Source: Schmidtea nova
Taxonomy: Eukaryota
Length of the DNA: 64,000 nucleotides
Direction of reading: 5' to 3'
Assembly: GCA_044892505.1 (NCBI GenBank)
Contig: CM097883.1
Span: 232,376,001-232,440,000, forward strand
The translations under genes were made by a program, and so were the position numbers. Numbering within the stretch: the stretch's first letter is position 1; every line of letters begins with the position of its first letter. Positions 1 through 64,000 of the stretch are shown here, in pieces. The notes below the pieces were generated by a model. It worked only from the letters and a program-made list of their open reading frames with translations. It had not been told where the DNA came from and did no database searches.

Positions 1-1385
1 GGAAACATGACCCAATTCCCGTCTGGTTTCTGATATAATGGTCCGTATGCATTACTGCAATTGAAAGGGTTTGGTTCAAAACTAACTGGGTTAATGATTC
101 TTGTCACTGGTTGTACATATCTTATTTTCCCTTTATATTCAATTTCCAATTCGTTGGTACATTGTCCTTGTCGTATTCTGGTCGTTGGTGCTAGGTTTGC
201 TTGTGTCTTTTGGCATATATATACATACATAACTTCTCCAACTACTCTTCCAAAATGACCTTCGTTAAGTGGTAATAATGGCATCGCACTATCCGGGTTT
301 GTAATTGCTACTGCTAGTTTCGTCTTTAATATTTCTCTGTTCAATATACAGTCGTTGTTAATGAGATCGTAGTATATTTTTTCCATTGATGCTTGGCCTT
401 TATGAAATAAAAAATCTAATTTGTTATTTAAATATACGTGCAATTTGATGTCTGTAGTGTCTATCTTGGGCTTTGCATTTGGTGCTGCTTGTCTTGATAC
501 ATAAATACCTGGATAATTTGTTTCTAACATAGAAACACCACATTTTAATGCCGGTTTTCCTTTTACAAACCTCATTCCTATATTTGCGTTTGATGTAACC
601 AATACTGTTGGCGTCTCTCTCATTCTCACCTCTTTTTCTTGTACTTTAGTTGTGAACGGTTTCTCTCCTTTTACTGTCTCCTGTAGACGTTTTCCTCTTG
701 CTACTTCATCATCCTCTTCTTCCTGAAAGATTTTTCCTTGTACCTCGTCGAACTCTGCTTCCTTTAATAATTGTAATTGGCATTCATTTGCTTTTGCTCT
801 GTATGTTAAAGTTGACATACCGGTTTGACAAGTACTGGCTTCAATTTTGCACATTGATAACGTCTTCATTTCTCCTGTTGCTGGGTCAAAATATGCTTCA
901 TACGCTTTTAATTCTACCGTATATGTGTCGATCACTACCATGTTAGTTGCTGGTACTCCAAATATTGGATATGTTGCTCCTTGACAGTAACCTTCTCCTC
1001 CTGTGATAGCTCCTGCTACATAATATGTTTGTTGTAGTATTACTCCAGCTTTTCCTCTTATCTTTATTCGATCTCTTGTTTCGACTTCTCCATGTTTAAA
1101 CAATTTATTGCAATCTTCTCCTTGTAACATTATCGCTTCTCTTTCCGTTCCTGGCATTACGATTGCAGAGTAGTGGCGATGTCCACAATAAAAAGCAAAT
1201 CTTGTTTTATATATTTTACATTCATTAACTGTTGTCTTTATTAAGTCGGCTTCCTGATATACGTGATATATTTGTTTACTATGTAATACTTTTAATTCTG
1301 TTGGAGTTGCATCTTTGCATTGTTCTGTTCCTCTTAATGAATATTTTTCTCCTAATGCCATCTGGTCGCAATCAAATACTTCGAA
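1..1385 (-). other. Chuvirus-type / gB-like (class III) envelope glycoprotein ectodomain (partial)
   Basis: xFDC start after a signal-like segment, YVYQ-like HVYQE, CK...YCG.H..IV motif, and a LYxxxxxxxC.L...IL...P...G....GEV....C motif typical of chuvirus-like glycoproteins found in LTR elements. Confidence 0.75.
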
Positions 1386-4300
1386 CGCCGTTGCTCCTTC
1401 AATGCTAATTAGCCATATTAATATCATCATTATGATTGAATTCAGGTTTAGTGAAGGTTTTCCACTTCTTGTTCCTGACTTTTCTTTTTCTAATTCTCCT
1501 AAAATTTCTTCAAATTTCTTTTTCATATTCTTTGCTTGACTGTTTCTTTGATTCGTTTTAGCAAATGTTTCCCATCCTCCTTTACTGATGACGTATGGTT
1601 CTATTTCTTTTGCTATGATGCTTGCCGTATTTTTGATATGTTTCTCTATTGCCGTAGATTTTGGATTACCTCTACTCAATGTTAATAAGTTATAAATTGT
1701 ATACGCAATTGCTATCACATATTTATTATCGTTTTCTGCATCTTCAGTTAACCTCTTTATCAACGTTGTGGTCCCTTGCCAATCTAAATGGCTTGATTTT
1801 GTCTTCTCTTTTATCAGTTCGGGTAAGATTGGTGCGATTGCGCTATGTAATGCTTTAGCCTTGTCGCTTATTTCGTTTATTCTCCACCATTTTTTCAATT
1901 CTGGATCAATTATCGCCAATATTTCCATTAGTGTTTTTGATATCCATCCTTCACCTTGACATTTTTGCGTTCTTTCCTGGTCTTTTGCTTCTGCTATTTT
2001 GTTGAGTTTCTTTAAACATAATTCCCATTTCTCTTGTCTCCTTTCTTCTTTTGTTTTGTTGATTACATTGGCTGGATCTGTCTTTGGTCTACCTCTAGGT
2101 CGTCTATCCATTGTTGTACCTGTTTCAATCAATCTGGTTTCTCGTCCAGTTTCTTCTGTAACATCTCTTGGTTCATTATTTTTCTGTTCCCACCATTTTT
2201 CCATTTCTTGTGTTAATCGTTCGTTTTCTGTATTTGCTCCTCTTGTTTCTTCTTCAGAGATTTCGTTCACTTCTTCTATTTCTATTTCTTGCTCAACTTC
2301 ATCTTGGGTATTGATTGCTTGTGACGTTGTGGGTAACTCTTGTACTCTTTCGAAAATATTATTGCCTTTTTCTTTTGTCAATTTTGCTAATTCTTCTAGC
2401 ATGTCATCACTGTCTGTTAAGATTTCTTCTGCATCGTATGGTTGTGGTCGAGTTCTTTCTTGGGTTTTAGTTGGTGTTGTTTCATACTGTCTTGCGCTTG
2501 TTCCTGGCTTTATCTGCATCGTCTTCCTTAGATTCTGAGTATCTCCACTTTCTTTTATTCTTTTCTCTTTAAGTTTTAATGGTTGACCTGCTATTGCGTC
2601 TACTGTTAACGTATTTGCCAGTTCTAACTGTGCTGGCGTTATCAAAATTTCCATATCGTTTTCTAGTGATCGTCCTTGATGTTGTAGATGAAATGGTGGT
2701 TCATATTTTAATCTCTTTTTAACATCTCGAATTTTTTCGGTTAATTTTACCCAAAGCTCTTCCTTTTCTCGATCTGGATATATTATCCTTAAATGTATTT
2801 TCTGCGGTGGTTCTTGGGAGTTTTCTTGGTTTCTCCATTTCTTGATTACATTGTCTAATTGTTCTGGGCACCACTCGTTAACTCGTTTATATTCTGCTAC
2901 TACCTTGGCTACTTTTCTTAAACTGATTATATCTTCGCCGCCTGCTACAAAGAATTCGGCTAATCCTTTGATCGTTCGCCTTTTTCCTTGTACATTTCCT
3001 TTTAGTAATTCAATAAGTTCGTCAGCTTTTCGTCTTTGCGTTTCTAACCATATTGCTGCGGTTTCTGGTCCATCCAAATCTGTTGGCATGACTTTTCTTG
3101 TCACCATACAAATTCTTCCAATTTCTGGTTCATATTTATCTTCCATTTCTGGTCTAAATTCTTCTTCATATATACCTCCTTTTGCTTTCCAGCATTTCTC
3201 TTTAACATCCCAGTGTTTCTCTACTGGTGTTAATCGGCGTTCGTTGAAGTTTAATTCTCCTAATACATTTTCCCATTCTGGCTGTATCTGCCATCTTCGA
3301 TAAATTTCTATTATTTGTCTTAGTTTGTGCATCGCTTCTCTTTGACGTTCTTGTCTCCTTTTTTCGTCTTTTGGTGTTTCTCTTGGTGTATCATCCATTC
3401 TGATAACATGAATTGTTTGGTAATTATCCCATATACCAATTTTATATAATCGTCTCTCATCATGATCCCCTAGTACGTGTTCATTATATTTCATGATGAT
3501 ATCGTCTACCAATTCGTCTTCTTTTTCCCGTTGTAATAAGGTTTCATTGATAACATCAACTAATTCTTCTATTGTACAATCCGCGATTACTTCAATTTCT
3601 TTTGTGTCTTCGTTTGGTAATTTCACTTTGATTTTTAAATCTCCTATTTCTCCTCGTTTAAACATCGCTTTTCCCATTTTCGCGATCACTCTCCAAGTCT
3701 TGTATGACGAATGTCTCGTATGGCTGGTATCTCGTATATTTTCGATGCATTGTTTTAATTTCTCATATTCAGTTTTCGTTAATTCTTCTCTATTCTTGTC
3801 GATTTGTTGAATAATTTGTTCTATTAGTGAATTTAAATTTTCTCTGAGAATTCTTTCTTTCCTTTCTACTAACTGAGGTTTAATTCTCATCTCAAAACAC
3901 ATATTTGCTTCCTTTGCGATTTCTTGTAAATTTTCCTCTTTCTTATTGTCGCATATTGATAATGTTGTTATCTCTCCTGGCCATATGCCTGTTTCTACCA
4001 AATGCGTTGCTCGTCTTACAAGTTCATTTCCTGAATATATGAATTTGTTTTTATATGAACTTCCCAATCTGTCTTCTATCCATCGATAAATTTCGTTTGT
4101 GCATGGAGATTTGATCCAAATTCTTGGTGAACATTCGTTTATTTCTATTAAAATTATGTATTCATGGAGTGGTTCTTCTAATAGTTTGACGATGTATCCT
4201 GATAATATCTCTATTTCACGACTTTGTAATCGTTCTTTATAGTTCATTCGGAATACTGCTCTTATAAATTTTCGATATCGCTTCTTATCAATAAATTCTT

Positions 4301-6314
4301 CGTTATAAATCACTTCTAACGCATTATCTAATAGTTTCTGAATTTCATCTTCTTTAATTTGTATATTTTCTGGCGTCTTCGCTACTTCTATCTTGTTGTC
4401 TTCATTTTCTGGTTCTTTTAGCATATCTCCTGCTAAACTACTGACATCACTGTCACTTTCTACATCTGAAAATTCTCTAGTTAAGTTTCTTAACATGTTT
4501 ATATGTGCTGTCTGTTCTACTTTATCTGGTACATTTTTTGGTGGTATCTCTTCTTTTTTGTCATTGTTTTCTGATTCTTCTATTTGGTCTCTTCGTTTTT
4601 CTATCTCCATTGCTTTTCTCTGTTTGATTTTCTCTTCAAATATCTTCAATGCTCTACTTTTGACTTTTGTTACTGGTTTTGATTTCTCTTCATCGTTATT
4701 TTCTTCTATTTCTTGGATAACTGTGACTTTCATTTTATTCATTGGTACTCCTAAATCTTTCCATATGTCGGTTGGTTTCAATTTTATTGCTGCTTCGTCT
4801 TCTGTCTGTAAAATTGCTTCTCGGGGTAGTTTCGTCGTTCCCGGAATCGTCTTATTTACTTTATTAATTAATACTCCTACTTCCTCTTTTTCATCATATT
4901 CAAATTGAAATACATGATCGTTTGGCATGACTACCAACATCCTTTTTTGTTCAATAACTTCTTCGTTTTCTTGTACTATTTCTTTTTGGTTTTCTTCATC
5001 TTCCGGATTTGGGTTTATCCGGTTTGTTTCTGGTTCAATATCTTCTTTGTTATCTCTTGTTTGCTTCGTTGCTCTCATCATATTAATTCTCAATGGTTGT
5101 CGTTCTCTTTCTTGTCGTTTCTGTTCGTCTTCTCTTTGTATTCTTGCCCATTCTTGAGCATGTCGTGCTTGACTTTCTCGATTTAGTCGTTCATTTTCAC
5201 TTTCCACTTTTCTCATCATATTCATTTGTTGTTGATTCGTTTGTTGATTTCCTCTCGGTGTATTATTTATTAACTCTGTCAATCTCTGAACTTCTTGTAA
5301 TAAATGTATTTCTTTGGTGGTACTTTTATTCTGGTTATAATTACTCTGTTGATTTTCAAAATTCTGACGGTTTCCGTTATTCTGTTGATTCGCATAACTT
5401 TGTCGATTTCCGTTGTTCGACCAATTCCTTTGTTGGTTGTTTTGTTGTTGGCAGTTCTTTGCCATATGACCTGGTTGTCCACAGTTATAACATGAATTCA
5501 GGTAACATCTACTTTCCGAATGTCCTTTTCTTCCACACTTTTTACAATTTAAATTCGCGAAACATTCTTGTTGCCAATGTCCTAACTTTCCACAGGTTTG
5601 ACATTGCTTTGTCTGTCCTTGCGTATTATAATTATTTTGGTTTCCGAAATTTTGTACTTTGTTTCCTTCATTTCTCCTTTGAGGTGGTGGTCGATTTAAT
5701 TGTTGTGAGTTCGGAATATGGTTATTTATCTTCATTGCTTGTTCGTTTTGTGTCGTATCCATTGCTAGGTAAATTCTTCCTTCACTTCCGATCATATGTA
5801 ATTCAAATCTGTTGGCGATTTCCAACGCTTCATCTATTGTTTTACAACCTTGGCATCCAACTTGTGCTCTTATATCGGGTCTTCTCAATCCCCCCACAAA
5901 AATTGCTGCCATTAATTCTGAACTCATTGGACTATTTTGATTAAATGCTAATTTAGCCAATTTCTTTAATTCACTTGCATATACTGCATTTGATTCATTA
6001 ACTTTCTGCTTCCTCATGGAAAATTCTGTAAACGCTTCATTTAATACTTTATTTATTCCAAACGTTTGCTGGAAAAAATTCTTTATCTTTTCCCAACTAT
6101 CGAGTTGATCATCTGAATTTTTTGCTTCTAAATATAAGTCTAACGCACTGTCTTTTAAATATAACTGAATTCTGCTCCTTATCGTTTCTGGTTTCCATTT
6201 ACATACTTCTACAAATATACCAAATTCTTTTAAAAACGTTTCCAACTTGCTGGCATCTCCATTGAATGGTTCTCCAGTAAATTTATCTTTGATTTCTTCT
6301 TTATGTTCGTTCAT
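1..6314 (-). CDS. Gag-Ubl-Ubl-Bcl2-like-Env polyprotein (partial; open frame extends upstream to 6773 and runs off the window at base 1)
   Basis: Manual check of this minus frame found no stop from 6773 to 1 (2257 codons). First in-frame ATG is at 6314 (MNEHKEEIKDKFTGEPFNGDASKLETFLKEF, Gag-like). Knuckles CQTCGKLGHWQQEC, CKKCGRKGHSESRC, CYNCGQPGHMAKNC at ~5455-5605. Hydrophobic segment IIMMILIWLISIEGATA at 1386-1440. Ectodomain begins FEVFDCD and includes ECKIYKTRFAFYCGHRHYSAIV and DCILNREILKTKLAVAITNPD...GEVMYVYIC. Confidence 0.9.
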   Translation of the reverse strand, partial: MNEHKEEIKDKFTGEPFNGDASKLETFLKEFGIFVEVCKWKPETIRSRIQLYLKDSALDLYLEAKNSDDQLDSWEKIKNFFQQTFGINKVLNEAFTEFSMRKQKVNESNAVYASELKKLAKLAFNQNSPMSSELMAAIFVGGLRRPDIRAQVGCQGCKTIDEALEIANRFELHMIGSEGRIYLAMDTTQNEQAMKINNHIPNSQQLNRPPPQRRNEGNKVQNFGNQNNYNTQGQTKQCQTCGKLGHWQQECFANLNCKKCGRKGHSESRCYLNSCYNCGQPGHMAKNCQQQNNQQRNWSNNGNRQSYANQQNNGNRQNFENQQSNYNQNKSTTKEIHLLQEVQRLTELINNTPRGNQQTNQQQMNMMRKVESENERLNRESQARHAQEWARIQREDEQKRQERERQPLRINMMRATKQTRDNKEDIEPETNRINPNPEDEENQKEIVQENEEVIEQKRMLVVMPNDHVFQFEYDEKEEVGVLINKVNKTIPGTTKLPREAILQTEDEAAIKLKPTDIWKDLGVPMNKMKVTVIQEIEENNDEEKSKPVTKVKSRALKIFEEKIKQRKAMEIEKRRDQIEESENNDKKEEIPPKNVPDKVEQTAHINMLRNLTREFSDVESDSDVSSLAGDMLKEPENEDNKIEVAKTPENIQIKEDEIQKLLDNALEVIYNEEFIDKKRYRKFIRAVFRMNYKERLQSREIEILSGYIVKLLEEPLHEYIILIEINECSPRIWIKSPCTNEIYRWIEDRLGSSYKNKFIYSGNELVRRATHLVETGIWPGEITTLSICDNKKEENLQEIAKEANMCFEMRIKPQLVERKERILRENLNSLIEQIIQQIDKNREELTKTEYEKLKQCIENIRDTSHTRHSSYKTWRVIAKMGKAMFKRGEIGDLKIKVKLPNEDTKEIEVIADCTIEELVDVINETLLQREKEDELVDDIIMKYNEHVLGDHDERRLYKIGIWDNYQTIHVIRMDDTPRETPKDEKRRQERQREAMHKLRQIIEIYRRWQIQPEWENVLGELNFNERRLTPVEKHWDVKEKCWKAKGGIYEEEFRPEMEDKYEPEIGRICMVTRKVMPTDLDGPETAAIWLETQRRKADELIELLKGNVQGKRRTIKGLAEFFVAGGEDIISLRKVAKVVAEYKRVNEWCPEQLDNVIKKWRNQENSQEPPQKIHLRIIYPDREKEELWVKLTEKIRDVKKRLKYEPPFHLQHQGRSLENDMEILITPAQLELANTLTVDAIAGQPLKLKEKRIKESGDTQNLRKTMQIKPGTSARQYETTPTKTQERTRPQPYDAEEILTDSDDMLEELAKLTKEKGNNIFERVQELPTTSQAINTQDEVEQEIEIEEVNEISEEETRGANTENERLTQEMEKWWEQKNNEPRDVTEETGRETRLIETGTTMDRRPRGRPKTDPANVINKTKEERRQEKWELCLKKLNKIAEAKDQERTQKCQGEGWISKTLMEILAIIDPELKKWWRINEISDKAKALHSAIAPILPELIKEKTKSSHLDWQGTTTLIKRLTEDAENDNKYVIAIAYTIYNLLTLSRGNPKSTAIEKHIKNTASIIAKEIEPYVISKGGWETFAKTNQRNSQAKNMKKKFEEILGELEKEKSGTRSGKPSLNLNSIIMMILIWLISIEGATAFEVFDCDQMALGEKYSLRGTEQCKDATPTELKVLHSKQIYHVYQEADLIKTTVNECKIYKTRFAFYCGHRHYSAIVMPGTEREAIMLQGEDCNKLFKHGEVETRDRIKIRGKAGVILQQTYYVAGAITGGEGYCQGATYPIFGVPATNMVVIDTYTVELKAYEAYFDPATGEMKTLSMCKIEASTCQTGMSTLTYRAKANECQLQLLKEAEFDEVQGKIFQEEEDDEVARGKRLQETVKGEKPFTTKVQEKEVRMRETPTVLVTSNANIGMRFVKGKPALKCGVSMLETNYPGIYVSRQAAPNAKPKIDTTDIKLHVYLNNKLDFLFHKGQASMEKIYYDLINNDCILNREILKTKLAVAITNPDSAMPLLPLNEGHFGRVVGEVMYVYICQKTQANLAPTTRIRQGQCTNELEIEYKGKIRYVQPVTRIINPVSFEPNPFNCSNAYGPLYQKPDGNWVMF
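1555..1990 (-). other. Bcl-2-like domain within the polyprotein
   Basis: Helical region ending EIEPYVISKGGWETF (1563-1601; compare Bcl-xL HLEPWIQENGGWDTF). Distance from the BH1-position Asp (LTEDAEN) to the GGW Trp is 57 aa versus 56 in Bcl-xL. The NWGR motif is not conserved. Confidence 0.6.
2601..2798 (-). other. Ubiquitin-like domain 2 within the polyprotein
   Basis: IHLRIIYPDREKEELWVKLTEKIRDVKKRL..FHLQHQGRSLENDMEI aligns by eye with ubiquitin TLEV..TIENVKAKI..RLIFAGKQLED. Confidence 0.6.
3399..3638 (-). other. Ubiquitin-like domain 1 within the polyprotein
   Basis: LKIKVKLPNEDTKEIEVIADCTIEELVDVINETL...IIMKYNEHVLGDHDERRLYKIGIWDNYQTIHVIR follows the ubiquitin beta-grasp pattern (MQIFVKTLTGKTITLEV..DTIENV...LIFAGKQLEDGRTLSDYNI..TLHLV). 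Confidence 0.6.
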
Positions 6315-7519
6315 TTCGATTCCGCTGTCTTGTGTCGTTTTACTCTCGTTTCCTCTTGTTTCACTAGTATGCTCGTTATTCGTTTCGTTTGAATTATTAT
6401 CAATTTCTGCTTCTACTTCTTCTGTGTTTATTGACTCGTTATCTGATGCTTCCGTATTATTATAATTATCGTAGGTTTCACTTGAACTTTCTTCTGTTTC
6501 ACTTTCGTTAGTTTTTGTTAATTTATTGTTTTCGATTTTTGACTTTTCTACTATTACTCTTCTTGATTTACTTCCTTTAGGATTTGTTTTCTTTGTAACA
6601 CTGGTTGCTCTTTGTTTCGATTTATTTCTCTGTGAATTATCAACTTTTTTGATTGTAGCACTAACTGCTCTTGATCTCAATTTATTTCTTTGTGAATTAT
6701 TAACTTCTTGATTTTTAACTGTTCTTGATCTCGATTTACTTCTCTTTAATTTATCAATTTTTCTGTTTCTCTGTTATCGTATTCTGATTGATTGGTTGGT
6801 TGTTTGACTTGTTCTGTTCCGTGTATCTAAATTAAAAAGTCACTTCAACGATACATCATTGTTATCGTTGCGCTTTTATTCCTCATTATTGGGTTTCCAT
6901 TGTTTCCCCATTCCCGGTTTCCCCTTTATTTAAGTCTATTTAAATTATCTATTCACTGGTAACAATTATCTATATGGTCGTAATAATTATCTATCGTTAT
7001 CAAATAAATTCATTACTTTTCCCTCAGTCTCCCAATTTAATTTGTCGCTCAAACGCTTTAATTCCCTTGAGCTCTCCTGACTCAATTATCATTTTATTAC
7101 TATTCATTATATCATCATTACTCACTATTCTCACTAATCAACTCTAATTTCTCATCATTACTCACTATTCTCACTATTTCTACCGGTTTTTTTCCGGTCA
7201 ACTCTAATTTCTCTTATTCCTATTTCTACTCGTATGCATACTGAATCTCTAGTTTACTTAATCATCTTTACTCGTATTACTCAATTTCTAGTGCTCATTA
7301 CTCTTAACATCGTCGACGATTACAACTTGGTTTTATTTCATCTCTGTTGCTTATTTATTCCCTTGGCTCTCTACGCCATAATTTAATTTATTCACTTGAC
7401 TCTTCTCTAATTTATTCACTTATTCACTTGGCTCTTCTATGCCCTAATTTAATTTATTCGCTTGACTCCATGGCCCTTCTCTAGGGAAAATACCTTCTTA
7501 GAGAATAATCACCTGCTTA

Positions 7520-8480
7520 GTTAGGCCTTTGACCCTTCTTTCGGGGTAATCTTAAATAATCTGACTTGTTTGCTCTTGACCTTTTTTTTACAAGGTATTT
7601 AACTAATATGGCTTGTTTGCCCTTGACTCTTCTTTCAGAGTATTTGACTAATATGGCTCGTTGGCCCTTGACCTTTTTGTACAAGGTATTTAACTCATCT
7701 GGCTTGTTTGCCCTTGACTCTTCTTTCCGAGTATTCAACTAATATGGCTCGTTGGCCCTTGACCTTTTTGTACAAGGTATTTACTCATCTGGCTTGTTTG
7801 CCCTTGACTCTTTTTCCAGAGTATTCAACTAATATGGCTCGTTGGCCCTTGACCTTTTTGTACAAGGTATTTAACTCATCTGGCTTGTTTGCCCTTGACT
7901 CTTCTTTCAGAGTATTCAACTAATATGGCTCGTTGGCCCTTGACCCTTCTTTCAGAGTAATTAACTAATATGGCTCGTTGGCCCTTGACCCTTCTTTCAG
8001 AGTAATTAACTAATATGGCTCGTTGGCCCTTGACCCTTCTTTCAGAGTAATTAACTAATACGGCTCGTTGGCCCTTGACCCTTCTTTCAGAGTAATTAAC
8101 TAATACGGCTCGTTGGCCCTTGACCCTTCTTTCAGAGTAATTAACTAATACGGCTCGTTGGCCCTTGACCCTTCTTTCAGAGTAACTAATATGGCTTATT
8201 TGCCCTTGACCCTTCTTTCAGAGTAACTAATATGGCTTATTTGCCCTTGACCCTTCTTTCAGAGTAACTAATATGGCTTATTTGCCCTTGACCCTTCTTT
8301 CAGAGTAACTAATATGGCTTATTTGCCCTTGACCCTTCTTTCAGAGTAACTAATATGGCTTATTTGCCCTTGACCCTTCTTTCAGAGTAACTAATATGGC
8401 TTATTTGCCCTTGACCCTTCTTTCAGAGTAACTAATATGGCTTGTTTGCCCTTGACCTTTTTATACAAGGTATTTAACTA
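7520..8480. repeat. Tandem repeat array in the element 1 leader (about 20+ units of 41-45 bp, core GCCCTTGAC)
   Basis: Alternating dimeric units at ~7590-7920, 45-bp units from 7921, and 41-bp units from ~8190. Confidence 0.95.
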
Positions 8481-9075
8481 ATCTCTTTAACCGGTTAACC
8501 GCACTTATCCACTTCACTAGTTATCATTCAGCTGAATTATCTCTATTTTTATAAGAGTTATCACATTAACTTTCATTCTACTTATTTACTTAATGTTCTT
8601 TCGACTTCCACTGATCAGTGTTCTATTCTCTCTTTTTTATTTGTATTTTCTGCATGCACTTAAACCTCATTAGATTGTTCCTACCTTTCACCCCAACCAA
8701 AACATACAAAAAGATCGCATTGGTCTACTAATGCAAGATGTGGTGATCAGTCACATCACAAAAGCTTTCCAATATCCGCGATGGGCCCCTTTCTATACAT
8801 CTCGGGTAAGTTGATCAGTTGGTTCCTCCCAATGGGTGCTTAACGGACTACTCGTGAGCAGCTCAAAAATTATTTATAAATATCAATTGTTATTATGATT
8901 TCTGTCATTGCCATTATCAATTTTCATTATACATTCTCGTTGTCAATTCTCATATTAATTCTCATTATGAATTCTCATATTAACTCTTATTATGAATTAT
9001 CATATTAATTCTCCTTATCAATTAATTCATTATCCTTTATCACAAATCATATTATTCAATTTCAAAATTTATTTA

Positions 9076-9537
9076 TTATAAATACACAATAATTCTTTCG
9101 TCTATTTCGAGATTGCACATCGGGCATTTGTCGCAATTGGCTGCACAGATTCCACAAAACCGAAAATGTCCACATGGTAAAAACATGATTTTATTCTCTC
9201 TTTCTCGACATATGTAACACAGTTTAAATTTCTTAGCTGTCTCAGTCCCTTGTATCGTCCACTTGTTGTATGTTGGAGTTAATTGTTGCTCTAACTGTCT
9301 GCATTTTATGTTTACATCAGCATTTTCTAATCTCGTTCGGTACCACTTGTATCTAGTTGTTATATCTATTTTGTCTACTCTTTCCATTATTTTTATCAGC
9401 TCTGTTGTCTCTTCGGTTTGTGTCATGGGTTCTTTGAATCCGGATTCTCTTATTCGACTTATTTTCTCACATAGTTCATCGTATGTTTTGTTTTCCGTGT
9501 TTAAGAATTCTTCTATTTCTTTTAATTTATCGTTCAT
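9076..9537 (-). CDS. Accessory protein with C-terminal IAP-type RING finger (C3HC4), putative E3 ligase, no BIR
   Basis: CYICRERENKIMFLPCGHFRFCGICAANCDKCPMC followed by a hydrophobic tail IIVYL*, as in IAP RINGs. Acceptor TTATTTAG|CA-ATG upstream; AATAAA overlaps the stop. Confidence 0.85.
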   Translation of the reverse strand: MNDKLKEIEEFLNTENKTYDELCEKISRIRESGFKEPMTQTEETTELIKIMERVDKIDITTRYKWYRTRLENADVNIKCRQLEQQLTPTYNKWTIQGTETAKKFKLCYICRERENKIMFLPCGHFRFCGICAANCDKCPMCNLEIDERIIVYL

Positions 9538-10244
9538 TGCTAAATAATTGATATTGTTAATATGTTTGCTGTTTTATTTAGTATATAAAAAAATAAAGAT
9601 TTCAATATCTTGTTTCTCTATTTGTTCAATTTGTGTTGGTCAAAAGTAGTGGTACATTTCGTTTTCTGATGTTAAACCTCTCCCTGTTTCATCAAATTGT
9701 CGTCCCGACATATTTATTTATGTTTATTTATTTTATTTTAATATCAATTATTAATCGTCTGTTGTTATATTTATTCAATAGTTGTTTTTCAAAATTCTCT
9801 GTTGATATTGTTTTCACTTTTATACAAAAATCAATTATGTTTTCGGCTGAGGGGCACTTTAAAACTCCTGGTTATTATTGGATTCAATTTTTCGCACAAA
9901 AACCAATTTGATCCCGGCTGAGCCCCCAAATTTATGTTGTTGGTTTCGGTTGGGTTAAAACAAAAATACAAAATGAATTAATAATTATTTTTAAACGCTC
10001 TAGGGATTCCTCCATCCAAAACCTCACATAAAATGCTTACATATCACACGAGCACCCTCGATCATTTCCCTGTAATAATCGAGTTGGAAATGTGCAAGGT
10101 GTTTGAACAATGATGGGCAGGTGAGCTCTATTGCTAAAACTACTCCCCATTTATGTTCACGGGTTCGTCTCGCTGCCGATAGAAGGACTTACGCTTTAAT
10201 TTTAATCTATCCGCATCCATTTATCTTTCATTTCAATTATTTCT

Positions 10245-10350
10245 TTTCGCCCCCTTTCGTTACAATATATTTCAACTTTCAACTTTTCTTTCAGCCCCCT
10301 TCTTTACAATATATTTCAACCTTCAACTTTTCTTTCAGCCCCCTTCTTTA
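10245..10350. repeat. About 2.5 copies of a ~43-bp repeat (cagcccccttctttacaatatatttcaac..ttcaacttttcttt)
   Basis: Direct repeats visible in the sequence. Confidence 0.8.
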
Positions 10351-10554
10351 CAATATCAACAAATAATATTTTTACGATATGTTATTTCTTTAATGCTATT
10401 ATTGTTCATTACTTTATGTCAATCTTTTATTTATAATCTACATTTAATTTAATTTAAAAATCCTTTAATAAAATACTTTAGTTCATATACTTTACAATAA
10501 AATAAATACAAACAAAAATTATTTAATAAGCAAAATTTACAAATCACAAAATTT

Positions 10555-11145
10555 CTATTCAAAATATTTGGAAATGTCTTCATCTGATATTGTAAAATTC
10601 ATGTTCAAATCAATTTCTGGAATGTTGTTTGATCGTTGTGCCAATTGCTGGAGAACTTGTTTCTTCCAGCGACGCTGACGCGCGCCCATCTTACTCTTCT
10701 TTTTCTTTTTGACTTCTGGAATTATTACGTCCTTTGGTGTGATTGAGGCCGCCGTTGCTTGAACCTGAGATGGTTCCTCTGTGCTTGTTCCTTTTGAGCA
10801 TCCTGCCTTTTCGTCAGCCCAATGCTGGTAAGTGATTGGTCGAATGAGCTGGCTGAGCTCTTGAGTTAGATATGATGCCGTTACAGATTTTAGGCATTTC
10901 TTTAATTCCATCTTCGTTGCGTCCAATTCCATTTGCAGTTCGCTGTTAGCTCGCTGTGAGCGTTGAGTTTTGGTGATTTGCATTTTCATTTGGTCTGGAC
11001 TGAACCAGCTTTTCTTTAGGTTGGAAATTATTCCATCGGCTTCTTTTATTTTCTCTGACTTTCGCAGCATTTCCTTTTCCAGGCTGCGAATTATTCTCCA
11101 GGCTTTGTCTAATTCGGCTTGATTGGTTGCTGTGTTTGCTGACAT
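10555..11145 (-). CDS. Accessory protein of unknown function: coiled-coil N-terminal half plus basic KKKKKSKMGARQRRWKK segment
   Basis: Intact 196-aa ORF on the same strand as gag, with acceptor TTTTAG|AAA-ATG just upstream. Confidence 0.7.
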   Translation of the reverse strand: MSANTATNQAELDKAWRIIRSLEKEMLRKSEKIKEADGIISNLKKSWFSPDQMKMQITKTQRSQRANSELQMELDATKMELKKCLKSVTASYLTQELSQLIRPITYQHWADEKAGCSKGTSTEEPSQVQATAASITPKDVIIPEVKKKKKSKMGARQRRWKKQVLQQLAQRSNNIPEIDLNMNFTISDEDISKYFE

Positions 11146-11873
11146 TTTCTAAAATTCAAAATGGTTTATTGACATGAAGTTAGTAGTCTTGATTCGAACG
11201 ATTCTCATACCTTTGACAATTGGTAATTGTTAATTTAGGAAAAGAAAATGATGTACCTATTACGCTTTCAACACTGTCGCTATGTACAGCGATCAGATAC
11301 ATTTATTTCATAATGCATTTTATTTATTTACGCCTGTGCTATATACAGCATTCAGGATAAGAAAATTATTAAAATAAACTAAGATCCACTGCCCTATGTA
11401 CAGGGTTCAGGATAAGCAATTATGTTTAATTATTTATGTGGAATGTTTGATCCTATAGCCTATTGCTGCTATGTTACTTGCGTAGTAGATCACTACGCTA
11501 TTAAATTATCGATTTTTATGTTATTGTTAAAATTACATTTTGTACAAATTCTTAACCCTGCATCTGCCGCTCTATGCCCACAAACCCCAGATGTGACAAT
11601 CGAAAAATATAGGTTAACATTCGGTGAATTCCAATATAAAATCAGATTAGAAAAATCACAGCTATATCTGTCTCAAACTAAAATCAAAATTCAACTTAAC
11701 TATAAACTCTAAAAATTTAAATCGATTATAAAATAAAACTTCAACTGGTTATACTATCCAGTGAAAATAAGGTTAAAATCATTGTTAAATAAGAATTCCT
11801 ACCCTCGTCACGGCGCTTTACACCGGTCGGACGGCCTAACTGTACGGAGCAGTCGTTTCTACTCGGCACAGTA

Positions 11874-11881
11874 TGCCTCCA
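11874..11881 (-). promoter_or_regulatory. Candidate primer-binding site TGGAGGCA (tRNA-Thr-like 3' end)
   Basis: Directly follows ...AACA at the candidate LTR end. Only 7-8 nt match metazoan tRNA-Thr 3' ends as I recall them. Confidence 0.35.
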
Positions 11882-12514
11882 TGTTCCCGATTGCACGGTG
11901 AACGGAGCCCCTTAAATCATACGTAAGTTTATACTATAAATACGGTATATAGATAATATATATATTCGCCTCCTTCCACTGATTGCACAGTGGAAGAAGC
12001 TCGACCCAAAAATTACTTCTAAAAAATATACTTGTTAGTTGTTAGTATAAACTGATACTGTTACCTCCTTCCACCGATTACACGATGGAAGAAGCTTAAT
12101 AAAAGATATATAATATATAAATATAGTCATCTCCTTCCACTGATTTCACAGTGGAAGAAGCTTGGTTAAATTCTATATTCGACAAAAATTTAAAAAATCA
12201 TATATCATAAAATATTTTATTAACAATTAACTACAATGGTCAATGACAGATAATCACAAAATTTATAAATTCAATAAAACAAAAATACTCATACCTTTCA
12301 AGTTCTGTTCAAATATCTTTCAGTATCAAATAATCACAAGATCATAAAATCACAAAGTGTTTGTTTTAAAACTTTCAAACTTTAAAAACTTTCAACTTAA
12401 AAACTTAAAAACTGCTTAAATGCTGCTTAAATTTTAACTGAATCTGGATCAGTATATATACTGATCAGATCAGATCACTGACCAATCAGCATCAATCTGA
12501 TGGTCATCAATACA
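11882..12514 (-). repeat. Candidate 5' LTR of element 1 (633 bp, TGTA...AACA)
   Basis: TGT/ACA termini; CCAAT at 12482; TATA inside a perfect palindrome GATCAGTATATATACTGATC (12447-12466); AATAAA at ~12216-12221; followed by TGG. The partner LTR is not in the window. Confidence 0.55.
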
Positions 12515-14890
12515 ATAAAATCAAAAATAAAATCAATTTTTTTAACAAATATAATTTTCATTTTCTTGTTTTAATTTACCGATTTTTTTATTAATTCTTC
12601 TTCTTTTTTACTTATTTATTTCGCTTTCTTATTATTTAAATATAATTAATTATCATTTTTCTTTAACACTTTTACATTTTCTATTTACATTCTTCTAAAT
12701 TTTGATAGAAAATTAATATTCTTTATTACATTTTAATTTGTTTTTACTGATATTTTCATAATTATTTTTATTTTAATTTATTCTTATTTTCTCTCTTATT
12801 ATTATTATTTTTCATGCTAAATGTGGACCAAATGGTGGATCCAACAATATATATATATATACAAAAATATTTTCAATAAACTTTTGACTTCTTTCTGCTT
12901 TTCTTTCCCATAACAATGATTTCTTTTAAATTTGTTGTAATCGTAAAGGAATAATTTAAAATATAATATAAATAATAATAATTTTCTACATTGAAAATCG
13001 TGAAATATTTTGTTCAATCAATTCAAAGAAAGCCTAATTTGTTTTATACTAAAATAAATGAATTAAAATTCGGCTTGATTTAATTTGTCATAATTGTGAT
13101 TACAGTTTCTTGGCAAGCTAAATTCTGTCAAAAATAATTTTGTTTTTTATTTTTCTCTCATCGGTTTCCTCAGTGAAAATCTATCTATGGGCGTTCTTTT
13201 GTTGAGAGTTTGTTCTTTGTTTTATTTTTTGAAATTCAATTGTTTTCTAAATATTTTTATTTCATTTTATTTATTATTAATTTAACAAATATTTTTCAAC
13301 TTTGAAAGGCTATATAGAAATTATTATTTTCATTTGTTATGGAATTAATAAATGTGAGAAATTAAAAAGTCGAGATGTAGAGAAAAGAATTCAGTTAAAA
13401 ACATAAATTTATATTATTTACAATTTTCTTTCTGTCAAAATTGATGGCAAATATAATCTTATACTCAAACTCAAAAATATCATAATTTAATTACTCACAT
13501 ATTACGTATATGCGTGTTATTTTAATTATAAATATGTAAAAAATTATATTTCAAATGGCATACTAGTTTAGAGCCCATTTGGCAGTCATCAATATTGTGT
13601 ACAAATCAAACCTTGTAGACATACAGACAAGTCCGAGAACCTAAAAATGTTAATGCTGAAAATTCGTGTTAAATAAAAACAAAAGCAATTACTGATAAGC
13701 AATAAAAATAAATAAAGATAAAAAATTGTACAAGTGTCAATGGTGAAAAATCATATTTAATTAAATTTTGATTTATTTAGCAATAAAATGCTTTATAAAG
13801 TTATTTGTAATTAATTAAAAGGGGTTTAGATATTAAAAATATATTTATACAATATTTTGTTACTTTAATTGTAAATTATAAAATAATAAAAGTTTAATTT
13901 TTTAAAGTAACTTTATTAAATATCTAATTTATTCATAACATTATGAAATATATTCGTTATTTTATTAGACCGAAATATTATTGAAGAAATTATGGAAATT
14001 ATCTGACAATAAATTCCATTTCATTCAATATCTCACACATTAAAATTATATTTTTTCTTACAATTATTATATTTAAAGAAAACTAAAAGATAATATTTTT
14101 AGTTAAAATTATTGACTTTAATTTATTTTCATTCTTTTAAATTATAGATCAAACATGTTTTGAATTTAAGACAAATTTTCAAAGAAAAAGTGTGCCAAAA
14201 TTATGTGTCAAATTGAATGAAAAAAGAAAAAACATTGAAAATAAACAAAGTCCTAAAATAATTGATGAATGTTGAACAGATAAATAATTCACTATTGTTT
14301 TGTAATTATTTGTTTGTATATATTTAATTAAAATTATCGTAACAAATTTTTATTTAAAAATGTTAAGTTAGATTTTTAAAAATAAATTATTTAAAATCAT
14401 TAAATATAATTCATTAAAAATATTTATTTAAAATTTATTAAAATTTAATGTTTAAATTTCAAAATTATAAAACTTAAATGATTTATATTTCGGGTTGACT
14501 CCTCGGGTTTATCTCAAAGGACATTCAGAATTTAGGCCATTTTTACCTCATCCTATTTTGTTACATATTGTCACAAAAGAATTTGATAAATAAATATAAA
14601 TAAAATTATTTGTTATATTAAATAAATAAATAAATAAATATTGTTAATGCCGTATTTTATTATCGCTATTTATTATTTTTCATGTATTTTATGGTATAGA
14701 GACCCCCCAGTTGTATTTGGGATGGTGTTTACCAATTATTATTATTATTACTATCATTATTAAAATTCAAATTTTTAAATTGAATTAAATAGCTTACTAG
14801 AGTAATATACTATAGTAAGCTAATGACAAATAAAAAAATCAATTTTATATTTTGATATTTTAATCCGGCGTATAAACGAATTAAACAAGT

Positions 14891-15120
14891 AATTAAAAAA
14901 AGAGCAGTTCCTACATTTAATCCCAGGGTCGAATTGAGGAAATTAAAAAAGAGCAGTTCCTATATTTAATCCCAAGGGCGAATTGAAGAAATTAAAAAAG
15001 AGCAGTTCCTACATTTATTCCCAAGGGCGAATTGAAGAAATTAAAAAAGAGCAGTTTCTGCACTTAATCCCAAGGGCGAATTGAAGAAATTATAAAAAAG
15101 TATTTCCTACATTTAAATCC
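14891..15120. repeat. About 4.5 copies of a ~49-bp tandem repeat (aattaaaaaagagcagttcctacatttaatcccaagggcgaattgaag)
   Basis: Direct repeats visible in the sequence. Confidence 0.9.
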
Positions 15121-15435
15121 AATCCGTAACCCCTAAGAATGTTTATATTGTTAATATTTATTTTGTTTTGTTATTTATATTTTATATTCAGTCATTGTAA
15201 AATTTACCACAACACAATCACTTACACAGCAAACACCCCAAGTGTTCCAACAACTGATAGATGACTCTCTCGGGCACTTCCATTTCTCTTTGCACGCACT
15301 TTCACACACAATATAAACATCAAAAAATACACAACATATATAATATAAAATATACGAACATCATAAGAACGACAACACAACCCTCATTCATACACAATAT
15401 ATAGATATATTTAATTATAATAAAACGTACAACAT

Positions 15436-15440
<5 letters not shown>

Positions 15441-15503
<63 letters not shown>
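15441..15503. repeat. (TA)n microsatellite; a second one lies at ~15738-15781
   Basis: Direct observation. Confidence 0.95.
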
Positions 15504-15508
<5 letters not shown>

Positions 15509-15735
15509 CTCTTGTTTACACTGATTTCTTTACATAAATTTGAAATAACATGGTCCAAAAAAACAATGAATATTTCTTTTTACTATATTTTCTCACAAAT
15601 TATTTGTTCTAACACGATTCCCATCATATTTCGTCTTTTCAATTTCACGCGTTATTGCGTCCCGGTGTTTGAATAAACATTCACTTTTTCACACAATTTT
15701 TTGCGTTAGGTATCTACCGTTTAAAAAAGAGTTAA

Positions 15736-15785
<50 letters not shown>

Positions 15786-16419
15786 ATATATAATTTCATC
15801 ATGCTTTGTTAAAAATTAATTCATTTTTTATTATAATTTTCCTTATTGTTTTGAATTTATTTTACAATTAAAATTTAAAGTTCTGCAAAAAATAACTATC
15901 ATAGTAAATATTAAGTGAAATTTCTGGTATCTTAATTTTTAAAAAATTAGTAAGAGATAAAAAAATTTTTTTATTTAAATTTACTTTTATATGAAGGATT
16001 ACCAATGTCTTTGAACAAAACCGGCTGGGGGTTTGGATAGCCTCAGAAATGTATATTATATGTGGGGCATCCTGAAAGTATTCATTCAGTAGTTTCTGAG
16101 ATTAGTGCGTTGAAATCATTGAAATGTTATAGCTTTATATACAAAACAAAAAGTTGTCTCTTTTAAGAATACAAACAGAGGTGACCGTGTGAAAGCTTCC
16201 TACATTGTTGTATGTAGGCTGGGCAGGCAGAGCTGTCCCAAACAATGTGCTAACTGTACTAAAAGCATAAAGAAGCCAAATAATTTTAAAAATAATAAAA
16301 TCTTTTAAGATTTGATCATGAAACTATGTCAAAGTCGAAATCAATATTACAATAAATAATTAATTTTAAAATTTCATCTACTTTTCCTAATAATGAAATA
16401 TTATTACGTATATATAAAA

Positions 16420-16560
16420 GCACTGAGTTGACCAATTGCTCAGGCGAACGATCACTTTCCGTCATGAAAACGATAAAAACAATTTAAGGTTCTCGTTATG
16501 ACAAAAAATAACTAGCAATTGAATCAAATCAGATTGATAAAACTAATTGTGATGAAATTA
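16420..16560 (+). pseudogene. hAT transposase C-terminal dimerization remnant
   Basis: Translates as LTNCSGERSLSVMKTIK, the hAT ER.FS..K..K motif. Confidence 0.45.
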
Positions 16561-16723
16561 TTCAAAACTTTGTAGAAACAAAATTTGTAGAAACAAAAAA
16601 TTTTTTTTTAATTTTACATTCCTTTACCAAATGTTTTTTGTTTTTTATTTGTTTTTATAATTTAATGTTTTTTTTAATTTTTTTGACAACGGAATTAAAT
16701 TGAATTGAAGTTAAATATTTTTT

Positions 16724-17062
16724 TTGTTTTTGTTTATTTTTATAAACTTTGGTTTGTGTTCTGAGCTCGTGTATCAATTTTCAAGTAATGGGTGTAATGC
16801 CACATACATTGGAGAGACTGCCCGTCATCTCTGCACCCGAGTTCTTGAGCATTGCCGACCAAAAGGATTGACTAATATTAGTGATCATTTTAGGAAATGT
16901 GTCAGTAAAAAAATAGGTATCACTGATTTTAAAATTATTTCAAAAGGTTTATGTAATTATTGGGAACGAGTAACTTGTGAGGCATTGTTGATTAGATATT
17001 TAAATTCAAAAATAAATGATCAAGTTGCCCGTTCCACGGATATTTTGAATGTTCTTAAATAA
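16724..17062 (+). pseudogene. Penelope-like element GIY-YIG endonuclease fragment
   Basis: VYQFSSNGCNATYIGETARHLCTRVLEH...EALLIRYLNSKIN. Confidence 0.85.
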
Positions 17063-17471
17063 CTGAATGTTGTGAATTGTGTTTGTGGTATAATTATGTT
17101 GGTTTTTTGTGAACATTTTAATTTTTTTTTAATTTGTAAATTTTATGTTGAATGTTAAATTTTATTAAATTAAATTTTATTTTAAAGTAATATGTATGCT
17201 GTTCTATGTAAAATGTTGTTTGTATTTTAATTAATTTTTAAAAAATTTTATGTAATAAAATAAAATAAAATTTTTAAAATTTTTAAAAAAAAAATTTGAT
17301 ATAGTATGAAGATGATTATTATTTTAAAAACTTATTTTTGTAAATAAATATAGTAAAAATTAAAACAGAATTCTAATTTATCTTGTACTGATTTTGATAT
17401 TTTTTTAATAATTTAAGGACAATAATATTTTCATAATTATCTTTTTGTTTCACCTTTGATCTTTTTTTATT

Positions 17472-17654
17472 ATTAATATTAATAATTCCCATAATGGATG
17501 ATTATAGATCAAAATTTCTTTAAATAAGTACACAATATTTCGGCACAGCCTTTTTCAAGTGTGTATTGATAAAGGCTGCGCCGAAATATTGTGTACTTAT
17601 TTAAAGAAATTTTTATCTATAGTCTTAATATTATGGGAATTCTTGATATTAATG
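17472..17654. repeat. Long fold-back inverted repeat built from two inverted hammerhead-like units
   Basis: Arms aaatttctttaaataagtacacaatatttcggcacagccttt / aaaggctgcgccgaaatattgtgtacttatttaaagaaattt, extending imperfectly outward. Confidence 0.9.
17530..17562 (-). ncRNA. Minimal type I hammerhead ribozyme-like motif (U3-A8 variant)
   Basis: ACAC-UUGAAAA-A-GGC UGU GCC-GAA-AUAU-U-GUGU. Confidence 0.55.
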
Positions 17655-19305
17655 TAAAATTCAATATTTATTTTTTAAGTGCACAACAAAATAATTAGTC
17701 CAAAGGTTACCAAATATGTTGGAACGGCTCTAGGGACAGATAAAAAATTCGCCCATATACAATTACTTTTAAATATATTATTTACATATTTATTAATAAT
17801 AAAAGTATATTTGAATATATATTTGAATTACTTGCTGTAGAAATATTTTACAAGCGTAGTTTCAGCTATTATATTTTGTTTTAGGCGTTATATTTAGAAA
17901 TATAATTTATCGCGATATTTCTCCTATTGCGTTAGTGTCCCCAACTTATCCTCCACTGTAAACTTGTGTTATCTGTCTCCAATTAGTACAATTAGAAATA
18001 CAGTACAAGAGAAAAGACAGAATCTTCTATCACACAGTCTTACATTAATTTTGCACCTCTTGAAAAGATTACTCAAAGATAGTAGGCATGTCCATTCGCC
18101 AGTCAGGCTAGGACCGATTTTCCATTTGGCATCAGAATAATGTAGTGAATATCAATCAGTTAAAACCGCCTTTCTTTCGTCGGACTTCAGCTCTTGAGTC
18201 ACTCTTTCCTTAAGTGCGCCAAGTCCCCTTGCGCCGACTCTAAGTCAATAAAATGCCTTTGACCTATGATCAGGCACAGCACAAATTATAAATAGTTGTT
18301 GTATCCGTGTGTTTTTTACGGAGCTTATTTTTTAAACCATTGATGATTGTTGCATATACTCACATTGTACATTGTTTATGGTATGTATCAATAAATTTTA
18401 AAATAATTATGGCATGGGGAATCGAGAAAAATTACGAAGTCCCAATATCTGAGTCGGTCCTGTTTCTGGGGAAATGAGACTGACAAAATTAACATTATAC
18501 TACAATATTTACGCCTAAAATTAATTTATTTGAAATATGCATTCATTTATTTGATAGAAAAAAATAAAGGACTGTGATAACGCGTCAATAATAACGGAAA
18601 TATCTCACACATTTTGTAAACTCATTAATTTTCATTTGTTTGTCTATGTATTTAGGAAGAGAAGTATTTTAAGTTTTAAAAACATTTTTCTCTTTCGTTT
18701 TTGATCAATAAATATTTTAGAAAATTAAAATCCTTGCACCTGTAGGCACACGGTGAACAGAATATGTAATAATTTATTTAATTATATTCTTTAAGAAATT
18801 AGACTATTAACATGACAATATTTGGTCACCGTCAATAATTATAATTAACGAGTTATTGGGTTGTTGGTGAAGTTTAAAAATTACTAATCAAATTTCTCCG
18901 AAAGCGTGCTTTATTATTCAATAGAATAAAAATTACAACAGGAATCATTTGATATCAAAACTGTTTCACAATTAAACTGGTACCCTCAATCAAAAACCTG
19001 AGGCAATTTGTACCGTGCTTACTGCAACATTATTGTGAGGAATAGCACTATTGTATAATCTCCGTATGACGATCAATAACTACTGATTTAGATTTAATAA
19101 TGGGTAACCAAAGTATAAAGCTATGAGCATTCTTAAACACTATGAGTTATACTGTGTTTCATTGATAAGATTTTTTAAGTGTATTTTGTTTAAATGTTTG
19201 AAATTTTTTATTATTATAAAATTTATTTATTTTTTAATTTTAATTGTATTTATTTTATTTAATATTATTTATTTAATTTATTAATTAATTAATTTTTAAT
19301 TAGTT

Positions 19306-19336
<31 letters not shown>

Positions 19337-19658
19337 GTATTATTTATTATTGTTATAATTATTTTTGAACAACTTCAATGATAAATGTTCAATGAAAACA
19401 CTCATCAAAAAATTATAAACAAATAACAAAATGAGATGACCCTGCATAACAAAAAATTACATGGTCAAATACGATAAATATTAAACTAAATATTAATTAT
19501 TTATTTTATTTATTAATTTTATTATTACTATTATTTTTACGATGTAACCATAGTTTCTAGAAATTAATAAAAAATTATAAAAATAAACTAAAACATCTAT
19601 AAAAAACAGACTGAAACTAATCTGTACAATATAAAACGAATAATTAAATAAATAAAAA

Positions 19659-20620
19659 TCAATACAACAAATTTTTCAACAAATTTAATATAATGCAACT
19701 GTCATCATGGATGTCTTCAGTTGGATCTTGGAATTGTTGATCTGAATTGATTATTGAATCAGTATATGGAAATATAACCATGTCACTTCCCATATAATGG
19801 CAACATGCCAAACTTTTATATTTTGCTACCCATTTCCTTTTAGCATCTGCGTTGGTCAGTGCAGTCTTTTCATTTTTAATGGTGAATATTTGATGATTTT
19901 TACTTGTGATTCTGGTTTGGGGAACAGAGAATATTAGGTTATTAAAAAAACAATCCGGGTACGACTGATGCTTTATGTCAGTACCCTTCAATGTTACCCC
20001 CTTAGCTTTTTTAGTTACGTTTTCACCTAAAAGACTATAATATTAAGGCCTGAGAAGCACTCACTCCTTATACTTCAGCCCTTAATTCTCGCCTTTAAAC
20101 TTCCCAATGATCCAATCAAGGTTCCTACTGTACAAAAGATGATTTGGATCATAATTGAAAGTGTCAAGCAAGTTATTTATTGTCAAAGTCGGTAAAAGAA
20201 TATCAGGCTTAGAATGTCTAATCTCAAGAAAGAACGAATCAGTGTCCCCAGCAACGATGTTAATTTCGCGGTTGAATTCGTTACGATATTTTTGTAACTC
20301 TTCATACTGCAGCTGGTACATTCTAAGTTTAGATAGATCCAGTACAGTTTGACCAATGTAGCTGGGTCTGTCCAATCACACCGATTCCTTATTCAGAAAG
20401 ACTGCAACCAAGTCATCGTCAATTTCGAAAGTTCTTTTAAAAGTTGGCTTAGAAATATATAATCAGCCTAGAAGCCTAATTACATAATCTTAAATTTATG
20501 TGCTTTTTAAGATTATCTACGGTTCTTCTTGGGATAATGTGTAAGCATCAACTTCTCAACCTTTGAGCCAGGTGGACACATCTTTTCAGCAGCAACTGGA
20601 AAATCATCCAGCTTGTTGTG
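19659..20620 (-). pseudogene. Polinton/Maverick-type protein-primed DNA polymerase B remnant 1
   Basis: RPSYIGQTVLDLSKLRMY...AGDTDSF...IGKFKGE; KGVTLKG; TQTRITSKNHQIFTI. Confidence 0.8.
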
Positions 20621-21937
20621 AATTGAATCAGGAATTTTTTATATTAAAAAAATAAATAAATAACTAATTAAAAAATTAATAAAATAATTAATAATTAATA
20701 AAATAAATAAAATTAATTTAATAATAATAAAAAAATTCTAAACATTTAAACAAAATACACACAATATAATTAGATTTTTTTTCATTTTGTCGCCAGCATT
20801 TCCCAATTGCTTTTTCAGTTCCCGTGTTATCTTTGACAACTGTCAAGATACCGGTTATGTTTTTGTTTTTATTTTCCAATTCAGGAATTTTGGAATTTTA
20901 ATCTAGTTTTTTTTTGCACTTATTAATTAGAAGTGACCTTTTCTGTTTTTCTGTTTTATTTCTTTTATTTTGTTACCCTTTACTCATTTCTCTATTTTTG
21001 CTCTTGCGTTTTCTTCTCCAAGCTTCATAATGCTCTCTCAATCACCTATCATTTCCTACCAAGTTATTTAAATCAATTATATTATTTATTATTTATGTAT
21101 CCTCGTCATAATTATTTATTTTTAAAAATTCAATTTAATATATAAACATTTAAAATAATTACAAATTAATTGGCGAAATTGGCAATTTTACTCATAAAAT
21201 AGCAATTTTATGGTATTTCGTAAAATTGTAATTATAATTATGAAATTTTAAGATAAAATTTAATTTTTTATAAAATTCGACATTTTAAAATTTTTTATTT
21301 AATATTTTGAACCGTCAAAAAATATATTTTTGTTTCAATATTAATTTTTTAATTTTACCTTAAAATCGAGAGAAAAGTGAATGTCAATTGAGATATAAAT
21401 AAAAGATGTTAAATGATTGAAACTGCATCATTTATTATTAATAGCTTAATTGACATTCAGTTTTCTATAAATTATGAGTCATAATGTTATCATATGTTTT
21501 GGTTGATTAAGATTCAAATTCATAGTCATTTTCTGGTGAAAAATATATTATCGCTAAAATTGTAGTTGATCAAAACAAAGAAATATTATGTGAATTAATC
21601 CGCAACAGAAAGGTTATTGTTAGCGCTGAGAGAAAGAGAATAAAACCTATCTGTTGGTCTCTGTGTAAAATTTAAAATTAAAATATGTTGATGCCGCCAT
21701 ACTCGAACCGTTTTTTGGCAATAAAAAATATATGGACGGTTTTTTATATATATCACAGCGACACCAAATTTAACCAATTAAATATTCATTTATTTTAATA
21801 CCTTAGTGGTCTTTGAATTTTATTTACACAGTCATGCTTATATTTGTTTTACTATGACAATGTTCATATTTTTTTGATAATATCAGCAGTTTTTGGGCGG
21901 AATGAACTAGTATGTTACATGTACATATTATAATTCA

Positions 21938-22372
21938 GTTTTTGTTGCCTTTAACAAAACATATAAAATAAATAAATATTATGATAGCTTAGTTAATTAT
22001 AGATTTATAAAAAATAATAGAAAGTACATCTAAATTTACAATTACTAAAAAATAAGTATTAATTAGTATAAAATTCATTAAAACAAATTAGGAATACGAA
22101 TATTATTTGTATTACAGTCATTGTTTCAGCGGTGTGCTGAAGCCGGCTACACGAGTTTTTGTTGCCTTTTACAAAACATTTAAAATAAATAAATATTATG
22201 ATAGCTTAGTTAATTATAGATTTATAAAAAATAATAGAAAGTACATCTAAATTTACAATTACTAAAAAATAAGTATTAATTAGTATAAAATTCATTAAAA
22301 CAAATTAGGAATACGAATATTATTTGTATTACAGTCATTGTTTCAGCGGTGTGCTGAAGCCGGCTACACGAG
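21938..22372. repeat. Near-perfect 217-bp tandem duplication
   Basis: Copy 1 starts at 21938 and copy 2 at 22155. Confidence 0.9.
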
Positions 22373-22427
22373 CCATTTGTTTGCAACAAAAAAATAGACA
22401 AGCTGGCTACCGATTTACCAGCACACC
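22344..22427. mobile_element. Miniature hAT (Tip100/Zaphod-like) remnant
   Basis: Ends cagcggtgtgctg...cagcacacc resemble the termini of Zaphod-type hATs as I recall them. Confidence 0.4.
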
Positions 22428-23262
22428 TTTAGTATCAACCAATACCATTTATCCAAATCTTTCACGAGATAGAAAGATGTCACATAAAATCATTATGAAA
22501 ATATCCATCGAAAAATTATCAACTCAAAAAAATATATTTTCAAGCAAATTAATACAATTATCAAATCTTAATTATTCTTAATTAAAAACACAAATACGAA
22601 AAGTATTTGCTATGTATTTTGATTTTAGAATTATATATAAAAATATTTATATAATTGATATTTTAAATTTTAAATTCGTGATTTTTATCGCTTTCAATTA
22701 AATTTATCGCATTTCTATCTGATTTACGAATTTATAAATTTTGAAAAGATTAATTTAATTTAGCTAAACTCTGTTTTTATGGCATTCTATACAGATTGCA
22801 TTATTTGTTTTAGTAATTGAAACTTGTGACAGTTGGATTATTTAAAAAGTTAGGAATCATAACAACTGAATGGTGCCTACTACAAAGATAAATTGTTTTT
22901 GCCGGCTGCATCGTTTAATTAAAAATTTTATGAATTATGTAGGTTTTTTATAAGTAATATCACTTTTTATATTTTTTCAGTTAAGGAAAATTATTTACCA
23001 ACTACAACTAGAAAACATCACCAGTAGCTGTAGGACAAAATCGTAGATATTACATCTTTGAATATAATACAGTATCAGGGAAAGGATTCTACATAGTACA
23101 CTACATAATTATAAGGACACTTTGTTTTGGCTATACTTTCCCATCCTTAAGGGGTTTTAATGGAATTGCACTTGTTAGTTAGTGGTTTCATGACAAGTAT
23201 CTGTAAATAATTTTAGTCCGTTTCGACTGTTATTAAGGAAGTTATTCCCAATCAACCAGAAA

Positions 23263-23463
23263 NNNNNNNNNNNNNNNNNNNNNNNNNNNNNNNNNNNNNN
23301 NNNNNNNNNNNNNNNNNNNNNNNNNNNNNNNNNNNNNNNNNNNNNNNNNNNNNNNNNNNNNNNNNNNNNNNNNNNNNNNNNNNNNNNNNNNNNNNNNNNN
23401 NNNNNNNNNNNNNNNNNNNNNNNNNNNNNNNNNNNNNNNNNNNNNNNNNNNNNNNNNNNNNNN
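23263..23463. other. Assembly gap (N run)
   Basis: Direct observation. Confidence 1.
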
Positions 23464-23519
23464 CTGTCATTTTTAACTAAAAATTACACGCAGGTAGGCA
23501 AAGATTTTATGAGTACAGC

Positions 23520-24230
23520 TATCTTGTAGAGATATTATGAACGGCCTCATTTTGATCGTTACTGTAGTGTTTTTATCCTTCGAAGACATTGCGTGAAAGT
23601 GTTTTCCAAAGATTTTCTTTAGGATTTAAGTCTGGCAATAGGCAGATCACTCTAATAAAGAAACATTAATTTGTTGAAACCATTCCAAAGTTGATGATGC
23701 AGCACAGATGGAATCGCTGGAAATATCCCTACTTGACCACACATGGTAGCAGATAGTTTTTCAGCATATTTTTATAGGCAGTTGCATTCATTCGTCAATC
23801 AATGAAGGTGATATCGTGTTTTCTTCTCCATTCAAAAACATAGTGGTATAACGTACAGTACAGAATGTGGTAATAAAATCTAGATACCAGAAAAGCTTAG
23901 AAATGTCTTGGACTTTAGTCCGACTTTCATACAGTGTTCCAATGTCTGTGTAAGAATTTATGTACATAAATACTGATTATCATGTGCCTACAACATCTGC
24001 AATGACTCACCTACTAGGTTGATTCGTTGTAGTCTTTTCTTATCAGTTAAGTGAGACGCTTTGCAACTGTCCTTATAATTTTGTTGCATTTTTCGTTTAA
24101 TGTGCATAACTTCTTCAATAATAATTGAGACGGACTGAAATTGTTTTTTTCTATTAAAAAAACTTCTTTTGAAATTTTGAATTATTTTTTTATAAATAAA
24201 CGAGTATGAGTCTTTTCTTTTATGCAAAGA
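23520..24230 (-). pseudogene. Degenerate Tc1/mariner-like transposase remnant
   Basis: HLTDKKRLQRI (LT..HK..R-like) and SDLPIA (SPDLNPIE-like) among many stops. Confidence 0.35.
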
Positions 24231-26200
24231 AAAATGGCAAAACCATTTTGCTTAATAATTTTATGATTACAAGGCATAGAAAACGTCTATACTAATAAAC
24301 TTCCATAGAAGTGCACTGCAATATATATAACACCATTACTAATTTGAATCTGCTATAAGCAAAAAAATGTGTTTAACATTTAAGTCAAGCAAAAAAATAC
24401 ACGTGACACAACTAATAAATTTTTAAATTCATCCGGCAAGTAGCAGAAAATGGGTAGAGCAGTCGACTCATGAATTACAAACACATTTGTGCTATATAGT
24501 TAGATGCACTGGACAGCAAGGTAGACGGATAATAAATACATCCGGATCTATTTAAACTTGTTCAGCTTACACACAACAGTCACGTGAGCATGACCTAAAG
24601 ATTCCCTGCTTATAGATGAATAAAATTAGAAATGGTGTATGCTATGACTCGTTAATAAATTAGTTCTATCTTCCCTTTCGTTAAGGTTTTAGATAGAGTA
24701 CATTATATATTATTATTGCATTAAATTCTCGAACAACACGTTTAACTTGTTTCAGAAGGTATTGTGTTGGCCGTTTATCCCCGTACAAATATACGCAACC
24801 TACATTGTTTCATTTTTTCTGTATATTTTCTACTTCTACCGAAAGAGCTTCTTTGAAATTTGTTTAAAATTTAAATTTAACGTAAAATCAGAGCCATTTC
24901 TAGGATTTTGATGTAAAACATTTTCGACGCAAACAAATGGTTATGGAAACGACACTGCTAATGAGGAAGTCCTGGTTCATTGAGAACAACAACTGTATGA
25001 TGGGTTTTGATTTTGAAGGAAATTAGGATATTTATATTTACATAATTATATTAATATTTAGCGAGTCATCTAGTTTCAATGAAAGATAAGTCGATGTGTA
25101 GTCAAATTTGAAAATATTTATTAAGGACCGAAAACACATCAGATCAGGGATTTGTATTCAAAGACCAGATCTAAAGACTACAAATTTTTGATCCAGAATC
25201 ATCACAAAACATTTCAATTCCTTAAAGTGAAAGTTTTTCAATTTGAAAGAAAAATAATTGTGAATATTGGTGATAGTTAAAATGGAATGTCGCTAGGTAA
25301 ACAAACACTTTTTTTTGTTTTTATCCTATTCAATTTATCATCAACATCTCTTTTTTTGATCTTTGAATTTTTATTTTCAATTTCAGAAATTTTCATTATT
25401 TTAATAAAAAATTTTTAAAGTAAACGAAATTTCAGCACAGCCTTTTTTTAATGTGAAAATTTTATTTGTTTTTTTTTGATAAGTTGCAGAATCAGGATCT
25501 TAATATTAAAAAGATTTGCTATGAATTTTGATCAAAAATTAAAACAAAATTCTAAATTACTTATGAAAAATGTAAAAAATAATAAAAAAAATATTTTCAA
25601 GTTATATATCTGTTATGATATTTTATTTGCTGTGAATAAATAAGGTTTAGTTTTATAGAAGAATTTTTTGTTTAAATAGTTACATGAATTATATACTTAT
25701 TGTTAATTAAAACTGTTGATCATTACATGAACAATGAATGCTGTTAAAATTATGATGTATTATTAAAACAATTTTATGTTTTCTTTACAAATAATTCAAA
25801 ATCAACAGAGAAAGATTCATAAATAATTTAATGTGTAAAGTTGAATGTCATAATCAGACACCAAAGACAGTACATAAATGTGCTGTTAGGCCCTAACAAT
25901 ATGGATTATATCGAGTAAAATATAAGTAAGATATAAAAAATTGTATTTTTAAAAATGGTTTGGATAATTAATATTTTATGGTAAAATTAGAAATTTATAA
26001 AATTAAGAAAAAAATTAAGAAATTTTTAATAAAACTTTTGAATTTTTAATAATTTTTCTATCATATAAACAAATTCAAAAATATTAATTTAGAAATTTAT
26101 ATAACTGAAAATCAATTGTTAATTATTAAAATCTAGTATTTAAAATTAATTATTCATTATTATTATTATTATTAAAATAATTAATTTATGATTTAAACAA

Positions 26201-26389
26201 NNNNNNNNNNNNNNNNNNNNNNNNNNNNNNNNNNNNNNNNNNNNNNNNNNNNNNNNNNNNNNNNNNNNNNNNNNNNNNNNNNNNNNNNNNNNNNNNNNNN
26301 NNNNNNNNNNNNNNNNNNNNNNNNNNNNNNNNNNNNNNNNNNNNNNNNNNNNNNNNNNNNNNNNNNNNNNNNNNNNNNNNNNNNNNNNN
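26201..26389. other. Assembly gap (N run)
   Basis: Direct observation. Confidence 1.
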
Positions 26390-28351
26390 ATAAAAGTTTA
26401 TTTATTAATTAAATTTTTTACAAATTTTCTTAAATTTTTATCATTAAAATCAATAAAATTCTCACTTTATCTAGAGATATCCATTAAAAATAGTGTTGAT
26501 GAAAATCTATTCCCAATAATAAAAGAAATTTTGAAAAAAATAATTTTTCGGAAAGAAATAATGAAAATTTGGTCAATTAATTATGGAAATTGGTGATTGG
26601 AGTTGATATTCAGCTGATACAACATTTGACAGTTCTTCACCAATGAGATCAAAGATAATTTAAATTTCTTTAATGGCTACTGATCAGTAGAGATAGTGTG
26701 GCGTATCAAGTTTAAATTGATCGAAGATAACTTCTCGTTTGCCCAATTTCTTGATCGGGAGATATTTTCAATTAATTTACTGATTTTTTTTTCAGATTTA
26801 GTTGGGATTTCTTTTAGTCGTTTGATTGATTTGCAGTTAATTCTGTAACGAATGCGCTAAAGAAAATATAAATCTCGATTTACTAACCGCAGCAATCAAT
26901 TTTGTTTAAATAAATTACACTTAGTTGATTTTAAGATTTTACCGGTTATTTATTATTTTTTATAAATTACATTGCAAGAATTGTTGGGAAATCGTTTTGG
27001 GAATTAATTATGGAGAGACCTGAGCTGGTATTGAGGATTGCAAATATACTTTTGTATAGAATAATAAATTTATTTGTTATAAAACGGTGTATAAAGGCAA
27101 TTGCTAATTTGTTATGAATGTATCATTGACAATTATTTAATAATATATAATGGTAATATATAATGGTAATAAGCAATTATTTACTCATGCCTATGTTAAT
27201 GTCCATTATTAGCAATTCAAACTATGCCAACTTAATCAATAAGAAGAAAGATATTCAGATGGAAAGATTGCAAGATCAGCTAGTATTTGCATTATATTGA
27301 AAATTATTATATTATAATCCAAAGTTTTCGTTAAATAAAATTCAAAGTGACGGCTCACAAAATTTATTCCTTTTTGTAATTTAAATATTCTGCCACCATG
27401 AGTAGGGAGAAGTTTGGACTCCCGAATAAATGGAATTATGTAATTGATCGGTCATATCCAATCAAAATCGAGCTAACCTCTCCATTTTAAAGACCCTCAA
27501 TAAAAAGCTTTATTTTAAAGTCGGGGTCAAATTTTTTTAAAAATTCAAAAGTTTTAAAAAAAGTTAAAACACAAAATTCAGATATTAATAGCATCTATTA
27601 AATTGCAAATCTATGAAAATCTAGTGATGTTTTTTCTCCAAATCGGTGTCTTAACTTCTTTAGGATAGATTTTATATTATTAGATTGTAATATTGATAAA
27701 CCAGATTTCGTCATATTTATATTCTACTGTTTGAAATGAATCATGAAAACGTGTTTTGCGATTGTTGATGAATAAATTTTCGTTGCAAGTCAAGTTTTTA
27801 TTGATCTTCGTCAAAACGTTGTTGACAGTAACATTTTGTTTTCTAATCAAGTTTTAATATTGCGATTTAACTAATTTGACTGGATAGAAGAATTTGAAGT
27901 CAATTTCCTTTCCCGTGAAAAATTTTTGTGTACATGAAACATTTGAACGGGCTTTACATTTGGTTTAATTTTCTTAATATTTTCATTCGAGTTATAAAAT
28001 ATTTTCTTGATTGGGCTAGATTTCTGTTAACTGTAAATAAATTGCATTTTGTGATAATGACTAATTTTGTTCTTTTATTTATACTCGTTATTTTTTCTGC
28101 TCAAATTTTATTGCACAGGACACACGCACACTTATGAACTTTGAGTATGTGTGCAAGTGCGAATATGTTGACCTAAATGAGAAAAGTTTATGCGCATGTA
28201 TTACATCGGTATTCCATATGTATTACACATTATTTTTAAATACATGTAAAAAAGGTTACAATAATTTTAATAAAAAATAATTAGTAAACCATTAAAACAT
28301 TAATACAAAATTGGTTGGTTTGTCGTTAGCAGAGTTTATTAAAATATAATA

Positions 28352-28416
28352 ATAAGGTAACAATAGTAAGCCTTCTCCGCTTACATTGCGGAGAAGGCTT
28401 ACTATTGTTACCTTAT
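28352..28416. repeat. Perfect 29-bp-arm inverted repeat with 7-nt loop
   Basis: ataaggtaacaatagtaagccttctccgc-ttacatt-gcggagaaggcttactattgttaccttat. Confidence 0.95.
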
Positions 28417-28559
28417 CATTAAAACATTACTAAAAATTTCTGGTCATTACTTTGCGAATGATAAAAATTACTAAATAAATAAACTCTATAAAATAAAGAC
28501 TTATTAAACAAAGACATACAATTTTAAATAAAAAAGTCAAAAGAAATAAAGATCAAAAA

Positions 28560-30650
28560 CACTATATTTTCTTTAAAGTTTTGTTAAATTAACAAGAGGC
28601 TGCCATTATCATTATCACAATTTTGGAAATCAAGATGTTCATATAAATCTCCGTTCATCAATATTTTACCATTCAAGTAATCATTCCTATCAATGACTGT
28701 CGCAAATCGCCAAGATCGTCTTCATCATCTATAACTACTATAATACCCATACGCATAATTTTTATTTCTCCCATAGAATAAAGCTTTTTATCAGTATTTT
28801 TAAAGCCTTTTTATGATTTTTTTCACTAAACATTTGATGATTTTTGCTGGCAATATGAAAATGGGAACTCTGTAAATTTTATTATTACAATAAGAATCAA
28901 GATACGACTAATAAGTTAGTCTTGAATCTTTGATTATTATCTTTTTAGCTTTGATTGCTTTATCATTGCCCTTCATACTATAGCATTTCGACCTTATAAA
29001 GATACATTTATCGTCTCCAAGATCTTTACTTTCGTCTTTAAATTTTTCTATCACAAAGTCTAAGTCTCTTTAACACAATGAATGATTAGAATCATCATTA
29101 GATTTATCTAATAATTTATCTTTAATCATTGATTTTAATAAAGTTTCTAATCTACAATTTTTAATTTATATGGGAAAACTCGGTATCCCTAGCAATAATA
29201 TTCGTCTGGCATTAAAATTCATCGCGATATTTTTCCACGTTAATATTTTGCAGCTGGTGCATTCGTAGCTTGGATAAATCTAGTAGGGTTTGACAAATAT
29301 AAGTAGGTCTATCCTAACACACTAATTCATTTCTTAATAAAACAGATATTAGATTGTTGTCTATTTTTGTGTCGTTTCGAAAAGTTGTTTCGAACAATAT
29401 GTATCAAGTTTTGTGCTGAACTAAACTGCCTTAAATTCATTCGTTTTTTAAGGTTTTCTACAGTTTTTCAATATCAACTGTTATTTAATAATTAAAAATA
29501 GTTTTTATCCATTTTATTTGTGCACGATGCTCTAAACTGTGTATTGGTATCAATATCATTTTTGAAAATATAATTTTAATTAAATTTTACAGTGAGATCT
29601 ATTTTAGTTACAACATTATATATATTAATAAATAGTTGGAGTAGCTTCCAATAAAGAAGGTAGTTCTTTTTGGGACAGTGCGTGAGCAACAGATTTTTTT
29701 ACATTAGACTTTGGTGGAAACAATTTTCTATCAGCAGCTGGAAAATCATGCATTTTGTCGTGAATAGATGTGGATATTTATAAATTTACTGCTATGGCAT
29801 AACCATATGAAAATACATATTAATCTACAGTAGTGCACTCTTATTATATTATTTAATAAAGTATCGTCAGTAACCCATTGAAAATTACCCTTGGGGAGCT
29901 TTTGGCCCAAAGCGTATTTATTCAGATTTCCGATATCTAAATACAACAGCTTTGAATCAGCCATTAATTTAACAGTGCTTAGTTACAAGCCTTCCATTAT
30001 CCAAACTCGAAGATTTTCATTTCCTAGATAAGTTAAATAGTCTTATTCAGTGTAATTAACTTATGTAATTCAATTCATTACCGGACTTGCCCAAAATATT
30101 TAAGGGTTCCAATTTAATACGAGCAAGTAATTTTGCTCAAAACTGCTGGAAAAATCAGCAAGTAAAAACACTTACAAAGTTAGGTAGACAATCATGTAAT
30201 TCAAAAGTGAATTATAGTTAATTTCCCTCCAAGTAACTTGAGCCATAGTATATTCGGCTTCAGTTATATCCTTCCAAATAGGAGGTAATTCGGTTGATTG
30301 CACAACAACCTCTAAACCTGTCGCTACATAATATGGAAATATCCCATTGAATTTACAATGGTCCCCTCTAAATTCTGAAGAATTCATCGATAAAGCTATA
30401 ATGTTTTAACTGAATTATTTAAGAGATTTGCTTACAAATTTTCAAGAATAGGTAAACTTTAGAGTTAATCCATTAATTCTTGCAAACAAACTAAGAGATT
30501 CTTCATTGCTTACAGGAATACAACTTATATTCCAAGAGTCATATTTTGAAAGTAAGAATTTGGGAATATGTTGGATATCATATCTTTTCAAATTATGAAA
30601 ATTACAGGCAAATTGTGTCGATTTTGCTTGGATGCTTACATTTTGAGCAA
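28560..30650 (-). pseudogene. Polinton-type PolB remnant 2
   Basis: FHNLKRYDIQHI, CIPVSNEE, FNGIFPYY, LPP, LLYLDIGNLNKYALGQKLPKGNFQW (region I), with many stops. Confidence 0.75.
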
Positions 30651-31189
30651 GCAGCGCCTAAAGATTGATGCCGGTCGCTAACCGGATTAATTAATAATTT
30701 TTTACATAAATGACAGTTTGTTAAAGATGAAAAAGATAATTAATCCGTATGATTAAAAATAATTTCTTTTGATAAGTTTTGTAAAAATAAGGGAAAACCA
30801 TTTATTTACTTATTTTTCATGTTAAATGAAATACATCAATCCCTAAAACTTTTTGTAAAATTTATCCCGAGTTAGGCAAAACAAGGGTCAAATCAACTTA
30901 GAATATCGAATGTAATAAATGGAGTTAACAATTTATCAACCCTTTGAAATTTTACCTAATTCCATCAATCAAAGTGGAAATTCTTGAGCAATATTATTTT
31001 AACACGAAACTTTGTAGAAGTATAGCTAATCTTTCTTTTTATGTAACCGTGAATCTCAATTTGAAATACTATTTTTAATTTTAGATTTTTTATTGGTGAC
31101 GGAAAATGATACATTATGGAAATAAGTTCATTTACCTTAAAAATAAAAAGAAAACCGCATCGATAGTTTTATTAATCAACACAATTTTT

Positions 31190-31700
31190 GCGTGTGATTA
31201 CCATCATTTTTGTGCCAACACACTGACCGCAAGAAACTTGATTACAATTTGAGCAGATGGAGTTCGTTTTGTTGTGGTGAATCCTAATTTGGTAGTTTTT
31301 CGTCTTTTGAAGAAAGTTGTGTGTCGGTTAGAAGTTGAAGGAGATTGAACAATACACTGGTTGTGCATGGACCTTTTGCTGCACAATTTTTCTCCAACTT
31401 TCAAAAAGAAATTTCTTCATGAATTTTTGTCATTTGTCACTTTTTTATTATAATCCATGAGTTCAAACCATATAACCATTTCATCGAAGATGTACACTTC
31501 TTAAAATTAAACAATTTCAGGAACTTTCTTAGGAGAAGAGCCATAACGTGCACGCTTGATGAGATGCACTAATTAAATATACTACTTTTGTAGATTTTCC
31601 ATTGTAAATTATCAAGGACAAATTCTTTTCGTGACACAAGGAAAACCTGCTTTCATATCTTGATAGTGATTTTTCATGCAGTTGTTTTAAGAGCTCGCGA
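31190..31700 (-). pseudogene. piggyBac transposase C-terminal remnant
   Basis: RRNFFLKVGEKL-like segment and Cys-rich tail QIRIHHNKTNSICSNCNQVSCGQC; possible end tcaaccctttg at ~30936. Confidence 0.55.
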
Positions 31701-32206
31701 CGATTTTTTGGACGGTGCTTACCACGCTGTACTTTCTTTTTCGCTACTCTTTTCTTAATTTCGAAGAAGTGAAGAAGTTGTCACAGGTAACGTTATAACT
31801 CCTTTATAGTAGTATTTCATTAAATACATCACAACATATGTTGCAAGGTCTCTATTTTTGCTGTCGGTGAAAAATTGTTACTAGATTAACCGACGTGATT
31901 GAAAGGTCGATGAGAGATTTATGAATATCGAATATTTGAAAAAAGAGAAAATACAATTTGAAAAGTAAAGAAAACGAGATTAATTTTTGTGATTAGAATA
32001 AAAGTAAAAATAAATCGTATCCGTTGAAATAAAAGATTAAAAGGTTGAAAAGAAAGGAAAGAATTGATAAAATCCGATTGCCAATAATAAAGTCAAAATT
32101 AAAGTAAAAGGTAAAATTAAAAATTGTAATATTTTGAAATTTAGACGCAAAAAAAGTTGTCCAAAAGAAGTTGTATAATCTACGAAATAAGAAACAAGTG
32201 GAAAAT

Positions 32207-33400
32207 ATGGCTAGTAATTCAAATAATAATGATCAAATACCCATGTCTACAACTCCCACAAACAATGGCCTTGATTTTGCAAGCTGCCAGAAATTGCAAG
32301 TAGAGGGATACGGAGGAGACCCGATTGATTTTATTGATTTCATGGCGGACTACTAAATGTACGCCACAGCATACGAATGGAGCCAATCAATTATGGTACA
32401 AAGGTTACCATTATATTTGAAAGGTGCAGCAAGAGAAGCTTGGCAACAGATCGATAAAAGACTTATCACAAAGGATTGGACAAAGCTATAGGATGCATTG
32501 GCAGCCAAGTTAATCGGTGGCTATATCAAAAGAATATTGCGCCAAAAATTTACAACCGAGTGCAAAAGCCAAATGAATTGGTAAGTGAGTTTGCTTATCA
32601 TTTAAAAACTCTTGCAAAAAAAGCCTTTGAAGCGAAACCCGAACAACCTGATGTGACGAAACAAGTGAAAGAATTATTACAAAATCAATTTTTGTCAGGA
32701 GTAAAAAGGGAGATAGAAAAGGCCTTGTTATTTAGATTTTAACAATTTCGATGAATTGAATAAAAAGGTCATGAAAATTAAATTGAATCTCAAAACCACG
32801 CAACAGATATCAGAATCCTTTGCAATTGTCAATGAAACAAGAGATGAATCAGTAACTCCGGTTAGAGAGAATCATTTTGCAAAAATCAACACGTTAATCA
32901 CCAAAGTTCAGAGTGAAATTCGAGCCAAGAAAGTCGACAAACAGCCCAAATGAAGAGAGAGAAAAGCCAATTCAATGTAGTTTTTGTAAATGATTGGGAC
33001 ATCAAGTAAACCAATGTTGGTTTAAAAACAACGCTTAAAGAAGCCCAAGTCCTGTTCACGAAAAGGCATAGTAATAGTCAATGTTAGTTTCAAAATAATT
33101 TGCAATGGAGTCCAAGAAAGATGTGGCCAGATTGGTTGAAAGACAATGTCGAGAAAACTTTCAAGAGAGGGGACAACAATGATCAAAGAGCTAGTGATAA
33201 TATGCAGTACTATAATTGTGGAACGAAAGATCATATTTCACGAAATTGCTTTGCAAGATCGAGATCTCCGTCAACATCACCATCACCACAGAGAGATAGA
33301 GTAAATCTCCAAGGACAAATTCAATGTCACTCATGCAGAGGTTATGGTCACATGGCTAGATCATGACCAAAGAATAATGAAATATTTCAAAGACCTATAT
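32207..33400 (+). pseudogene. Element 2 gag (stops and frameshifts)
   Basis: EGYGGDPIDFIDFMADY*MYATAYEW..RLPLYLKGAAREAW; three knuckle remnants CSFCK*LGHQVNQC, YNCGTKDHISRNC, CHSCRGYGHMARS. Confidence 0.85.
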
Positions 33401-33834
33401 CAAAATGATAAATCAAAATTTGATAATGTGGCTTTTGTACAACCCGATGATGTCAATGAAAGAATTGAAAAAGAGATAAAACAAATGGGTAAACGATTGG
33501 ATCAATTAATGTGTAAATTTAATCAGACGAAGAAACTGATAATCATGTGATGTATGAATCGCAATCAGAAGGGTCAGAGACAGATATAATAAAGGAAGTA
33601 GTAAATGATGAATTAGAAACAGAAAAAAATAAAAATGATTATGTCGAGAATAAAAATTTTAATATAGTCAATAGTAAAAGAGACATTAAAAGTAATGACA
33701 CTGCTAAAGAAATTGAGTCAAATGCCGATGAGTATACAAAAAATAAAAAGTGTACTTGAAATGTGTGCTGATTATCATAATGAGAATTCAAAAGATAAAA
33801 CTGAAACTGAGAAAATTCTTCAGAGTGAAAACAT

Positions 33835-34060
33835 GTTTAGATTTTATTGTTATTGATATTGTTGATGAAAGCAATAATGATGTGATGTGTATTCGTTGTG
33901 AAATAAGAGAGTGCGTAAAGGAGTTTAAAATGAGATTAGAGGAGAATAGTGGAAAATGGATAAAAGAAGTAAAATTTAGAAATAGATGTTTAAATGATGA
34001 TGAAGTTTTAATAAATTGTGGACTAACACCTGAGAATTAAAATATAGTATAGATAGTATT
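33835..34060 (+). pseudogene. Element 2 ubiquitin-like domain
   Basis: FIVIDI..VMCIRCEIRECVKEFKMRLEENSG..EVKFRNRCLNDDEVLINCGL matches the Ubl pattern. Confidence 0.55.
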
Positions 34061-34899
34061 AATGATTAGAAATAATGAAGTAATAAAAGATGATTCACAA
34101 AAGATTTATAAGGAATTAAAGGATATTTTGTGTAGAGGGGATGCACATAAAATTGTTAGAAAATTAAAGTTAATAGAAGAAATTGAAATTGAGAGGGATT
34201 GTAAATTAGATATTATAGATGCAATAAGGCCATATATATATATATATATATGAAAAATGAAAATATAGAGAAAGTTTAAGAAATTTAGTACGACGATTGG
34301 GCAAGGAACTTAGAAAAACTACAGTCGAAATGATTCCGTTTACAATAGCATTAGATTACGAAGATTATGGAAAACTGAATATAAAGTAGAGCATTGGTAC
34401 ACAAAAGTTCGAAAATTAAGAAAATAGCTGCTGATAGAATAGGAAAAGATGGAATTATTATTTTTATGTTTAAAGGTATTTGTACTACAAGAGTTAGATG
34501 AAAATGGATATTTATGTTCCGATACCGGAAATGGATATTTGATAAATTATGTAACAGTGATTAAGGAACAGAAATTTGAATTAATTGATAAATCTGATGG
34601 ATCAAATACAGACATAGAAAAAGATAATGAAAATGAGATTAAAGATGACAAAGAAATAAACGAAATGGTAAATGATAATAAGGAAACCAAGCAGAATAAT
34701 AAAGATGGGTGTAAAATAACAAAAGTGCAAGAATTTGAGGAAAATAAAGGCGAAATGAATAATGAAATTAATACTAAGAAGCCTAGAACTTTATATGAAA
34801 TAAAGAAAGGTCTTGTGAGATTGGAACAAGAAGTAAATAAAACCAAAGTATTATTAAAAAGTGTGACTAAAGCAATATACCCAATGTGTGAAATTGAGA

Positions 34900-35200
34900 T
34901 CGATGTAAAATATGAATTGGGAGACATAGTAAATGAAGTAAAAAACAGAATCCCTAGTATCATGCAACGATTTGGTAAAGTTTTTCTGATAAAGAGGTCA
35001 TCGAGAAATTAACTAGAAATGAAATTACTAGAGAAGTGATATTAATGAGCTTAACTTATGTAATTTTGGAAATTGGTGCTCATAACATCATGAAATCAGA
35101 TGAATTAGAAAATAAGATAGATACTTCTGCTCGAAATATAAACACATACTTAATGAGTTGGAAAAAAAAGATTGGAGGTTGGGACAAATTGATGAAAATG
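34900..35200 (+). pseudogene. Element 2 Bcl-2-like domain
   Basis: NTYLMSWKKKIGGWDKL. Aligns ungapped over 48 aa with element 1: KS..[IL]E..I...A..I......[YW]....GGW. Confidence 0.55.
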
Positions 35201-36034
35201 TTTATAATAAATGAAAACGAAAATGACGAAGAAAATCTACCTCAAAAATCGCTAAATGTGAGAGTTAGTCCAGAAACGAGGAAGACTATTATGTTTCCCT
35301 GGGCAATCTTTATGATAATTCATTTGTGTGCAGGAATCACATAGGTAACGAGTATAAATGCTTATGATTGTTCTAAAACAGAAATGGGAATAATTTATTC
35401 GGTTATAGATATGGCAAAGTGTTCAGACGCATATCCAAGAAAATTAAAAATAGAAAATGATGTGAAATACTATGTATATCAAGAGTCTGATTTACGACGA
35501 ACACCGGTAAGAGAAAGTATGGTTAAGCGTACTGCCTTTATATTTTATTGAGCAAATGCAGCCATACTTCATTGATAAAAATATATACAATCACACTGCC
35601 AGTGGGAGTTATGCCGGAAAATTGCCTCACTGCTTTTCAAACAGGAGAATTAAAACTAAATGCAGAAATTAAATTAAAAGCAAAACGAAATCATAGAATG
35701 AGAGAAACAGTGGTCGTAAAAGGAGTAATGAAACAAGATGGAGATTGTGAAGGTGAACCATACAAAGTAGATGGAAAAATAATCAAACAATCTGTAGTAA
35801 TTGAGGAATATTTTACGGAATTGAGGGAATTTGAAGGACCTTTTGATGTTGATACGGGAAAGTTGCAGACACATCCATTTCTTAACATGAAGCAAACTAA
35901 TTGCCAAACGGGAGAGTCAATCCTTTTGTTTAATGTCAAAACCTAGGCATGTAATTTGGCGCACTTAAAAACTATGAATTTCAAAGAATTGTGCGGAGAA
36001 CAGTTTCGAGAACGACTAGACAATTTTAATACTA

Positions 36035-37737
36035 CTGTAAAATCCCGAGTATAAGCTGCAGCTAATACGTACATTAAGGCAACATTTCTGAATTGCAGCT
36101 AATATGATGTGCAGCTTATACAACTAAAAAAGAAATCAAATCGAAGATAAGATTATTTATTTCAATTTTCATCATCACACTCCTCAAAACCATCACATTT
36201 TTCATTGTCAATAAAAGTGAAATTTTCTAGTAATTCTACAATGTTTGGATCAGACTCGTTCACATTCATTTCATTTTCTTCAATTTCAAGAACAATGTTC
36301 GTCTTCACCGAATGCAACACAAAAACCATTCAAAATGGTGGAAATGTTAACATCTTCCCAAGAGGAAACAATCCATTCGAAAAAAGTATTCCAGTCAGCT
36401 GCTTTCATATTTCCGGACTTAGTATGTTTGATGTTTTCATAATCTTTAATGATCCAATCCTTCCACTTCTTGCGCAATTTTGACTTGAACGAAAGGTTAA
36501 CAGTAAGATCTAATGGCTGCACCTTTGATGTCAATCCGGCAGGTATGAAAGCTACTTTGGATTCCTTCTTAATTTTATCAAGTGTAGTACTGACAAGATG
36601 TGAGATATGCATATCAAATAAAAGCAATGATGGTACTTTTGGATCTTGGTTCCATGGTGTCTTTGGAGGTAATGTAATTCGACTCTTCCATACTTTCTTG
36701 AGCCATATCTCAAGAGTTTCATGGTTCATCCAACCAGAGCCATTAGCTGCAATAACAAGCTTTGATTCAGGAATGCAAGTCTTTGGATGTTTCTTTGTGC
36801 CCAAAATAACAAAAGGCGGAAGTTTAGTACCATCTTTGAGAACACATAGATTGACGGTAAATCGTTTTTTCTCATGTCCTGTAGTTTTAATTCGGACCTC
36901 CTTGGCACCTTTAGTCTCAATTGTGTACCCTAAAGGCATGTCACATTGAACGGACACTTCATCAAAATTACCAATTTGATTATCTGGCAAATCCTTCTTT
37001 AAATCTGCGATGGTGCTTCTAAACTTGGCCATCTGAAATTCCCAATCTTTCGGTAATTGTTGCTTCGTGGTAGGCCGTCGAACAAAAATATTCTTGCGTT
37101 TCATGAAATTATCAGTCCATTGAGAGCTCGCGACAAATCCTTCAATTTTCATCTCTTTGGCAATTACTTGTGCCTGTAAACGAATTCGAACAACCGACAC
37201 TTGAAGATCTCGTTCACGTTGAATTAGGATCCATTCGTGTAATTTCGTTTCCAATTCCGGATATCTAGCGTTACCACCACGCAATGATCTTCGATTTGGA
37301 TTCATTGCTTTGATAACAGACTCTTGGGCGATCCATCGTCGAATAACAGTTTTATTAATATCATATCGTCTTGCAACCTCCCGTATGTTTCCTAACTGAC
37401 GAGCTAATTCAATAACTTCTTTTTTCTTTGCTGAACTAAAAGATCTTCGTTGTTTCTTTTGTTTTTGTTCCAAATCGTTATCCATTTTAATCAAGGATTC
37501 AAAAAGTGCAATAAACAATATAAACGATATAAACGATTAAAACAAAATTGTTATTGTTTTTTTAATGATATTTGATATGTGTTTTTTAATGATAGGTTGC
37601 TGATTTTAAAATCAGGAGTTTCCAACGCAAATGGTGCAGCTAATACGTGCTGTGGTTTATACGACTAAAAAATACATTTTTATAAAAATGTCATCTGCAG
37701 CTAATACGCGCTGCAGCTTATACTCGGGATTTTACAG
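36035..37737 (-). mobile_element. pogo/Tigger DNA transposon, complete ends
   Basis: 28-bp perfect TIR ctgtaaaatcccgagtataagctgcagc; TA duplications at 36033-34 and 37738-39. Excision restores the env frame (FNTNYTPN). Confidence 0.95.
36286..37518 (-). CDS. pogo/Tigger transposase (CENP-B-like HTH, HTH_Tc5, DDE_1)
   Basis: RRSFSSAKKKEVIELA HTH; YPELETKLHEWI; FVASSQWTDNFMKR; catalytic NFDE, LLFD..SH, QPLD. The acidic tail appears to continue in a shifted frame. Confidence 0.92.
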   Translation of the reverse strand: MFIALFESLIKMDNDLEQKQKKQRRSFSSAKKKEVIELARQLGNIREVARRYDINKTVIRRWIAQESVIKAMNPNRRSLRGGNARYPELETKLHEWILIQRERDLQVSVVRIRLQAQVIAKEMKIEGFVASSQWTDNFMKRKNIFVRRPTTKQQLPKDWEFQMAKFRSTIADLKKDLPDNQIGNFDEVSVQCDMPLGYTIETKGAKEVRIKTTGHEKKRFTVNLCVLKDGTKLPPFVILGTKKHPKTCIPESKLVIAANGSGWMNHETLEIWLKKVWKSRITLPPKTPWNQDPKVPSLLLFDMHISHLVSTTLDKIKKESKVAFIPAGLTSKVQPLDLTVNLSFKSKLRKKWKDWIIKDYENIKHTKSGNMKAADWNTFFEWIVSSWEDVNISTILNGFCVAFGEDEHCS

Positions 37738-39269
37738 TAATTATACCCCAAATATAACAGTTGGATCAACGCCGGTATGGATGAAGAAAACAGCAAAGGT
37801 TTTGTTGTCGACCATGCCAACAGATAGCATGCGCTTCATAAAAAAAGAAAGCACCAGTAAATGTGGTCAAATGGTATATACAACAAATTATAAAGGCGTT
37901 TATGTGTCCAAAATGATGGTGCACAAAGCTTAAACTAGAATACCTTCGACACGTATAAAATTAACTCACTACTTTTATAATAAAATTGATTTTTTGTTTC
38001 ATTTTAGCCAGAACGTCATGGAGAATATATATCAGGAAATGATCCTTATTGATTGTAAATTAAATAAAGAGATATTCCGAAATCGGATGGCAATGGCAAT
38101 TACAAACACAAATTTAGTTGCGCCTATGTTGATATCAGAAAATAGACTATTTGCTAGAATCTTAGGAGAAGCTTTGTATATCTACAGATACAAAGAAGTA
38201 ACAGTAAAAATAATGAAATATGAAAAAAGCACAAACGAATTACCAGTGAGTATGAACGGAAAAATGCGGTTTATGGAACCAATAACCAGGATACCATTGG
38301 AGGAGCACGTTAAACCAAATGTTTTTCAATGCAATAGGCTACTTGCTCCATTATACCGATTAGCACTAGATCATTGGATTGCGTTACCAGGTCACCGAGG
38401 AGTGAATACACCAGATAAATTAGAATTGATCACTCTAGAATGCTTGACAAATTTCATCATTAAATAAAATGGCACAAATGGGTTTTTATGCAAGTGATGA
38501 TATTGAAGAAGCCCAAAGGAATTTATTATTCTCTTCAAAGAAAGAGAGAATAATTTCAGAAATGATTGACACCATATTACCAAACGGAGAGGATAAAGTA
38601 AATTATGAATATTTATTATCACCTTATCATTTCAAAAGAGCCAAGTACAAAACGATGGAAAAGATTTGGGGGAAATTCATGTTCCTAGGATAAGCGTGTG
38701 CTGATTTAATTGGAATTTTTGTGGTCGCAGTAGCGTTAAGGGTAATTATATCTCAAGTACTATCTGCTCATAGAATATACGTAATATCGGGATGGTCATG
38801 GAAAATGATCATTAGTTGCATTCCATTTTTGGCAAAATGTTTTATTACACATCATCAATATAAAGAAATGGCAAGTGTGAAAGCACAATTGAAAACGATC
38901 AAAAGTGCTAAAAATCCTTATGTGAATTTGGTGACAGAAATAATAACAACAAGGATGGTAATGACAATAATAAAATTGAATCAAAACACTTTCAAAAAAC
39001 AAGAGTTGAAAGCGAAATAAAGCCAGAATCAACATTTTTACTTGAACCAATACCAAAGCTGAGTGGGATTGATACTTTTACAAAGTGGTATACACCAACA
39101 TTTGTATTAACAGCACCCATGTATCCAAGTGAAAGATTAAAGGAGATTAAACCAGTAGGTCACAGCAATTTTTATTAGAAAATATTGTGCCAACGAGTGC
39201 GGAAATTGAACGAAAAAACGTACTTGGACTACCATGTAGTTATGCGCTGATGACCATGGTGGAGAAGCC

Positions 39270-39365
39270 AAGCAACCTCGGATAAATATACAGTTTAATG
39301 AAAGAACTGTCGAAGCCTTGTTGGATTCAGGTTCAAGTCACAAAATAGTGTCGGACAAAATGTTA
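39270..39365 (+). pseudogene. Element 2 aspartic protease, N-terminal half
   Basis: PRINIQFNERTVEALLDSGSSHKIVSDKML. Confidence 0.85.
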
Positions 39366-39427
39366 AAGCGTAACTGTGGTGGGGGTTTTATTTTGTCGGG
39401 CGGGCATGTCGGAGTGTATGGGAAAAG

Positions 39428-39817
39428 TTGAAAATTGTTCATAATAGCGATATAGATTATGAAGAACTGATAATCAAGTCTGTAGATGAATTGGATACTT
39501 TAATCAATACTGATTGCAACGAAAAGCCTTCTCAATGTTCAAATTGTGAAACAGTTTTAAATAACTCATTTGAACTTTTAGTTCATTCATATACTCATGT
39601 TGAACATAGTAAAGAAAATGAATTGTTTCAAATTTGCCCCAACTGTAGTAGATTATTTTTCAAAAAGAAAAAAAACAGTAAAAGCTATTTCAAAGATCAT
39701 TATAATTCTGAACATCTTAAAAAGTCACCTCCTCAATATGATGCGGAATGGATGGAAAACTGCTATGACTTTTCGCAAGAGGATTCACAAAATTCTTGGT
39801 CTCCAATTAATAAATAA
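39428..39817 (+). pseudogene. C2H2 zinc-finger protein fragment (host-like DNA inside element 2)
   Basis: CSNC-x12-HSYTH canonical finger plus a degenerate CPNC...HYNSEH finger. Confidence 0.65.
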
Positions 39818-40347
39818 AAACATTAATTGAAATCTATCTTTTGTTTGTTAGTTTGATTTCGTTAGTATTTCGTAATTGAATATGTGATTTCGAATACAAT
39901 GTAAAGCATCTTGATATATAAAAAACAGCTCATGTGCATGTTTGTAATTTCTATTAGAATAGTTATGTACATGATGATAAATATTGCTTTAAGTACGCGC
40001 GACTCGTTGTGTCTTGACATTAGTTTTCGATATTTTATCATTCTACAACTTTTGTATTGAAGCAGATTATATGTAATTTTGATTTTGCAAATATGTTTAA
40101 ATGTCGCTATTAAATAACTCTGTACAATTTTTTTATTATGATTTGTTGATAAAAAATATTTACATTATAAAAGATATATTAGATATTAATTATCGAATTT
40201 TTTTAATTATGAAGGTTGTTTATATATTCAAGAATTGTAAAGGAGTTGTTTTTAAAAAATATAATTTTTGAAATTGGTTAATGATAGTTAAATGGTTTTA
40301 AAGAAAGTACTGTTTGATAAATTACGTTTATTTCACAATTACCGAAT

Positions 40348-40605
40348 ATGGATGTACAATCAAATTCCTATGTCAGCAATTTCTTAATAACATGTTATTC
40401 TTTACTAAATAATTATTCATCATTTTACGAAGATAAATTGACAAAACTAGAAGATGATGAAATGTTTTTGATCGCACAGTTAAATGCAATCGAAACTAAA
40501 TTAGAATCGGCAGATAGATTAAAGAGCGATAATATAGTTCCTACTGTAACTAAAGAGGAAGTCACCAAAGAAACGATTAACCTGAAAGCGTACAAGTGGA
40601 AATAA
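40348..40605 (+). pseudogene. WASHC3: WASH complex subunit 3 (CCDC53)-like 5' fragment, apparently continuing at 44186-44254
   Basis: YVSNFLITCYSLLNNYSSFYEDKLTKL...LNAIETKLES resembles CCDC53 FLNQF...FLNRFS..CEEKL..L...LNILDAKLSS. Downstream ISKHPKDKKHF resembles KDPRYARY. Confidence 0.6.
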
Positions 40606-40618
40606 TTCATAAGGGAGA

Positions 40619-40727
40619 TGTGAGATAATAAGACAATTTAAATATTTATTCAGTCAATAAATCTACTTATTTAAACAACTTTATTTTCTTTTATAAATCA
40701 TTATTTTAAATTATTCTTCTTTATACA
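40619..40727 (-). repeat. Element 3 3' LTR
   Basis: Identical to 44077-44185. Confidence 0.97.
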
Positions 40728-41611
40728 TCTCCCCGAGATTCTAACAAATCTTCATTCCTGTGCCTCAAGTCAGCTACATGACGCGGCATTGCCACGGTTC
40801 CGTAATCGACGATTGCTTTATGCGGAGACAGCAGCTTCATGATTCTTCCTCTCATCCAGGAAGATGTACATGGTTGATTTTGCGCGGGTTTCACCCACAC
40901 CTTGTCGTTAATCTGAAAGCCATTGTCTATTTGTTGAGCCGTTCTTTTCGTTTCATTAAATCGAAGTCTTAGGTCATAAGCGTAAATGCCTTTTATCGGA
41001 GGTCTGGAAGAACCATTTACTGGTGTATTATTGTACCAGTAAATTGCTTCTTGCACTGAGCATTCCGATCGCGTGACTGCAGCTTTTATTGTTTTATGGT
41101 TCCTCTCAATAATGCCGTTGCCTGCTGGTCTATTAGCGGATCTGAATTCAGTTCTAATTCTCCACCTTTTCATTAGAGAAGTGAAAGTTTCTGACCTAAA
41201 CGATAAGTAATTGTCCAACAGAAGCTCGTCAGGAGGTCCTCTTTCATAAAATACCTGTTCCAACTGTTTGCAAATTTCGTCTGCGCTTTCGTTTCGTATT
41301 TCTCGCCAAATCGCAAATCGAGAAGGCCCGCAATCTATGATTGTTAAAAATTTTCTTTGATGTAATTTAGTCACATCGATAGCTAATCGTTTCCAAGAAT
41401 CTTTTACCTCTAATTGCCCTTTGCTGATCTTAACCGGATGAGGGTCTATTGATTGACATTTGTCACACTTTTCGACTATCTCTTTTAACTCATTTTGAGA
41501 AAGGTTAATTCCTGCTTCCTCGGTCAAGAACCTCAACCGATCTCCTCCGAAATGGCTTAATTTGTGTATTTCAACTGCGTTCTTGATGGGATCTTCACCC
41601 GGGTCTAGCAA
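40721..41611 (-). CDS. Element 3 integrase (in frame with RT/RH but behind one TGA at 41639-41)
   Basis: HKLSHFG...CDKC zinc-binding motif; LAIDV, LLLDN, GIIERNH catalytic DDE; stop lies inside the 3' LTR. Confidence 0.9.
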   Translation of the reverse strand: MLDPGEDPIKNAVEIHKLSHFGGDRLRFLTEEAGINLSQNELKEIVEKCDKCQSIDPHPVKISKGQLEVKDSWKRLAIDVTKLHQRKFLTIIDCGPSRFAIWREIRNESADEICKQLEQVFYERGPPDELLLDNYLSFRSETFTSLMKRWRIRTEFRSANRPAGNGIIERNHKTIKAAVTRSECSVQEAIYWYNNTPVNGSSRPPIKGIYAYDLRLRFNETKRTAQQIDNGFQINDKVWVKPAQNQPCTSSWMRGRIMKLLSPHKAIVDYGTVAMPRHVADLRHRNEDLLESRGDV

Positions 41612-41638
41612 CGCCGTATTACACGTATGTTTCGTAAT

Positions 41639-43399
41639 TCAATTTGAGGGAATTCTGGTTAATATGTCGGATTTATTTTTGTCTGTTGGAACGTATTCTA
41701 TTTCAGCCTTTATCTCATATTCAATAATTAATTCTTTAATTATGTTGAGCCTTCTTTTTACTAACATTTCTGAGGAAGCTTTAGTTGAAACCTTTCTCTC
41801 GGATGTCAAGGCATTATGTACCCAACTTACCACGGATTTGTTATCCGACATGATCTTAACAGTCTTTAAATTCCATTTGATGCATAAGTTGATGCCTTTA
41901 ACGATCGCCTCAAGTTCGCACAGGTTAATGTGCCTAACGTCCTTCTCCTTTCTCAACCAGCATGCGTCTTCCATAATATTTCCGTCGATTTCTAGCGCTG
42001 CTCCTATGGCGATAGAGCTGGCATCACACCATAAAATATTTCCTCTGTCCATTGGTGCTTTCCATATACCATGAGCTGGATCATTCTTTTCAACCTCCTT
42101 TATTAACCATTTAACTTTGTTTAGTAATTGAACGTCGATTGGCCGGTCCCATTCTCCTTCGCTTAATCGTTTGAGATAAGAGCACGCGGGTCGTAACCAA
42201 CCTGCAACTGGAAGAATTCCGGTTAATTGACCGCATAACGAATACAGTTCTCGTCTGTCCATTCTCTTTTCTTCAAATTCGTACCGGATGACATTGGCTC
42301 GGTTCCATTTTAATAAGTTATCCTCAATATGAACTGATAATCCAAGTATTCTTAGAGCTTTTGTTGATGAGGGGCGTTCAATTTCTTTCGTCATCAAGTT
42401 AAATTTTCCTAGCCAGGCTTTTACTTCTTCAGCTGGGACAACTTCTTCGTCGATAAAAATATCGTCAATGTACGCACTGGCTCCTTGTTTTATTCTGTCA
42501 TTTAAACCCAACACGTAGTTAACGATCTCTGTCATAATACTGGGAGCGATATTGATTCCGAAGCCTAGTCTTGTCAATGCATATCGCCTTCCGTTTACAA
42601 TGCATGACTGGTACTTCCACATACTCTCATCAACCCGGATTTGCATGTATGCATCAGATAAATCCAAAATCGCTATTTTCTTTCCCTTCTTTCTCCAATC
42701 TCTTATTGTTTCATTGCAAACTACTGCTTCTCCACTATAGACGTCTAAATAATGATTTAAAGCTCTAAAATCGAACACTGGCCGTATTTTGCTCTTGTTC
42801 TTTTGCATAACCGGAAATAAAGTTACTGCTCCAACAGGCTTACCGAACCGGTTTTCGTCATATTCGACTAACCATCCATTTTTGACCCACTGCTCGATGA
42901 CTTTGAGAGCCTGGCCTGCTTTGGGCTTATCTGGATCTAACTTGGAATATCGATCTGACATTGATACTGGGGGTTCTGTGTTCCAATTCCATGATACCAT
43001 CCATTCTTTGTTGAACGTTGCTTCGAAGTTCTTCCTTTGAATTAAAAAACTCTGAGCTTCGTTTCCGTTTACAGCCATAAAACATTTCAATTCACATCCG
43101 AATCTGACGTCTTCACTGATTGTCACTCCTCCTAGTGCTATAATGGCGTTCATACCTAATATGACATCATATCCCGCTATCATTTTTCTAGAAATAAAAC
43201 AGTCAATGATAAAGTACTTTCCTTCTAATTCGATTTCTGCCTTGCTCTGGCTCACTGGCAGTATTGATCCATCTGCTAGGAACACTTGAGCGTTGGGTGA
43301 TGTGATGGCTTCTCCGCGTATAATTGTTGTCGAGCAGCCGGAATCTATAAGACAAAGACGTTTTGATCCATTTATGGAAAGGAGTCTTTCTTTTAACAT
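41639..43399 (-). CDS. Element 3 protease-RT-RNase H
   Basis: LIDSGC; RPVFDFRALN; LDLSDAYMQI; RLGFG; YIDD; WCDASSIAIG; ELEA; SDN. Confidence 0.95.
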   Translation of the reverse strand: MLKERLLSINGSKRLCLIDSGCSTTIIRGEAITSPNAQVFLADGSILPVSQSKAEIELEGKYFIIDCFISRKMIAGYDVILGMNAIIALGGVTISEDVRFGCELKCFMAVNGNEAQSFLIQRKNFEATFNKEWMVSWNWNTEPPVSMSDRYSKLDPDKPKAGQALKVIEQWVKNGWLVEYDENRFGKPVGAVTLFPVMQKNKSKIRPVFDFRALNHYLDVYSGEAVVCNETIRDWRKKGKKIAILDLSDAYMQIRVDESMWKYQSCIVNGRRYALTRLGFGINIAPSIMTEIVNYVLGLNDRIKQGASAYIDDIFIDEEVVPAEEVKAWLGKFNLMTKEIERPSSTKALRILGLSVHIEDNLLKWNRANVIRYEFEEKRMDRRELYSLCGQLTGILPVAGWLRPACSYLKRLSEGEWDRPIDVQLLNKVKWLIKEVEKNDPAHGIWKAPMDRGNILWCDASSIAIGAALEIDGNIMEDACWLRKEKDVRHINLCELEAIVKGINLCIKWNLKTVKIMSDNKSVVSWVHNALTSERKVSTKASSEMLVKRRLNIIKELIIEYEIKAEIEYVPTDKNKSDILTRIPSN

Positions 43400-44064
43400 C
43401 TTTTTGGGATCGAGAGAGACTCCTGAATATTCTCGATCCCGTTGTCTTTTCCCGATTTACAATATCGGGATTGGTGTCCAAGCATTTCACACCTAGAACA
43501 TTGAATTTTTTTCTTGTTCGGACAGTTACGGGCAAAATGATTTTCATTACAAATATAACATTGCATCTTCTTTATCTTCGCCACAAAGGCAGACTGATGT
43601 CCATGAGTTAGATTCAGTCGTGAAACGATGTCACCGATTGCGTCGATCGTCGTTGATCCTTGTCGTCTCACCTCAGCTGCGATTTCTACTGGCAAGGATT
43701 TGATTATAATGTTTATTAAGAGATCTCCAGCGTTACAAGCCAGATTCTTCATTTCTGATAAATGAATGTTAATATTGTCCCCGATCTGGAATCTCTTGTT
43801 TAACAACTTGGAAAAACATGCTTCTGGGGGATCGCTGAAAGCTCGTATCAATGATATTTTAATTTCTTCATAACTAATATCTTCGTTTTTCGCTGCTTCC
43901 TTCAAGGTGATAAATGCCTTCCCCTTCATGACAGCAGGTAAAATTTCTTTTTTTCCATTGAATTTGTGAAGCTTGCATATTAATTCAAACTTATCGAACC
44001 ATTCATCGATTTTCACGGTTTCGCCGTCAAAACATTCGATTGCATTCAATATATCTTTTATCAT
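43393..44064 (-). CDS. Element 3 Gag
   Basis: FDGETVKIDEWFDKFELIC; knuckles CYICNENHFARNC and CSRCEMLGHQSRYC; ATG immediately after the PBS. Confidence 0.92.
   Translation of the reverse strand: MIKDILNAIECFDGETVKIDEWFDKFELICKLHKFNGKKEILPAVMKGKAFITLKEAAKNEDISYEEIKISLIRAFSDPPEACFSKLLNKRFQIGDNINIHLSEMKNLACNAGDLLINIIIKSLPVEIAAEVRRQGSTTIDAIGDIVSRLNLTHGHQSAFVAKIKKMQCYICNENHFARNCPNKKKIQCSRCEMLGHQSRYCKSGKDNGIENIQESLSIPKRC
43402..43408 (-). promoter_or_regulatory. -1 ribosomal frameshift heptamer C_CCA_AAA
   Basis: Correctly phased X_XXY_YYZ in the gag frame two codons before the stop; the -1 frame enters pol (PKKMLKER). Confidence 0.75.
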
Positions 44065-44076
44065 GCCCGGATAGCT
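44065..44076 (-). promoter_or_regulatory. Atypical PBS AGCTATCCGGGC, complementary to nt 1-12 of tRNA-Lys(UUU)
   Basis: Plus strand reads GCCCGGATAGCT, the known 5' end of metazoan tRNA-Lys3. It abuts the LTR CA and there is no TGG-type PBS. Confidence 0.75.
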
Positions 44077-44185
44077 TGTGAGATAATAAGACAATTTAAA
44101 TATTTATTCAGTCAATAAATCTACTTATTTAAACAACTTTATTTTCTTTTATAAATCATTATTTTAAATTATTCTTCTTTATACA
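44077..44185 (-). repeat. Element 3 5' LTR
   Basis: Identical to 40619-40727. Confidence 0.97.
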
Positions 44186-44254
44186 GGAGATTTAACAACA
44201 GACAATTTCATTGAAATTTCAAAGCATCCTAAGGATAAAAAACATTTTTATATA

Positions 44255-47200
44255 GAAAAATATGGAATTGATCCAAATTCTTTTGCAATAATAACCACCA
44301 AAGAAACCAACGGGTAAAAAGATCAGATCGATGTCACAAGACTGTTTAGATGTAATTGGAAAATTGGAAGCTAAATTAATTATCGGTGATAAATAAATAA
44401 TTCATAATGTAAGTGATAAGGAAACATTCCTTAATATGTTTAGTTGGTATGGATATTATGCGACAATTAAAAGGAATTGCTCTTGATCTAACTGTAGGAA
44501 AGTTAATAAAGGAATAACCCATAAAATTCCAAACAAATAGGTCTTTCTAAATCAAGCAGTGGAATTGCCAGCGAGAAGCGAAGTGATATGTTATGGTAAA
44601 GTAACAGATGCATCAAATGACGAATGTATATTCGAGCCAAATCAAAAGCTAGTAGAAAAATATGATATACTAATTTGTGATGAGATAGTAAAAATCAAGG
44701 ATCCAACTGTGCTAGCAAGAATAGCATATCATAGCTCAAAATCCATTCAAATAAAACCCAAAACTAAGTTGGGAAGGTAACAAAATTTAGAATAGAAAAG
44801 GACAGAAAAGTTACTGAGGAACATTAAAATCTATAAAAAATCCCAAGTTATTAGCAACGATTTAACTGAGGTACAAAAACGAGAATTCGCGGCGTTACTG
44901 AGAAGATACGACAACATGTTTGCAAGGCACGAATATGATTTGGGACTTACTCAAGTGATCGAACAAGAGATACCACTACTCGATGAAACTCCTATTAAAT
45001 TACGACCGTATAGAATTCCATATATACATCAAAAAGAAAGCTATCGATAAATCAAAGCAATAAAAGAATTTAAAATAATACGAGATAGTTCATCACCATT
45101 CTCATCGTCAATAGTCATTGTCAAAAAACTCGGTGATTTAAGATTTTTTGTTGACCACCGAAAATTAAATCAAGTCAGGAGAAAAGATGCTTTTCCAATT
45201 CCAGTTCCAGAAGAAATGTTTGATCAAATGGGTGAAGTGAAATTCTTCACAGTAATTTACCTAAATAAAGGATATAATCAGTTTATAGTAAAAGAAGAAG
45301 ATAGATGAAAAACAGCATTTTCAGACGACAAAGGTTTGTATGAATTCTATGTATTATCATTTGGCTTAACAAGAGCACCAGCCACGTTCCAAAGAGGTAT
45401 GAATTTTGTCTTGCGTGGCATTCCACATGCATTTGTTTATATTGATGACATAATAATATGTTCAAGTAGTTTTCAGGAACACTTAAAAGATGTAGAAACA
45501 TTATTCAAACGATTATTAGTGGCAAATTTGAAAATAAAACCCTCGAAATGCGAATGGGGTAAATCAGAAGTAATTTATGTTGGTCATATAATTTCACGCA
45601 ATGGATTACAACAAAACCCAGAAAATGTAGAGAAAATTAAAAATTGCCCAATTCCTAAAGATGTAGATCAAGTTCGACAATTTCTTGGGTTAGCTAGTTA
45701 TTAAAGAAAATTCACTAAAAATTTTCCACGTGGCACAACTTTTGAATATGCTATTAAAGAAACAAGCTCAATTTAAATAGGCAAAACCTCATAAGGAAGC
45801 ATTTGATTTGCTCAAAGAAAGTCTAATTAAAAAGCCGATTTTGAGATGCCCAAATTTTAAAATACCATTTATCTTAATGACGGACGCAAGTAATTTTGCT
45901 TTAGGGGCCGTACTAAGACAAAGGGTTGAAGGCAATAAAGATCACGTTATTGCCTATGCTAGTAGAACATTGAAACCCCATGATAAGAATTATTCTACCA
46001 TTGAAAAGGAGACGTTAGCACTAGTTTATTGAATAATCACATTCAGATAATATCTAATTGGTAGAAAATTTATTGTATTTACAGATCATAATCCAATACA
46101 ATGGCTCATGAAGAATTGAGATTCAGCAAGTAGGCTGATCAGGCGGTCAATTGCTCTACAGGAATACGATTTTTAAATTAAATATCGCACAGGTAAATCA
46201 AATGCAAATGTGGATACCTTATCGATAATTGCTGAAGAAAATTATAATAATCAGAATGAAACAAATTATAATGACACAATATTTATGGCAAATAAAACCG
46301 CAAAGAATATGAAGTAATTACAATATGATCAAGAAAATGATGATGAATTAAATCAAATACGGAAAATTGCAGTCACAATAAAAAAAGAGAGCGACTGGAA
46401 ACACATAGTTGATGAAAAGCATAAATATATTATCCATGACGGTCTGTTAAAATGTGTTAAAAATGAAAATTTGTTAATTATTTTTCCAACAAAACATCGA
46501 AAAGCATTATTGTTGTTATACCATGACGGGGCGTTAGAAGGACATTTATCAGCTCGAAAGACATTATCAAGATTGAAATTGAAATGTTATTGGGACACCA
46601 TGGAAAAAATTGTTAAACAATGGTGCCAATCCTGTGGCGTGTGTATGACCAGGCGAAATACAGGAAAGAAAATAAAAGTATCATTGAAGCTTATGCCTGG
46701 AACAGGTGCTCCAATGGAAATGACAGTAATGGACATTGTCGGTCCACTACCGGAAACAATTAATTAAGTATTGTTAGAAGCAATTAAATTCAACTCTTCT
46801 TCCATTATTATTTATTAAATTCTATCACAATTTCAAAATGTTCATGTTTAACTGTGAATATTAAAACACTGAGGCATTTGTAAGTCTAATATTAATGAGG
46901 ATATTGGCCATTAATATATATATATATATATATATAATTATATTAATATAAAATATATTAAATGTTACTCGTTAAATTAATTAATTAAATATTTTTTAAT
47001 TTAAAAGGAGTTTTGAAACTCCTTATAAGTATATCATTTTATATTGTGATTATCTAACTAAATGGCCAGAAACCTATGCAATGCAGAATCAAAAAGCAAA
47101 AACAGTTAAAACATATTTGTAGAAAATAAAATCTTTCGATATGGAGCACCAAAGAAGTTACTTACAGATAAAAGAAAAAACTTTCAAAGCGAGTTATTTA

Positions 47201-47720
47201 GTTCAATAACGGAATTATTCGGAATACTAAAACTCAGTACATCACCGTAACATCCGAAACAGATAGCTTAGTTGAAAGGTTCAAGGGAACATTAATCAAT
47301 ATAATATCATCTTACGTAAATAGAAAGCAAACCGATTGGGATCTATTCATTAAACCATGTTTATTCGCATATCGAAATGCAGTAAATAAAAGTACTGGTG
47401 AAACACCTTTCTATCTTATGTATTTACGACGGAATAATATGCCAATAGATTTAAATTTCAAGCACCTATATTGCAATACATGGATGTATCTAACTATAAA
47501 GTTGTTATGCAAGAAAGATTACAGTTAGTATGGGTTCAAGCCGGACTCAAAATAAAACAACAACAAGAAAGTTATAAAGAGTGTTACGACAAAAGAGCAC
47601 ATGCTCATGGTATTGAAGTAGGAAATTTAGTATATGTAAACAAACCAGAGCCAGCAAAGTTTTTATAACTAAAGCTACAAAGACTATTTAAAGGACCATA
47701 TTTCGTGTGTGATACAACTG
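44255..47720 (+). pseudogene. Element 2 pol: protease C-half, RT, RNase H, integrase (decayed; AT-rich insert at ~46765-47020)
   Basis: QDCLDVIGKLEAKL..LVGMDIM; FVDHRKLN; KTAF; FGLTRAPATFQR; YIDD; TDASNFALGAVL; YASRTL; H...GH...CQSC; MDIVGPLP; LVERF. Confidence 0.92.
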
Positions 47721-47849
47721 AAACTAATTTAAAACTACGGCCACAAAATAATAAAAAGGCCGGAACAATTATCATTCATGCTAATATATGCAAAAATGTG
47801 CCAGCTATGGATGACAATAAATATCAGCTAAGATCAAAAAAGAAAAAGT

Positions 47850-49059
47850 CGCAAGAATAAACGATAATCAAGCAAAGAGGTTCAAAAAACTCCGCATCAT
47901 TGGGATATTTCAATAAAGTATTACTGATTGCGACAGTAAAGATAATGCAATAAAAAGAGTTTCACTTTTAGAAAAATTGGATATATTGAAACATGTACCC
48001 AAATTGTATGGGTCTACCATTGTGAACCGAGGGACGAAATAAAAATAAATTATTTATTAAATTATTTTGATTCACCAATAAAGTTGAATTTTAACAACAG
48101 TATGTATGTTGCGTATGATTTAAAAATGAATTACAAATATCCCTGGTTTATAACCCAAACAGCAATATCAAGAAAATAATACAAAAATACAACATCAGAT
48201 TGAAATTGAAATTTGGACAAAAATATTAAATAGTAAAATATCAATAGAACCATTAATAAAAGGTGTCAATGTATATTGGGAACCCCATGAATCTCAACAA
48301 GTGAAAATTATCTTTCAAAAGTACACAATTGATACGCTAAATCTCGAGAAACCTTATGTACATTATGTTAATTTAGAATTGCACAAAACATATAATATCG
48401 TCATTCATTATTACGAAAAAGCATTACGAGAAAATGGTACTGATATTAATAATCAATGGTTCAAGATTTATTCCAGTCAACAATCTGTGACATTGATGAA
48501 TGAAGCAAATCGAGTCATCTTTGAATATAAAAATCAGAAATTAAACGCATACCGACAAGCGGAAGTTAATAAAAAGTCGAAATTCATTACTGTGGGAAAA
48601 TTCAGGCAATATTAACAAGTAACATTTCACATCAAATTTTAAATTTTCAAAGATTAAGATCTATATCGAATTCATAATTTGTTATGATGAAAAAATCAAA
48701 TACTATCGCCTAAATTTTCATTCCAAACAATGGCAGATCACTCTTGTCGAAAACAAAGTTGTCCGAGTTTCATATAACATTACCGATATTGATGATTCAA
48801 AAAACAATTATCTATATAAAAATATGACTAAAGAATTTCAAACGACAATCATTCCTTATATCTATGATGTGACAATTCTAAGAAACGCATCATCTTCAAC
48901 TAATGACAGTGCAAAAACATGTATCATTTTATCAACTATTATTATTAATGCAACACCATTTATCATTGTTATTCTTCTCTCGCTACTGATTTGCTTTCAA
49001 AGAATAAACAATCGGACACAAAGACCGTGGATTGTCTACGAGGAGACGTTTGTATAGTG
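47850..49059 (+). pseudogene. Decayed second membrane-protein ORF downstream of integrase
   Basis: ORF pieces 48301-48615 and 48824-49057 with NGT/NAS sequons and C-terminal TM CIILSTIIINATPFIIVILLSLLICF; followed by purine tract GAGGAGACG and TGTATAG (possible 3' LTR start at 49051). Confidence 0.5.
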
Positions 49060-51513
49060 AAAAATTTAATTTATCATGCAATTATAATAATATATTAGTA
49101 CTGTAATAGTATGAACTTTTTTAATCCATATTTATGTGATTTATTGAAAAATTTGCGCTTTCGATCGGAAACGGATTTGATTGGTTGAATAAAAATAGAT
49201 TTGAGAATATAAGGGAATCCCTAAATTATTAAATTAGAATAAAATTCAAAATTTAAATAGGTAATTAATTTTGTTAATATTTATTATTTATACCGTTATC
49301 AGCCAGGATAGAATCATTAGGGTACTCCACCTTGGCGATAACGTCAAATTTTAAAATAAAACAAAATTTTAAATTATAAATATTTCATTGATAGAACAAA
49401 TTCAATGGATCCCAGACATTTATGAAGCCTACCTCAAATTACATCGAAATCACATGTGGCAAGGTCATTTTAAATTGAAGACAAAGCCGCCTTATCCAAT
49501 AGGTACCGTGCCTATGGCCTACGAACTTTAAGGGGGCCTACGAAGAAAAAATAAAATACATACATATATACAAAGAAAAACAAAATTATTTTAGTTAAAA
49601 AAAATTATTTAAATTCAAATATAAAAAACGAAAATAAATAATTTCAAATATAAAAACAGAACTGAAAAATTTTAAATAATAATTTATTTTCGCCATTTTT
49701 CTTTGGCAAAATCTTCAATAATGTCGTCAAAATTCATATCACGAGTAAGATTACTCTCAATGCAAAGAACAGCCAATGATGAGAGGCGATCTTGATTCAT
49801 AGTTGAACGAATATAATTTTTTACATCCTTCAATTGGAAAATGATCGTTCTCCTTCTGCATTTGCTCCAATAATAGAGAGATAAATTCGAAATGCAATAT
49901 TTACATTTGGAAAACTTGTCTGTAATTTGTCTTGAATTTGTGATTTTATTAAATCTGCTACAGATTTCTTATCTTTATACATTGAAGAAAATATTATAAA
50001 CTCATCTACAAATTTTTCTTCCAAATCTGATGAATATGTGTTGACTAAATCTTTAGCTTTACATCTAGCTTCTTCGTTGGATAAAGATTTATCTCCAATA
50101 AAACTGAAGGTATTGTATAATGTATTGTATGCTCCTCGTCATTATTTCATTTCAGTTCATAGCCTATCTACAATAGGGTAAAAAGAATGTATTCGAAACG
50201 TATCCCTAGCAGACAATTCTGAATCTTCTTCTGTTACTTCATCGAAAAATTGTTTTCCGCCTTCGTTGCACACAATCCTTGTAATCAACATTTGTCATTT
50301 CTTTAGCACTTTTTTCAAAATCATTAAATTTGTTCCGAATATCTGACAAGAACGTTAGAAGACCATCATATAATTTCACAATCGTACAGAATTCAATTCC
50401 CGGCTCTTGTACTGCTTTATTTACTTTATCAATATTATTTAACAGATTTGCCCAAATAACAGTCATTAATGCCGTTTCTAAATTGTTCAGTTTTTTTAAC
50501 AAACATTTTGCTTCGTGAACTGTTGTTGGTGGTTGTCGATCACATTCTGAAATATTAGTTAGTGCTGCTCGTATTTGATTAAAATTTTTACTTAACGCAT
50601 TAGTAGCTTCGTAACGTGAAGACCATTTTGTTTGTGATAAGCTTTTAACAGAGTGGACATTTCCAGTCACATTCAATTTTAATTTTGCCCATCTTTCCGG
50701 TGACGCTGAGAAAAATGTAAATAGAGATTGTAAAAACCCGAAAAAGCTTACTGCAGCAAAACAACTTTCTGCTGACTTTACCACTACCAAATTGAGGCTA
50801 TGTGCGGCACATATTGCCAAAGGGTTTATTTCCCTAAATCTCGCTTGGACTCCGGAATATATTTCGCTCATATTACTTGCATTATCGTACGATTGTGATC
50901 TACAGTTGAGAATATCTATGCCATGATCAGCAAGCACTAGTTATATAACATCAAAAAGATATTTTCGATCATGCTGTTCGATAGGAATGAACATTAAGAA
51001 TCTCTCGACCACTTGTCCGTCTTTTAACACATAGCGAATAATTACAGTAAGCTGATCTGTGTGACTCATATCAGGAGTAGAATCAATGCTAATACCATAA
51101 TATTTGGCTTCCTTAATTTCAGAAGCGATTTGCTTTAAAACTTTTGATCCCAATAATTTGATAAAATTTTCATAGATGTTGGCAGAAAGGTAAGAAACGT
51201 TTCCTCTACCTCTATTTCCGTGTTTTCGAATGTGTTCTTTAAGAAATGGATCGAACTCAGACAAAAGGTCGATGCATCCAAGAAAATTTCCATTTTGAGA
51301 ATTATTATGCAGTTGATTATCTCCACGAAAGCCAATCCCTTTTCTGCAAGGAGCTTCACTACCGCAACTACTCTTTTTAACAAATTAATCCAGTATTTAG
51401 TGACATGTTCCTTTTCATTTTCCAGCTGTTTATCAATTCTAGAGGATTTTTGACATATGAGCATTGCAGATAAAGCAGCGAAATGGTCCTTTGATTTTTC
51501 ATGTGAAGGTATT

Positions 51514-52874
51514 GGTCGCGCCCGCTTATTAAAATATTTAAAAATTAATTAAATTAAAATAAAAATAATTAATTGGGTGCTTGATTGCTGTGAGAGATTG
51601 TGGAGCGAGCCTGAAGCCGTTAGACGGTCTTATCGAAATCTATATAAATCTTATATAATACTAATTTATATTACTAAATATATTCTGATTATGCTAAAAT
51701 GAAATCCTTTGAATCTCAAAATATTATATGGCATTACAGTCCATTAGAATCGACAGAAGAGAAATCAATTCACGATAATATTAATTTAAATAGACAAAGT
51801 CTAGAGAAAGGTCTACGAAATAGACAAAATCAATATGTTTTGGTTGACAGGGGAATATTAAGAAATCCTGGTGTTGAACCTTACAATTCTAATAATGCCA
51901 ATAATAATTGCGATGGAAAAGACATGCCGGTAAAATATGATAAGGCAAATTACATCGCGTCTGTGTGCGCGACAGAAATGCTGGTGTTGTGGTCGGGTGC
52001 GCACACAGACGCGAGTTGTTCAATTTTGATTTTATCTGGGTTTTTTCTTGTGGTGATTGAAAGTTGGATTTGAAAAGGATTTTGGAAATTTTCGAATTTA
52101 TAAAACTTTTAGAATATTGATTTTGTTTATCTGAATTTGTGAATTATTTTTTGGGCGAACTTTGAATTTAATAATGTCTGATTGTGATTTGGCTTTTTAG
52201 CTTTTTAATTGGAAGTTTTTGGTATTTGGAATTTAAAAGTGGCTTTTGAGTTTCGTTTTCGTCAACTAATTGGGATGAAAGATGTTTCGAATTTGGAATT
52301 GTAATTTTGTGGAATAAAATAGAATCTTCGTGACTTGGAATTGTTGATTTGAATTTTAAATATGAATAGTGAAATGTCTTTGGGCTCGTTTGTTTTCGAT
52401 CGTGTTATGACAATTTTTTCACCCGAAGGCAGATTATTTCAGGTCGACTATGCATTTTAAGCGATTGCGTTGGATGGATTACTTTCTGTTGGTGTTCAAG
52501 GTTGCGTTAGGACCGAAATGATTTCTGATTGCGGATCGCAAGTATGCTGTGCACAAATGGAAGCTGCACGATTTAAATGCGAAATGTCCTGTGACATGAC
52601 TTGTCGAAGTATTGCCGATATTAATCAATTGTATTTTCAATCAGCTGCAAGGATGTCATTAGGCTGTTCAATGATCGCATTTTCTTATGATAAGGAGATG
52701 GATAAGCCACTGTTATTCAAAACCGATCCCAGTGGATTTGTAGCTGGTCGTCGAGCTGTTGCGGTCGGTGGAAAACAGTTGGAAGCTAAAAGCTATGAGG
52801 AAAAGAAGCTTCGTAAAAATTCAGAATTTTCAAAAAGCGATGAGGAAAGCAATCGGAGCTGGTCGCGGTGAACC
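51514..52874. mobile_element. 1361-bp insertion with 7-bp target duplication AGGTATT carrying a PSMA6 fragment
   Basis: AGGTATT at 51507-13 and 52875-81; removal restores hAT sequence IRIPSHEKSKDH. Confidence 0.8.
52374..52871 (+). pseudogene. PSMA6: Proteasome subunit alpha-6 pseudogene fragment (internal deletion, truncated)
   Basis: FDRVMTIFSPEGRLFQVDYAF*; CRSIADINQLYFQSAARMSLGCSMI; LFKTDPSGFVAGRRAVAVGGKQLEAKSYEEKKLRK. Confidence 0.85.
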
Positions 52875-55656
52875 AGGTATTCTTATATTTGCATTTTTCC
52901 AATTGTCGAAGCCAAATTGAAATTGATTACATAGTTCATTAGGTACTTTTTTGAATAGCATAGACACATAACAATAAACCTTTCCAGTATATTCAGAAAA
53001 TATTAACCAGTCTCTTTTAACTATCTCTCCGTTAGCTAGTGTTCTAAAAAATTCTTTTCGTCCATACCTATTTTTCTGACCAAATCTTCTGCTGATGCTT
53101 TAAGGCTACTTTCTAACTTGTTAGATGGAATACGTTTGGCAAAATAATGAATAAGATCTACATTGATTTTCCATTTATCGGGATCATTGCTGTAACTTGA
53201 ATGCGATCCAAAAGTTTCACCACATTTTGATGTATAAGTAGCTGAAATAGATTCATTCTTATTCTGACTTGTATCTTCAACTGTCTCTAATGCTAATGAT
53301 TCTGATTCAAGATTTGTAATATTAATCTGATTACACTCAATTTCTTTTTGATTTTGATTTTTTTCCTGTTCAATACTTAGTGACATATCATTGATCTCCG
53401 TTATTTGAGTGCTGGCCTGTCGTTCTGAAATAGTAACGAATTTAAGTAAAGAACCTCTGATTTCGCTTAGTGCCTTTTCTTTTTCTTCTTTGCGTTTTCA
53501 TTTTATATTTCCAGATTCGTGGCGTCTATATCCATCAGACATTTTTGTATCACTATTATTTAATACAATTAAATCACAATAAATGCCTATGAAAACAGAA
53601 AATTAATAAAAATTATAATATTATAAGAAAACACCGATATTTGTCAACAGCAAATCGATACTAAATACATATTATAAAATTGAACCTTGAATGATGAAAG
53701 TTTGGAAATTCGCACGCTGAGATCTGTTTGAATAATGCACATAGTTATTAATATTCATAAAATAACACAAATTATGCAAACTTAAATATAACGGCGCTTT
53801 GTGCAATCAACTATTCCAAGACAATTAAAAATTCAAATTACAATGTTGAAAATCCAAATTACACTGTTCAGAAAATAATTTTGGTGTACTAATTTGTTTT
53901 TCATTATATATATTGTAATGTGTCTAAGGCCTACGAAAGGTTTGAGACGGCTCTGATTGAAGACAAGACAAAAATCCCAAATTATCTAAGGATAGATGAC
54001 AGGAGAATGAAAACGAGGATCATTCGAATAAACAGAAAAGCAGGAATAAAGCTGATGGAGGATGGAAAAGCTAGAAATGAAGAGGAATTCACATTGCATG
54101 TAGTGAAAGGAAAGTGGAAATGGTAGACGAAAATCAGCAAATATGGAGGGAGCTGCACCAAAAATCATCATGGAGAATGCGAGAAGAAGCATTAAAAAGA
54201 AGTTGAGAGCAGCAAACAAGATTTAGAAACGGCAGTAAAGCAGTTCCACAAATAGAGTAGGAACTACCAACAGATCCAACATTATTGCCGATATCAGAAA
54301 ACATGCTAAAGAGAAGGTTATCGTTTATCAGAAAGGAATTAAACCAGGAGGAAATAAGGAACATAATATTATTCATCAACGCAGAATTTGACTAACTCTG
54401 AAAGAAATATTAGAAGATTCAATATTGCCGTCAGCAAAAGCCAATTATAGCCCAATCAACTCGAGTGATAAGAGTAACTATATAAACTCAGATAGAATGC
54501 TAAAAGTTGCCAGTTGGTCAAAAAATGTTACAAGGAAAGAAAGATGTAAGGAACCAAAAACAGTGTAGTAGCATCAGTAAATTTAATCCATTCTGCGTTG
54601 GAAAAAGTGAGAGTGCAAAAGAATTGTCATTAACAAGTGTAAAGTTCTGTGCTAATACAATTTATTGTGTTTGGTGTTTTATTAGTTTTTAAATAAAGAG
54701 CGCGAGAAGTCAGGCGTTAATACCGACTTGTGAAAAAAGACCCAACAAATACATATAAATAAATCAATCAATTTTAAAAATACCAGTTAAAATATTTGTA
54801 TTAATTTCTTTTCAATTTTTAAATTTTTTTATATAGATTTACTATTTTTAATAATTAGATTTAAATCTTTCAATAGTAAGAATTACATTAAAATTTAACT
54901 TGAACAATTTTAGATTCAATAATTTAAAACTGATCAAAATCATTATTGACTTTGAATTTAGATTAAGCAAAAAAGGAATTTATTGTTATTAATAATAAAA
55001 GATTTAAATGAGAAAAAATAATATCCTGTTGATTTGTGGTGGAGCAATTGAATTTTCCGGTTTTTAAATGAAACCGAAAATTAAATTAAATTTCATTGAA
55101 TTCAATCAATGAAGACAATGAAAAGTTTTTTTAATTTTTTTGTTTATATATTTTAGTATATAATCAACTGTTATTTCTGGAATTGTAAATAATCATATCA
55201 AATTTCAGTTAAATTTATGTTTTTGAAAATGAATTCAGTATACATTATTTTCATACAGTAGTAACTGAAAGTTAGATATATTTAACCTTTGGATGGAATA
55301 TAAATAGTGATGTTGCTATGATTTCCGGTGAGCAGAAGTAAGCTTTCAAAAATGCGCCCCTATTATTAAGACATACGCATCCGATAAAATAAAAATATTC
55401 AATTTTACTACACCGTGTTTCATTCAATCGGGTCACCTGTAATAATCAAAATACTTATACTAAAATTTGTATAATGTCCATTTATTATGTCGTAGGAAAA
55501 GATATAGAAAAAGAAGTAATCACACGAAAACACAAAACACGAAAAAACAAATGTAAATGTGGTAATACAATTAATATATAAATAAATATAATATTTATAT
55601 TATTATCAATAATTCTCATAATGATGACTAGATAAAAATTTTTTTTATAAACAATA

Positions 55657-55689
55657 ACACAATATTTCGGCACAGCCTTTATCAAGTGT
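55657..55689 (-). ncRNA. Minimal type I hammerhead ribozyme-like motif (U3-A8 variant) downstream of the Penelope ORF
   Basis: ACAC-UUGAUAA-A-GGC UGU GCC-GAA-AUAU-U-GUGU, sense to the PLE, about 100 nt after its stop. Confidence 0.65.
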
Positions 55690-55784
55690 GTATTTCAATC
55701 GTTATATTAACTTAATCCTAAATAGTAACCTTAATTATTTTTTTAATATTTTATAATGATTTTATTGGATGAAAAAAATTTATT

Positions 55785-56768
55785 TTAATTTTTTTGTGCG
55801 AATTGAATGTTGATGGATGGCTTGTATTTTTTTATGTAAAAAGTCTCGGAAGCTAATCTTTGTAATGAATTTTTGAATCCCTCTTGTAGAATCTGGCATT
55901 TTGTTTCTTCTATAGATGGAGTTGTTTTATGTACTTTCTCCCAGTGTTCGTAATAATTACTGGTTTTGTTTTTAGTGTGTTCGTTAAGTCGGGTGCGAAA
56001 AGTTCTATGTGTTTCTCCTATGTAAGTAGCGTCACATTTTTGACAAGAAAGTTTATATACTATATTTTTGGAAAAGCAAAAGCATCGGGTTGTGGAACGG
56101 CAAAGACATTTATGTTTGGAGATGTTGGAAATTGGTGGCTTTCGGAGTTGTGATTTTAACGGTGCGGAGGTTATGAACGTTGGACGGATGTGGATAGGCA
56201 AATCTGTTTGATTAAAAATGTTGGTGATTTTGTTGGCTGTAGTGTCATTTAGGAAAAGTAATCTTAGATATGTTGTGTGTTTGTTATTGTTATTGTGTTT
56301 CTGGGGTTTCCTATTGTTGCGTTTATTGTGGTATGATTCGTTGAGGAAGTATTTCTTTACAAAGTCTTCAGGGTATCCATTTTGGAGGAATCGTATTTTG
56401 AAGTTTTCTAATGTTTCTTGTATTTTGTTTGCGTCTGAACAGTTTCTTATGGCTCTTTTTCTTTCTCCTATTAGTAATGCGATTTTGCGTTGAAGTGGAA
56501 CGTAGCTTTTCCATGGGAGGATATGACCACTATGTAAACTTTTAGAATATAACTCGGTGCTTGCATTTAGTGTATCTTGGCCTTTTGTGAAACTTACCAT
56601 GGTATCTAAAAACGGTATTTTACCTTCTGTGTTCGGTGTTTCAAAAGTGAATTGTATGTTGGTGTTAGTAGAATTTGCGTGTGATAGAATTTGCGTTTGT
56701 ATGCGTGAATGCCTTCTGAGCTCGATATCTTGTATACTCGAAATTATTATTTCAATAGTCGATAACAA
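55785..56768 (-). CDS. Penelope-like element, 5'-truncated: RT thumb plus GIY-YIG endonuclease
   Basis: IQFTFE...IPFLDTMV; LQNGYP; CFSKNIVYKLSCQKCDATYIGETHRTFRTRLNEH. Confidence 0.9.
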   Translation of the reverse strand: MLSTIEIIISSIQDIELRRHSRIQTQILSHANSTNTNIQFTFETPNTEGKIPFLDTMVSFTKGQDTLNASTELYSKSLHSGHILPWKSYVPLQRKIALLIGERKRAIRNCSDANKIQETLENFKIRFLQNGYPEDFVKKYFLNESYHNKRNNRKPQKHNNNNKHTTYLRLLFLNDTTANKITNIFNQTDLPIHIRPTFITSAPLKSQLRKPPISNISKHKCLCRSTTRCFCFSKNIVYKLSCQKCDATYIGETHRTFRTRLNEHTKNKTSNYYEHWEKVHKTTPSIEETKCQILQEGFKNSLQRLASETFYIKKYKPSINIQFAQKN

Positions 56769-57371
56769 CTATGAAATTCTTCTTACACAAAGATTTTATG
56801 GCTGATTCTACTGAGGAAAACCTTAGTTTATATAGTTATTTTTTGTGGTCCTTGACTTCAAGTGGTAAGGATCATCAAACGTCAATACCAATTGTTTTTT
56901 GTAAACAATTTTTCTATTTTTAAAAGTTCAAACAACAATTACTATTTTTAGAGTCATCTTTTTTCCCAGCATCCCTGAGGTTAAAACGGTATTAATTTAT
57001 ATCTGGTTGATACCTATACATCATTTATACTATTTATTTTCTAATAATTTGTTTATATCTGTCTGTTTCTTTACTATTTATTTTTTTGTTTTAATTGATA
57101 TAATTTTTTTTAATAATCTTAACGTTACATGCTTTTGGTAATGCATCTATAAAATTTGAATGAAATCCGATGTAAAATTATTTCCAACAATATTATTGAT
57201 ATCATCCAATGCATTAATAGAGTGAAGTAAATCTCTAATGTCATGTATCGAAAGATGAAGGATTGTTCATATATTTTACGAATTCTTTTAAGGTACTAAT
57301 TTATGTTTTTTATTGAATGTATCGAATTTTGCAAAAGGATTGTATGAGATATTAATATTTAAAGAGAATAA

Positions 57372-60100
57372 TTAAAAGAATTGATTTTTACTTGTAATTC
57401 TGGTTTGTGTAACAGAGAATATTTGGTTATTATTAAAACAATCTAAGTACGACTGATGCTTTATGCCAATACCCTCTAATATTACCCCCTTAGCTTTTTT
57501 AGTTTCGTCATCACCTAAACAACTATAACATTTAAGTCTAAGAAACACCCACTCTTCGTACTTCAGCCTTTTATTCTCGTTTTTGAACTTCCCAGTGACA
57601 CAATCAAGTATTCTACTGTATAAAGGATGATTCGGATCATAATTAGAAGTGTCAAGTAAGTTATCTCTTATCATGGCCGGTAAAAGAATATCAAGCTTAC
57701 AATCTCTAATCTCAAGAAAAAACGAATTGATGTCACCAACTACGATGTTGATTCCGCAGTTGAATTCGTTACGATATTTTCGTAACTCTTCATACTGCAG
57801 CAGGTACATTCTAAGTTTAGATAGATCCTGTACACTTTGACCAATGTAGCTAGGTCTATCCAAACACACCTATTCCTTATTCAGTAAGACAGCAACCAAA
57901 TCATCGTCAATTTTGAAAGTCCTTTTAAAAGTTGGCTTAGAAGTATATGTAATCAGCCTAGAAGCCGAATTACATAATCCGAATTACATAAGCCAAATTA
58001 AATAATCTTAAATTTATGCGCTTTTTTAGTTTTACCGTACAGACTGTTAATAATTAATTTATAATAATTTTTACCCAGAGCATTACTTGATTCTGCTCTA
58101 AGTCTGGTATTGGTATCGATGTGGTCCTTAGAAATACATGATTGTTTATATTAATTTGCCCTATGAACATGAATTATTTTTACTCCAAGAGAAAGAAAAG
58201 GTTTGAGAAGTCTCCAATGAAGAACTTAGTGTGAGCATCAACTTCTCAACCTTTGAGCCAGGTGTACATATATTTTCAGCGGCAACTGAAAAATCATTCA
58301 GCTTGTCGTGAATCGAATCAGGAATTTCTAAATCGATTTCTAATGTAAACCGAAATGTTAATACTTCTAATTCAGCAGATTCACAGTAATAAATTATTTT
58401 ATTTAATTTTTCCCTATCAGTTACCCATTTAAATTCTTTATAAAGTAGTTTTTGGCTTAAAGCCTACCCATATAAATTATTCATATCTATAAAAGAAGCT
58501 CAATGTCGTTGGATGATTCTACATGGTGTTTATTAACAAATCTTAATCCACCACGAATCCCCCTTTCGAAAAGATTATACATCTCCATATCTTGAAGCAA
58601 TTCAATAGGAGATTTCAAAGTCATCAAAGCGGAATTCCATGACATGTCTGGAATTCCCAAGAAATTAAGAGGCTCAAGTTGGTTAAGTGCAATGGATTTT
58701 GGCCTAAATTCCTGAAAAGAATCGGCAAGTAAAAAACATCCGATATCAGGCATAACATCATATAATCAAACAATGTTTCACAATTAAATTCAACCTATAA
58801 ATGTTGAGCTTTTTCATACTCGTCGGTTGTAACTCCCTCCCAAATTGGTAGCAATTCGTATGTATTTTGTAAAGCTTCTAAAGAATTTGCAAAATTATAT
58901 GAGAATACGCCTTTTGAAGTAATAATAGTCCCTATAAATTTGAATTAAGTAAGAGGAAAATCTGTTAAAATCTTTACAGCATCGTTTAAGCTGCAGCTTA
59001 CAAATTGGCAAGAATCGATAAATTTTATAGTTACACTATCGTCGCTTGCATATAAAGTCAAAAGCTTTTCACTTGTAGTAGGAATACAACTTATATATTA
59101 TTTATCGAATTTATTTAAACCATATTTGAGGATGTGATGTAAATCATATCCGCGTAAATTATGAAATATGACTGGCATGATGAATCTTATTTGTCGAGAA
59201 AAATTGCATCTAGAGCAAGCCACATTAAAGTATTTACCTGTATAATGGTCATGATCTTTAACTGGATTTTTTAAAGATTTATTACACAAATAACAATTTG
59301 TAGAACTACGAAATGATTCGGTTTGTGCAGGGGAAAGATATTCCATTTTCCTTTTGGAATTATTTATAAAGTAAGATAAAACTACTTTTTTCTCCTATAT
59401 CATTGATTTCGTTCAAAATCTCTTCTGTACAGTTAAGACCATAAAAGCTTTTGTATGATTTTTCGCCAATAAAGTTATTAATAAGCAACAAGCCAGCAGA
59501 AATAGGCAAGGGACGATGAAAATACTTATCGTCCTTGGGTAAAGCAGCCTCAAAATCGGCATATACAGCGAAAGAAGGGGTAACAATTTTTTTTTACCAA
59601 TCTTTACATTCCAAGTTCTTATCTGATGGTAAAGTTTATAAAGTTGTACCTAACTGGTTTTTTGTGCATAAAGCTTGATGTTTCTCAAATGTTTCAGTCA
59701 ATCGTAAACTGTTCAAGAAACGCTCGCACCAAGTGCACCTTATTTGAATATCAGTAACAGAAAGAGTGTCACAATTTAAAAGTCTATTAAGATTGGTAAC
59801 TCCTATATAATGAAAATAGTCACTTTCCTCTAACAAAATCAAATTAATTTAAGTGCCACCTACAACCTTTGACCTATGAATATTATCTACAAATGAATGT
59901 TTCATTACTATTATTTACTATTATGTTTCATTGATATTATTTAGATCATATTCGTCATATGAAAGGATATTTAGAGACAGGTCGGGGTTTTTTGCTTCAA
60001 ATTTGTGAATATTACTTAATTTCAATGGAAGATCAGAAGGATCAAAAACAAGGTCTGAAATATCATAATTATAAAACTTACTTCTATTAGATGTCACCTC
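57372..60100 (-). pseudogene. Polinton-type PolB remnant 3 (longest), with N-terminal endonuclease VII-like segment
   Basis: CYLC..VKDHDHYTGKY...CSRCN; FHNLRGYDLH; ERGIRGG; GDINSF; GKFKNE; KAKGV; N-terminal IHKFEAKNPDLSLNI. Confidence 0.88.
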
Positions 60101-61609
60101 CTTGTATTATAAAATTGCCAAAATACTATATATATATATCACAATTTATCGATATTTTTTACATTGACAGTACAATATTTTGCATTTAATGATGCTGTGG
60201 TTGAACAAGAATCCTGACCGATAAATCGACTTATCTTTGAATATTTTGTAAGTTTAAAGCTTATTTCTTTAATTTTATTAATTTACCAATTGCTTCCATT
60301 TTCGCAGACTTTAATAATTTTTTCACTTAATAGAGCAATACTTTCATCTAAAAATGTATCACTCATGGTTTTTGCGGAATTTGATATTATAAATGATTGT
60401 AATTGTCCACCTTTTTTAAATTCTACATCAATGCAAAATTGTAATTTTACATACCCCATTTCAGAAATAACTGAATTAAATTTATTTAATAAAGGCGAAG
60501 GGATAATTAATTAATTTAAATTTATAGAGTTCACATCCTTTTTTACAATGGCATGTGACTTTTTCAGATTATATTTAAGCAAAGATTCAACAGAACCACC
60601 ATATTGGACAACAAATAAATTAGTAATAACTAAAACATCGTCATTTTGTGAATGAACATCTTCATCGTCGGAAAATATAATTATTTTAACCGGTTTAAGA
60701 CAATCAGTAACAGTTCGTCGTTTAAATTTACTAATTAATGAGAAAAGACTTTTCTTAGTGCATGAGAATCGATTTAAATAGAGATAATATTGAAAATAAA
60801 AATCAATATGTTATATTTTGGACACTCTTACAAATGGGACATAAAAAGAAGGATACTTAGTAATTTATAAAACGTTAGTATCGTTCCATTAATTTGTGGC
60901 AGTCGTTATGATAGTTTGTTCAGTCATATTTAAATCACCTTAAGTAAAAGTTAAATAATTTACTAAGTTAAAGATTGAGTATCATTTTCTTCAACATTTT
61001 CTAAAATCGATTTCCCAATTGAATTATTGTTATTACCTAAATTAATACTAAATGATAATAAATTAAAAAAATAAATTTACCATTTTCTTTGTCACTTGGG
61101 TTTTCGTTCATAAAACTTGTTATAGTGTTCATCTTAAATGTTTTGTATTTGTTAAAGTGAATAATGAATGAAAGATTATTGTTTATATATTAAAGTTATT
61201 ACACACATAACTTCTGACCAATAAAAATCGAGTAAGGGGTAGGAAAGTTATTATTATCAAAAAATCCGATTCAAGAAAAGAATAGAGAATTATGACTAAA
61301 CATATATTACGTTTCTGTATTTTAAAAAACTAAATAACTTTTTAAAACACTATTTGACGCTACTATTTAGTTAAAATCATATTATTTCAGGAAATAATAA
61401 TTTACATCAAAGTTTTAAAGTATTTAAATGAATTGCATACACTTAATATTATTACAATAAATTAGATGAAATATTTCAATGAATTACAGCTAAATAATGT
61501 TAAATTACAGTAATTACGTCAGTTATAAAAGTTAATAATTATTTTTGATAAAATACATTAGATTTTTCAATAACACACACACACAAAAAACGGCAACTTT
61601 TAAATTTTA

Positions 61610-62340
61610 AATCAAGTCATTTTCTAGTATTTTAAATTTTATCTATACATTATTACAATGAAAACTCAATATAGTTATTTTAAATAGCTAAAACGTACAA
61701 AGGTTATAACAAAACACGTGTGTAACACGAAAAACGACAGCTTTTCGCTTTATTATCAAGCCATTTTATAGAAAATTAAATTTATCTATACATTATTACA
61801 ATGAAAACTCAATATGGTTATTTTAAATAGCTAAAACGTACAAAAGTTATAACAAAACACGTAAGTAACACGAAAAACGATAACTCTCAGCTTTCTTATC
61901 AAGCCATTTTATAGAAAATTAAATTTTACCTATACTTTAATACAATGAAAAATAAATAATGCTACTTTATATTGTTGAAAAATTGAAAATTGAAAATAAA
62001 ACTCGTGTACATCACAAAATATGACAACTTTCAGATTTCTAATCAAGCCATTTTAATAAAAATTAAATTTTATTTATACTTTATTACAATAAAAAATCAA
62101 TAATACTACTTTATTTAGTTGAAATATACAAATTGAATTACAAAACACGTGTACATCACAAGCTTAATGACATACACAATTTTGAATCGAGCCATTTTGT
62201 AGACAATTAAATTTTATCTATACAATGTTACGATGAAGACTAAAATAAGTTATTTTAATTAGGTGAGATATACAAATTTATTGACAAAACACGTGTGTAC
62301 AACACAATACACAAGAGTTTAAGTTTTAAACAAAACCATC
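61610..62340. repeat. About 5 diverged copies of a ~143-bp tandem repeat (aaattttatctatac...aaaacacgtg...tcaagccatttt)
   Basis: Unit starts near 61636, 61778, 61921, 62064 and 62210. Confidence 0.85.
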
Positions 62341-62807
62341 TTGCAGATAATTAAATTCTGCTTATAAATTGTTACACTAAAAACCTGATCAAACCCGAAT
62401 AAAGTGTCAAAAACCCTATTAGAAAAAGCGGGAGAGTAGACAGATGTGTGCACTCCAAAACAAAGACATATAGCGTCATCGATGCATCATAGCCAATCAA
62501 AATAAAGTAGACCTAGGGGAGGCTTTTTTTGCGATACCCTCCCTCCTCCCAAAATTTATTTTTACACACACTCGATGAGTCATAAAATTTATTTAGAGGC
62601 CCGAAACTAATTTTTTTAAGTAGGCCCCCTTGTTTAAATTTTTAGATATTGTAATAATTATTTATATTAATATTAATAGGATAAATAAATGATAGTTTTG
62701 TGGTTCATTGATACCTAACATAATTATTTTTTTAATATAATACATGCCGGAAATTTTTTTATCTCACCTCCCGCTGCATGAATTTGATAGTATGGCAGAC
62801 AATTTAT

Positions 62808-64000
62808 TTAAAAATCTATGAGGCGAGCCTTTAGTGTTGAATAGCTGTCAACAATATTTTGGAAATCAAGCTGGTGAACAATTTCACATTCAATATTCAT
62901 AAGCGTTAGATCAGATAATCTCTGTTGCCCAATCGTCGACCTCAACGCATTTTTTATTTGTTTCAAATGACTAAAAGATCTTTCAACGCTACATTTAGAC
63001 ACAGACAGAGTGAGATAAATGAGTAACACAATGTATACATTCGGAAATCCTGTCTGCATGTTAAAGTTTTCAAAGTTTCCAGGATTTGTAGAGGTGTAGG
63101 TTTTCTTGGCGCTGATGGAAGTTGACTTAGCAGAGCTTGCCATTGAGTCCATTGATCATATAATTCATCAGTGAGGTCATCAGAATAAAAATCAGCAAAT
63201 TTTCTAATAGAATATATAAATGCGGTACTGTTCTTGTAAGCATAGAAAAAATGGCACCTTTTATCAACTTCTGAGTATGTTTGAATTATGATATTTAGAT
63301 CTGTTACAATTGCATCCAATATAACATAGAAAGTTTCAATTTTCAATTTCTCTTTTCCTCTTAAAACAACAGCTGCTGCTTTGCTATCATCAGCTTTTCG
63401 TTTTGGCCGATGGGCACGTTTATCTTCAAATCCTTCTTTGTACAGTTTTTGTGCAGATTGGCAAAAATAGTGTAAGTTGTTTCTTTGAGAATTTAGAAAT
63501 TCTACAAGTGATTTCAAAAGTGCAATTGCGGTACACAGATCAATAATGTTGGATTGAAACAAATAACTGGTTTCGTTTACACGGTTCAAAATGGTGTTCC
63601 AAAAACAGTTAGAAATGCTATTTCTCATTTGTCCATTTTTTTGACAAAGACATTGCTTCTACTCGCATATCAAAGTTTTGTTCTTTGTCATTGCCAAATT
63701 CATTCAAAACTGATTGGCACGTTTTGTAGTAATTAGACAAAGTGCGTAGTGAATCCGCACGAGCAGACCACCTAGTATCACTCAAAGGTTTTGAAAACAG
63801 TGCCACTGTGTATTTTTCTTGTGCCTTTTTTTTACAGCAATTTTAACATCTGCTTATCTGTATGTTGAGGCAGAAAAAATTTGTATAGTCTTTGTACAAG
63901 TCCAAAAAATGAAATTGCATCAACGCAGGACTTTGCAGCAGCAATACCAGATAAGTGTAACGAGTGTGCCATGCAGGGAATGTAAGTCACTGCCTTATTT
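62808..64000 (-). pseudogene. Second hAT transposase pseudogene (runs off the window end)
   Basis: YIPCMAHSL; KPLSDTRWSAR; LSVSKCSVERSFSHLKQIKNALRSTIGQQRLSDL; frameshifts. Confidence 0.88.

Follow-up and report, generated by a model that had tools for sequence, protein, structure and literature searches.

Planarian Burro elements have been described as carrying BCL2-like, Ubi2/SUMO-like, BIR, MATH/TRAF and ankyrin motifs, with an env lying in frame between BCL2 and protease (PMC6431247, section 7), and the Burro1 IAP, with both RING and BIR, has been reported to be functional, shielding stem cells from caspase-mediated apoptosis (PMC13465017, citing Lee et al. 2026). An earlier note on the DNA studied here had presented the union of apoptosis and ubiquitin cargo in one element as novel; this combination is already published for planarian Burro/GYPSM1 (PMC6431247) and, as regards the IAP, for Burro1 (PMC13465017), and a family annotated with these domains thus exists in Burro (PMC6431247, section 7).

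With the cargo already known, the interest of the locus lies in the four-form population to which it belongs. Here we analyse a window of 64,000 nucleotides from Schmidtea nova (GCA_044892505.1, contig CM097883.1, 232,376,001 to 232,440,000) and the genomic sisters of the element at its start. We consider it highly probable, on sequence comparison, that this is a young Burro-type Ty3/gypsy element which lost RT, RNase H and integrase (RT-RH-IN) by in-frame deletion, and which spreads co-packaged with RT-bearing sisters of the same subfamily, most of them deleted for Ubl, Bcl-2 and env.

A recent insertion between identical LTRs

The whole element measures 25,369 bp, including LTRs of 2,912 bp, and undeleted sisters are about 3 kb longer. 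It lies on the minus strand, with its 5' LTR (TG...CA) at 9935..12846 and its 3' LTR outside the window (L002 3478-6389; G000:C2:232363478-232366389); the two are 100% identical, with 0 differences, and (AT)n flanks the element on both outer sides. The insertion is recent. The earlier note's end at 12514 falls short, as element and 5' LTR reach 12846, while the paired LTR it anticipated was found. All confirmed features of the window (gag/env ORF, RING ORF, basic ORF and hairpins) sit within the span bounded by these LTRs, so that the RING and basic ORFs do not lie outside the element, and the anatomy originally proposed, a gypsy-type, env-bearing element with apoptosis- and ubiquitin-type cargo inside, is upheld.

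The LTR contains the stem-loops noted earlier, as three related 12-bp hairpins (11970-11999, 12065-12094 and 12131-12160, within 11970..12160, minus strand) with folding z-scores of -5.0 to -6.0, equalled by 0 of 200 shuffles; the middle one (12065-12094) retains pairing despite base changes. The basic ORF (197 aa, basic/coiled-coil; 10555..11148, minus strand) also exists as claimed, with its location corrected: it is part of the LTR, and the element therefore has two copies of it. Ten LTRs were examined and all ten have it, as a frame of 197-199 aa whose start differs in one, and the LTR of an abundant sister family holds a 198-aa homologue at 36% identity. Pfam gave no credible match to it (PC-Esterase and Pox_Ag35 fell below cut-off and were disregarded, as were weak matches to small ORFs downstream). 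The primer-binding site (9911..9928, minus strand), which is probably tRNA-Pro-like, is common to all deletion classes and to the sister family; the four classes have the polypurine tract in common as well. The 5' leader includes a tandem array (7525..8482) of about 22 copies with a period of ~41-45 bp.

The polyprotein is encoded by a 4,140-codon open frame whose 5' part occupies 3..6773 (minus strand; first Met at 6314) and runs past the window edge; the portion beyond (L001 3351-9998) completes env and holds protease, the RT-RH-IN deletion junction, ankyrins (Ank_2, E 3e-11), four FN3-like repeats and a transmembrane segment. A profile of the FN3 repeats had no match in PDB. A Gag capsid domain and three CCHC knuckles lie at 5445..6314 on the minus strand (Pfam Retrotrans_gag, E 1e-5; zf-CCHC, E 4e-10). 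The N-terminal part of env, with an internal signal-like hydrophobic segment, is at 3..1457 (minus strand), its transmembrane anchor lying beyond the window, and Pfam matched env to Monjiviricetes_fusion (PF24664; E 1.6e-43 and 1e-50); a search against PDB sequences gave no match. The env reported earlier thus holds, and its class III label stands as our assumption that PF24664 is a class III viral fusion protein family. Downstream of the polyprotein, TRAF forms a complete separate ORF (MATH_2, E 2e-21, and zf-TRAF in Pfam; PDB matches to TRAF3/2/5/6). On domain order and the RT of sister L003, which has PR-RT-RH-IN in that order (Pfam) and whose best PDB matches are to Ty3 RT (E 1e-84), far above other RTs, we assign the element to Ty3/gypsy (Metaviridae).

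RING, Bcl-2-like and ubiquitin-like cargo

The leader ORF at 9076..9573 (minus strand) ends in a C-terminal XIAP/cIAP-type RING, supported by Pfam (C3HC4, E 1e-11) and PDB (best match XIAP RING, E 7e-10), with a dN/dS of 0.12 against the sister family. The Pfam search of the element returned no BIR, and the sole pattern match, antisense and in low-complexity sequence, was rejected. The IAP-type RING described before is therefore confirmed inside the element, membership of the IAPs is not, BIR being absent, and caspase binding through BIR is not expected.

The Bcl-2-like domain (1491..1973, minus strand; dN/dS 0.05) is diverged: it keeps the GGW of BH2, and the aligned position of the BH1 NWGR signature differs in this copy and its sister. 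Searched singly, it had no Pfam match and reached Bcl-xL in PDB only below threshold (E 0.33-0.85), whereas a profile of five element-borne domains matched Bcl-xL at E 1.3e-6 over the BH1-BH2 helices. Three of the five rows came from related families that themselves match Pfam Bcl-2 (E 5e-7 to 8e-7), so that the case for Bcl-2 in this copy is in part transitive. The predicted structure is all-helical (pLDDT 60), and Foldseek against viral structures gave 0 matches at E<=0.001; sporadic entries for E1B-19K and vBcl-2, at TM ~0.2, were discounted. The Bcl-2 claim is thus sustained by the profile and not by the single-domain Pfam search or NWGR.

For the two ubiquitin-like domains claimed earlier, support is present and weak: the first (3390..3647, minus strand; dN/dS 0.05) has weak Pfam matches to Ubiquitin_4 (E 0.03-0.11) and OTU1_UBXL (E 0.006), and the second (2568..2810, minus strand; dN/dS 0.18), with no Pfam match, falls with ESM Atlas ubiquitin/Rad60-SLD clusters at 0.90-0.91. 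Two further candidates lie on the same strand, one at 4698..4952, seen by eye with no database support and retained in env-deleted copies, and one at 3939..4178, with no Pfam match and conserved in the distant relative P0001. A profile of all four against PDB gave nothing significant (best E 0.46; RAD23 UBL 0.55), so that the two additional ones remain by-eye candidates; the AlphaFold model of the region (pLDDT 38) was too poor for a fold search. Between families the cargo as a whole has a dN/dS of 0.02-0.39, i.e. purifying selection. The label 'apoptosis toolkit' proves too narrow for this copy, which also has a full TRAF and ankyrins and is missing NWGR and BIR.

A deletion derivative of a Burro-type element

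Burro1-4/GYPSM1, as described in PMC6431247 (section 7), share with this element giant size, a single polyprotein, gag CCHC knuckles, Ubl/SUMO-like and BCL2-like modules, an env in frame between BCL2 and protease, ankyrins, MATH/TRAF and tandem repeats. Their internal region reaches 25 kb, and the 25,369 bp of the element here is of that order. On module content and layout, with Burro1-4 known by description, it is assigned to the Burro type. The same source places PR-RT-RH-IN in one frame; here RT-RH-IN is absent and in sisters it is present, so we file this copy as a deletion derivative rather than a complete Burro. It further differs from the section 7 account in its separate, complete downstream TRAF ORF and in a RING without BIR; that section is silent on whether every Burro family has BIR, and it does not mention the C-terminal FN3-like membrane module, the LTR ORF or reciprocal deletion classes. 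B-IAP of Burro1 is described as RING plus BIR (PMC13465017) and the ORF here is RING only, both being IAP-type RINGs in Burro-type elements.

The loss of RT, RNase H and integrase, which lay out of the earlier note's sight, is an in-frame deletion of 3,021 nt. No YxDD motif occurs in any frame of three stretches spanning this copy, whereas the control locus has one, and Pfam matches to RVT_1, RNase H and rve were confined to long sisters, which are 95-99% identical to this copy. RT-deletion junctions were sized at 27 of 28 loci and all are in frame (3,021 nt in 17, 3,039 in eight and 2,973 in two). A reciprocal deletion removes Ubl, Bcl-2 and env from other sisters (5,385 or 5,388 nt, in frame in 11 of 11 examined); these lack polyprotein aa ~748-2542 and diverge from the shared sequence at 4522..4538 (minus strand). 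Thus every multi-copy junction class, of three RT sizes and two env sizes, is in frame. One double-deleted copy carries an out-of-frame upstream deletion of 6,194 nt and has identical LTRs nonetheless, so an open frame is no absolute requirement. The literature that we found, outside which lie three primary Burro papers (Grohme 2018, Jurka 2007, Lee 2026), describes no Burro deletion classes, and relative to that literature the reciprocal env/cargo-deleted class is new.

Four forms and their recombination

An exact-pattern census recovered 50 RT-deleted and 16 RT-bearing junctions (0 in reversed controls) and 82 upstream markers. A first cross-table paired 64 of 66 (36 deleted for RT only, 12 for both, 11 for env only and five for neither); with 19 further copies fetched and L018, this became 84 classified copies, of which 50 lack RT only, 14 lack both blocks, 11 lack env only and nine lack neither. 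The nine undeleted copies include three older ones, at 88-92% identity, and one of which only part was seen. RT and env markers are in repulsion, with Fisher p-values of 0.0009-0.01 that are descriptive only because copies are not independent.

The env-deletion alleles occur both with and without RT (A in three and two copies, B in six and four, C in two and six, respectively), the flanking SNPs of the common RT junction are present in 5/5 double-deleted copies, and trees of both halves intermix RT-deleted and RT-bearing copies. Seven double-deleted copies were checked: five have both LTRs complete, with 0-1 mismatches between them and 4-bp flanks that match, a sixth was recovered in part, at 100%, and the seventh could not be recovered. 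Within copies the LTRs mismatch at 0-4 positions in all classes, and between copies they differ by 2-6%; in a set of seven complete LTR pairs, target duplications match exactly in only four. The same junction alleles on both backgrounds, in copies whose LTRs are nearly identical and whose target duplications are intact, point to co-packaging and template switching, and the two deleted forms were likely packaged together and recombined. Against this reading, perfect microhomology at the RT junctions amounts to just 0-3 nt in the reference.

Recurrent deletion at hotspots, or retro-copying of spliced subgenomic RNAs, would make RNA-RNA recombination unnecessary, and breakpoints do cluster at module borders, with at least two independent RT deletions (2,973 versus 3,021 nt). 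We nevertheless disfavour this as very unlikely, since an identical junction with identical flanking SNPs stands on both backgrounds; a splicing origin was rejected on inspection, the junctions not being GT-AG. That the mosaics stem from ectopic recombination or gene conversion among copies already integrated appears about as improbable: dozens of copies at 95-99% identity make conversion conceivable in principle, yet an inter-locus crossover would break LTR pairing and target duplications, given LTRs that differ between copies, and all five complete double-deleted pairs are intact in both respects. Gene conversion followed by retrotransposition is a possible source of the mosaics.

For co-packaging, we propose that this copy relies on enzymes acting in trans for the packaging, reverse transcription and integration of its RNA, dependence on a helper being likely. 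Particles would contain two unlike RNAs, and a template switch by RT within the ~480-nt protease interval would yield the double-deleted mosaics. Frame-preserving deletions would be favoured, probably because of translation or of Gag acting in cis, and the element's own protease may cut the polyprotein at (R/K/H)-I-(N/C/A)-(M/V/A)-(M/L) motifs, near which both deletions would have their borders. The helper could be the nine undeleted copies alone, or it could be the abundant sister family with its 5,140-aa frame, which has the same primer-binding site and, against this, little LTR sequence in common. The cargo (Bcl-2 fold, RING, TRAF, ankyrins, Ubls and FN3 membrane protein) likely damps host death and TRAF/NF-kB-type signalling, presumably as an inherited Burro trait.

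Cooperation or parasitism

RT-deleted copies may be pure parasites, i.e. defective-interfering genomes with idle proteins, their open frames reflecting youth and their helpers being undeleted or sister-family elements. This we hold to be a real possibility, though we lean against it. All classes are very young by their LTRs, the 4,108-4,140-aa frame survives in only ~15 of 50 RT-deleted, env-bearing copies, and copies with both deletions, with no RT and no env to offer, have spread as well (14/84); against this, the multi-copy junction classes are all in frame as opposed to one single-copy out-of-frame case, and variants shared among RT-deleted copies are mostly synonymous.

The subfamily may instead operate by now largely as two halves that complement each other, RT-deleted copies giving env and anti-host cargo and env-deleted copies giving RT and integrase, to mutual benefit; such a division of labour we regard as rather doubtful. 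Together the reciprocal classes account for 61 of 84 copies, next to nine undeleted; in six RT-deleted copies env variation is strongly synonymous (pN/pS 0.02 for shared variants, 0.10 for singletons) and the accessory block has a pN/pS of 0.14-0.24; and the marker repulsion and the precedent argued for Athila (PMC2410132) accord with it. Env-deleted copies, however, still have gag, PR, RT and IN, which would make them self-sufficient within a cell, with no need of a partner, and repulsion is expected from two deletions that arose on separate backgrounds. The six copies were picked for intact frames, purifying selection may date from undeleted parents and have been passed on by recombination, as the intermixed trees allow, and pN/pS among RT-deleted copies (0.02-0.57) is confounded by recombination. 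We think it unlikely, if worth stating, that an animal ERV-like element is here turning bipartite, with an env/anti-host-cargo segment and a replication-enzyme segment that complement each other as undeleted genomes shrink to roughly one copy in ten; both segments would then have been cut in frame out of one protease-processed polyprotein.

Comparison with known non-autonomous elements

The four forms are sequence-level evidence for co-packaging and recombination of Burro RNAs, a retrovirus-like particle behaviour for which the literature that we found offers no demonstration. They also have practical weight, since repeat annotation based on RT would overlook 64 of 84 copies, three quarters of the subfamily. 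Of 59 copies that keep the Bcl-2/env block, 50 are RT-less; as stem cells of planarians reportedly gain protection from Burro cargo, this bears on who benefits, host or element.

Cattle ERVK[2-1-LTR] C and D types are ~85% non-autonomous, with co-packaging inferred by a four-haplotype test; the D type is described as having no intact ORFs, whereas the defective classes here keep long open frames (PMC10924933, in the parts drawn on). In mouse, IAP I-delta-1 is an in-frame non-autonomous derivative which is more frequent than its helper among new insertions and makes a cis-acting fusion protein; as portrayed in the relevant parts of PMC6466679, it is a single deletion class, without env, reciprocal class or anti-host cargo, unlike the population here. 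In Athila of Arabidopsis, pol-less gag+env forms with ORFs intact under purifying selection occur beside env-less pol-bearing forms and gag-only forms, with recombination between forms and a proposal of cooperation (PMC2410132). In Athila each form is an old family of its own, and the ORFs are separate (PMC2410132), whereas the four forms here are alleles, 94-99% identical, of one subfamily in an animal, produced by in-frame excision of blocks from one polyprotein. By its sequence this copy belongs with elements of the Athila and IAP I-delta-1 type, which have no pol and have yet multiplied recently using a helper's cis signals, and its subfamily offers a young, countable case for the question raised by Athila, whether non-autonomous elements that still code for proteins are partners of their helpers or parasites on them.

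Limits of the element and its insertion sites

The window opens within a minus-strand LTR element. When the Schmidtea nova genome was searched with the LTR, paired matches approximately 22 kb apart turned up at numerous places, among them one of 100% identity situated 22,457 bp upstream of the LTR that the window holds. Direct comparison of this pair in the minus-strand element shows identical LTRs of 2,912 bp (TG...CA), that in the window occupying 9935-12846, and yields a full element of 25,369 bp flanked on both sides by (AT)n. The leader holds the RING ORF (9076-9573, minus strand) together with a 45-bp tandem array, while the basic ORF (10555-11148, minus strand) and three hairpins lie inside the LTR. 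Accordingly, all of the modules that the earlier note had placed in one LTR element do lie within it, but the right boundary had been set 332 bp short.

Microsatellite insertion sites, (AT)n or (AAT)n, were seen for the window copy, for two of seven complete pairs in one set and for three of five in another. The LTRs of one double-deleted copy (L110/L111) are identical but shortened to 1,977 bp; thus an LTR segment of about 0.8 kb is dispensable for at least one round. Elsewhere in the window, 31001-48000 has raised GC and strong strand skews, and positions 40619 and 44077 carry the two copies of a 109-bp exact direct repeat; these features hint at additional mobile elements.

Encoded modules

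Pfam matches in the window copy include gag, CCHC knuckles, a Monjiviricetes-type fusion protein and a C3HC4 RING. The nearest PDB relatives of the RING are XIAP and cIAP, but no BIR was found beside it. The Bcl-2-like domain, searched alone, gave no Pfam match and only sub-threshold matches to Bcl-xL, but a profile built from five element domains matched Bcl-xL at E 1.3e-6. The domain retains BH2, has lost the BH1 NWGR, and is modelled as all-helical (pLDDT 60); a search of viral structures with this model gave no match at E<=0.001. Two Ubl-like domains are tentatively recognized from weak Pfam matches and ESM Atlas matches.

The frame extends past the window, where it covers env, the protease and ankyrins and then four FN3-like repeats (L001, a flanking stretch holding part of the element, 3816-5240, minus strand) and a TM helix at the polyprotein C-terminus, for a total of 4,140 codons. 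The repeats share an invariant C-W..I..C..C pattern and are preceded by a signal-like segment. Their FN3 likeness draws on ESM Atlas (0.91; the ten best family matches agree, recognition low at 1534) and Pfam fn3 (E 0.005), with no match in PDB; together with the TM helix they suggest a second membrane protein, and this module is retained in the deletion classes examined. Four closely packed minus-strand ORFs follow the polyprotein (L001 219-3231, and 6580-7149 of a second flanking stretch, L002), encoding a 112-aa coiled coil, a 496-aa full TRAF, a 368-aa coiled coil and a 189-aa TM protein.

Against a sister family, which conserves all four of these ORFs (dN/dS 0.11-0.39), dN/dS was 0.02-0.39 in the 21 modules for which it could be estimated (Bcl-2-like 0.05, Ubl1 0.05, RING 0.12, TRAF 0.16), the gag capsid and LTR ORF falling outside this set because their synonymous sites are saturated. 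With NWGR and BIR lost and TRAF and ankyrins present, the cargo may interfere with signalling as much as block caspases or BH3 directly.

Two in-frame deletions and four forms

Neither RT, RNase H nor integrase was found in the window copy, and no RT motif occurs in any of its frames, whereas a control locus has one. A protease search revealed open-frame length classes of ~5,130, 4,120, 3,330 and 2,323 aa, and six long copies contain PR-RT-RH-IN with a Ty3-like RT. Compared with these, an in-frame stretch of 3,021 nt is missing from the window copy, beginning just past the protease and ending with integrase. Sizes could be obtained for 27 of the 28 RT-deleted loci examined (3,021 nt in 17, 3,039 in eight, 2,973 in two); every size is divisible by three, and the IN(M)(L/F)R word is still present past the junction in all 27. 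The 2,973 class retains more left-hand sequence and so is not derivable from the other two. Exact junction patterns gave at least 50 RT-deleted and at least 16 undeleted copies.

A second deletion, of 5,385 or 5,388 nt and also in frame, removes the Ubl block, Bcl-2-like domain and env (aa ~748-2542) in all 11 copies picked from the shorter classes. A single pattern spanning both env-junction states gave 82 matches; RT-junction pairing classified 64 of 66, and 19 further loci plus locus L018 supplied the remainder. The resulting classes are env+/RT- (50), env-/RT+ (11), both deleted (14) and neither (9), where env+ denotes a parental-type junction marker, the block having been read through in eight sister copies only. 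Three of the nine undeleted copies are older (88-92%), and one of the 14 double-deleted copies carries a private out-of-frame deletion.

If the markers are of single origin, these four haplotypes require recombination within the ~480 nt between them, a test likewise applied to cattle ERVK in the portion of PMC10924933 available. All three env-deletion alleles occur on both RT-bearing and RT-less copies, SNPs beside the common RT junction recur in double-deleted copies, and RT-deleted and RT-bearing copies intermix in trees of both halves. Of seven mosaic copies examined, all five with complete LTR pairs show 0-1 mismatches between the LTRs and matching 4-bp flanks, so the exchange took place no later than reverse transcription. 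In the non-mosaic classes, seven of ten LTR pairs were recovered whole; the two LTRs of these pairs differ by 0-4 bases, and all classes share one PBS and polypurine tract. The window copy is a non-autonomous derivative, and its young subfamily consists of four recombining in-frame forms. We found no account of four-form Burro populations in the literature searched, a body that does not take in the primary Burro papers.

A proposed relation between the forms

We think it quite probable that the RT-less genome, once transcribed, yields Gag, cargo, Env and protease by translation and shares particles with RT-bearing RNA or protein supplied by its sisters, after which template switching would reshuffle the RT and env deletions among copies. 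The frame bias of the deletions suggests that translation may be advantageous in cis, as demonstrated for mouse IAP I-delta-1 (PMC6466679, in the part available), but one out-of-frame copy has also moved, counter to a strict in-frame need. A contribution by the RT-less copies in return is possible: env variation among six of them is mostly synonymous. That signal, however, may stem from undeleted parents, and env-deleted copies are expected to need no partner inside a cell.

Related families and known systems

The sister family (e.g. L009, L010, L042, L082, L083; many places in the genome) shares 79% nucleotide identity over PR-RT, and has a 3,252-bp LTR with an extra 176-aa ORF. Many of its open frames are exactly 5,140 aa, the figure given for a Burro-like ORF1 (PMC6431247), and no recurring shorter class was evident among its scored matches; another group has frames of ~5,650 aa. 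A more distant, very abundant family in this genome (L093, L094, L096-L099) encodes a ~3,060-aa gag-Bcl-2-env-PR-RT-IN frame, in which the domain corresponding in position to the window copy's Bcl-2-like domain comes close to the Pfam cut-off for Bcl-2. Host-like Bcl-2 exons surfaced as well, at several loci (L084-L092).

Athila elements likewise comprise gag+env, gag+pol and gag-only classes, which recombine and for which cooperation has been hypothesized (PMC2410132, in the part available), so the principle is not new. Nor is the cargo: the combination of Bcl-2 and IAP modules that the earlier note believed novel for an invertebrate LTR retrotransposon is real, but already published for Burro. 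Planarian Burro/GYPSM1 elements carry AIR1, MATH/TRAF, BIR, ankyrin, BCL2-like and Ubi2/SUMO-like motifs, with an env placed in frame between the BCL2 and protease domains; interference with apoptosis and ubiquitination in the host has been proposed for them (PMC6431247, section 7). BURRO1 expression and TRAF expansion in planarians are described in the available parts of PMC8532177 and PMC6109357. Burro1 is reported to carry a functional RING+BIR IAP (Lee et al., 2026, as cited in the accessible text of PMC13465017), in contrast to the RING without BIR of the window copy. In P0001, a distant relative from another source, a MATH domain is inserted after the Ubl, in agreement with the description of Burro1, whereas the window element has TRAF as a separate gene.

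Follow-up and report, generated by a model that had tools for sequence, protein, structure and literature searches.

The window (the whole 64,000-nucleotide stretch of DNA analysed) contains the 5' part of a 25,369-bp LTR element with identical 2,912-bp TG...CA LTRs and (AT)n on both flanks, the identity of the LTRs indicating a recent insertion. ORF1 of this element encodes, in one frame, Gag, a Bcl-2-like domain, a hydrophobic segment, Env, a transmembrane (TM) helix and a protease (Table 1). Past the window edge, the rest of Env, the protease and ankyrin repeats were recognised with Pfam.

Table 1. Positions in the window of the element's features and of their counterparts in a second, decayed element
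Feature	Position	Strand	Remarks
5' LTR, 2,912 bp, TG...CA	9935..12846	-	0 mismatches against the 3' LTR outside the window (L121/L031)
ORF1 polyprotein, 5' part, 2,257 aa	3..6773	-	open frame leaving the window; 4,140 aa in total
Gag capsid-like region	5883..6164	-	Retrotrans_gag PF03732, E 1.1e-5
CCHC zinc knuckle, better of two	5445..5495	-	PF00098, E 4.2e-10, two stretches
Weak ubiquitin-like match	3540..3635	-	OTU1_UBXL, E 0.0066, below cut-off
Predicted Bcl-2-fold domain	1548..1970	-	ORF residues ~1602-1742
BH1-equivalent	1701..1751	-	N and one basic residue retained; W and G of NWGR substituted
BH2-equivalent, EPYVISKGGWETF	1563..1601	-	inside the open frame 3-6773 (-)
Charged linker	1452..1562	-	length varies among lineages
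Hydrophobic segment and polar end with A-x-A	1386..1451	-	predicted internal Env signal peptide; predicted cleavage between 1386 and 1385
Env ectodomain	3..1385	-	Monjiviricetes_fusion PF24664, E 1.6e-43; runs past the window to a TM helix and protease
Decayed element 2 (a different family), Bcl-2-like domain, C-terminal half	34979..35341	+	GGW at 35174
Element 2, BH2-like motif, TYLMSWKKKIGGWDKL	35144-35191	+	
Element 2, hydrophobic segment	35285-35341	+	closed by an in-frame stop; Env remnants next

A search of the element's own genome gave 1,588 candidates, of which 150 were scored, all at 79-100% identity, and a frame of 5,140 aa occurs in at least 24 of these 150. One such copy encodes Gag-Bcl2-Env-PR-RT-RNaseH-IN-Ank. 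RT, RNase H and integrase are absent from the window copy, which lacks ~1,000 aa (RT to IN) and in which the protease is followed directly by the ankyrin repeats. At least 15 of the 150 scored copies are 95-100% identical, with frames of 4,108-4,140 aa. They suggest a non-autonomous subfamily that has been amplified and retains Gag, Bcl-2 and Env, the missing RT-IN part having been checked in the window copy alone.

In both subfamilies a full TRAF-like accessory ORF (RING-like, zf-TRAF and MATH) lies downstream of ORF1 (L031 2431-3918 (-); L123 1221-2627 (+)), and beyond it are more conserved ORFs that have no Pfam family. After the ankyrin region, ORF1 goes on with further short segments that are hydrophobic and resemble signals, with repeats containing Cys and with a final TM (L031 4354-9999 (-), C-terminal third; L032 residue ~2912), a region suggesting that this polyprotein is also cleaved into additional luminal or secreted products. 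An RPRGRPK motif, which we take to be AT-hook-like, precedes the Bcl-2 domain (window ~2082-2105 (-)), with similar motifs in F3, P0003, P0004 and the Bcl-2-less P0016. Tandem arrays of ~45/91-nt and 41-nt units occupy 7508-8542, in the leader that separates the 5' LTR from ORF1.

According to a published account (PMC6431247), planarian Burro elements carry a BCL2-like motif (citing Grohme 2018) with env in frame between BCL2 and protease, a Dugesia tigrina Burro element has a 5,140-aa ORF1 with two CCHC knuckles, and interference with apoptosis has already been proposed for these elements. As described there, the giant gypsy LTR elements Burro/GYPSM1 share with the window element one huge ORF, a Gag with two CCHC knuckles, the BCL2-like motif, an env in frame between BCL2 and protease with mononegavirus-type matches, ankyrin repeats and a TRAF/MATH accessory ORF (PMC6431247). 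They differ in RT, RNase H and integrase, which are absent from the window copy, and in the TRAF ORF, which is downstream of ORF1 here and upstream in the Burro description (PMC6431247). Of the BIR, dUTPase and SUMO-like motifs of Burro, the first two gave no Pfam match here at E 0.05 and the ubiquitin-like match is weak; the Burro paper used HHpred (PMC6431247). The Burro order of BCL2-like motif, env and protease, with ankyrin repeats and TRAF/MATH, was recovered, and the Burro size (one Gag-Env-Pol ORF of ~4,900-5,140 aa in a giant LTR element) is reached by the 5,140-aa PR-RT-RH-IN relatives, the window copy being shorter and RT-less. The assignment to Burro is by architecture, which also makes a planarian the likely host.

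The Bcl-2-like domain and its place before env are already known from Burro elements, and the present results confirm this published feature. They add a fold test that used no cellular template, evidence that the domain is under selection in more than one family, and an argument from topology for the Env signal; the element section of the Burro account has no fold test, signal analysis or topology (PMC6431247). Among the papers listed in the literature search, none dealt with a shared signal/anchor or tested the domain functionally, and Grohme 2018 with its supplements may already cover signal and topology. GAG-ENV-POL errantiviruses with an HSV/gB-type Env, present in Platyhelminthes, Nematoda and Bryozoa, resemble the window element in gene order and in an Env ectodomain between a signal peptide and a TM, or between two TMs (PMC13524379). 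The strings 'bcl', 'burro' and 'apopto' do not occur in the main text of that paper.

Ancestry, fold and conservation of the Bcl-2-like domain

As a single sequence, the window domain matched no Pfam family, gave no Atlas match at or above 0.9 and reached Bcl-xL in the PDB at E 0.49-1.4, which is not significant. A profile of 18 other (non-F1) element rows scored the window domain at 54.9 bits (best shuffle 8.7, 497 of 500 scored), and a profile of 10 cellular Bcl-2 proteins scored it at 29.1 bits (best shuffle 6.8, 494 of 500 scored). Family profiles matched PDB entries at E 6e-8 and 1.8e-10, all 60 among the matches listed being Bcl-2 family members, and hhalign of a family profile with the host Bcl-2 profile gave a probability of 95.7. 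Two sister-family copies exceed the Pfam Bcl-2 (PF00452) cut-off of 31.4 bits (L073, 34.9; L074, 34.7), and one sister-family copy has an Atlas Bcl-2 match of 0.94. In the reciprocal direction, the cellular Bcl-2 protein P0014 retrieves element families in this genome (best E 7e-5), and the matches of a search for host Bak/Bax BH3 exons were dominated by element copies. The same module is present in eight element groups of this genome (F1a, F1b and F2-F7) and in several proteins from other assemblies. Judged by these profiles, the Bcl-2 ancestry of the domain is real. The top match of one homologue search, P0002, was dropped as a cadherin repeat protein (4 bits against profile A6).

In the tree, all 19 element domains fall into one group (support 97/97), whose putative sister group consists of L069, P0012, L071 and L083 (support 72/85, 82 columns). 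The domain probably stems from a single capture of a host Bcl-2 gene that came without its anchor. A search with alignment A5 for longer homologous proteins found none at E 0.001 among 7,995 candidates, which is weak evidence. The host has at least about 10 Bcl-2-family exons (L064-L072, L083 and L085), among which we take L065 and L067 to be Bok-like and L068, L070 and L085 to be Bak/Bax-like, by motif.

The fold was modelled from a 21-row element-only alignment (pLDDT 80.4, pTM 0.69), which includes no recognised cellular Bcl-2 and has three short rows without context (P0005, P0008 and P0010) that group with elements in the tree. The model predicts a helical bundle around a central hydrophobic helix. 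VIA-align placed its residues 28-168 on Bfl-1 with Z 13.5 (rmsd 2.9 over 138 residues), a score close to the chance level attainable by helical bundles; ranks 1-34 are Bcl-2-fold chains only, and the first unrelated chain appears at Z 6.5. In Foldseek, all 44 among the matches listed belong to the Bcl-2 family (prob 1.00, TMq 0.47-0.64), none reaching E 0.001 (best 1.5e-3), and the viral structure matches are headed by v-Bcl-2. Comparison with Bcl-2 structures thus yields, as a prediction, the bundle on which the initial annotation had made its reading depend. A first model from 8 rows was discarded as poor (pLDDT 59.7, pTM 0.35, TM 0.2-0.3 to Bcl-2).

The BH2-like motif first noticed in this open frame, EPYVISKGGWETF, is present and follows the pattern W/Y-x-x-x-x-GGW. 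The distance from the BH1 Arg-equivalent to the BH2 Trp is 50 residues in the window, compared with 49 in Bcl-xL and in 6 of 10 cellular rows, as the claimed spacing within one residue of Bcl-xL had it. The canonical BH1 NWGR is missing from the element domains (19 rows): none has the Trp and one has the Gly, with Lys or Arg at the Arg position in 16, whereas 8 of 10 cellular rows have the Trp and 7 the Gly. BH3 binding by the domain is uncertain because NWGR is degenerate. An NWDR-like motif in L074 was rejected as ancestral, the Trp being absent from three other copies of the L074 family.

The GGW is kept in 29 of 30 close copies, in 30 of 30 copies of the element 2 family and in 9 of 9 alignment rows, a constancy in two window families that agrees with what the initial annotation expected of a Bcl-2 motif. 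Between the window and a 5,140-aa copy, dN/dS is 0.078 for the domain (0.039-0.122, 168 codons), close to the 0.087 of Env, and ranges from 0.11 to 0.44 in upstream segments outside domains; in six other pairs it is 0.15-0.43 for the domain against 0.01-0.07 for the start of Env, all these ratios being rough because dS exceeds 1. These codon comparisons show purifying selection on the domain across several families, and the suggestion of selection drawn from the recurring motif holds.

Cellular pro-survival Bcl-2 proteins (Bfl-1/A1, Bcl-xL, schistosome, Trichoplax) resemble the domain in predicted fold (Z 11.7-13.5), in the BH2 GGW and in BH1-BH2 spacing, whereas the element domain has a degenerate NWGR and no nearby Gly/Ala-rich anchor and is embedded in a polyprotein. 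Viral Bcl-2 folds (herpes v-Bcl-2/BHRF1, ASFV A179L and poxvirus M11L, N1, A52 and A46), which are stand-alone DNA-virus genes with tested functions, are similar in fold, in being virus-like cargo and in the erosion of BH motifs. They differ from the element domain, which sits in a polyprotein and whose function is putative.

The hydrophobic segment between the domain and Env

The initial annotation placed a hydrophobic segment about 45 aa past the BH2 motif, where a Bcl-2 tail anchor would be. The distance is confirmed, since in the window the segment begins 41 aa and its best 12-residue core 46 aa past the BH2 Trp, and the place is not the usual one for an anchor. By the same measure, the core begins 31-60 aa past the Trp in 15 Bcl-2-bearing elements and the anchor 18-27 aa past it in 8 of 10 cellular proteins. 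This cellular baseline is small and mostly of one clade, 8 of the 10 being P0015 and relatives. The remaining two, P0019 and P0021, are atypical, with an extended tail or no clear anchor. Gly plus Ala makes up 0.0-0.05 of the element segment, whose core is Ile/Leu/Met-rich, compared with 0.25-0.5 of cellular anchors, and the 19-residue hydropathy is similar (element mean 1.9; cellular anchors 1.6-2.3).

The register of the segment is fixed to Env and not to BH2, the end of the core lying 8-12 aa before the Env DC motif in 16 of 16 elements. Small residues occur at -3 and -1 at one register in 15 of 16 elements, compared with at most 5 of 16 at 17 other registers; the cleavage site was predicted with this simple rule. 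The Env profile PF24664 begins right at the predicted site. The segment is the sole hydrophobic one within the first 2,257 aa, the next coming after the Env ectodomain, and 14 Cys lie past it, compared with 2 in the Bcl-2-like domain. In P0016, a single protein on one contig, the same segment and Env are present with no Bcl-2 match. By rule, the segment has the features of an internal signal peptide, namely a basic n-side, a hydrophobic core, small residues at -3 and -1 and a luminal ectodomain just after. It lacks those of a Bcl-2 tail anchor, a Gly/Ala-rich TM ~20 aa past BH2 at a native C-terminus; Env follows it in frame.

Position, composition and cleavage pattern, together with the Bcl-2-less relative P0016, make it likely that the segment serves Env as an internal signal peptide and is not a Bcl-2 anchor. 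The same four lines of evidence divide the earlier proposal of a tail anchor that doubles as the Env signal, supporting the role as Env signal but not the identity as Bcl-2 anchor. The segment may still double in a limited sense, by anchoring in the ER after cleavage rather than by descent from a Bcl-2 anchor.

Proposed topology and competing explanations

The preferred reading, at a probability of about 0.68, is of a Burro-type gypsy polyprotein in which a diverged, predicted Bcl-2 fold precedes Env and the segment is the Env signal, left after cleavage as a makeshift ER anchor. Gag through Bcl-2 would be made in the cytosol, the segment would thread Env into the ER lumen, signal peptidase would cut after A-T-A and the Env TM would bring protease and Pol back to the cytosol, a sequence of threading, cut and return that is highly probable. 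The cleaved signal would then be the C-terminus of the Bcl-2 part, in the topology of a tail anchor. The chances are about even that it remains embedded in the membrane and keeps the Bcl-2 domain, whether or not upstream Gag is still attached, at the cytosolic face of the ER. In flavivirus anchored capsid and HCV core, a polyprotein signal is retained as the C-terminal anchor of the upstream protein. The element is alike in that one segment would serve the following glycoprotein as signal and the preceding protein as tail, and differs in that its upstream unit is a host-derived Bcl-2 fold; retention here would be by analogy.

An ER-held domain might, tentatively, dampen host cell-death or innate signalling, probably in a way other than canonical BH3-in-groove binding, because the BH1 Trp and Gly are gone. 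The TRAF ORF (RING, zf-TRAF and MATH) and the ankyrin repeats favour control of host death or innate signalling. The most elaborate form of this proposal, an ER-anchored Bcl-2-fold inhibitor that reuses the cleaved Env signal and, with TRAF and ankyrin cargo, sustains producing cells or quiets innate signalling through a non-NWGR interface, is unlikely in its entirety. Were it true, an LTR retroelement would possess a functional Bcl-2 of the viral kind, and an active anchored domain would mean a multi-copy retroelement tuning cell death in an animal reliant on stem-cell turnover. The domain is small and open to direct testing.

A canonical pro-survival function, in which the domain would bind BH3 helices of the host's Bak, Bax or Bok as the v-Bcl-2 of herpesviruses and poxviruses does, is somewhat unlikely. 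The full predicted bundle, the best matches to pro-survival proteins and v-Bcl-2, the Lys or Arg that 16 of 19 domains have in the place of the BH1 Arg and the Bak/Bax/Bok-like exons of the host (labelled by motif) agree with such a function. The BH1 Gly is required for BH3 binding, however, and the near-complete loss of Trp and Gly (0 and 1 of 19, compared with 8 and 7 of 10 cellular rows) argues against it, as does signal-type insertion, which would lead to the ER and not to mitochondria. The fold could also have been co-opted for assembly: the retained signal would tether an unprocessed Gag-to-Bcl2 precursor to the membrane, and the domain would pair with Env there in a juxtamembrane, matrix-like role, without any target in the host. 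This would explain the constant place of the domain between Gag and Env in all lineages, its Env-like constraint in the window family and the lost groove motif. Such co-option is quite improbable, since P0016 manages without the domain, its dN/dS in other pairs exceeds that of the start of Env (0.15-0.43 compared with 0.01-0.07) and the TRAF and ankyrin modules fit control of host signalling.

Capture of a whole Bcl-2 gene with its own tail anchor, later re-used as the Env signal, has little probability. It would account for the place of the segment after BH2 in 15 of 15 Bcl-2-bearing elements examined and for its hydropathy, which is like that of cellular anchors, and long drift could have shifted spacing and composition. 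The distance (46 aa in the window), the low Gly plus Ala, the register tied to Env, the cleavage pattern in 15 of 16 elements and the segment without Bcl-2 in P0016 all count against such descent. That the domain is a chance helical spacer with GGW and no Bcl-2 ancestry would fit the non-significant single-sequence searches; it is refuted by the reciprocal profile matches, including those retrieved with P0014, and by the element-only model, and its probability is vanishingly small.

Element 2 and neighbouring transposons

The initial annotation also reported that the BH2-like motif recurs in a diverged second element, and TYLMSWKKKIGGWDKL was found there, followed by a hydrophobic segment and Env remnants (Table 1). 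The Env of element 2 is split by a Tc5/DDE_1 DNA transposase frame (36289-37536 (-)). A small element at 40619-44185, with RT, RNase H and integrase matches (40721-43456, -), is bounded by 109-nt identical direct repeats.

Follow-up and report, generated by a model that had tools for sequence, protein, structure and literature searches.

The polyprotein of a giant gypsy-type retrotransposon in the planarian Schmidtea nova carries, between its Gag and Env regions, two strongly diverged segments that we predict to be ubiquitin-fold domains (hereafter Ubl1 and Ubl2), neither of which ends in di-Gly. They occur in the window, by which we mean the whole 64,000-nucleotide stretch that was analyzed (contig CM097883.1, positions 232,376,001 to 232,440,000). 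As the initial annotation had it, both segments lie between Gag and Env, specifically within the open frame 3-6773 (-), with three CCHC knuckles before them and the Env domain PF24664 after. We consider them a real feature of the element; the fold is supported, not proven, and more firmly for Ubl2 than for Ubl1. A Ubl at this place is already known for Burro elements, in which a PF11976 Ubl precedes BCL-2 and Env in frame (PMC6431247), so the gain is incremental. What is new here is the number of Ubls, their boundaries, the selection acting on them, and the loss of the Ile44 patch.

The open frame that carries both segments is 2257 aa long and runs off the window into the adjoining genome stretch, where it adds the rest of Env, an aspartic protease, and ankyrins and reaches a total of 4140 aa. 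The order in the polyprotein is Gag, helical and Ubl modules, a Bcl-2-like domain, class III Env, protease, and ankyrins. A Gag capsid-like region with the three CCHC knuckles is found at 5445..6296 (-) (PF00098, E=4.2e-10; the capsid label follows from sequence pattern and published architecture). The class III fusion glycoprotein (Env) occupies 1..1382 (-) (PF24664, E=1.6e-43), with its remainder in the adjoining stretch (L031), and it stands in frame between Gag and the protease (PF24664, then RVP). Between Ubl2 and Env, at 1539..1955 (-), is a Bcl-2-like domain. The window copy of this domain has no Pfam match when searched alone, and it scores 21.2 bits with a profile of sister families B and C (0/200 shuffles as good); a pooled Bcl-2-like profile matches Bcl-xL at E=6.7e-7. 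A hydrophobic internal segment at 1383..1451 (-), with a hydropathy peak at aa 1779, is likely both the Env signal peptide and the tail anchor of the Bcl-2-like domain. The Bcl-2-like domain (window 1383-1955 region) stops just ahead of this signal peptide, and families B and C have the same layout. There is also an AT-hook-like motif at 2082-2102, between Ubl2 and the Bcl-2-like domain, which recurs in family A (the family of the window copy) and family C sisters, and short imperfect tandem repeats are arrayed at 7500-8470, between the 5' LTR and gag.

The 5' LTR (9935..12846 (-)) and its partner, which is outside the window about 25 kb away, have the same sequence (100% identity over 2912 bp). 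Downstream of the 4140-aa frame, also beyond the window, is a TRAF-type ORF (MATH, zf-TRAF) with a RING-like cysteine pattern that was read directly from the sequence; the element's own RING E3, which the initial annotation had offered as a possible partner of the Ubls, is this ORF. Elsewhere in the genome (C2, about 405-455 Mb), short frames that match the MATH domain are densely clustered. They probably represent an expansion of TRAF genes of the host, from which the TRAF ORF of the element may derive. The element is repeated in the genome, with at least 115 matches (from 114 scored of 3083 candidates), and frames of 4108-4140 aa are common to many copies. The window copy retains the protease and is without RT, RNase H, and integrase. 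The order PR-RT-RNase H-integrase is found in sister copies L045 and L046, with frames of ~5140 aa, and L049 has RNase H and integrase. The window copy, with one open 4140-aa frame, identical LTRs, and none of these three enzymes, belongs to a recently mobile non-autonomous subfamily. A search of sequencing runs returned no RNA run among those listed.

By its architecture, the element appears to be a Burro-type giant gypsy (Burro/GYPSM1) retrotransposon, an assignment made on domain order rather than on Burro1-4 sequences or an RT tree. As in the published elements, a single polyprotein starts with Gag and CCHC knuckles and includes a PF11976-type Ubl, a BCL-2-like domain before an in-frame Env, and ankyrins, and it is accompanied by a MATH/TRAF accessory ORF (PMC6431247). 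The LTRs are long, the size is in the Burro-type range (about 25-30 kb), and the 5140-aa frames of the sisters equal the length published for one element (PMC6431247). The window copy differs from Burro/GYPSM1 in lacking RT, RNase H, and integrase, and family A differs in having two, likely three, Ubls, whereas one is named in print (PMC6431247). We found no report of several Ubls in Burro in a literature search, although figures or supplements outside that search may show some.

The initial annotation had read a ubiquitin beta-grasp pattern in both segments. This reading is borne out by the ESM Atlas, a homologue in family D, and leave-out profiles, but not by Pfam, in which no match is above cut-off, or by structure prediction (pLDDT 35-37). 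Ubl1 (3390..3644 (-), aa 1044-1128) is a predicted ubiquitin-fold domain with moderate support, and Ubl2 (2583..2810 (-), with aa 1322-1395 at 2589-2810) is a predicted SUMO-like (PF11976-type) domain. A helical bundle precedes Ubl1 at 3645..3851 (-) (generic three-helix matches, Z <6), and Ubl2 has a helical leader at 2811..3026 (-) that is common to family D by homology (pN/pS 0.17-0.19). The profile search against the ubiquitin clan (CL0072) that had been proposed as a check came out negative, with no segment of the window above the curated cut-off; the best match, of Ubl1 to OTU1_UBXL (E=0.0059), reaches 17.6 bits vs. a cut-off of 22.7, and the unrelated DUF2573 matches Ubl1 equally well (E=0.0058). 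Ubl2 of the window copy has no Pfam match. Clan matches in three subfamilies do, however, point to a Ubl fold for Ubl1. In the ESM Atlas, the top match of Ubl1 is a ubiquitin cluster (0.92, 152/256 features). For Ubl2, unnamed clusters come first and are followed by Rad60-SLD/ubiquitin clusters (0.90), and the best named matches (10/10) are in one clan. It should be noted that the features shared by either Ubl number 142-157, whereas true family members typically share 170, and that scores >=0.9 arise in 4-10 per 100 shuffled proteins; we give these neighbors moderate weight, as leads.

Firmer support for Ubl2 comes from family D. Ubl2 and its helical leader align with the family-D module at 36% identity over 131 aa (BLASTP E=8e-34), and the family-D Ubl in turn has a sub-threshold match to PF11976 (E=5e-4, 20.4 bits vs. 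a cut-off of 23.8). When a profile of Ubl2 and its family-D homologue was compared with the PDB, the first match was a 41-aa chain (9jo6_B, E=0.0038) and SUMO1 followed at E about 1, with unrelated matches between. Profiles made without family A place Ubl2, the segment at 3948-4166, and Ubl1 as the top three matches in the 2257 aa. With family D included in the leave-out profile, Ubl2 scores 20-21 bits (0/200 shuffles as good). The corresponding score for Ubl1 is 6.0 bits in subfamily L045 (0/200 shuffles) and -0.4 bits in the window copy (30/200), and with a B+C-only profile both Ubls are near 0 bits and are equaled in 9-33/200 shuffles. We also pooled 13 domains of the elements into a profile that contains no ubiquitin. 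It matches the ISG15 C-domain at E=6.5e-7 and NEDD8 at E=3e-4, and almost all of the 60 rows shown are ubiquitin-family chains; this profile is partly circular because its rows were picked by eye.

Other comparisons gave no ubiquitin-like signal. Two-sequence profiles matched nothing ubiquitin-like in the PDB, and a profile of true ubiquitin misses both segments, whose identity to ubiquitin is 13-25%. AlphaFold2 gave a mean pLDDT of 36.6 for 356 aa folded alone and of 35.2 for 590 aa folded with an alignment of 11 rows from family A; in the latter model, values of about 50-62 were reached solely in the helical bundle before Ubl1. Mixed MAFFT alignments of families A, B, and C lost register and were excluded from folding. 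Foldseek returned no match at E<=0.001, rows to FERM, RA, PB1, and ubiquitin variants for Ubl1 in the PDB and Foldseek results were non-significant, and VIA-align recovered helical bundles only (Z up to 5.9). In hhalign comparisons, no significant similarity links the family-A Ubls with one another or with those of families B and C (probability 10 or less). Searches of protein libraries with aa 600-1780, the 356-aa region, and the pooled Ubl alignment yielded no homologue; a lone match among 1.84 billion representatives was judged spurious. Taking these lines together, we hold it very probable that Ubl2 has the ubiquitin fold, and we regard the same conclusion for Ubl1 as probable. The opposing possibility, that one segment, most likely Ubl1, is a beta-grasp look-alike, draws on the sub-threshold Pfam match with an unrelated family scoring as well, on the low-pLDDT models, and on the rate at which shuffled proteins reach Atlas scores >=0.9. 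We think it improbable, given that the Atlas, the Pfam clan matches in three subfamilies, the 6.0 bits of L045 (0/200), and even the non-significant PDB/Foldseek rows agree.

The two Ubls are probably not the only such modules, and three features described in this article were absent from the initial annotation: the Bcl-2-like domain, a third candidate Ubl, and a second Ubl in element 2. The third candidate (3948..4166 (-), aa 870-942), preceded by a helical segment at 4167..4352 (-), has no Pfam match and is tentatively included as the second-best leave-out match (shuffles equal it in 5-15/200); on balance we lean toward a ubiquitin fold for it. A possible fourth small alpha/beta domain (4704..4940 (-), aa 612-690) follows the Ubl pattern by eye only, with no support from Pfam, PDB profiles, or leave-out tests, and its having the fold is doubtful. 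Each Ubl comes after a helical stretch of roughly 60 aa, and the number of modules varies by family: two, likely three, in A; two in B (element 2); one in C; and one in D. Pairwise homology among the B1, B2, and C1 modules extends across 89-124 columns (hhalign probability 88-97; B1 vs. B2, 96-97), whereas family-A modules are too diverged to be linked in this way. For the helical leaders, homology is clear only within the B and C modules and is weak when the leaders are compared alone. The family C Ubl matches PF11976 at E=2e-3 (18.2 bits vs. a cut-off of 23.8). In 3/3 Env-bearing families examined (A, B, and C), a Ubl precedes Bcl-2.

Element 2, the family B copy in the window, had been credited with one Ubl at 33835-34060. 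That domain is present (about 33834..34046 (+), with stops near its end), but it is not the sole one: a second, SUMO-like Ubl is found at about 34333..34568 (+), with frameshifts and stops here and an open frame in sister copies L047, L051, and L052. Beyond it is a frameshifted Bcl-2-like domain (34875..35190 (+); PF00452 in a sister copy, E=5.6e-5). The Env of element 2 is interrupted by a DDE_1 transposase (36286-37536), and after the start of the protease there is a ~5 kb insert (39400-44300) whose (-) strand encodes another RT, RNase H, and integrase, the frame resuming near 44322. An ORF at 55785-56768 of the window has a GIY-YIG endonuclease domain (E=1.9e-6) and is presumably part of a Penelope-like element. 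Family D (L084:2186-9022, L081) has an ORF of about 1045 aa that consists of a helix and Ubl module, about 25 aa upstream of a protease, and ankyrins. Neither Gag nor Env nor RT was detected in it, and TRAF and BIR-RING (IAP) ORFs follow. Family D copies are 98-100% identical (150/150 scored), and because of this selection need not be the reason that their frames are open.

The statement that neither Ubl ends in di-Gly holds throughout the copies fetched, with Gly-Gly after the last strand in 0/41 Ubl1 tails and 0/41 Ubl2 tails; as a control, it is present in 3/3 true ubiquitins of a BEL/Pao-like element in the same genome. (Regex counts for B1, B2, and C1 tails include spurious matches and are not used as counts.) A single Gly after the last strand of Ubl2 is invariant in 6/6 rows, down to 47% identity, and is found in 38 of 39 tails listed (41 counted); it is absent after Ubl1 and after the B and C Ubls. 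At the position of Ile44 in ubiquitin, 9/9 family A/D rows have Lys or Gln, in a register that agrees with MAFFT for Ubl2 and that is set by motif anchoring for Ubl1, for which MAFFT places the strand differently. The Leu8-Ile44-Val70 hydrophobic patch of proteasome-binding UBLs (Rad23/Dsk2 type) is thus not seen; position 70 of Ubl2 is Asp, Ala, or Glu, and Ubl1, read in the motif-anchored register, retains His68 and is hydrophobic at position 70. None of the late-domain motifs PTAP, PPxY, and YPxL occurs in the first 1800 aa. Ubl1 is strongly acidic (23 D/E vs. 11 K/R). In comparisons with three sister subfamilies, pN/pS is 0.10-0.24 for Ubl1 vs. 0.09-0.24 for capsid and 0.16-0.24 for Env, and 0.31-0.32 for Ubl2, close to the flanking linker (0.33-0.43). 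Both Ubls are under purifying selection, and both are intact in 29/29 top-scoring copies, a set biased toward intact copies.

These observations bear on what the domains might do. Recruitment of the proteasome or ESCRT, raised in the initial annotation, is disfavored because the Ile44 position is Lys or Gln and because PTAP, PPxY, and YPxL are lacking. The Ile44 patch is what Rpn10/Rpn13, UBA, UIM, and UEV domains use, and mimicry of ubiquitin toward proteasome receptors or ESCRT ubiquitin-binding domains has further against it the polar or small residue at position 70 of Ubl2 and the failure of a true-ubiquitin profile to find the segments. An enveloped element without a late-domain motif might gain from another route to ESCRT, and Ubl1 does keep His68 and its hydrophobic neighbor at 70, but we judge this mimicry quite improbable. 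A variant of the pestivirus strategy, with Ubl2 as a processing signal after which a host protease cuts at a single Gly, as UFM1 and ATG8 are processed, would account for the near-invariant Gly of the Ubl2 tails. Yet that Gly falls short of ubiquitin position 75-76, no such residue follows Ubl1 or the B and C Ubls, and the aromatic residue that ATG4 needs is missing, which leaves this reading very improbable.

The Ubls might instead serve the cycle of the element itself, as spacers, as aids to folding, or as adaptors for assembly that bind Gag or RNA or feed substrates to the protease, for which coronavirus nsp3 Ubl1 and the Ubl of Ddi1 are models. Conservation of Ubl1 to the level of capsid, an acidic Ubl1 that would fit a basic nucleocapsid partner, and the closeness of the family D module to its protease speak for such a role. 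A range of one to about three modules among families, and the retention of a module by family D in an ORF in which Gag was not detected, speak against it, and we consider it unlikely. The reading we favor, tentatively and at somewhat less than even confidence, is that the segments are integral, non-conjugatable docking domains that engage host SUMO/ubiquitin and cell-death proteins together with the Bcl-2-like domain.

If Ubl1 and Ubl2 are such docking domains, they would be neither modifiers nor signals for cutting by the host. The aspartic protease of the element could free them from the polyprotein, as we infer because four subfamilies have, at aa 563 and 758, a motif that resembles the N terminus of the protease; a variant of it is seen in the alignment near aa 1222, between Ubl1 and Ubl2. 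The motif was defined post hoc and is weakly enriched (49/500 shuffles reach 2 in the window protein, and 7/500 reach 4 in L045). Were these motifs protease sites, Ubl1 would leave with the third module, and Ubl2 would stay joined to the Bcl-2-like domain, with the Env signal peptide (aa 1779) as a membrane tail anchor. Ubl2 may then act like a SUMO-like domain of the Rad60/NIP45 type, as a scaffold or decoy for E1, E2, or SIM proteins, and the TRAF and IAP RING ligases of the accessory ORFs possibly act alongside it. A complex prediction for the TRAF ORF with the helix and Ubl2, made from single sequences, gave a median of 0.33 vs. a mark of 0.34, a result that counts neither way as to binding. 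The effect of such docking would be that the host cell better survives expression of the element. The Burro1 IAP is reported to protect stem cells from apoptosis (work cited in PMC13465017), and Burro1 is reported to be expressed once PIWI silencing is lost (PMC8532177); the co-occurrence of TRAF and IAP ligases, taken with this reported anti-apoptotic IAP, points to host survival signaling. A more elaborate version, which we advance as speculative and rather unlikely, is that the helix and Ubl module was tandemly amplified (one, two, and three copies) into a SUMO/ubiquitin decoy and E2 scaffold for the TRAF/IAP ligases of the element, membrane-tethered with the Bcl-2-like domain via the Env signal peptide, and that it rewires ubiquitin and death signaling in stem cells.

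Several known systems offer partial likenesses. The proposed docking domains resemble the PF11976 domains of Rad60/Esc2/NIP45 in their integral SUMO-like fold (predicted here) and in having no di-Gly, but the scores of families D and C are below cut-off, and Ubl2 of the window is itself unmatched. Coronavirus nsp3 also has two diverged, non-conjugatable Ubls (Ubl1 and Ubl2) in a membrane-tethered polyprotein product, with other partners and in another virus class, and no homology is implied. Ddi1/DDI2 combines a Ubl, a helical domain, and a retropepsin in one chain. Family D comes closest to this layout, although here the helical part is before the Ubl, and in the window element Bcl-2 and Env stand between the Ubl and the protease. 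Pestiviruses likewise carry a host-derived ubiquitin-family module within a viral-type polyprotein, but their ubiquitin or ubiquitin-like insertions have changed little and terminate in a Gly motif that can be cleaved. The segments described here, at their low identity to ubiquitin, differ from these insertions because they are predicted ubiquitin-fold domains without di-Gly, as had been proposed.

A true pestivirus-style arrangement is found elsewhere in the same genome. The high-copy BEL/Pao-like element (L054:4156-9252, L055:5175-9998, L059:4539-9635) encodes, immediately upstream of Gag and in frame with it, a near-intact ubiquitin that has its di-Gly. Ahead of this ubiquitin is a patchwork of host-gene fragments that includes Hsp70 (Pfam E=1.9e-79) and what we take to be calmodulin-, HECT-, and reductase-like pieces. 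The PF11976 matches of this element were above cut-off in 150/150 scored, most of them in frames that range from several hundred to 2300 aa, and three were fetched; a literature search on the ubiquitin-before-Gag arrangement in BEL/Pao-like elements found nothing.

Planarian genomes are rich in Burro elements, one of which is reported to aid stem-cell survival via an IAP. The presence of several conserved, non-cleavable Ubl modules in the spacer between Gag and Env of such an element would provide small domains with which to probe how the element deals with the ubiquitin and apoptosis pathways of its host.

Follow-up and report, generated by a model that had tools for sequence, protein, structure and literature searches.

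Burro and GYPSM1 are giant, gypsy-like LTR retroelements of planarians with an env placed in frame between gag and pol; they also carry ankyrin, MATH/TRAF, BIR and BCL2-like motifs as well as accessory ORFs (PMC6431247). Cargo of the BIR, TRAF and Bcl-2-like kinds has already been published for Burro elements, and the same paper carries the open suggestion that they meddle with host apoptosis and ubiquitination (PMC6431247). The "RING Zn-finger" of the Burro text is the AIR1 motif, and section 7 of that paper mentions no IAP-class RING ORF standing alone in the 5′ leader (PMC6431247). Among RING ligases, cIAP1 forms an active dimer that is built by the RING, the tail Phe and the helix before the RING, and the tail Phe of the partner subunit primes ubiquitin (PMC6349121). 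Arg is the most effective residue at the RING linchpin position, although Tyr serves there in XIAP and Asn in RBX1 (PMC12326332). Retrotransposon accessory genes with testable biochemical activity are rare. Literature searches found no paper on an LTR-retrotransposon accessory ORF encoding a RING ubiquitin ligase and, by title, none on this subject within the literature on planarian TRAF/IAP expansion.

The window analyzed here is a 64,000-nucleotide stretch of the Schmidtea nova genome (contig CM097883.1, assembly GCA_044892505.1), and its minus strand holds part of a 25.4 kb, very young LTR element. The 5′ LTR (positions 9935–12846, minus strand, 2912 bp) has TG...CA ends and lies in an (AT)n run. 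The 3′ LTR is just outside the window, the two 2912-bp LTRs are 100% identical, and (AT)n flanks both sides. The element is ordered as LTR, primer-binding site, RING ORF, non-coding block, tandem repeats and gag frame. The primer-binding site (9911–9928, minus) starts 6 nt inside the 5′ LTR end and resembles what we take to be a tRNA-Pro site. Tandem repeat arrays with units of 41 and about 45 nt occupy 7508–8542 of the leader. The polyprotein frame (3–6773, minus) encodes gag with CCHC knuckles, a long linker and a mononegavirus-type fusion glycoprotein, and it continues beyond the window with a protease and ankyrin repeats. Pfam detects Retrotrans_gag (E 9e-5, just under the cut-off), zf-CCHC, Monjiviricetes_fusion and RVP in this one frame. 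Four further ORFs follow it, one of which is a whole TRAF. The window copy lacks RT, RNase H and integrase, and these domains are found in other family A copies (Pfam) and in one family B copy (motif).

Like Burro/GYPSM1, this is a giant LTR element with a CCHC gag and an in-frame mononegavirus-type fusion glycoprotein between gag and protease (PMC6431247). Ankyrin repeats, MATH/TRAF, tandem repeats, accessory ORFs and a BIR in a sister family are also shared (PMC6431247). The TRAF differs in that the 3′ cassette encodes it as a complete ORF with RING, zinc finger and MATH. The size criterion for Burro is an internal region of up to 25 kb, and the window element, counted with its 2912-bp LTRs, reaches 25.4 kb despite its partly deleted pol. 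Ankyrin and TRAF are the Burro cargo found in the window copy, and BIR is found in family C only. A word at window position 1583, which we take to be BH2-like, could correspond to the Burro BCL2-like motif before env; it has no Pfam or PDB match. Judged from sequence, the element matches the Burro type by the published description of its architecture. The RING accessory gene adds one more piece to the reported cell-death and signaling cargo, and earlier Burro figures may already show it.

The RING accessory ORF (9076–9537, minus) has 153 codons from ATG to TAA. Placement of this ORF within the LTR was considered and rejected; it sits 397 nt inside the LTR end. The preliminary description had presented its product, from the letters alone, as an intact, BIR-less, retroelement-encoded RING protein, and each of these points was borne out. 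Pfam finds no BIR domain in the 153-aa protein, and the proposed HMMER check returned a zf-C3HC4_3 match at residues 105–147 (E 1e-11, over the cut-off). The protein consists of a family-specific N-terminal helical domain defined by conserved columns and the fold model (residues 1–104; 9226–9537, minus), a C3HC4 RING defined by Pfam, alignment and fold match (residues 107–141; 9115–9219, minus), and a C-terminal tail (9079–9114, minus) in which Tyr152 occupies the alignment column of the cIAP/XIAP tail Phe. The N-terminal part has no informative Pfam match. Eleven of its columns besides the first Met are nevertheless invariant across families A, B and C and the proteins from outside this genome. 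All eight zinc ligands are invariant in the 18 aligned rows, and the tail position is Tyr or Phe in all 18, with Phe in family C sharing the column of the cIAP2 and XIAP tail Phe. The linchpin position is more variable, being Asn in families A and B, Lys or Arg in family C, and Asp in three outside proteins. The loop-2 Pro is present in families A and B and missing from family C and from the three outside proteins.

The nearest sequences of solved structure are the XIAP RING (E 6.5e-10), followed by cIAP2, cIAP1, BIRC7 and MYLIP. A profile of 18 family members places cIAP2 (E 5e-14) and XIAP (E 1e-13) on top and MDM2/MDMX far below (E about 5e-4 to 9e-3). The ligand pattern of the MDM2/MDMX RING is C2H2C4, in contrast to C3HC4 in the RING protein. 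The RING and its tail had been likened to both IAP and MDM2; the first comparison holds through the XIAP match and the tail aromatic, and "IAP-type" is the better label because MDM2 and MDMX match the family profile only weakly. The AlphaFold model was computed from 35 rows, of which 18 are family members and 17 unrelated RING proteins. Its pLDDT is 93–95 in the RING, 79–86 in a predicted long helix (residues 73–105) that runs into the RING, and 44–60 over residues 1–60. The model RING superposes on IDOL, cIAP2 and XIAP with an rmsd of 0.8–2.0 and also matches the cIAP1 RING. In the fold search the IDOL/MYLIP RING was the top match (E 4e-7), and baculovirus IAP and large-DNA-virus RINGs matched as well, always via the RING.

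The protein resembles the IAP family (XIAP, cIAP1/2, BIRC7, baculovirus IAP2/IAP3) in its C-terminal C3HC4 RING, tail aromatic and predicted pre-RING helix, but it has its own N-terminal domain with no BIR and no detectable UBA or CARD. IDOL/MYLIP has a C-terminal RING of the same class; the RING protein lacks its FERM domain and scores lower in sequence with MYLIP than with XIAP. The BIR-less RINGs of large DNA viruses, such as invertebrate iridescent virus 6 413R, are likewise short, have a helical N-terminal part and share this class of RING, but the RING alone superposes (full-length rmsd over 20) and the virus groups are unrelated. A fused form of the RING protein was not seen in a protein search with the family alignment, where 4 of 7992 longer candidates matched, partially, over 24–56% of the query; this is weak evidence. 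In word-based protein searches, none of 11 candidates matched the single ORF, and with the family alignment 5 of 1201 candidates near the query length matched. By sequence and predicted fold, the RING is of the IAP class, closest to the XIAP, cIAP and IDOL RINGs, with the tail aromatic kept, and on the same grounds the label "IAP-class RING" is justified for the ORF product.

At least 300 copies of the RING ORF are present across three element families. The family A/B genome search listed the best 150 of 9337 candidates, and among these matches 98 have 84–100% identity (family A) and 52 have 67–71% (family B). The family C search listed the best 150 of 9474 candidates. The family C ORF has 160 aa and is homologous to the RING ORF over its full length (32% identity, E 1e-27); identities to the window RING ORF are about 70% for family B and 30% for family C. 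A single-copy host gene is ruled out by the at least 150 A/B copies among the 9337 candidates and by the linkage to the element in the A/B copies sampled. Outside this genome three full-length relatives were found (P0002, P0151 and P0154), all of 160 aa. Of the best 150 of 12,249 representatives matched, P0002 (E 1e-35) alone was a full-length relative, and its best match in this genome is family C (40%).

The ORF keeps its place in the element. All 20 further A/B copies sampled have the LTR ORF upstream, 19 of the 20 have the primer site, and the suggested linkage to gag was found in 16 of 20, within 7.5 kb downstream. The primer site also precedes the RING ORF in the one family C copy read far enough upstream. 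Among 20 sampled family C copies, the protease lies downstream in 18, gag in 1, and both TRAF and a BIR-bearing IAP within 9.5 kb in 10. The position, which in the window copy is between primer-binding site and gag, is shared by families A, B and C. TRAF accompanies the RING ORF in all three families. Family C carries the RING ORF together with a complete BIR-RING IAP, mostly without gag, and no IAP ORF occurs in the 3′ cassettes read from families A and B. Many distinct internal deletions are seen among the copies, and the leader RING ORF is always kept (L084, L147, L148, L151, L163, L165).

Purifying selection acts on the ORF in both the RING and the N-terminal part. Because the copies were picked on protein score, a choice that skews dN/dS downward and intactness upward, the absence of an internal stop from 145 of the 150 listed A/B copies and the Nei-Gojobori estimates within families are to be read together with this bias: dN/dS is 0.14 for 10 spaced family A copies (dN 0.021, dS 0.147), 0.14 for 19 family B copies (dN 0.035, dS 0.246) and 0.16 for 20 family C copies (dN 0.018, dS 0.113). 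Between-family values are less exposed to the sampling. Family A against the intermediate copy L053 gives a dN/dS of 0.08 (dN 0.079, dS 0.985), and A against B gives a dN of 0.21 with saturated synonymous sites. By dN/dS, residues 1–100 are as constrained as the RING.

An own splice acceptor and AATAAA had been ascribed to the ORF, and both are present and conserved as candidate signals. The candidate 3′ acceptor TTTAG (9540–9544, minus) lies 2 nt before the ATG. In 89 of 90 copies (49/50 and 40/40) a YAG stands 0–3 nt ahead of the ATG, alternating between TAG and CAG (3 and 7 in family B, 17 and 3 in family C); the subfamily copy L053 has no AG there. YAG within 5 nt of the first ATG is found at 15 of 20 accessory ORFs in the three families, among which orthologous ORFs are not independent. 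For comparison, YAG stands at this distance from 93 of 466 other ATGs, from 12 of 96 first ATGs in frames that are non-coding, and from 5 of 17 ATGs that directly follow a stop. The candidate poly(A) signal consists of two overlapping AATAAA (9068–9077, minus), and the AATAAA at 9077–9072 overlaps the stop of the RING ORF. AATAAA lies within 10 nt of the stop in 50/50 and 20/20 family A/B copies, although alone it is a weak signal here (48 in 12.8 kb), and AATAAA or ATTAAA occurs in 115 of 354 non-coding 66-nt windows. A poly(A) hexamer is near the stop in 12 of 17 ORFs versus a 32% background.

Three upstream ATGs lie between the primer site and the RING ORF, which makes plain scanning of the genomic RNA an unlikely route. 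Since the YAG before the ATG is kept, also at most accessory ORFs, the RING ORF is likely expressed via splicing, either in cis or with a spliced leader. Spliced-leader trans-splicing has been reported in Schmidtea, and flatworm leaders end in AUG (PMC12582326, PMC8629364). There is a precedent for competition at one acceptor (PMC4558846). We found no conserved splice donor that families A and B have in common; GTAAGT at 10192 was rejected as a donor, being not conserved in family B. In four runs of contigs of unknown kind from one study, the candidate acceptor was not among the joints listed, a listing that leaves 29 joints aside, and this speaks neither for nor against expression. By these signals, cis-splicing from an LTR donor and spliced-leader trans-splicing appear equally open. 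The acceptor-before-ATG pattern is a concrete prediction for how an element of 25–30 kb expresses many ORFs.

This is a conserved 5′-leader accessory gene of Burro-type elements, and we lean toward the reading that its product is a dimeric IAP/IDOL-class E3 acting on a host target. The LTR transcript would be spliced to the AG ahead of the ATG, with either an upstream donor or a spliced leader, and the short mRNA would end at the AATAAA by the stop and so lack the conserved leader hairpin. The RING protein would dimerize via the helix, RING and tail, and the tail tyrosine would prime E2-ubiquitin. The N-terminal helical domain, in place of BIRs, would pick the host target. The tagged host factor may be one that restricts the element, or one that controls death or innate signaling in cells with element activity. 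A host-target E3 is supported by the shared position and high copy number of the ORF, by the selection on it, and by a RING of IAP class that keeps its zinc ligands and tail aromatic and whose model matches IDOL, cIAP2 and XIAP. The neighboring cargo, TRAF in every one of the three families and a BIR-RING IAP in family C, also counts in its favor, and retention of the RING ORF in family C, where 19 of 20 sampled copies lack gag, argues for a role away from particle assembly. The variable linchpin and the loop-2 Pro missing outside A/B count against a strong ligase. Sequence does not tell which way apoptosis would shift, if it is affected. The ORF offers a direct handle on the suggested Burro meddling because it is short and intact, occurs in hundreds of copies, is conserved in families that split deeply and persists in non-autonomous copies.

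The same variable residues feed the main rival, which we consider unlikely: a weak or inactive ligase whose tail would pair it with IAP RINGs of the host or the element, blunting or redirecting them. Such a decoy or antagonist would fit the retention of tail hydrophobics and zinc ligands while the linchpin and loop-2 Pro vary, with Asp in the three outside proteins, and it would fit family C, which has the RING ORF together with a full IAP. RING-RING cross-regulation occurs among IAPs and between MDM2 and MDMX; our literature search on it found nothing. Families A and B would need a host partner, because the 3′ cassettes read show no IAP ORF. A pure RING decoy does not need an N-terminal domain as constrained as the RING, however, and the tail of the element IAP is itself extended and different.

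A broader reading, which we hold to be doubtful, is that giant planarian retroelements run a eukaryotic operon of signaling genes comprising the RING ligase, TRAF, IAP and others. Single mRNAs would be released from it through spliced-leader trans-splicing combined with internal poly(A) sites. The RING protein would be an E3 of a new type, destroying a host factor of restriction or death so that stem cells with an active copy would be favored. This arrangement would explain a RING ORF under selection even in derivatives without gag and pol. The company of TRAF in all three families also lends itself to a more improbable alternative, in which the RING protein is an E3 for the element's own proteins and tags or tunes the co-encoded TRAF, Gag or polyprotein products. 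Ubiquitination of retroviral Gag and the pairing of cIAP with TRAF2 are precedents, but cIAP binds TRAF2 through BIR1, which is absent from the RING protein, and in the sampled C copies gag is missing from 19 of 20 and TRAF was seen within 9.5 kb in 10 of 20.

The idea of an IAP that lost its BIRs was not supported. In profile comparisons nothing but the RING aligned, whether against the last 200 residues of the family C IAP or against the cIAP1 BIR3-UBA-RING chain (3t6p). The N-terminus was tried as an IAP UBA and found no support, with no alignment outside the RING to the element IAP or 3t6p. In tblastn against the element IAP, 1 of 26 listed alignments spans the whole ORF, matching the UBA-like-plus-RING end at 29% identity (E 1e-6), and it scored no better than the RING-only alignments. 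The proposed phylogeny against IAP RINGs gave no supported IAP sister: a tree of 79 rows and 61 columns, with 45 of 120 non-BIR database rows kept and bootstrap not settled, split the family into two unlinked groups with no supported sister and grouped the element IAP with three other genomic RING frames. By these comparisons the RING ORF is probably not a clipped IAP in any recent sense. That it is a truncated, decaying and functionless remnant of the element's IAP is very improbable and, on dN/dS well below 1 in both domains, largely refuted, for despite the single whole-ORF alignment and the lack of a 3′ IAP in families A and B, family C has both genes, the profile aligned the RING alone, selection is strong and few listed copies contain stops.

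The family C IAP is a high-copy ORF of 399 aa directly after TRAF (L061, L064; best 150 of 1295 candidates listed), with a BIR, a second degenerate BIR-like stretch, a UBA-like stretch identified by eye and a RING. Planarian IAP and TRAF gene counts may be inflated by such elements. The RING of this IAP groups with the short RING frames L104, L106 and L107 (G000:C2 315.68–315.85 Mb; support 99/94), and L104 also contains a frame that resembles, by eye, a family C accessory ORF. The three frames may represent a host source or an old element.

A conserved non-coding block (8634–8902, minus) with a predicted long hairpin lies downstream of the RING ORF. It has about 80% identity between families A and B (about 72% for the RING ORF) and was found in 20 of 20 A/B copies and partly in 10 of 20 C copies. 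In the predicted hairpin, 3 of 65 pairs are compensated in 10 rows. The block is a candidate packaging or export signal, and an Rfam search of 6500–13000 gave one chance match (E 0.46). The gag frame (6315–6773, minus) stays open upstream of the capsid-region Met for 153–197 codons in 20 of 20 copies that have gag, and in 19 of them this stretch is Met-free. The extension begins at an in-frame CAG in 11 A copies or after TAG in 7 of 9 B copies. It fits either a spliced-in AUG, such as flatworm leaders have at their end (PMC12582326), or initiation at a conserved ATT instead of AUG. The 3′ accessory ORFs stand in tight rows (L031:580–4231, L094:7379–9999, L100/L064/L103), with TGTA-rich words after many stops.

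The LTR contains a 196-aa ORF (10555–11145, minus) with its own TTTAG before the ATG and about 40–50% identity to its family B counterpart; it matched no family. The 3′ part of the LTR (9972–10188) starts at a conserved ATTAAA and has 74% A–B identity; its depth was about 50-fold or more above that of the RING ORF in contigs of unknown kind from one study. Elsewhere the window contains what we take, by eye, to be a 3.5-kb gypsy-like element with 109-bp identical repeats (40619–44185), a pogo/tigger-like transposase (36286–37485), hAT-like fragments (50239–53386) and a Penelope-like GIY-YIG frame (55785–56600).

Follow-up and report, generated by a model that had tools for sequence, protein, structure and literature searches.

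A decayed Ty3/gypsy element of Schmidtea nova with a class III-type glycoprotein between gag and pol, and siblings that keep env and pol in one reading frame

Anatomy of element 2

The window, that is, the whole 64,000-nt stretch of Schmidtea nova DNA analysed, contains parts of two retroelements, element 1 on the reverse strand and element 2 on the forward strand. Element 2 is a decayed copy with 28 stops, 25 frameshifts and four nested insertions. Pfam searches recovered from it (32,207-49,055), in this order, CCHC knuckles, the Monjiviricetes fusion glycoprotein family PF24664 (in five fragments, E 1e-19 to 2e-3), an aspartic protease motif, RVT_1, RT_RNaseH and Integrase_H2C2. The ubiquitin-like (Ubl), Bcl-2-like, signal, transmembrane (TM) and protease segments were positioned by mapping from an unbroken sibling copy, signal and TM segments being assigned by hydropathy only. 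The combined order, gag, Ubl, Bcl-2-like, signal, glycoprotein, TM, protease (PR), reverse transcriptase (RT), RNase H (RH) and integrase (IN), confirms the one read from the letters of the window in a preliminary description of this DNA; the four insertions, unrelated to the element, go unmentioned there.

The element is longer than the interval first ascribed to it (32,171-47,720): a remnant of the primer-binding site (PBS) and leader lies at 31,890-31,908, identified from the tRNA-Trp PBS of the siblings, the genomic tRNA-Trp 3' end and the letters of the window, the main ORF ends at about 49,055 and an ORF2 remnant reaches 54,387. Both the 5' and the 3' LTR are missing, and we found no LTR of element 2 anywhere in the 64,000 nt. 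A broken gag with a capsid-like region and CCHC knuckles (32,207-33,387; zf-CCHC E 2.7e-6, Retrotrans_gag E 2e-8 in the sibling L007) is followed by two broken Ubl domains (33,817-34,520), the Bcl-2-like domain (34,809-35,221) and a predicted internal signal sequence (signal 1, 35,288-35,356). The glycoprotein ectodomain (35,357-38,675) is interrupted by a reverse-strand pogo/Tigger-like DNA transposon (36,035-37,737; DDE_1 E 1.5e-27, HTH_Tnp_Tc5) with terminal inverted repeats and a TA target duplication. It leads into a predicted transmembrane anchor (TM1, 38,676-38,780), after which the siblings continue with an in-frame tail and the protease. In the window the protease starts at 39,270, about 490 nt past the end of TM1 (previously estimated at ~450 nt), and is split into 39,270-39,373 and 44,303-44,475 (gag-asp_proteas E 0.001; RVP E 1.6e-7 in a sibling) by an inserted 1.36-kb repeat (39,374-44,302, strand unassigned), itself carrying a reverse-strand 3.57-kb LTR element with identical 109-bp LTRs and a 5-bp target duplication (40,619-44,185). 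Further downstream lie the broken RT and RH (45,120-46,167; RVT_1 E 4e-17, RT_RNaseH_2 E 5e-28) and an integrase with H2C2, core and C-terminal parts (46,483-47,803; Integrase_H2C2 E 5e-16, rve in siblings), which contains a 260-bp insertion (46,765-47,024). The same ORF goes on to a predicted second membrane protein, recognised by hydropathy and sequons (47,909-49,055), with a partly lost signal 2, an ectodomain, TM2, a short tail and the stop. The ORF2 remnant (49,373-54,387) is cut off and split by a 4.5-kb insertion (49,465-53,961); in siblings ORF2 encodes 493 aa with a weak match to DEDD exonucleases (RNase_T E 0.006).

Sibling copies

Queries taken from the env-PR and RT parts of the window copy both found matches in four other copies, at shared loci and 616 bp from each other. 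These siblings are ~90% identical to the window copy and encode env and pol in a single natural frame, a question of frame that could not be read from the decayed copy; the natural ORFs measure 2803 aa in L007 (gag to integrase core), 2997 aa in L013 and 2731 aa in L004. None of the four siblings showed the whole ORF, gag Met through terminal stop, without a break: one stop interrupts L004, L010 carries both a stop and a frameshift, L007 is cut within IN, and the beginning of gag is missing from L013. The full polyprotein length is therefore an estimate. The expected Ty3/gypsy termini (LTRs with TG..CA ends, target site duplication, tRNA PBS and polypurine tract) were found in two of the four, and the window copy retains only the PBS remnant: L004 and L010 have 100% identical LTRs of 762/763 bp with TGT..ACA ends and 4-bp target site duplications, and the siblings' PBS matches a tRNA-Trp whose 3' end is present in the genome.

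The pol order PR-RT-RH-IN is that of Ty3/gypsy elements (Metaviridae), and the nearest solved RT is that of Ty3 (E 2e-83), then those of caulimovirus (8e-50) and foamy virus (5e-29), in agreement with the identity first proposed. Domains of the element 2 family are of gypsy type throughout, with no BEL/Pao Pfam family among them, and the family does not have the F-type env in a separate ORF after pol that characterises classical insect errantiviruses.

A gag-env half and a pol half of unrelated origin, joined by a chance junction or a nested insertion, might account for the 4.9-kb insertion between env and RT in the window and for an element 1 without RT/RH/IN. However, apart from its insertions the window runs collinear with the siblings over the junction, env, PR and RT share one open frame in L004, L007 and L013, dS to the sibling is alike on either side (0.16-0.22) and the gag-env-pol order is common to distant relatives. 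Given the co-located queries in other copies, the collinearity and the open frames, we rejected a chance junction, to which we assign a negligible probability.

Glycoprotein, Ubl and Bcl-2-like domains

The glycoprotein was described from the outset as chuvirus-like, and the sibling protein matches PF24664 with E 2e-82. Its predicted structure (pLDDT 90.6) retrieves herpes gB from PDB (E 6.5e-15) and a chuvirus-type G from BFVD (E 1e-41), so that, as modelled, the element 2 envelope has the class III fusogen fold (chuvirus G/herpes gB) and not an F-type one. A furin-type R-x-K/R-R site was not found in the glycoprotein. Phylogenetic analysis placed all 22 element-type glycoproteins (18 chains of at least 1000 aa and 4 shorter pieces, by our own classification) in one clade separate from 48 others (FastTree support 0.96), leaving uncounted the row of P0090, an overlap artefact. 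P0102, the only match with the BEL/Pao-type domain DUF5641, falls outside this clade. The glycoprotein precedes RT within one chain in ten database proteins, with glycoprotein identities of 27-42%.

Even with a real gene order, the glycoprotein could be a non-functional passenger of a family moving only within cells: an in-frame domain stays open simply through the downstream pol, and particles and fusion activity are predictions from sequence. Yet an open frame alone does not require a low dN/dS, and that of the ectodomain is 0.05-0.19 (L007 versus three siblings, small counts); moreover, the cysteines are conserved over 115 aligned glycoproteins, the model shows a full class III fold and the glycoprotein has been retained over lineages of such low identity. 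We regard the passenger explanation as quite improbable.

The two upstream domain calls also held. A Ubl profile built from six segments of both families had as best PDB match the ubiquilin UBL (E 0.004), then ISG15, NEDD8 and elongin B; single-sequence Pfam searches gave only E 0.19. For the Bcl-2-like domain, the sibling model (pLDDT 75; Pfam Bcl-2 E 0.022) had Bcl-2-fold proteins as all of its top 33 VIA matches, the best with Z 13.3 and rmsd 3.1 over 142 residues.

Element 1 and its pol-bearing kin

Element 1 enters the window with the first 2257 codons of its ORF (3-6,773, reverse strand), which encode gag, Ubl repeats, a Bcl-2-like domain, a signal and the glycoprotein, and with its 5' LTR (9,935-12,846, reverse strand), whose 2912 bp are identical to those of the 3' LTR (L002:5478-8389). 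The proposed family link with element 2 holds. Left of the window the ORF extends to ~4140 codons with PR, ankyrin and TM, and through this continuation RT/RH/IN are absent after env. Such an absence had been put forward as grounds for refuting the gag-env-pol order; the absence itself is real, but as a refutation it misleads, because pol-less copies of the family share an in-frame ~3-kb deletion that removes RT/RH/IN, while pol-bearing kin (L020, L045) keep pol in frame after env. The ends of this deletion show microhomology and no AG acceptor, unlike a retro-copied splice. When pol is present the ORF comprises ~5,100 codons.

Pol-less and pol-bearing labels changed 6, 10 and 13 times in three segment trees, against shuffled means of 5.5, 10.8 and 10.9 (in the upstream tree 11 of 35 rows were dropped by the alignment-length filter). 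Judging from these sequences, pol-less element 1 belongs to a pool recombining with pol-bearing copies. Comparisons in the pol-less lineage gave dN/dS of 0.06 for GP-C and 0.02 for PR, but since both kinds of copies are intermixed in the three trees, these low values cannot be attributed to selection acting on proteins of the pol-less copies themselves.

Relation to published elements

The layout, implied to be novel in the preliminary description, is already in print: section 7 of PMC6431247 describes planarian Burro elements with an in-frame env between gag and pol, and PMC13524379 reports, from Platyhelminthes, Nematoda and Bryozoa, errantiviruses with a GAG-ENV-POL order and an HSV/gB-type envelope. 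Gene order itself adds nothing beyond these two papers; added here are a clear LTR/PBS anatomy for this family, structure-based evidence for the Bcl-2 and class III assignments and two leads, discussed below.

As in Burro/GYPSM1 (PMC6431247), gag, env and pol share a single ORF in L007, L013 and L004, as well as in L020 and L045 of the element 1 family, and Ubl/SUMO-like and BCL2-like domains precede env in the element 2 family. Burro elements are also giant and carry ankyrin, MATH/TRAF or BIR cargo, which the element 1 family fits closely (25.4 kb, ankyrin, a TRAF/MATH ORF) and the element 2 family does not (16.3-17.1 kb, no such match). The Burro env was likened to gypsy Env and mononegavirus glycoproteins, whereas the element 2 model is of class III (gB/chuvirus); and where Burro has a dUTPase-like domain between PR and RT, element 2 has a region of ~120 aa for which Pfam and PDB sequence searches gave no match, dUTPase included.

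Smed_errantivirus_1 (PMC13524379) shares with the element 2 family the order, the gB-type env, the multi-copy state and a length of about 15-17 kb. Its ENV fragment in supplementary file 3 is identical to L007 at ~206 of 251 residues (~82%, a hand count), and the element 2 family is a diverged one from another genome. No LTR or PBS is listed for the Smed elements in that paper, in contrast with the clear 762-bp LTRs and tRNA-Trp PBS found here, and the words 'single ORF', 'polyprotein', 'in-frame' and 'fibronectin' are absent from its main text. The Anakin elements (PMC7642597, PMC10084718, PMC13524379) have the same glycoprotein family, PF24664, captured from a chuvirus, but in a BEL/Pao host element instead of a gypsy one. 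We consider it highly probable (about 0.88) that element 2 is a decayed member of a Ty3/gypsy family in which better-preserved siblings have Gag, Ubl domains, a Bcl-2 fold, a class III fusogen and pol encoded in a single frame, likely a planarian family close to Smed_errantivirus_1.

A probable polyprotein and two leads

What the data show are the gene order, the single frame, the LTR, PBS and target-site anatomy, the folds of the predicted models and the constraint on env; processing, particles, fusion activity and the role of Bcl-2 are inferred. In the likely mode of action, a single polyprotein of roughly 3,250 aa (estimate) would pass through the ER membrane, its Gag-Ubl-Bcl-2 part remaining cytosolic, held by internal signal 1, and the glycoprotein being freed into the lumen by signal peptidase. 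TM1 would bring the chain back to the cytosol, so that PR-RT-RH-IN would initially be tethered beneath the envelope protein, and a further surface glycoprotein would arise from signal 2 and TM2. Cytosolic portions would be trimmed by the protease that the element itself encodes. Such tethering would gather capsid, enzymes and fusogen at one membrane, with no need for a matrix protein or a spliced env, and yield enveloped particles able to move between cells. The Bcl-2 domain probably sustains the survival of the producing cell. Alternatively, the single ORF might be real and Gag, Env and Pol still come mostly from different spliced RNAs, the tethered polyprotein being a minor product, as a 1:1:1 Gag:Env:Pol output is unusual among retroelements. 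This is rather unlikely, since distant relatives have kept the alternating signal/TM segments, which fit processing during translation, and the pol deletion of the element 1 family does not resemble a retro-copied splice.

The first lead is the post-integrase protein. In most relatives the integrase is followed by a second unit of signal, ectodomain and TM, as predicted by hydropathy and sequons, and of the relatives' ectodomains only those of P0003 and P0004 can be aligned to each other. The ectodomain is glycan-rich and had no Pfam or PDB sequence match; all its Atlas matches are FN3, at only 0.83, which makes an FN3-like fold a lead. According to section 11 of PMC13524379, how gB-only errantiviruses enter cells is unknown, as herpes gB requires partner glycoproteins; the post-integrase protein is a testable candidate for such a partner. 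Neither this unit nor the pol-less pool was found in the literature searched, which on pol-less copies yielded only general papers on non-autonomous elements; the supplements of the Burro-naming Nature 2018 paper and of Sacco et al. 2022, both known to us through citing papers, may describe a post-integrase protein or pol-less copies.

The second lead is that pool, which has a precedent in wheat, where an autonomous family cross-mobilises a gag-keeping pol-less partner (RLG_Quinta/RLG_Cereba, PMC11302176). RLG_Quinta is an old, separate family, whereas the pol-less copies of the element 1 family retain gag, env and PR together with cargo and mingle with pol-bearing ones in the trees. Tentatively, both leads might be joined: the FN3-like type I protein would act as the missing attachment or regulatory partner of the lone gB-type fusogen, and pol-less copies of the element 1 family, outnumbering pol-bearing ones, would supply additional Gag and Env and be packaged together with them, in place of a Gag:Pol frameshift or splice. 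With the recombining pool one could study how the ratio of Gag to Pol is set in elements with a single ORF.

Gene order and decay of element 2

Element 2, a Ty3/gypsy copy on the plus strand, is a decayed member of a compact gag-env-pol family with a gB-type glycoprotein (GP). Six-frame reading of 31-50 kb gave plus-strand fragments only, and Pfam named CCHC knuckles, five pieces of PF24664 (the Monjiviricetes fusion glycoprotein), a protease motif, RT, RNase H and integrase, in the same order as the preliminary description had claimed. Alignment with an unbroken sibling over 2661 codons brings out 28 stop codons in the copy, along with 25 indels that shift the frame. Four insertions interrupt it. 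A pogo/Tigger-like transposon lies at 36035-37737, and a 1.36-kb repeat, with a separate 3.57-kb LTR element inside it, at 39374-44302; a further 260 bp are inserted in the integrase and 4.5 kb in ORF2 (49465-53961). A primer-site remnant persists at 31890, and no LTRs of element 2 are left within the window. The gag-env-pol feature is real and already known, GAG-ENV-POL elements with gB-type env being reported from Nematoda, Bryozoa and Platyhelminthes (PMC13524379), and env in frame between gag and pol from planarian Burro elements (PMC6431247). By hand count, the ENV fragment of Smed_errantivirus_1 in PMC13524379 is identical at ~206 of 251 residues to the sibling copy L007, which makes a planarian host likely.

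Sibling copies with env and pol in one frame

Two queries from the window, env-PR and RT, each returned at least 40 scored matches in the genome (from 1591 and 1265 first-look candidates; none of these figures is a copy number), at 91-93% when the window itself is set aside. The env-PR and RT matches lay 616 bp apart at the four loci common to both lists, all of which we examined. In L007 the open frame begins ahead of the gag Met and extends over 2803 codons up to the integrase core; in L013 it covers 2997 codons, starting inside gag and passing integrase. L004 has a single stop in gag, followed by 2731 open codons, and L010 has one stop and one frameshift. Since the three long frames span GP to integrase, with CCHC, GP, PR, RT, RH and IN present in each (Pfam), env and pol share one frame in this family. 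A chance junction of unrelated gag-env and pol parts fails as an explanation, the siblings carrying both in one frame. Two of these copies, L004 (16.3 kb) and L010 (17.1 kb), are complete: they have identical LTRs of 762/763 bp with TGT..ACA ends, 4-bp target site duplications, a purine tract and a primer site matching the 3' end of tRNA-Trp genes of the same genome.

A 21-nt tRNA-Trp 3'-end motif occurs 1984 times, on one strand only, in G000:C3 from 128.02 Mb (L038-L040); the first 100 occurrences listed form a tandem array with a period of ~282 bp, and ARAGORN called tRNA-Trp in the tested locus. The cut-off ends of two of the four sibling copies adjoin DNA that we take to be Polinton-like (L008, L014, L015), with a double jelly-roll match (E 0.004) and ORFs of ~1400 aa. 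A BIR-RING (IAP-like) ORF, together with coiled-coil ORFs resembling element 1 accessory genes, occurs upstream of L007 (L009:3960-9658), and therefore this copy probably lies within a third Burro-type element. ORF2 of the family (L011:6483-7961, minus strand; 493 aa) has a weak DEDD exonuclease match (RNase_T, E 0.006).

Protein domains and membrane topology

The GP of the family is, by its predicted structure, a class III glycoprotein, because in the PDB the model (115 sequences, pLDDT 90.6) hits herpes gB (best E 6.5e-15, TM ~0.4; all rows listed are gB), and among viral models its best matches are chuvirus-type glycoproteins (E 1e-41). Together with the PF24664 pieces, this agrees with the chuvirus-type assignment made earlier. 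The Bcl-2-like call for the domain before the signal was likewise borne out by a predicted model (pLDDT 75, built on 6 sequences only), whose best match has Z 13.3 and, over 142 residues, an rmsd of 3.1, the top 33 rows all being of the Bcl-2 fold; by sequence searches alone the match is weak. For the Ubl call, a profile of six Ubl-like segments, taken from the families of both elements, hits the ubiquilin UBL at E 0.004 and otherwise mostly other ubiquitin folds, which is suggestive but falls short of strong. Among solved structures the RT comes closest to Ty3, and a dUTPase-like domain was not confirmed by Pfam and PDB sequence searches.

Hydropathy gives the order signal 1, GP ectodomain, TM1, pol, signal 2, glycan-rich ectodomain and TM2. 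Early and late hydrophobic segments occur in 8 of 11 post-integrase regions; in L020 the late TM alone passes the threshold, the database protein P0006 has no hydrophobic segment there, and P0046 ends just past IN. Viral polyproteins are the model for our proposal, drawn by analogy from this signal/TM pattern, that the polyprotein would be threaded through the ER and tethered. The post-integrase ectodomain of element 2's family holds 8 sequons in 345 aa, and its Atlas matches are FN3 but score 0.83, no more than a lead towards an FN3-like fold. We found no mention of this membrane protein in the literature searched, which took in the main text of PMC13524379.

Wider family and selection on the glycoprotein

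Restricted to proteins of 1541-4906 aa, a GP search found 8 matches: five have RT, RH and IN after GP, the other three the protease alone. A representative search yielded 1432 matches with E <= 0.001 (150 of them listed); GP precedes RT in one chain in at least 10 database proteins. A 70-sequence GP tree, in which 44 of 87 stand-alone proteins were retained, groups all 22 element-type glycoproteins in a single clade (support 0.96) that excludes the 48 others. Between L007 and three siblings, GP dN/dS is 0.05-0.19, on 2-5 replacement changes per pair. Five distant relatives (P0003, P0004, P0006, P0008 and P0034) apparently carry 2-3 aspartic-protease-like domains per ORF, positioned after env, before RT and after IN.

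Pol-less copies of element 1

Element 1 (window 3-12846, minus strand, continuing outside the window) belongs to a giant Burro-type family and is one of its pol-less copies. Its claimed kinship with element 2 is upheld, and its glycoprotein matches the element 2 pieces at 33-37% identity. It measures 25.4 kb, with identical 2912-bp LTRs, and its ORF of ~4140 codons encodes gag, GP, PR and ankyrin; RT, RH and IN are absent from this ORF, which is followed by a RING-zf-TRAF-MATH ORF. Its 5' leader, between LTR and gag, holds tandem arrays of 45/91-nt and 41-nt units (7508-8542).

Pol is missing from one and the same site in 17 of 20 close copies; one has pol in frame there, and in the other two the element does not continue. 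The deletion removes 3018 nt and shows short microhomology at either end, and the junction is 15 nt shorter in 3 of the 17 pol-less copies. An exact search finds the main deleted junction 42 times in the genome, and a pattern taken from one pol-bearing copy four times. Pol-bearing copies number at least 19 at >=93%; 10 of 17 examined are open for ~2920-2955 codons from GP to the stop, and both of those scanned have the order GP-PR-RT-RH-IN-ankyrin. A lack of pol after env, which the preliminary description had named as an example of what would refute the common origin of the gag-env and pol parts, does hold for element 1 itself, but this is a family-wide deletion variant, and pol follows GP in frame in pol-bearing copies.

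In three segment trees of differing topology, the pol-less copies are interspersed with the pol-bearing ones, which points to recombination between them and therefore to likely co-packaging. Because of this intermixing, the low dN/dS of pol-less copies is no proof of selection on their own proteins. Pol-less env-bearing copies went unmentioned in the literature searched, which took in the main text of PMC13524379 and general papers on non-autonomous elements. At least 42 copies share the in-frame 3-kb deletion junction, and about 19 bear pol; the copies compared came from window 3-12846, L001-L002, L016-L035 and L041-L056.

Sequences nested in or near element 2

The 1.36-kb repeat (39374-40618 and 44186-44302; 673 first-look candidates in the genome) carries a zinc-finger-like frame and a coiled-coil piece matching CCDC53 (E 2e-5). 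The host protease has lost 15 nt where this repeat is inserted, and the site shows no target duplication. The element inside it (40619-44185, minus strand) is a very small, young LTR element of 3.57 kb with identical 109-bp LTRs, a 5-bp target site duplication, and gag, PR-RT-RH and IN in three frames. Within the insertion at 49465-53961, a proteasome-subunit fragment (52461-52868, plus strand; Pfam E 5e-15) is a high-copy repeat with at least 40 scored matches at 83-95%. It adjoins a DUF4371 frame on the opposite strand, presumably hAT-like, and may be part of a host gene that a DNA transposon carries. Finally, a 327-aa frame at 55785-56768 (minus strand) matches a GIY-YIG endonuclease (E 2e-6) and is probably a Penelope-like remnant.
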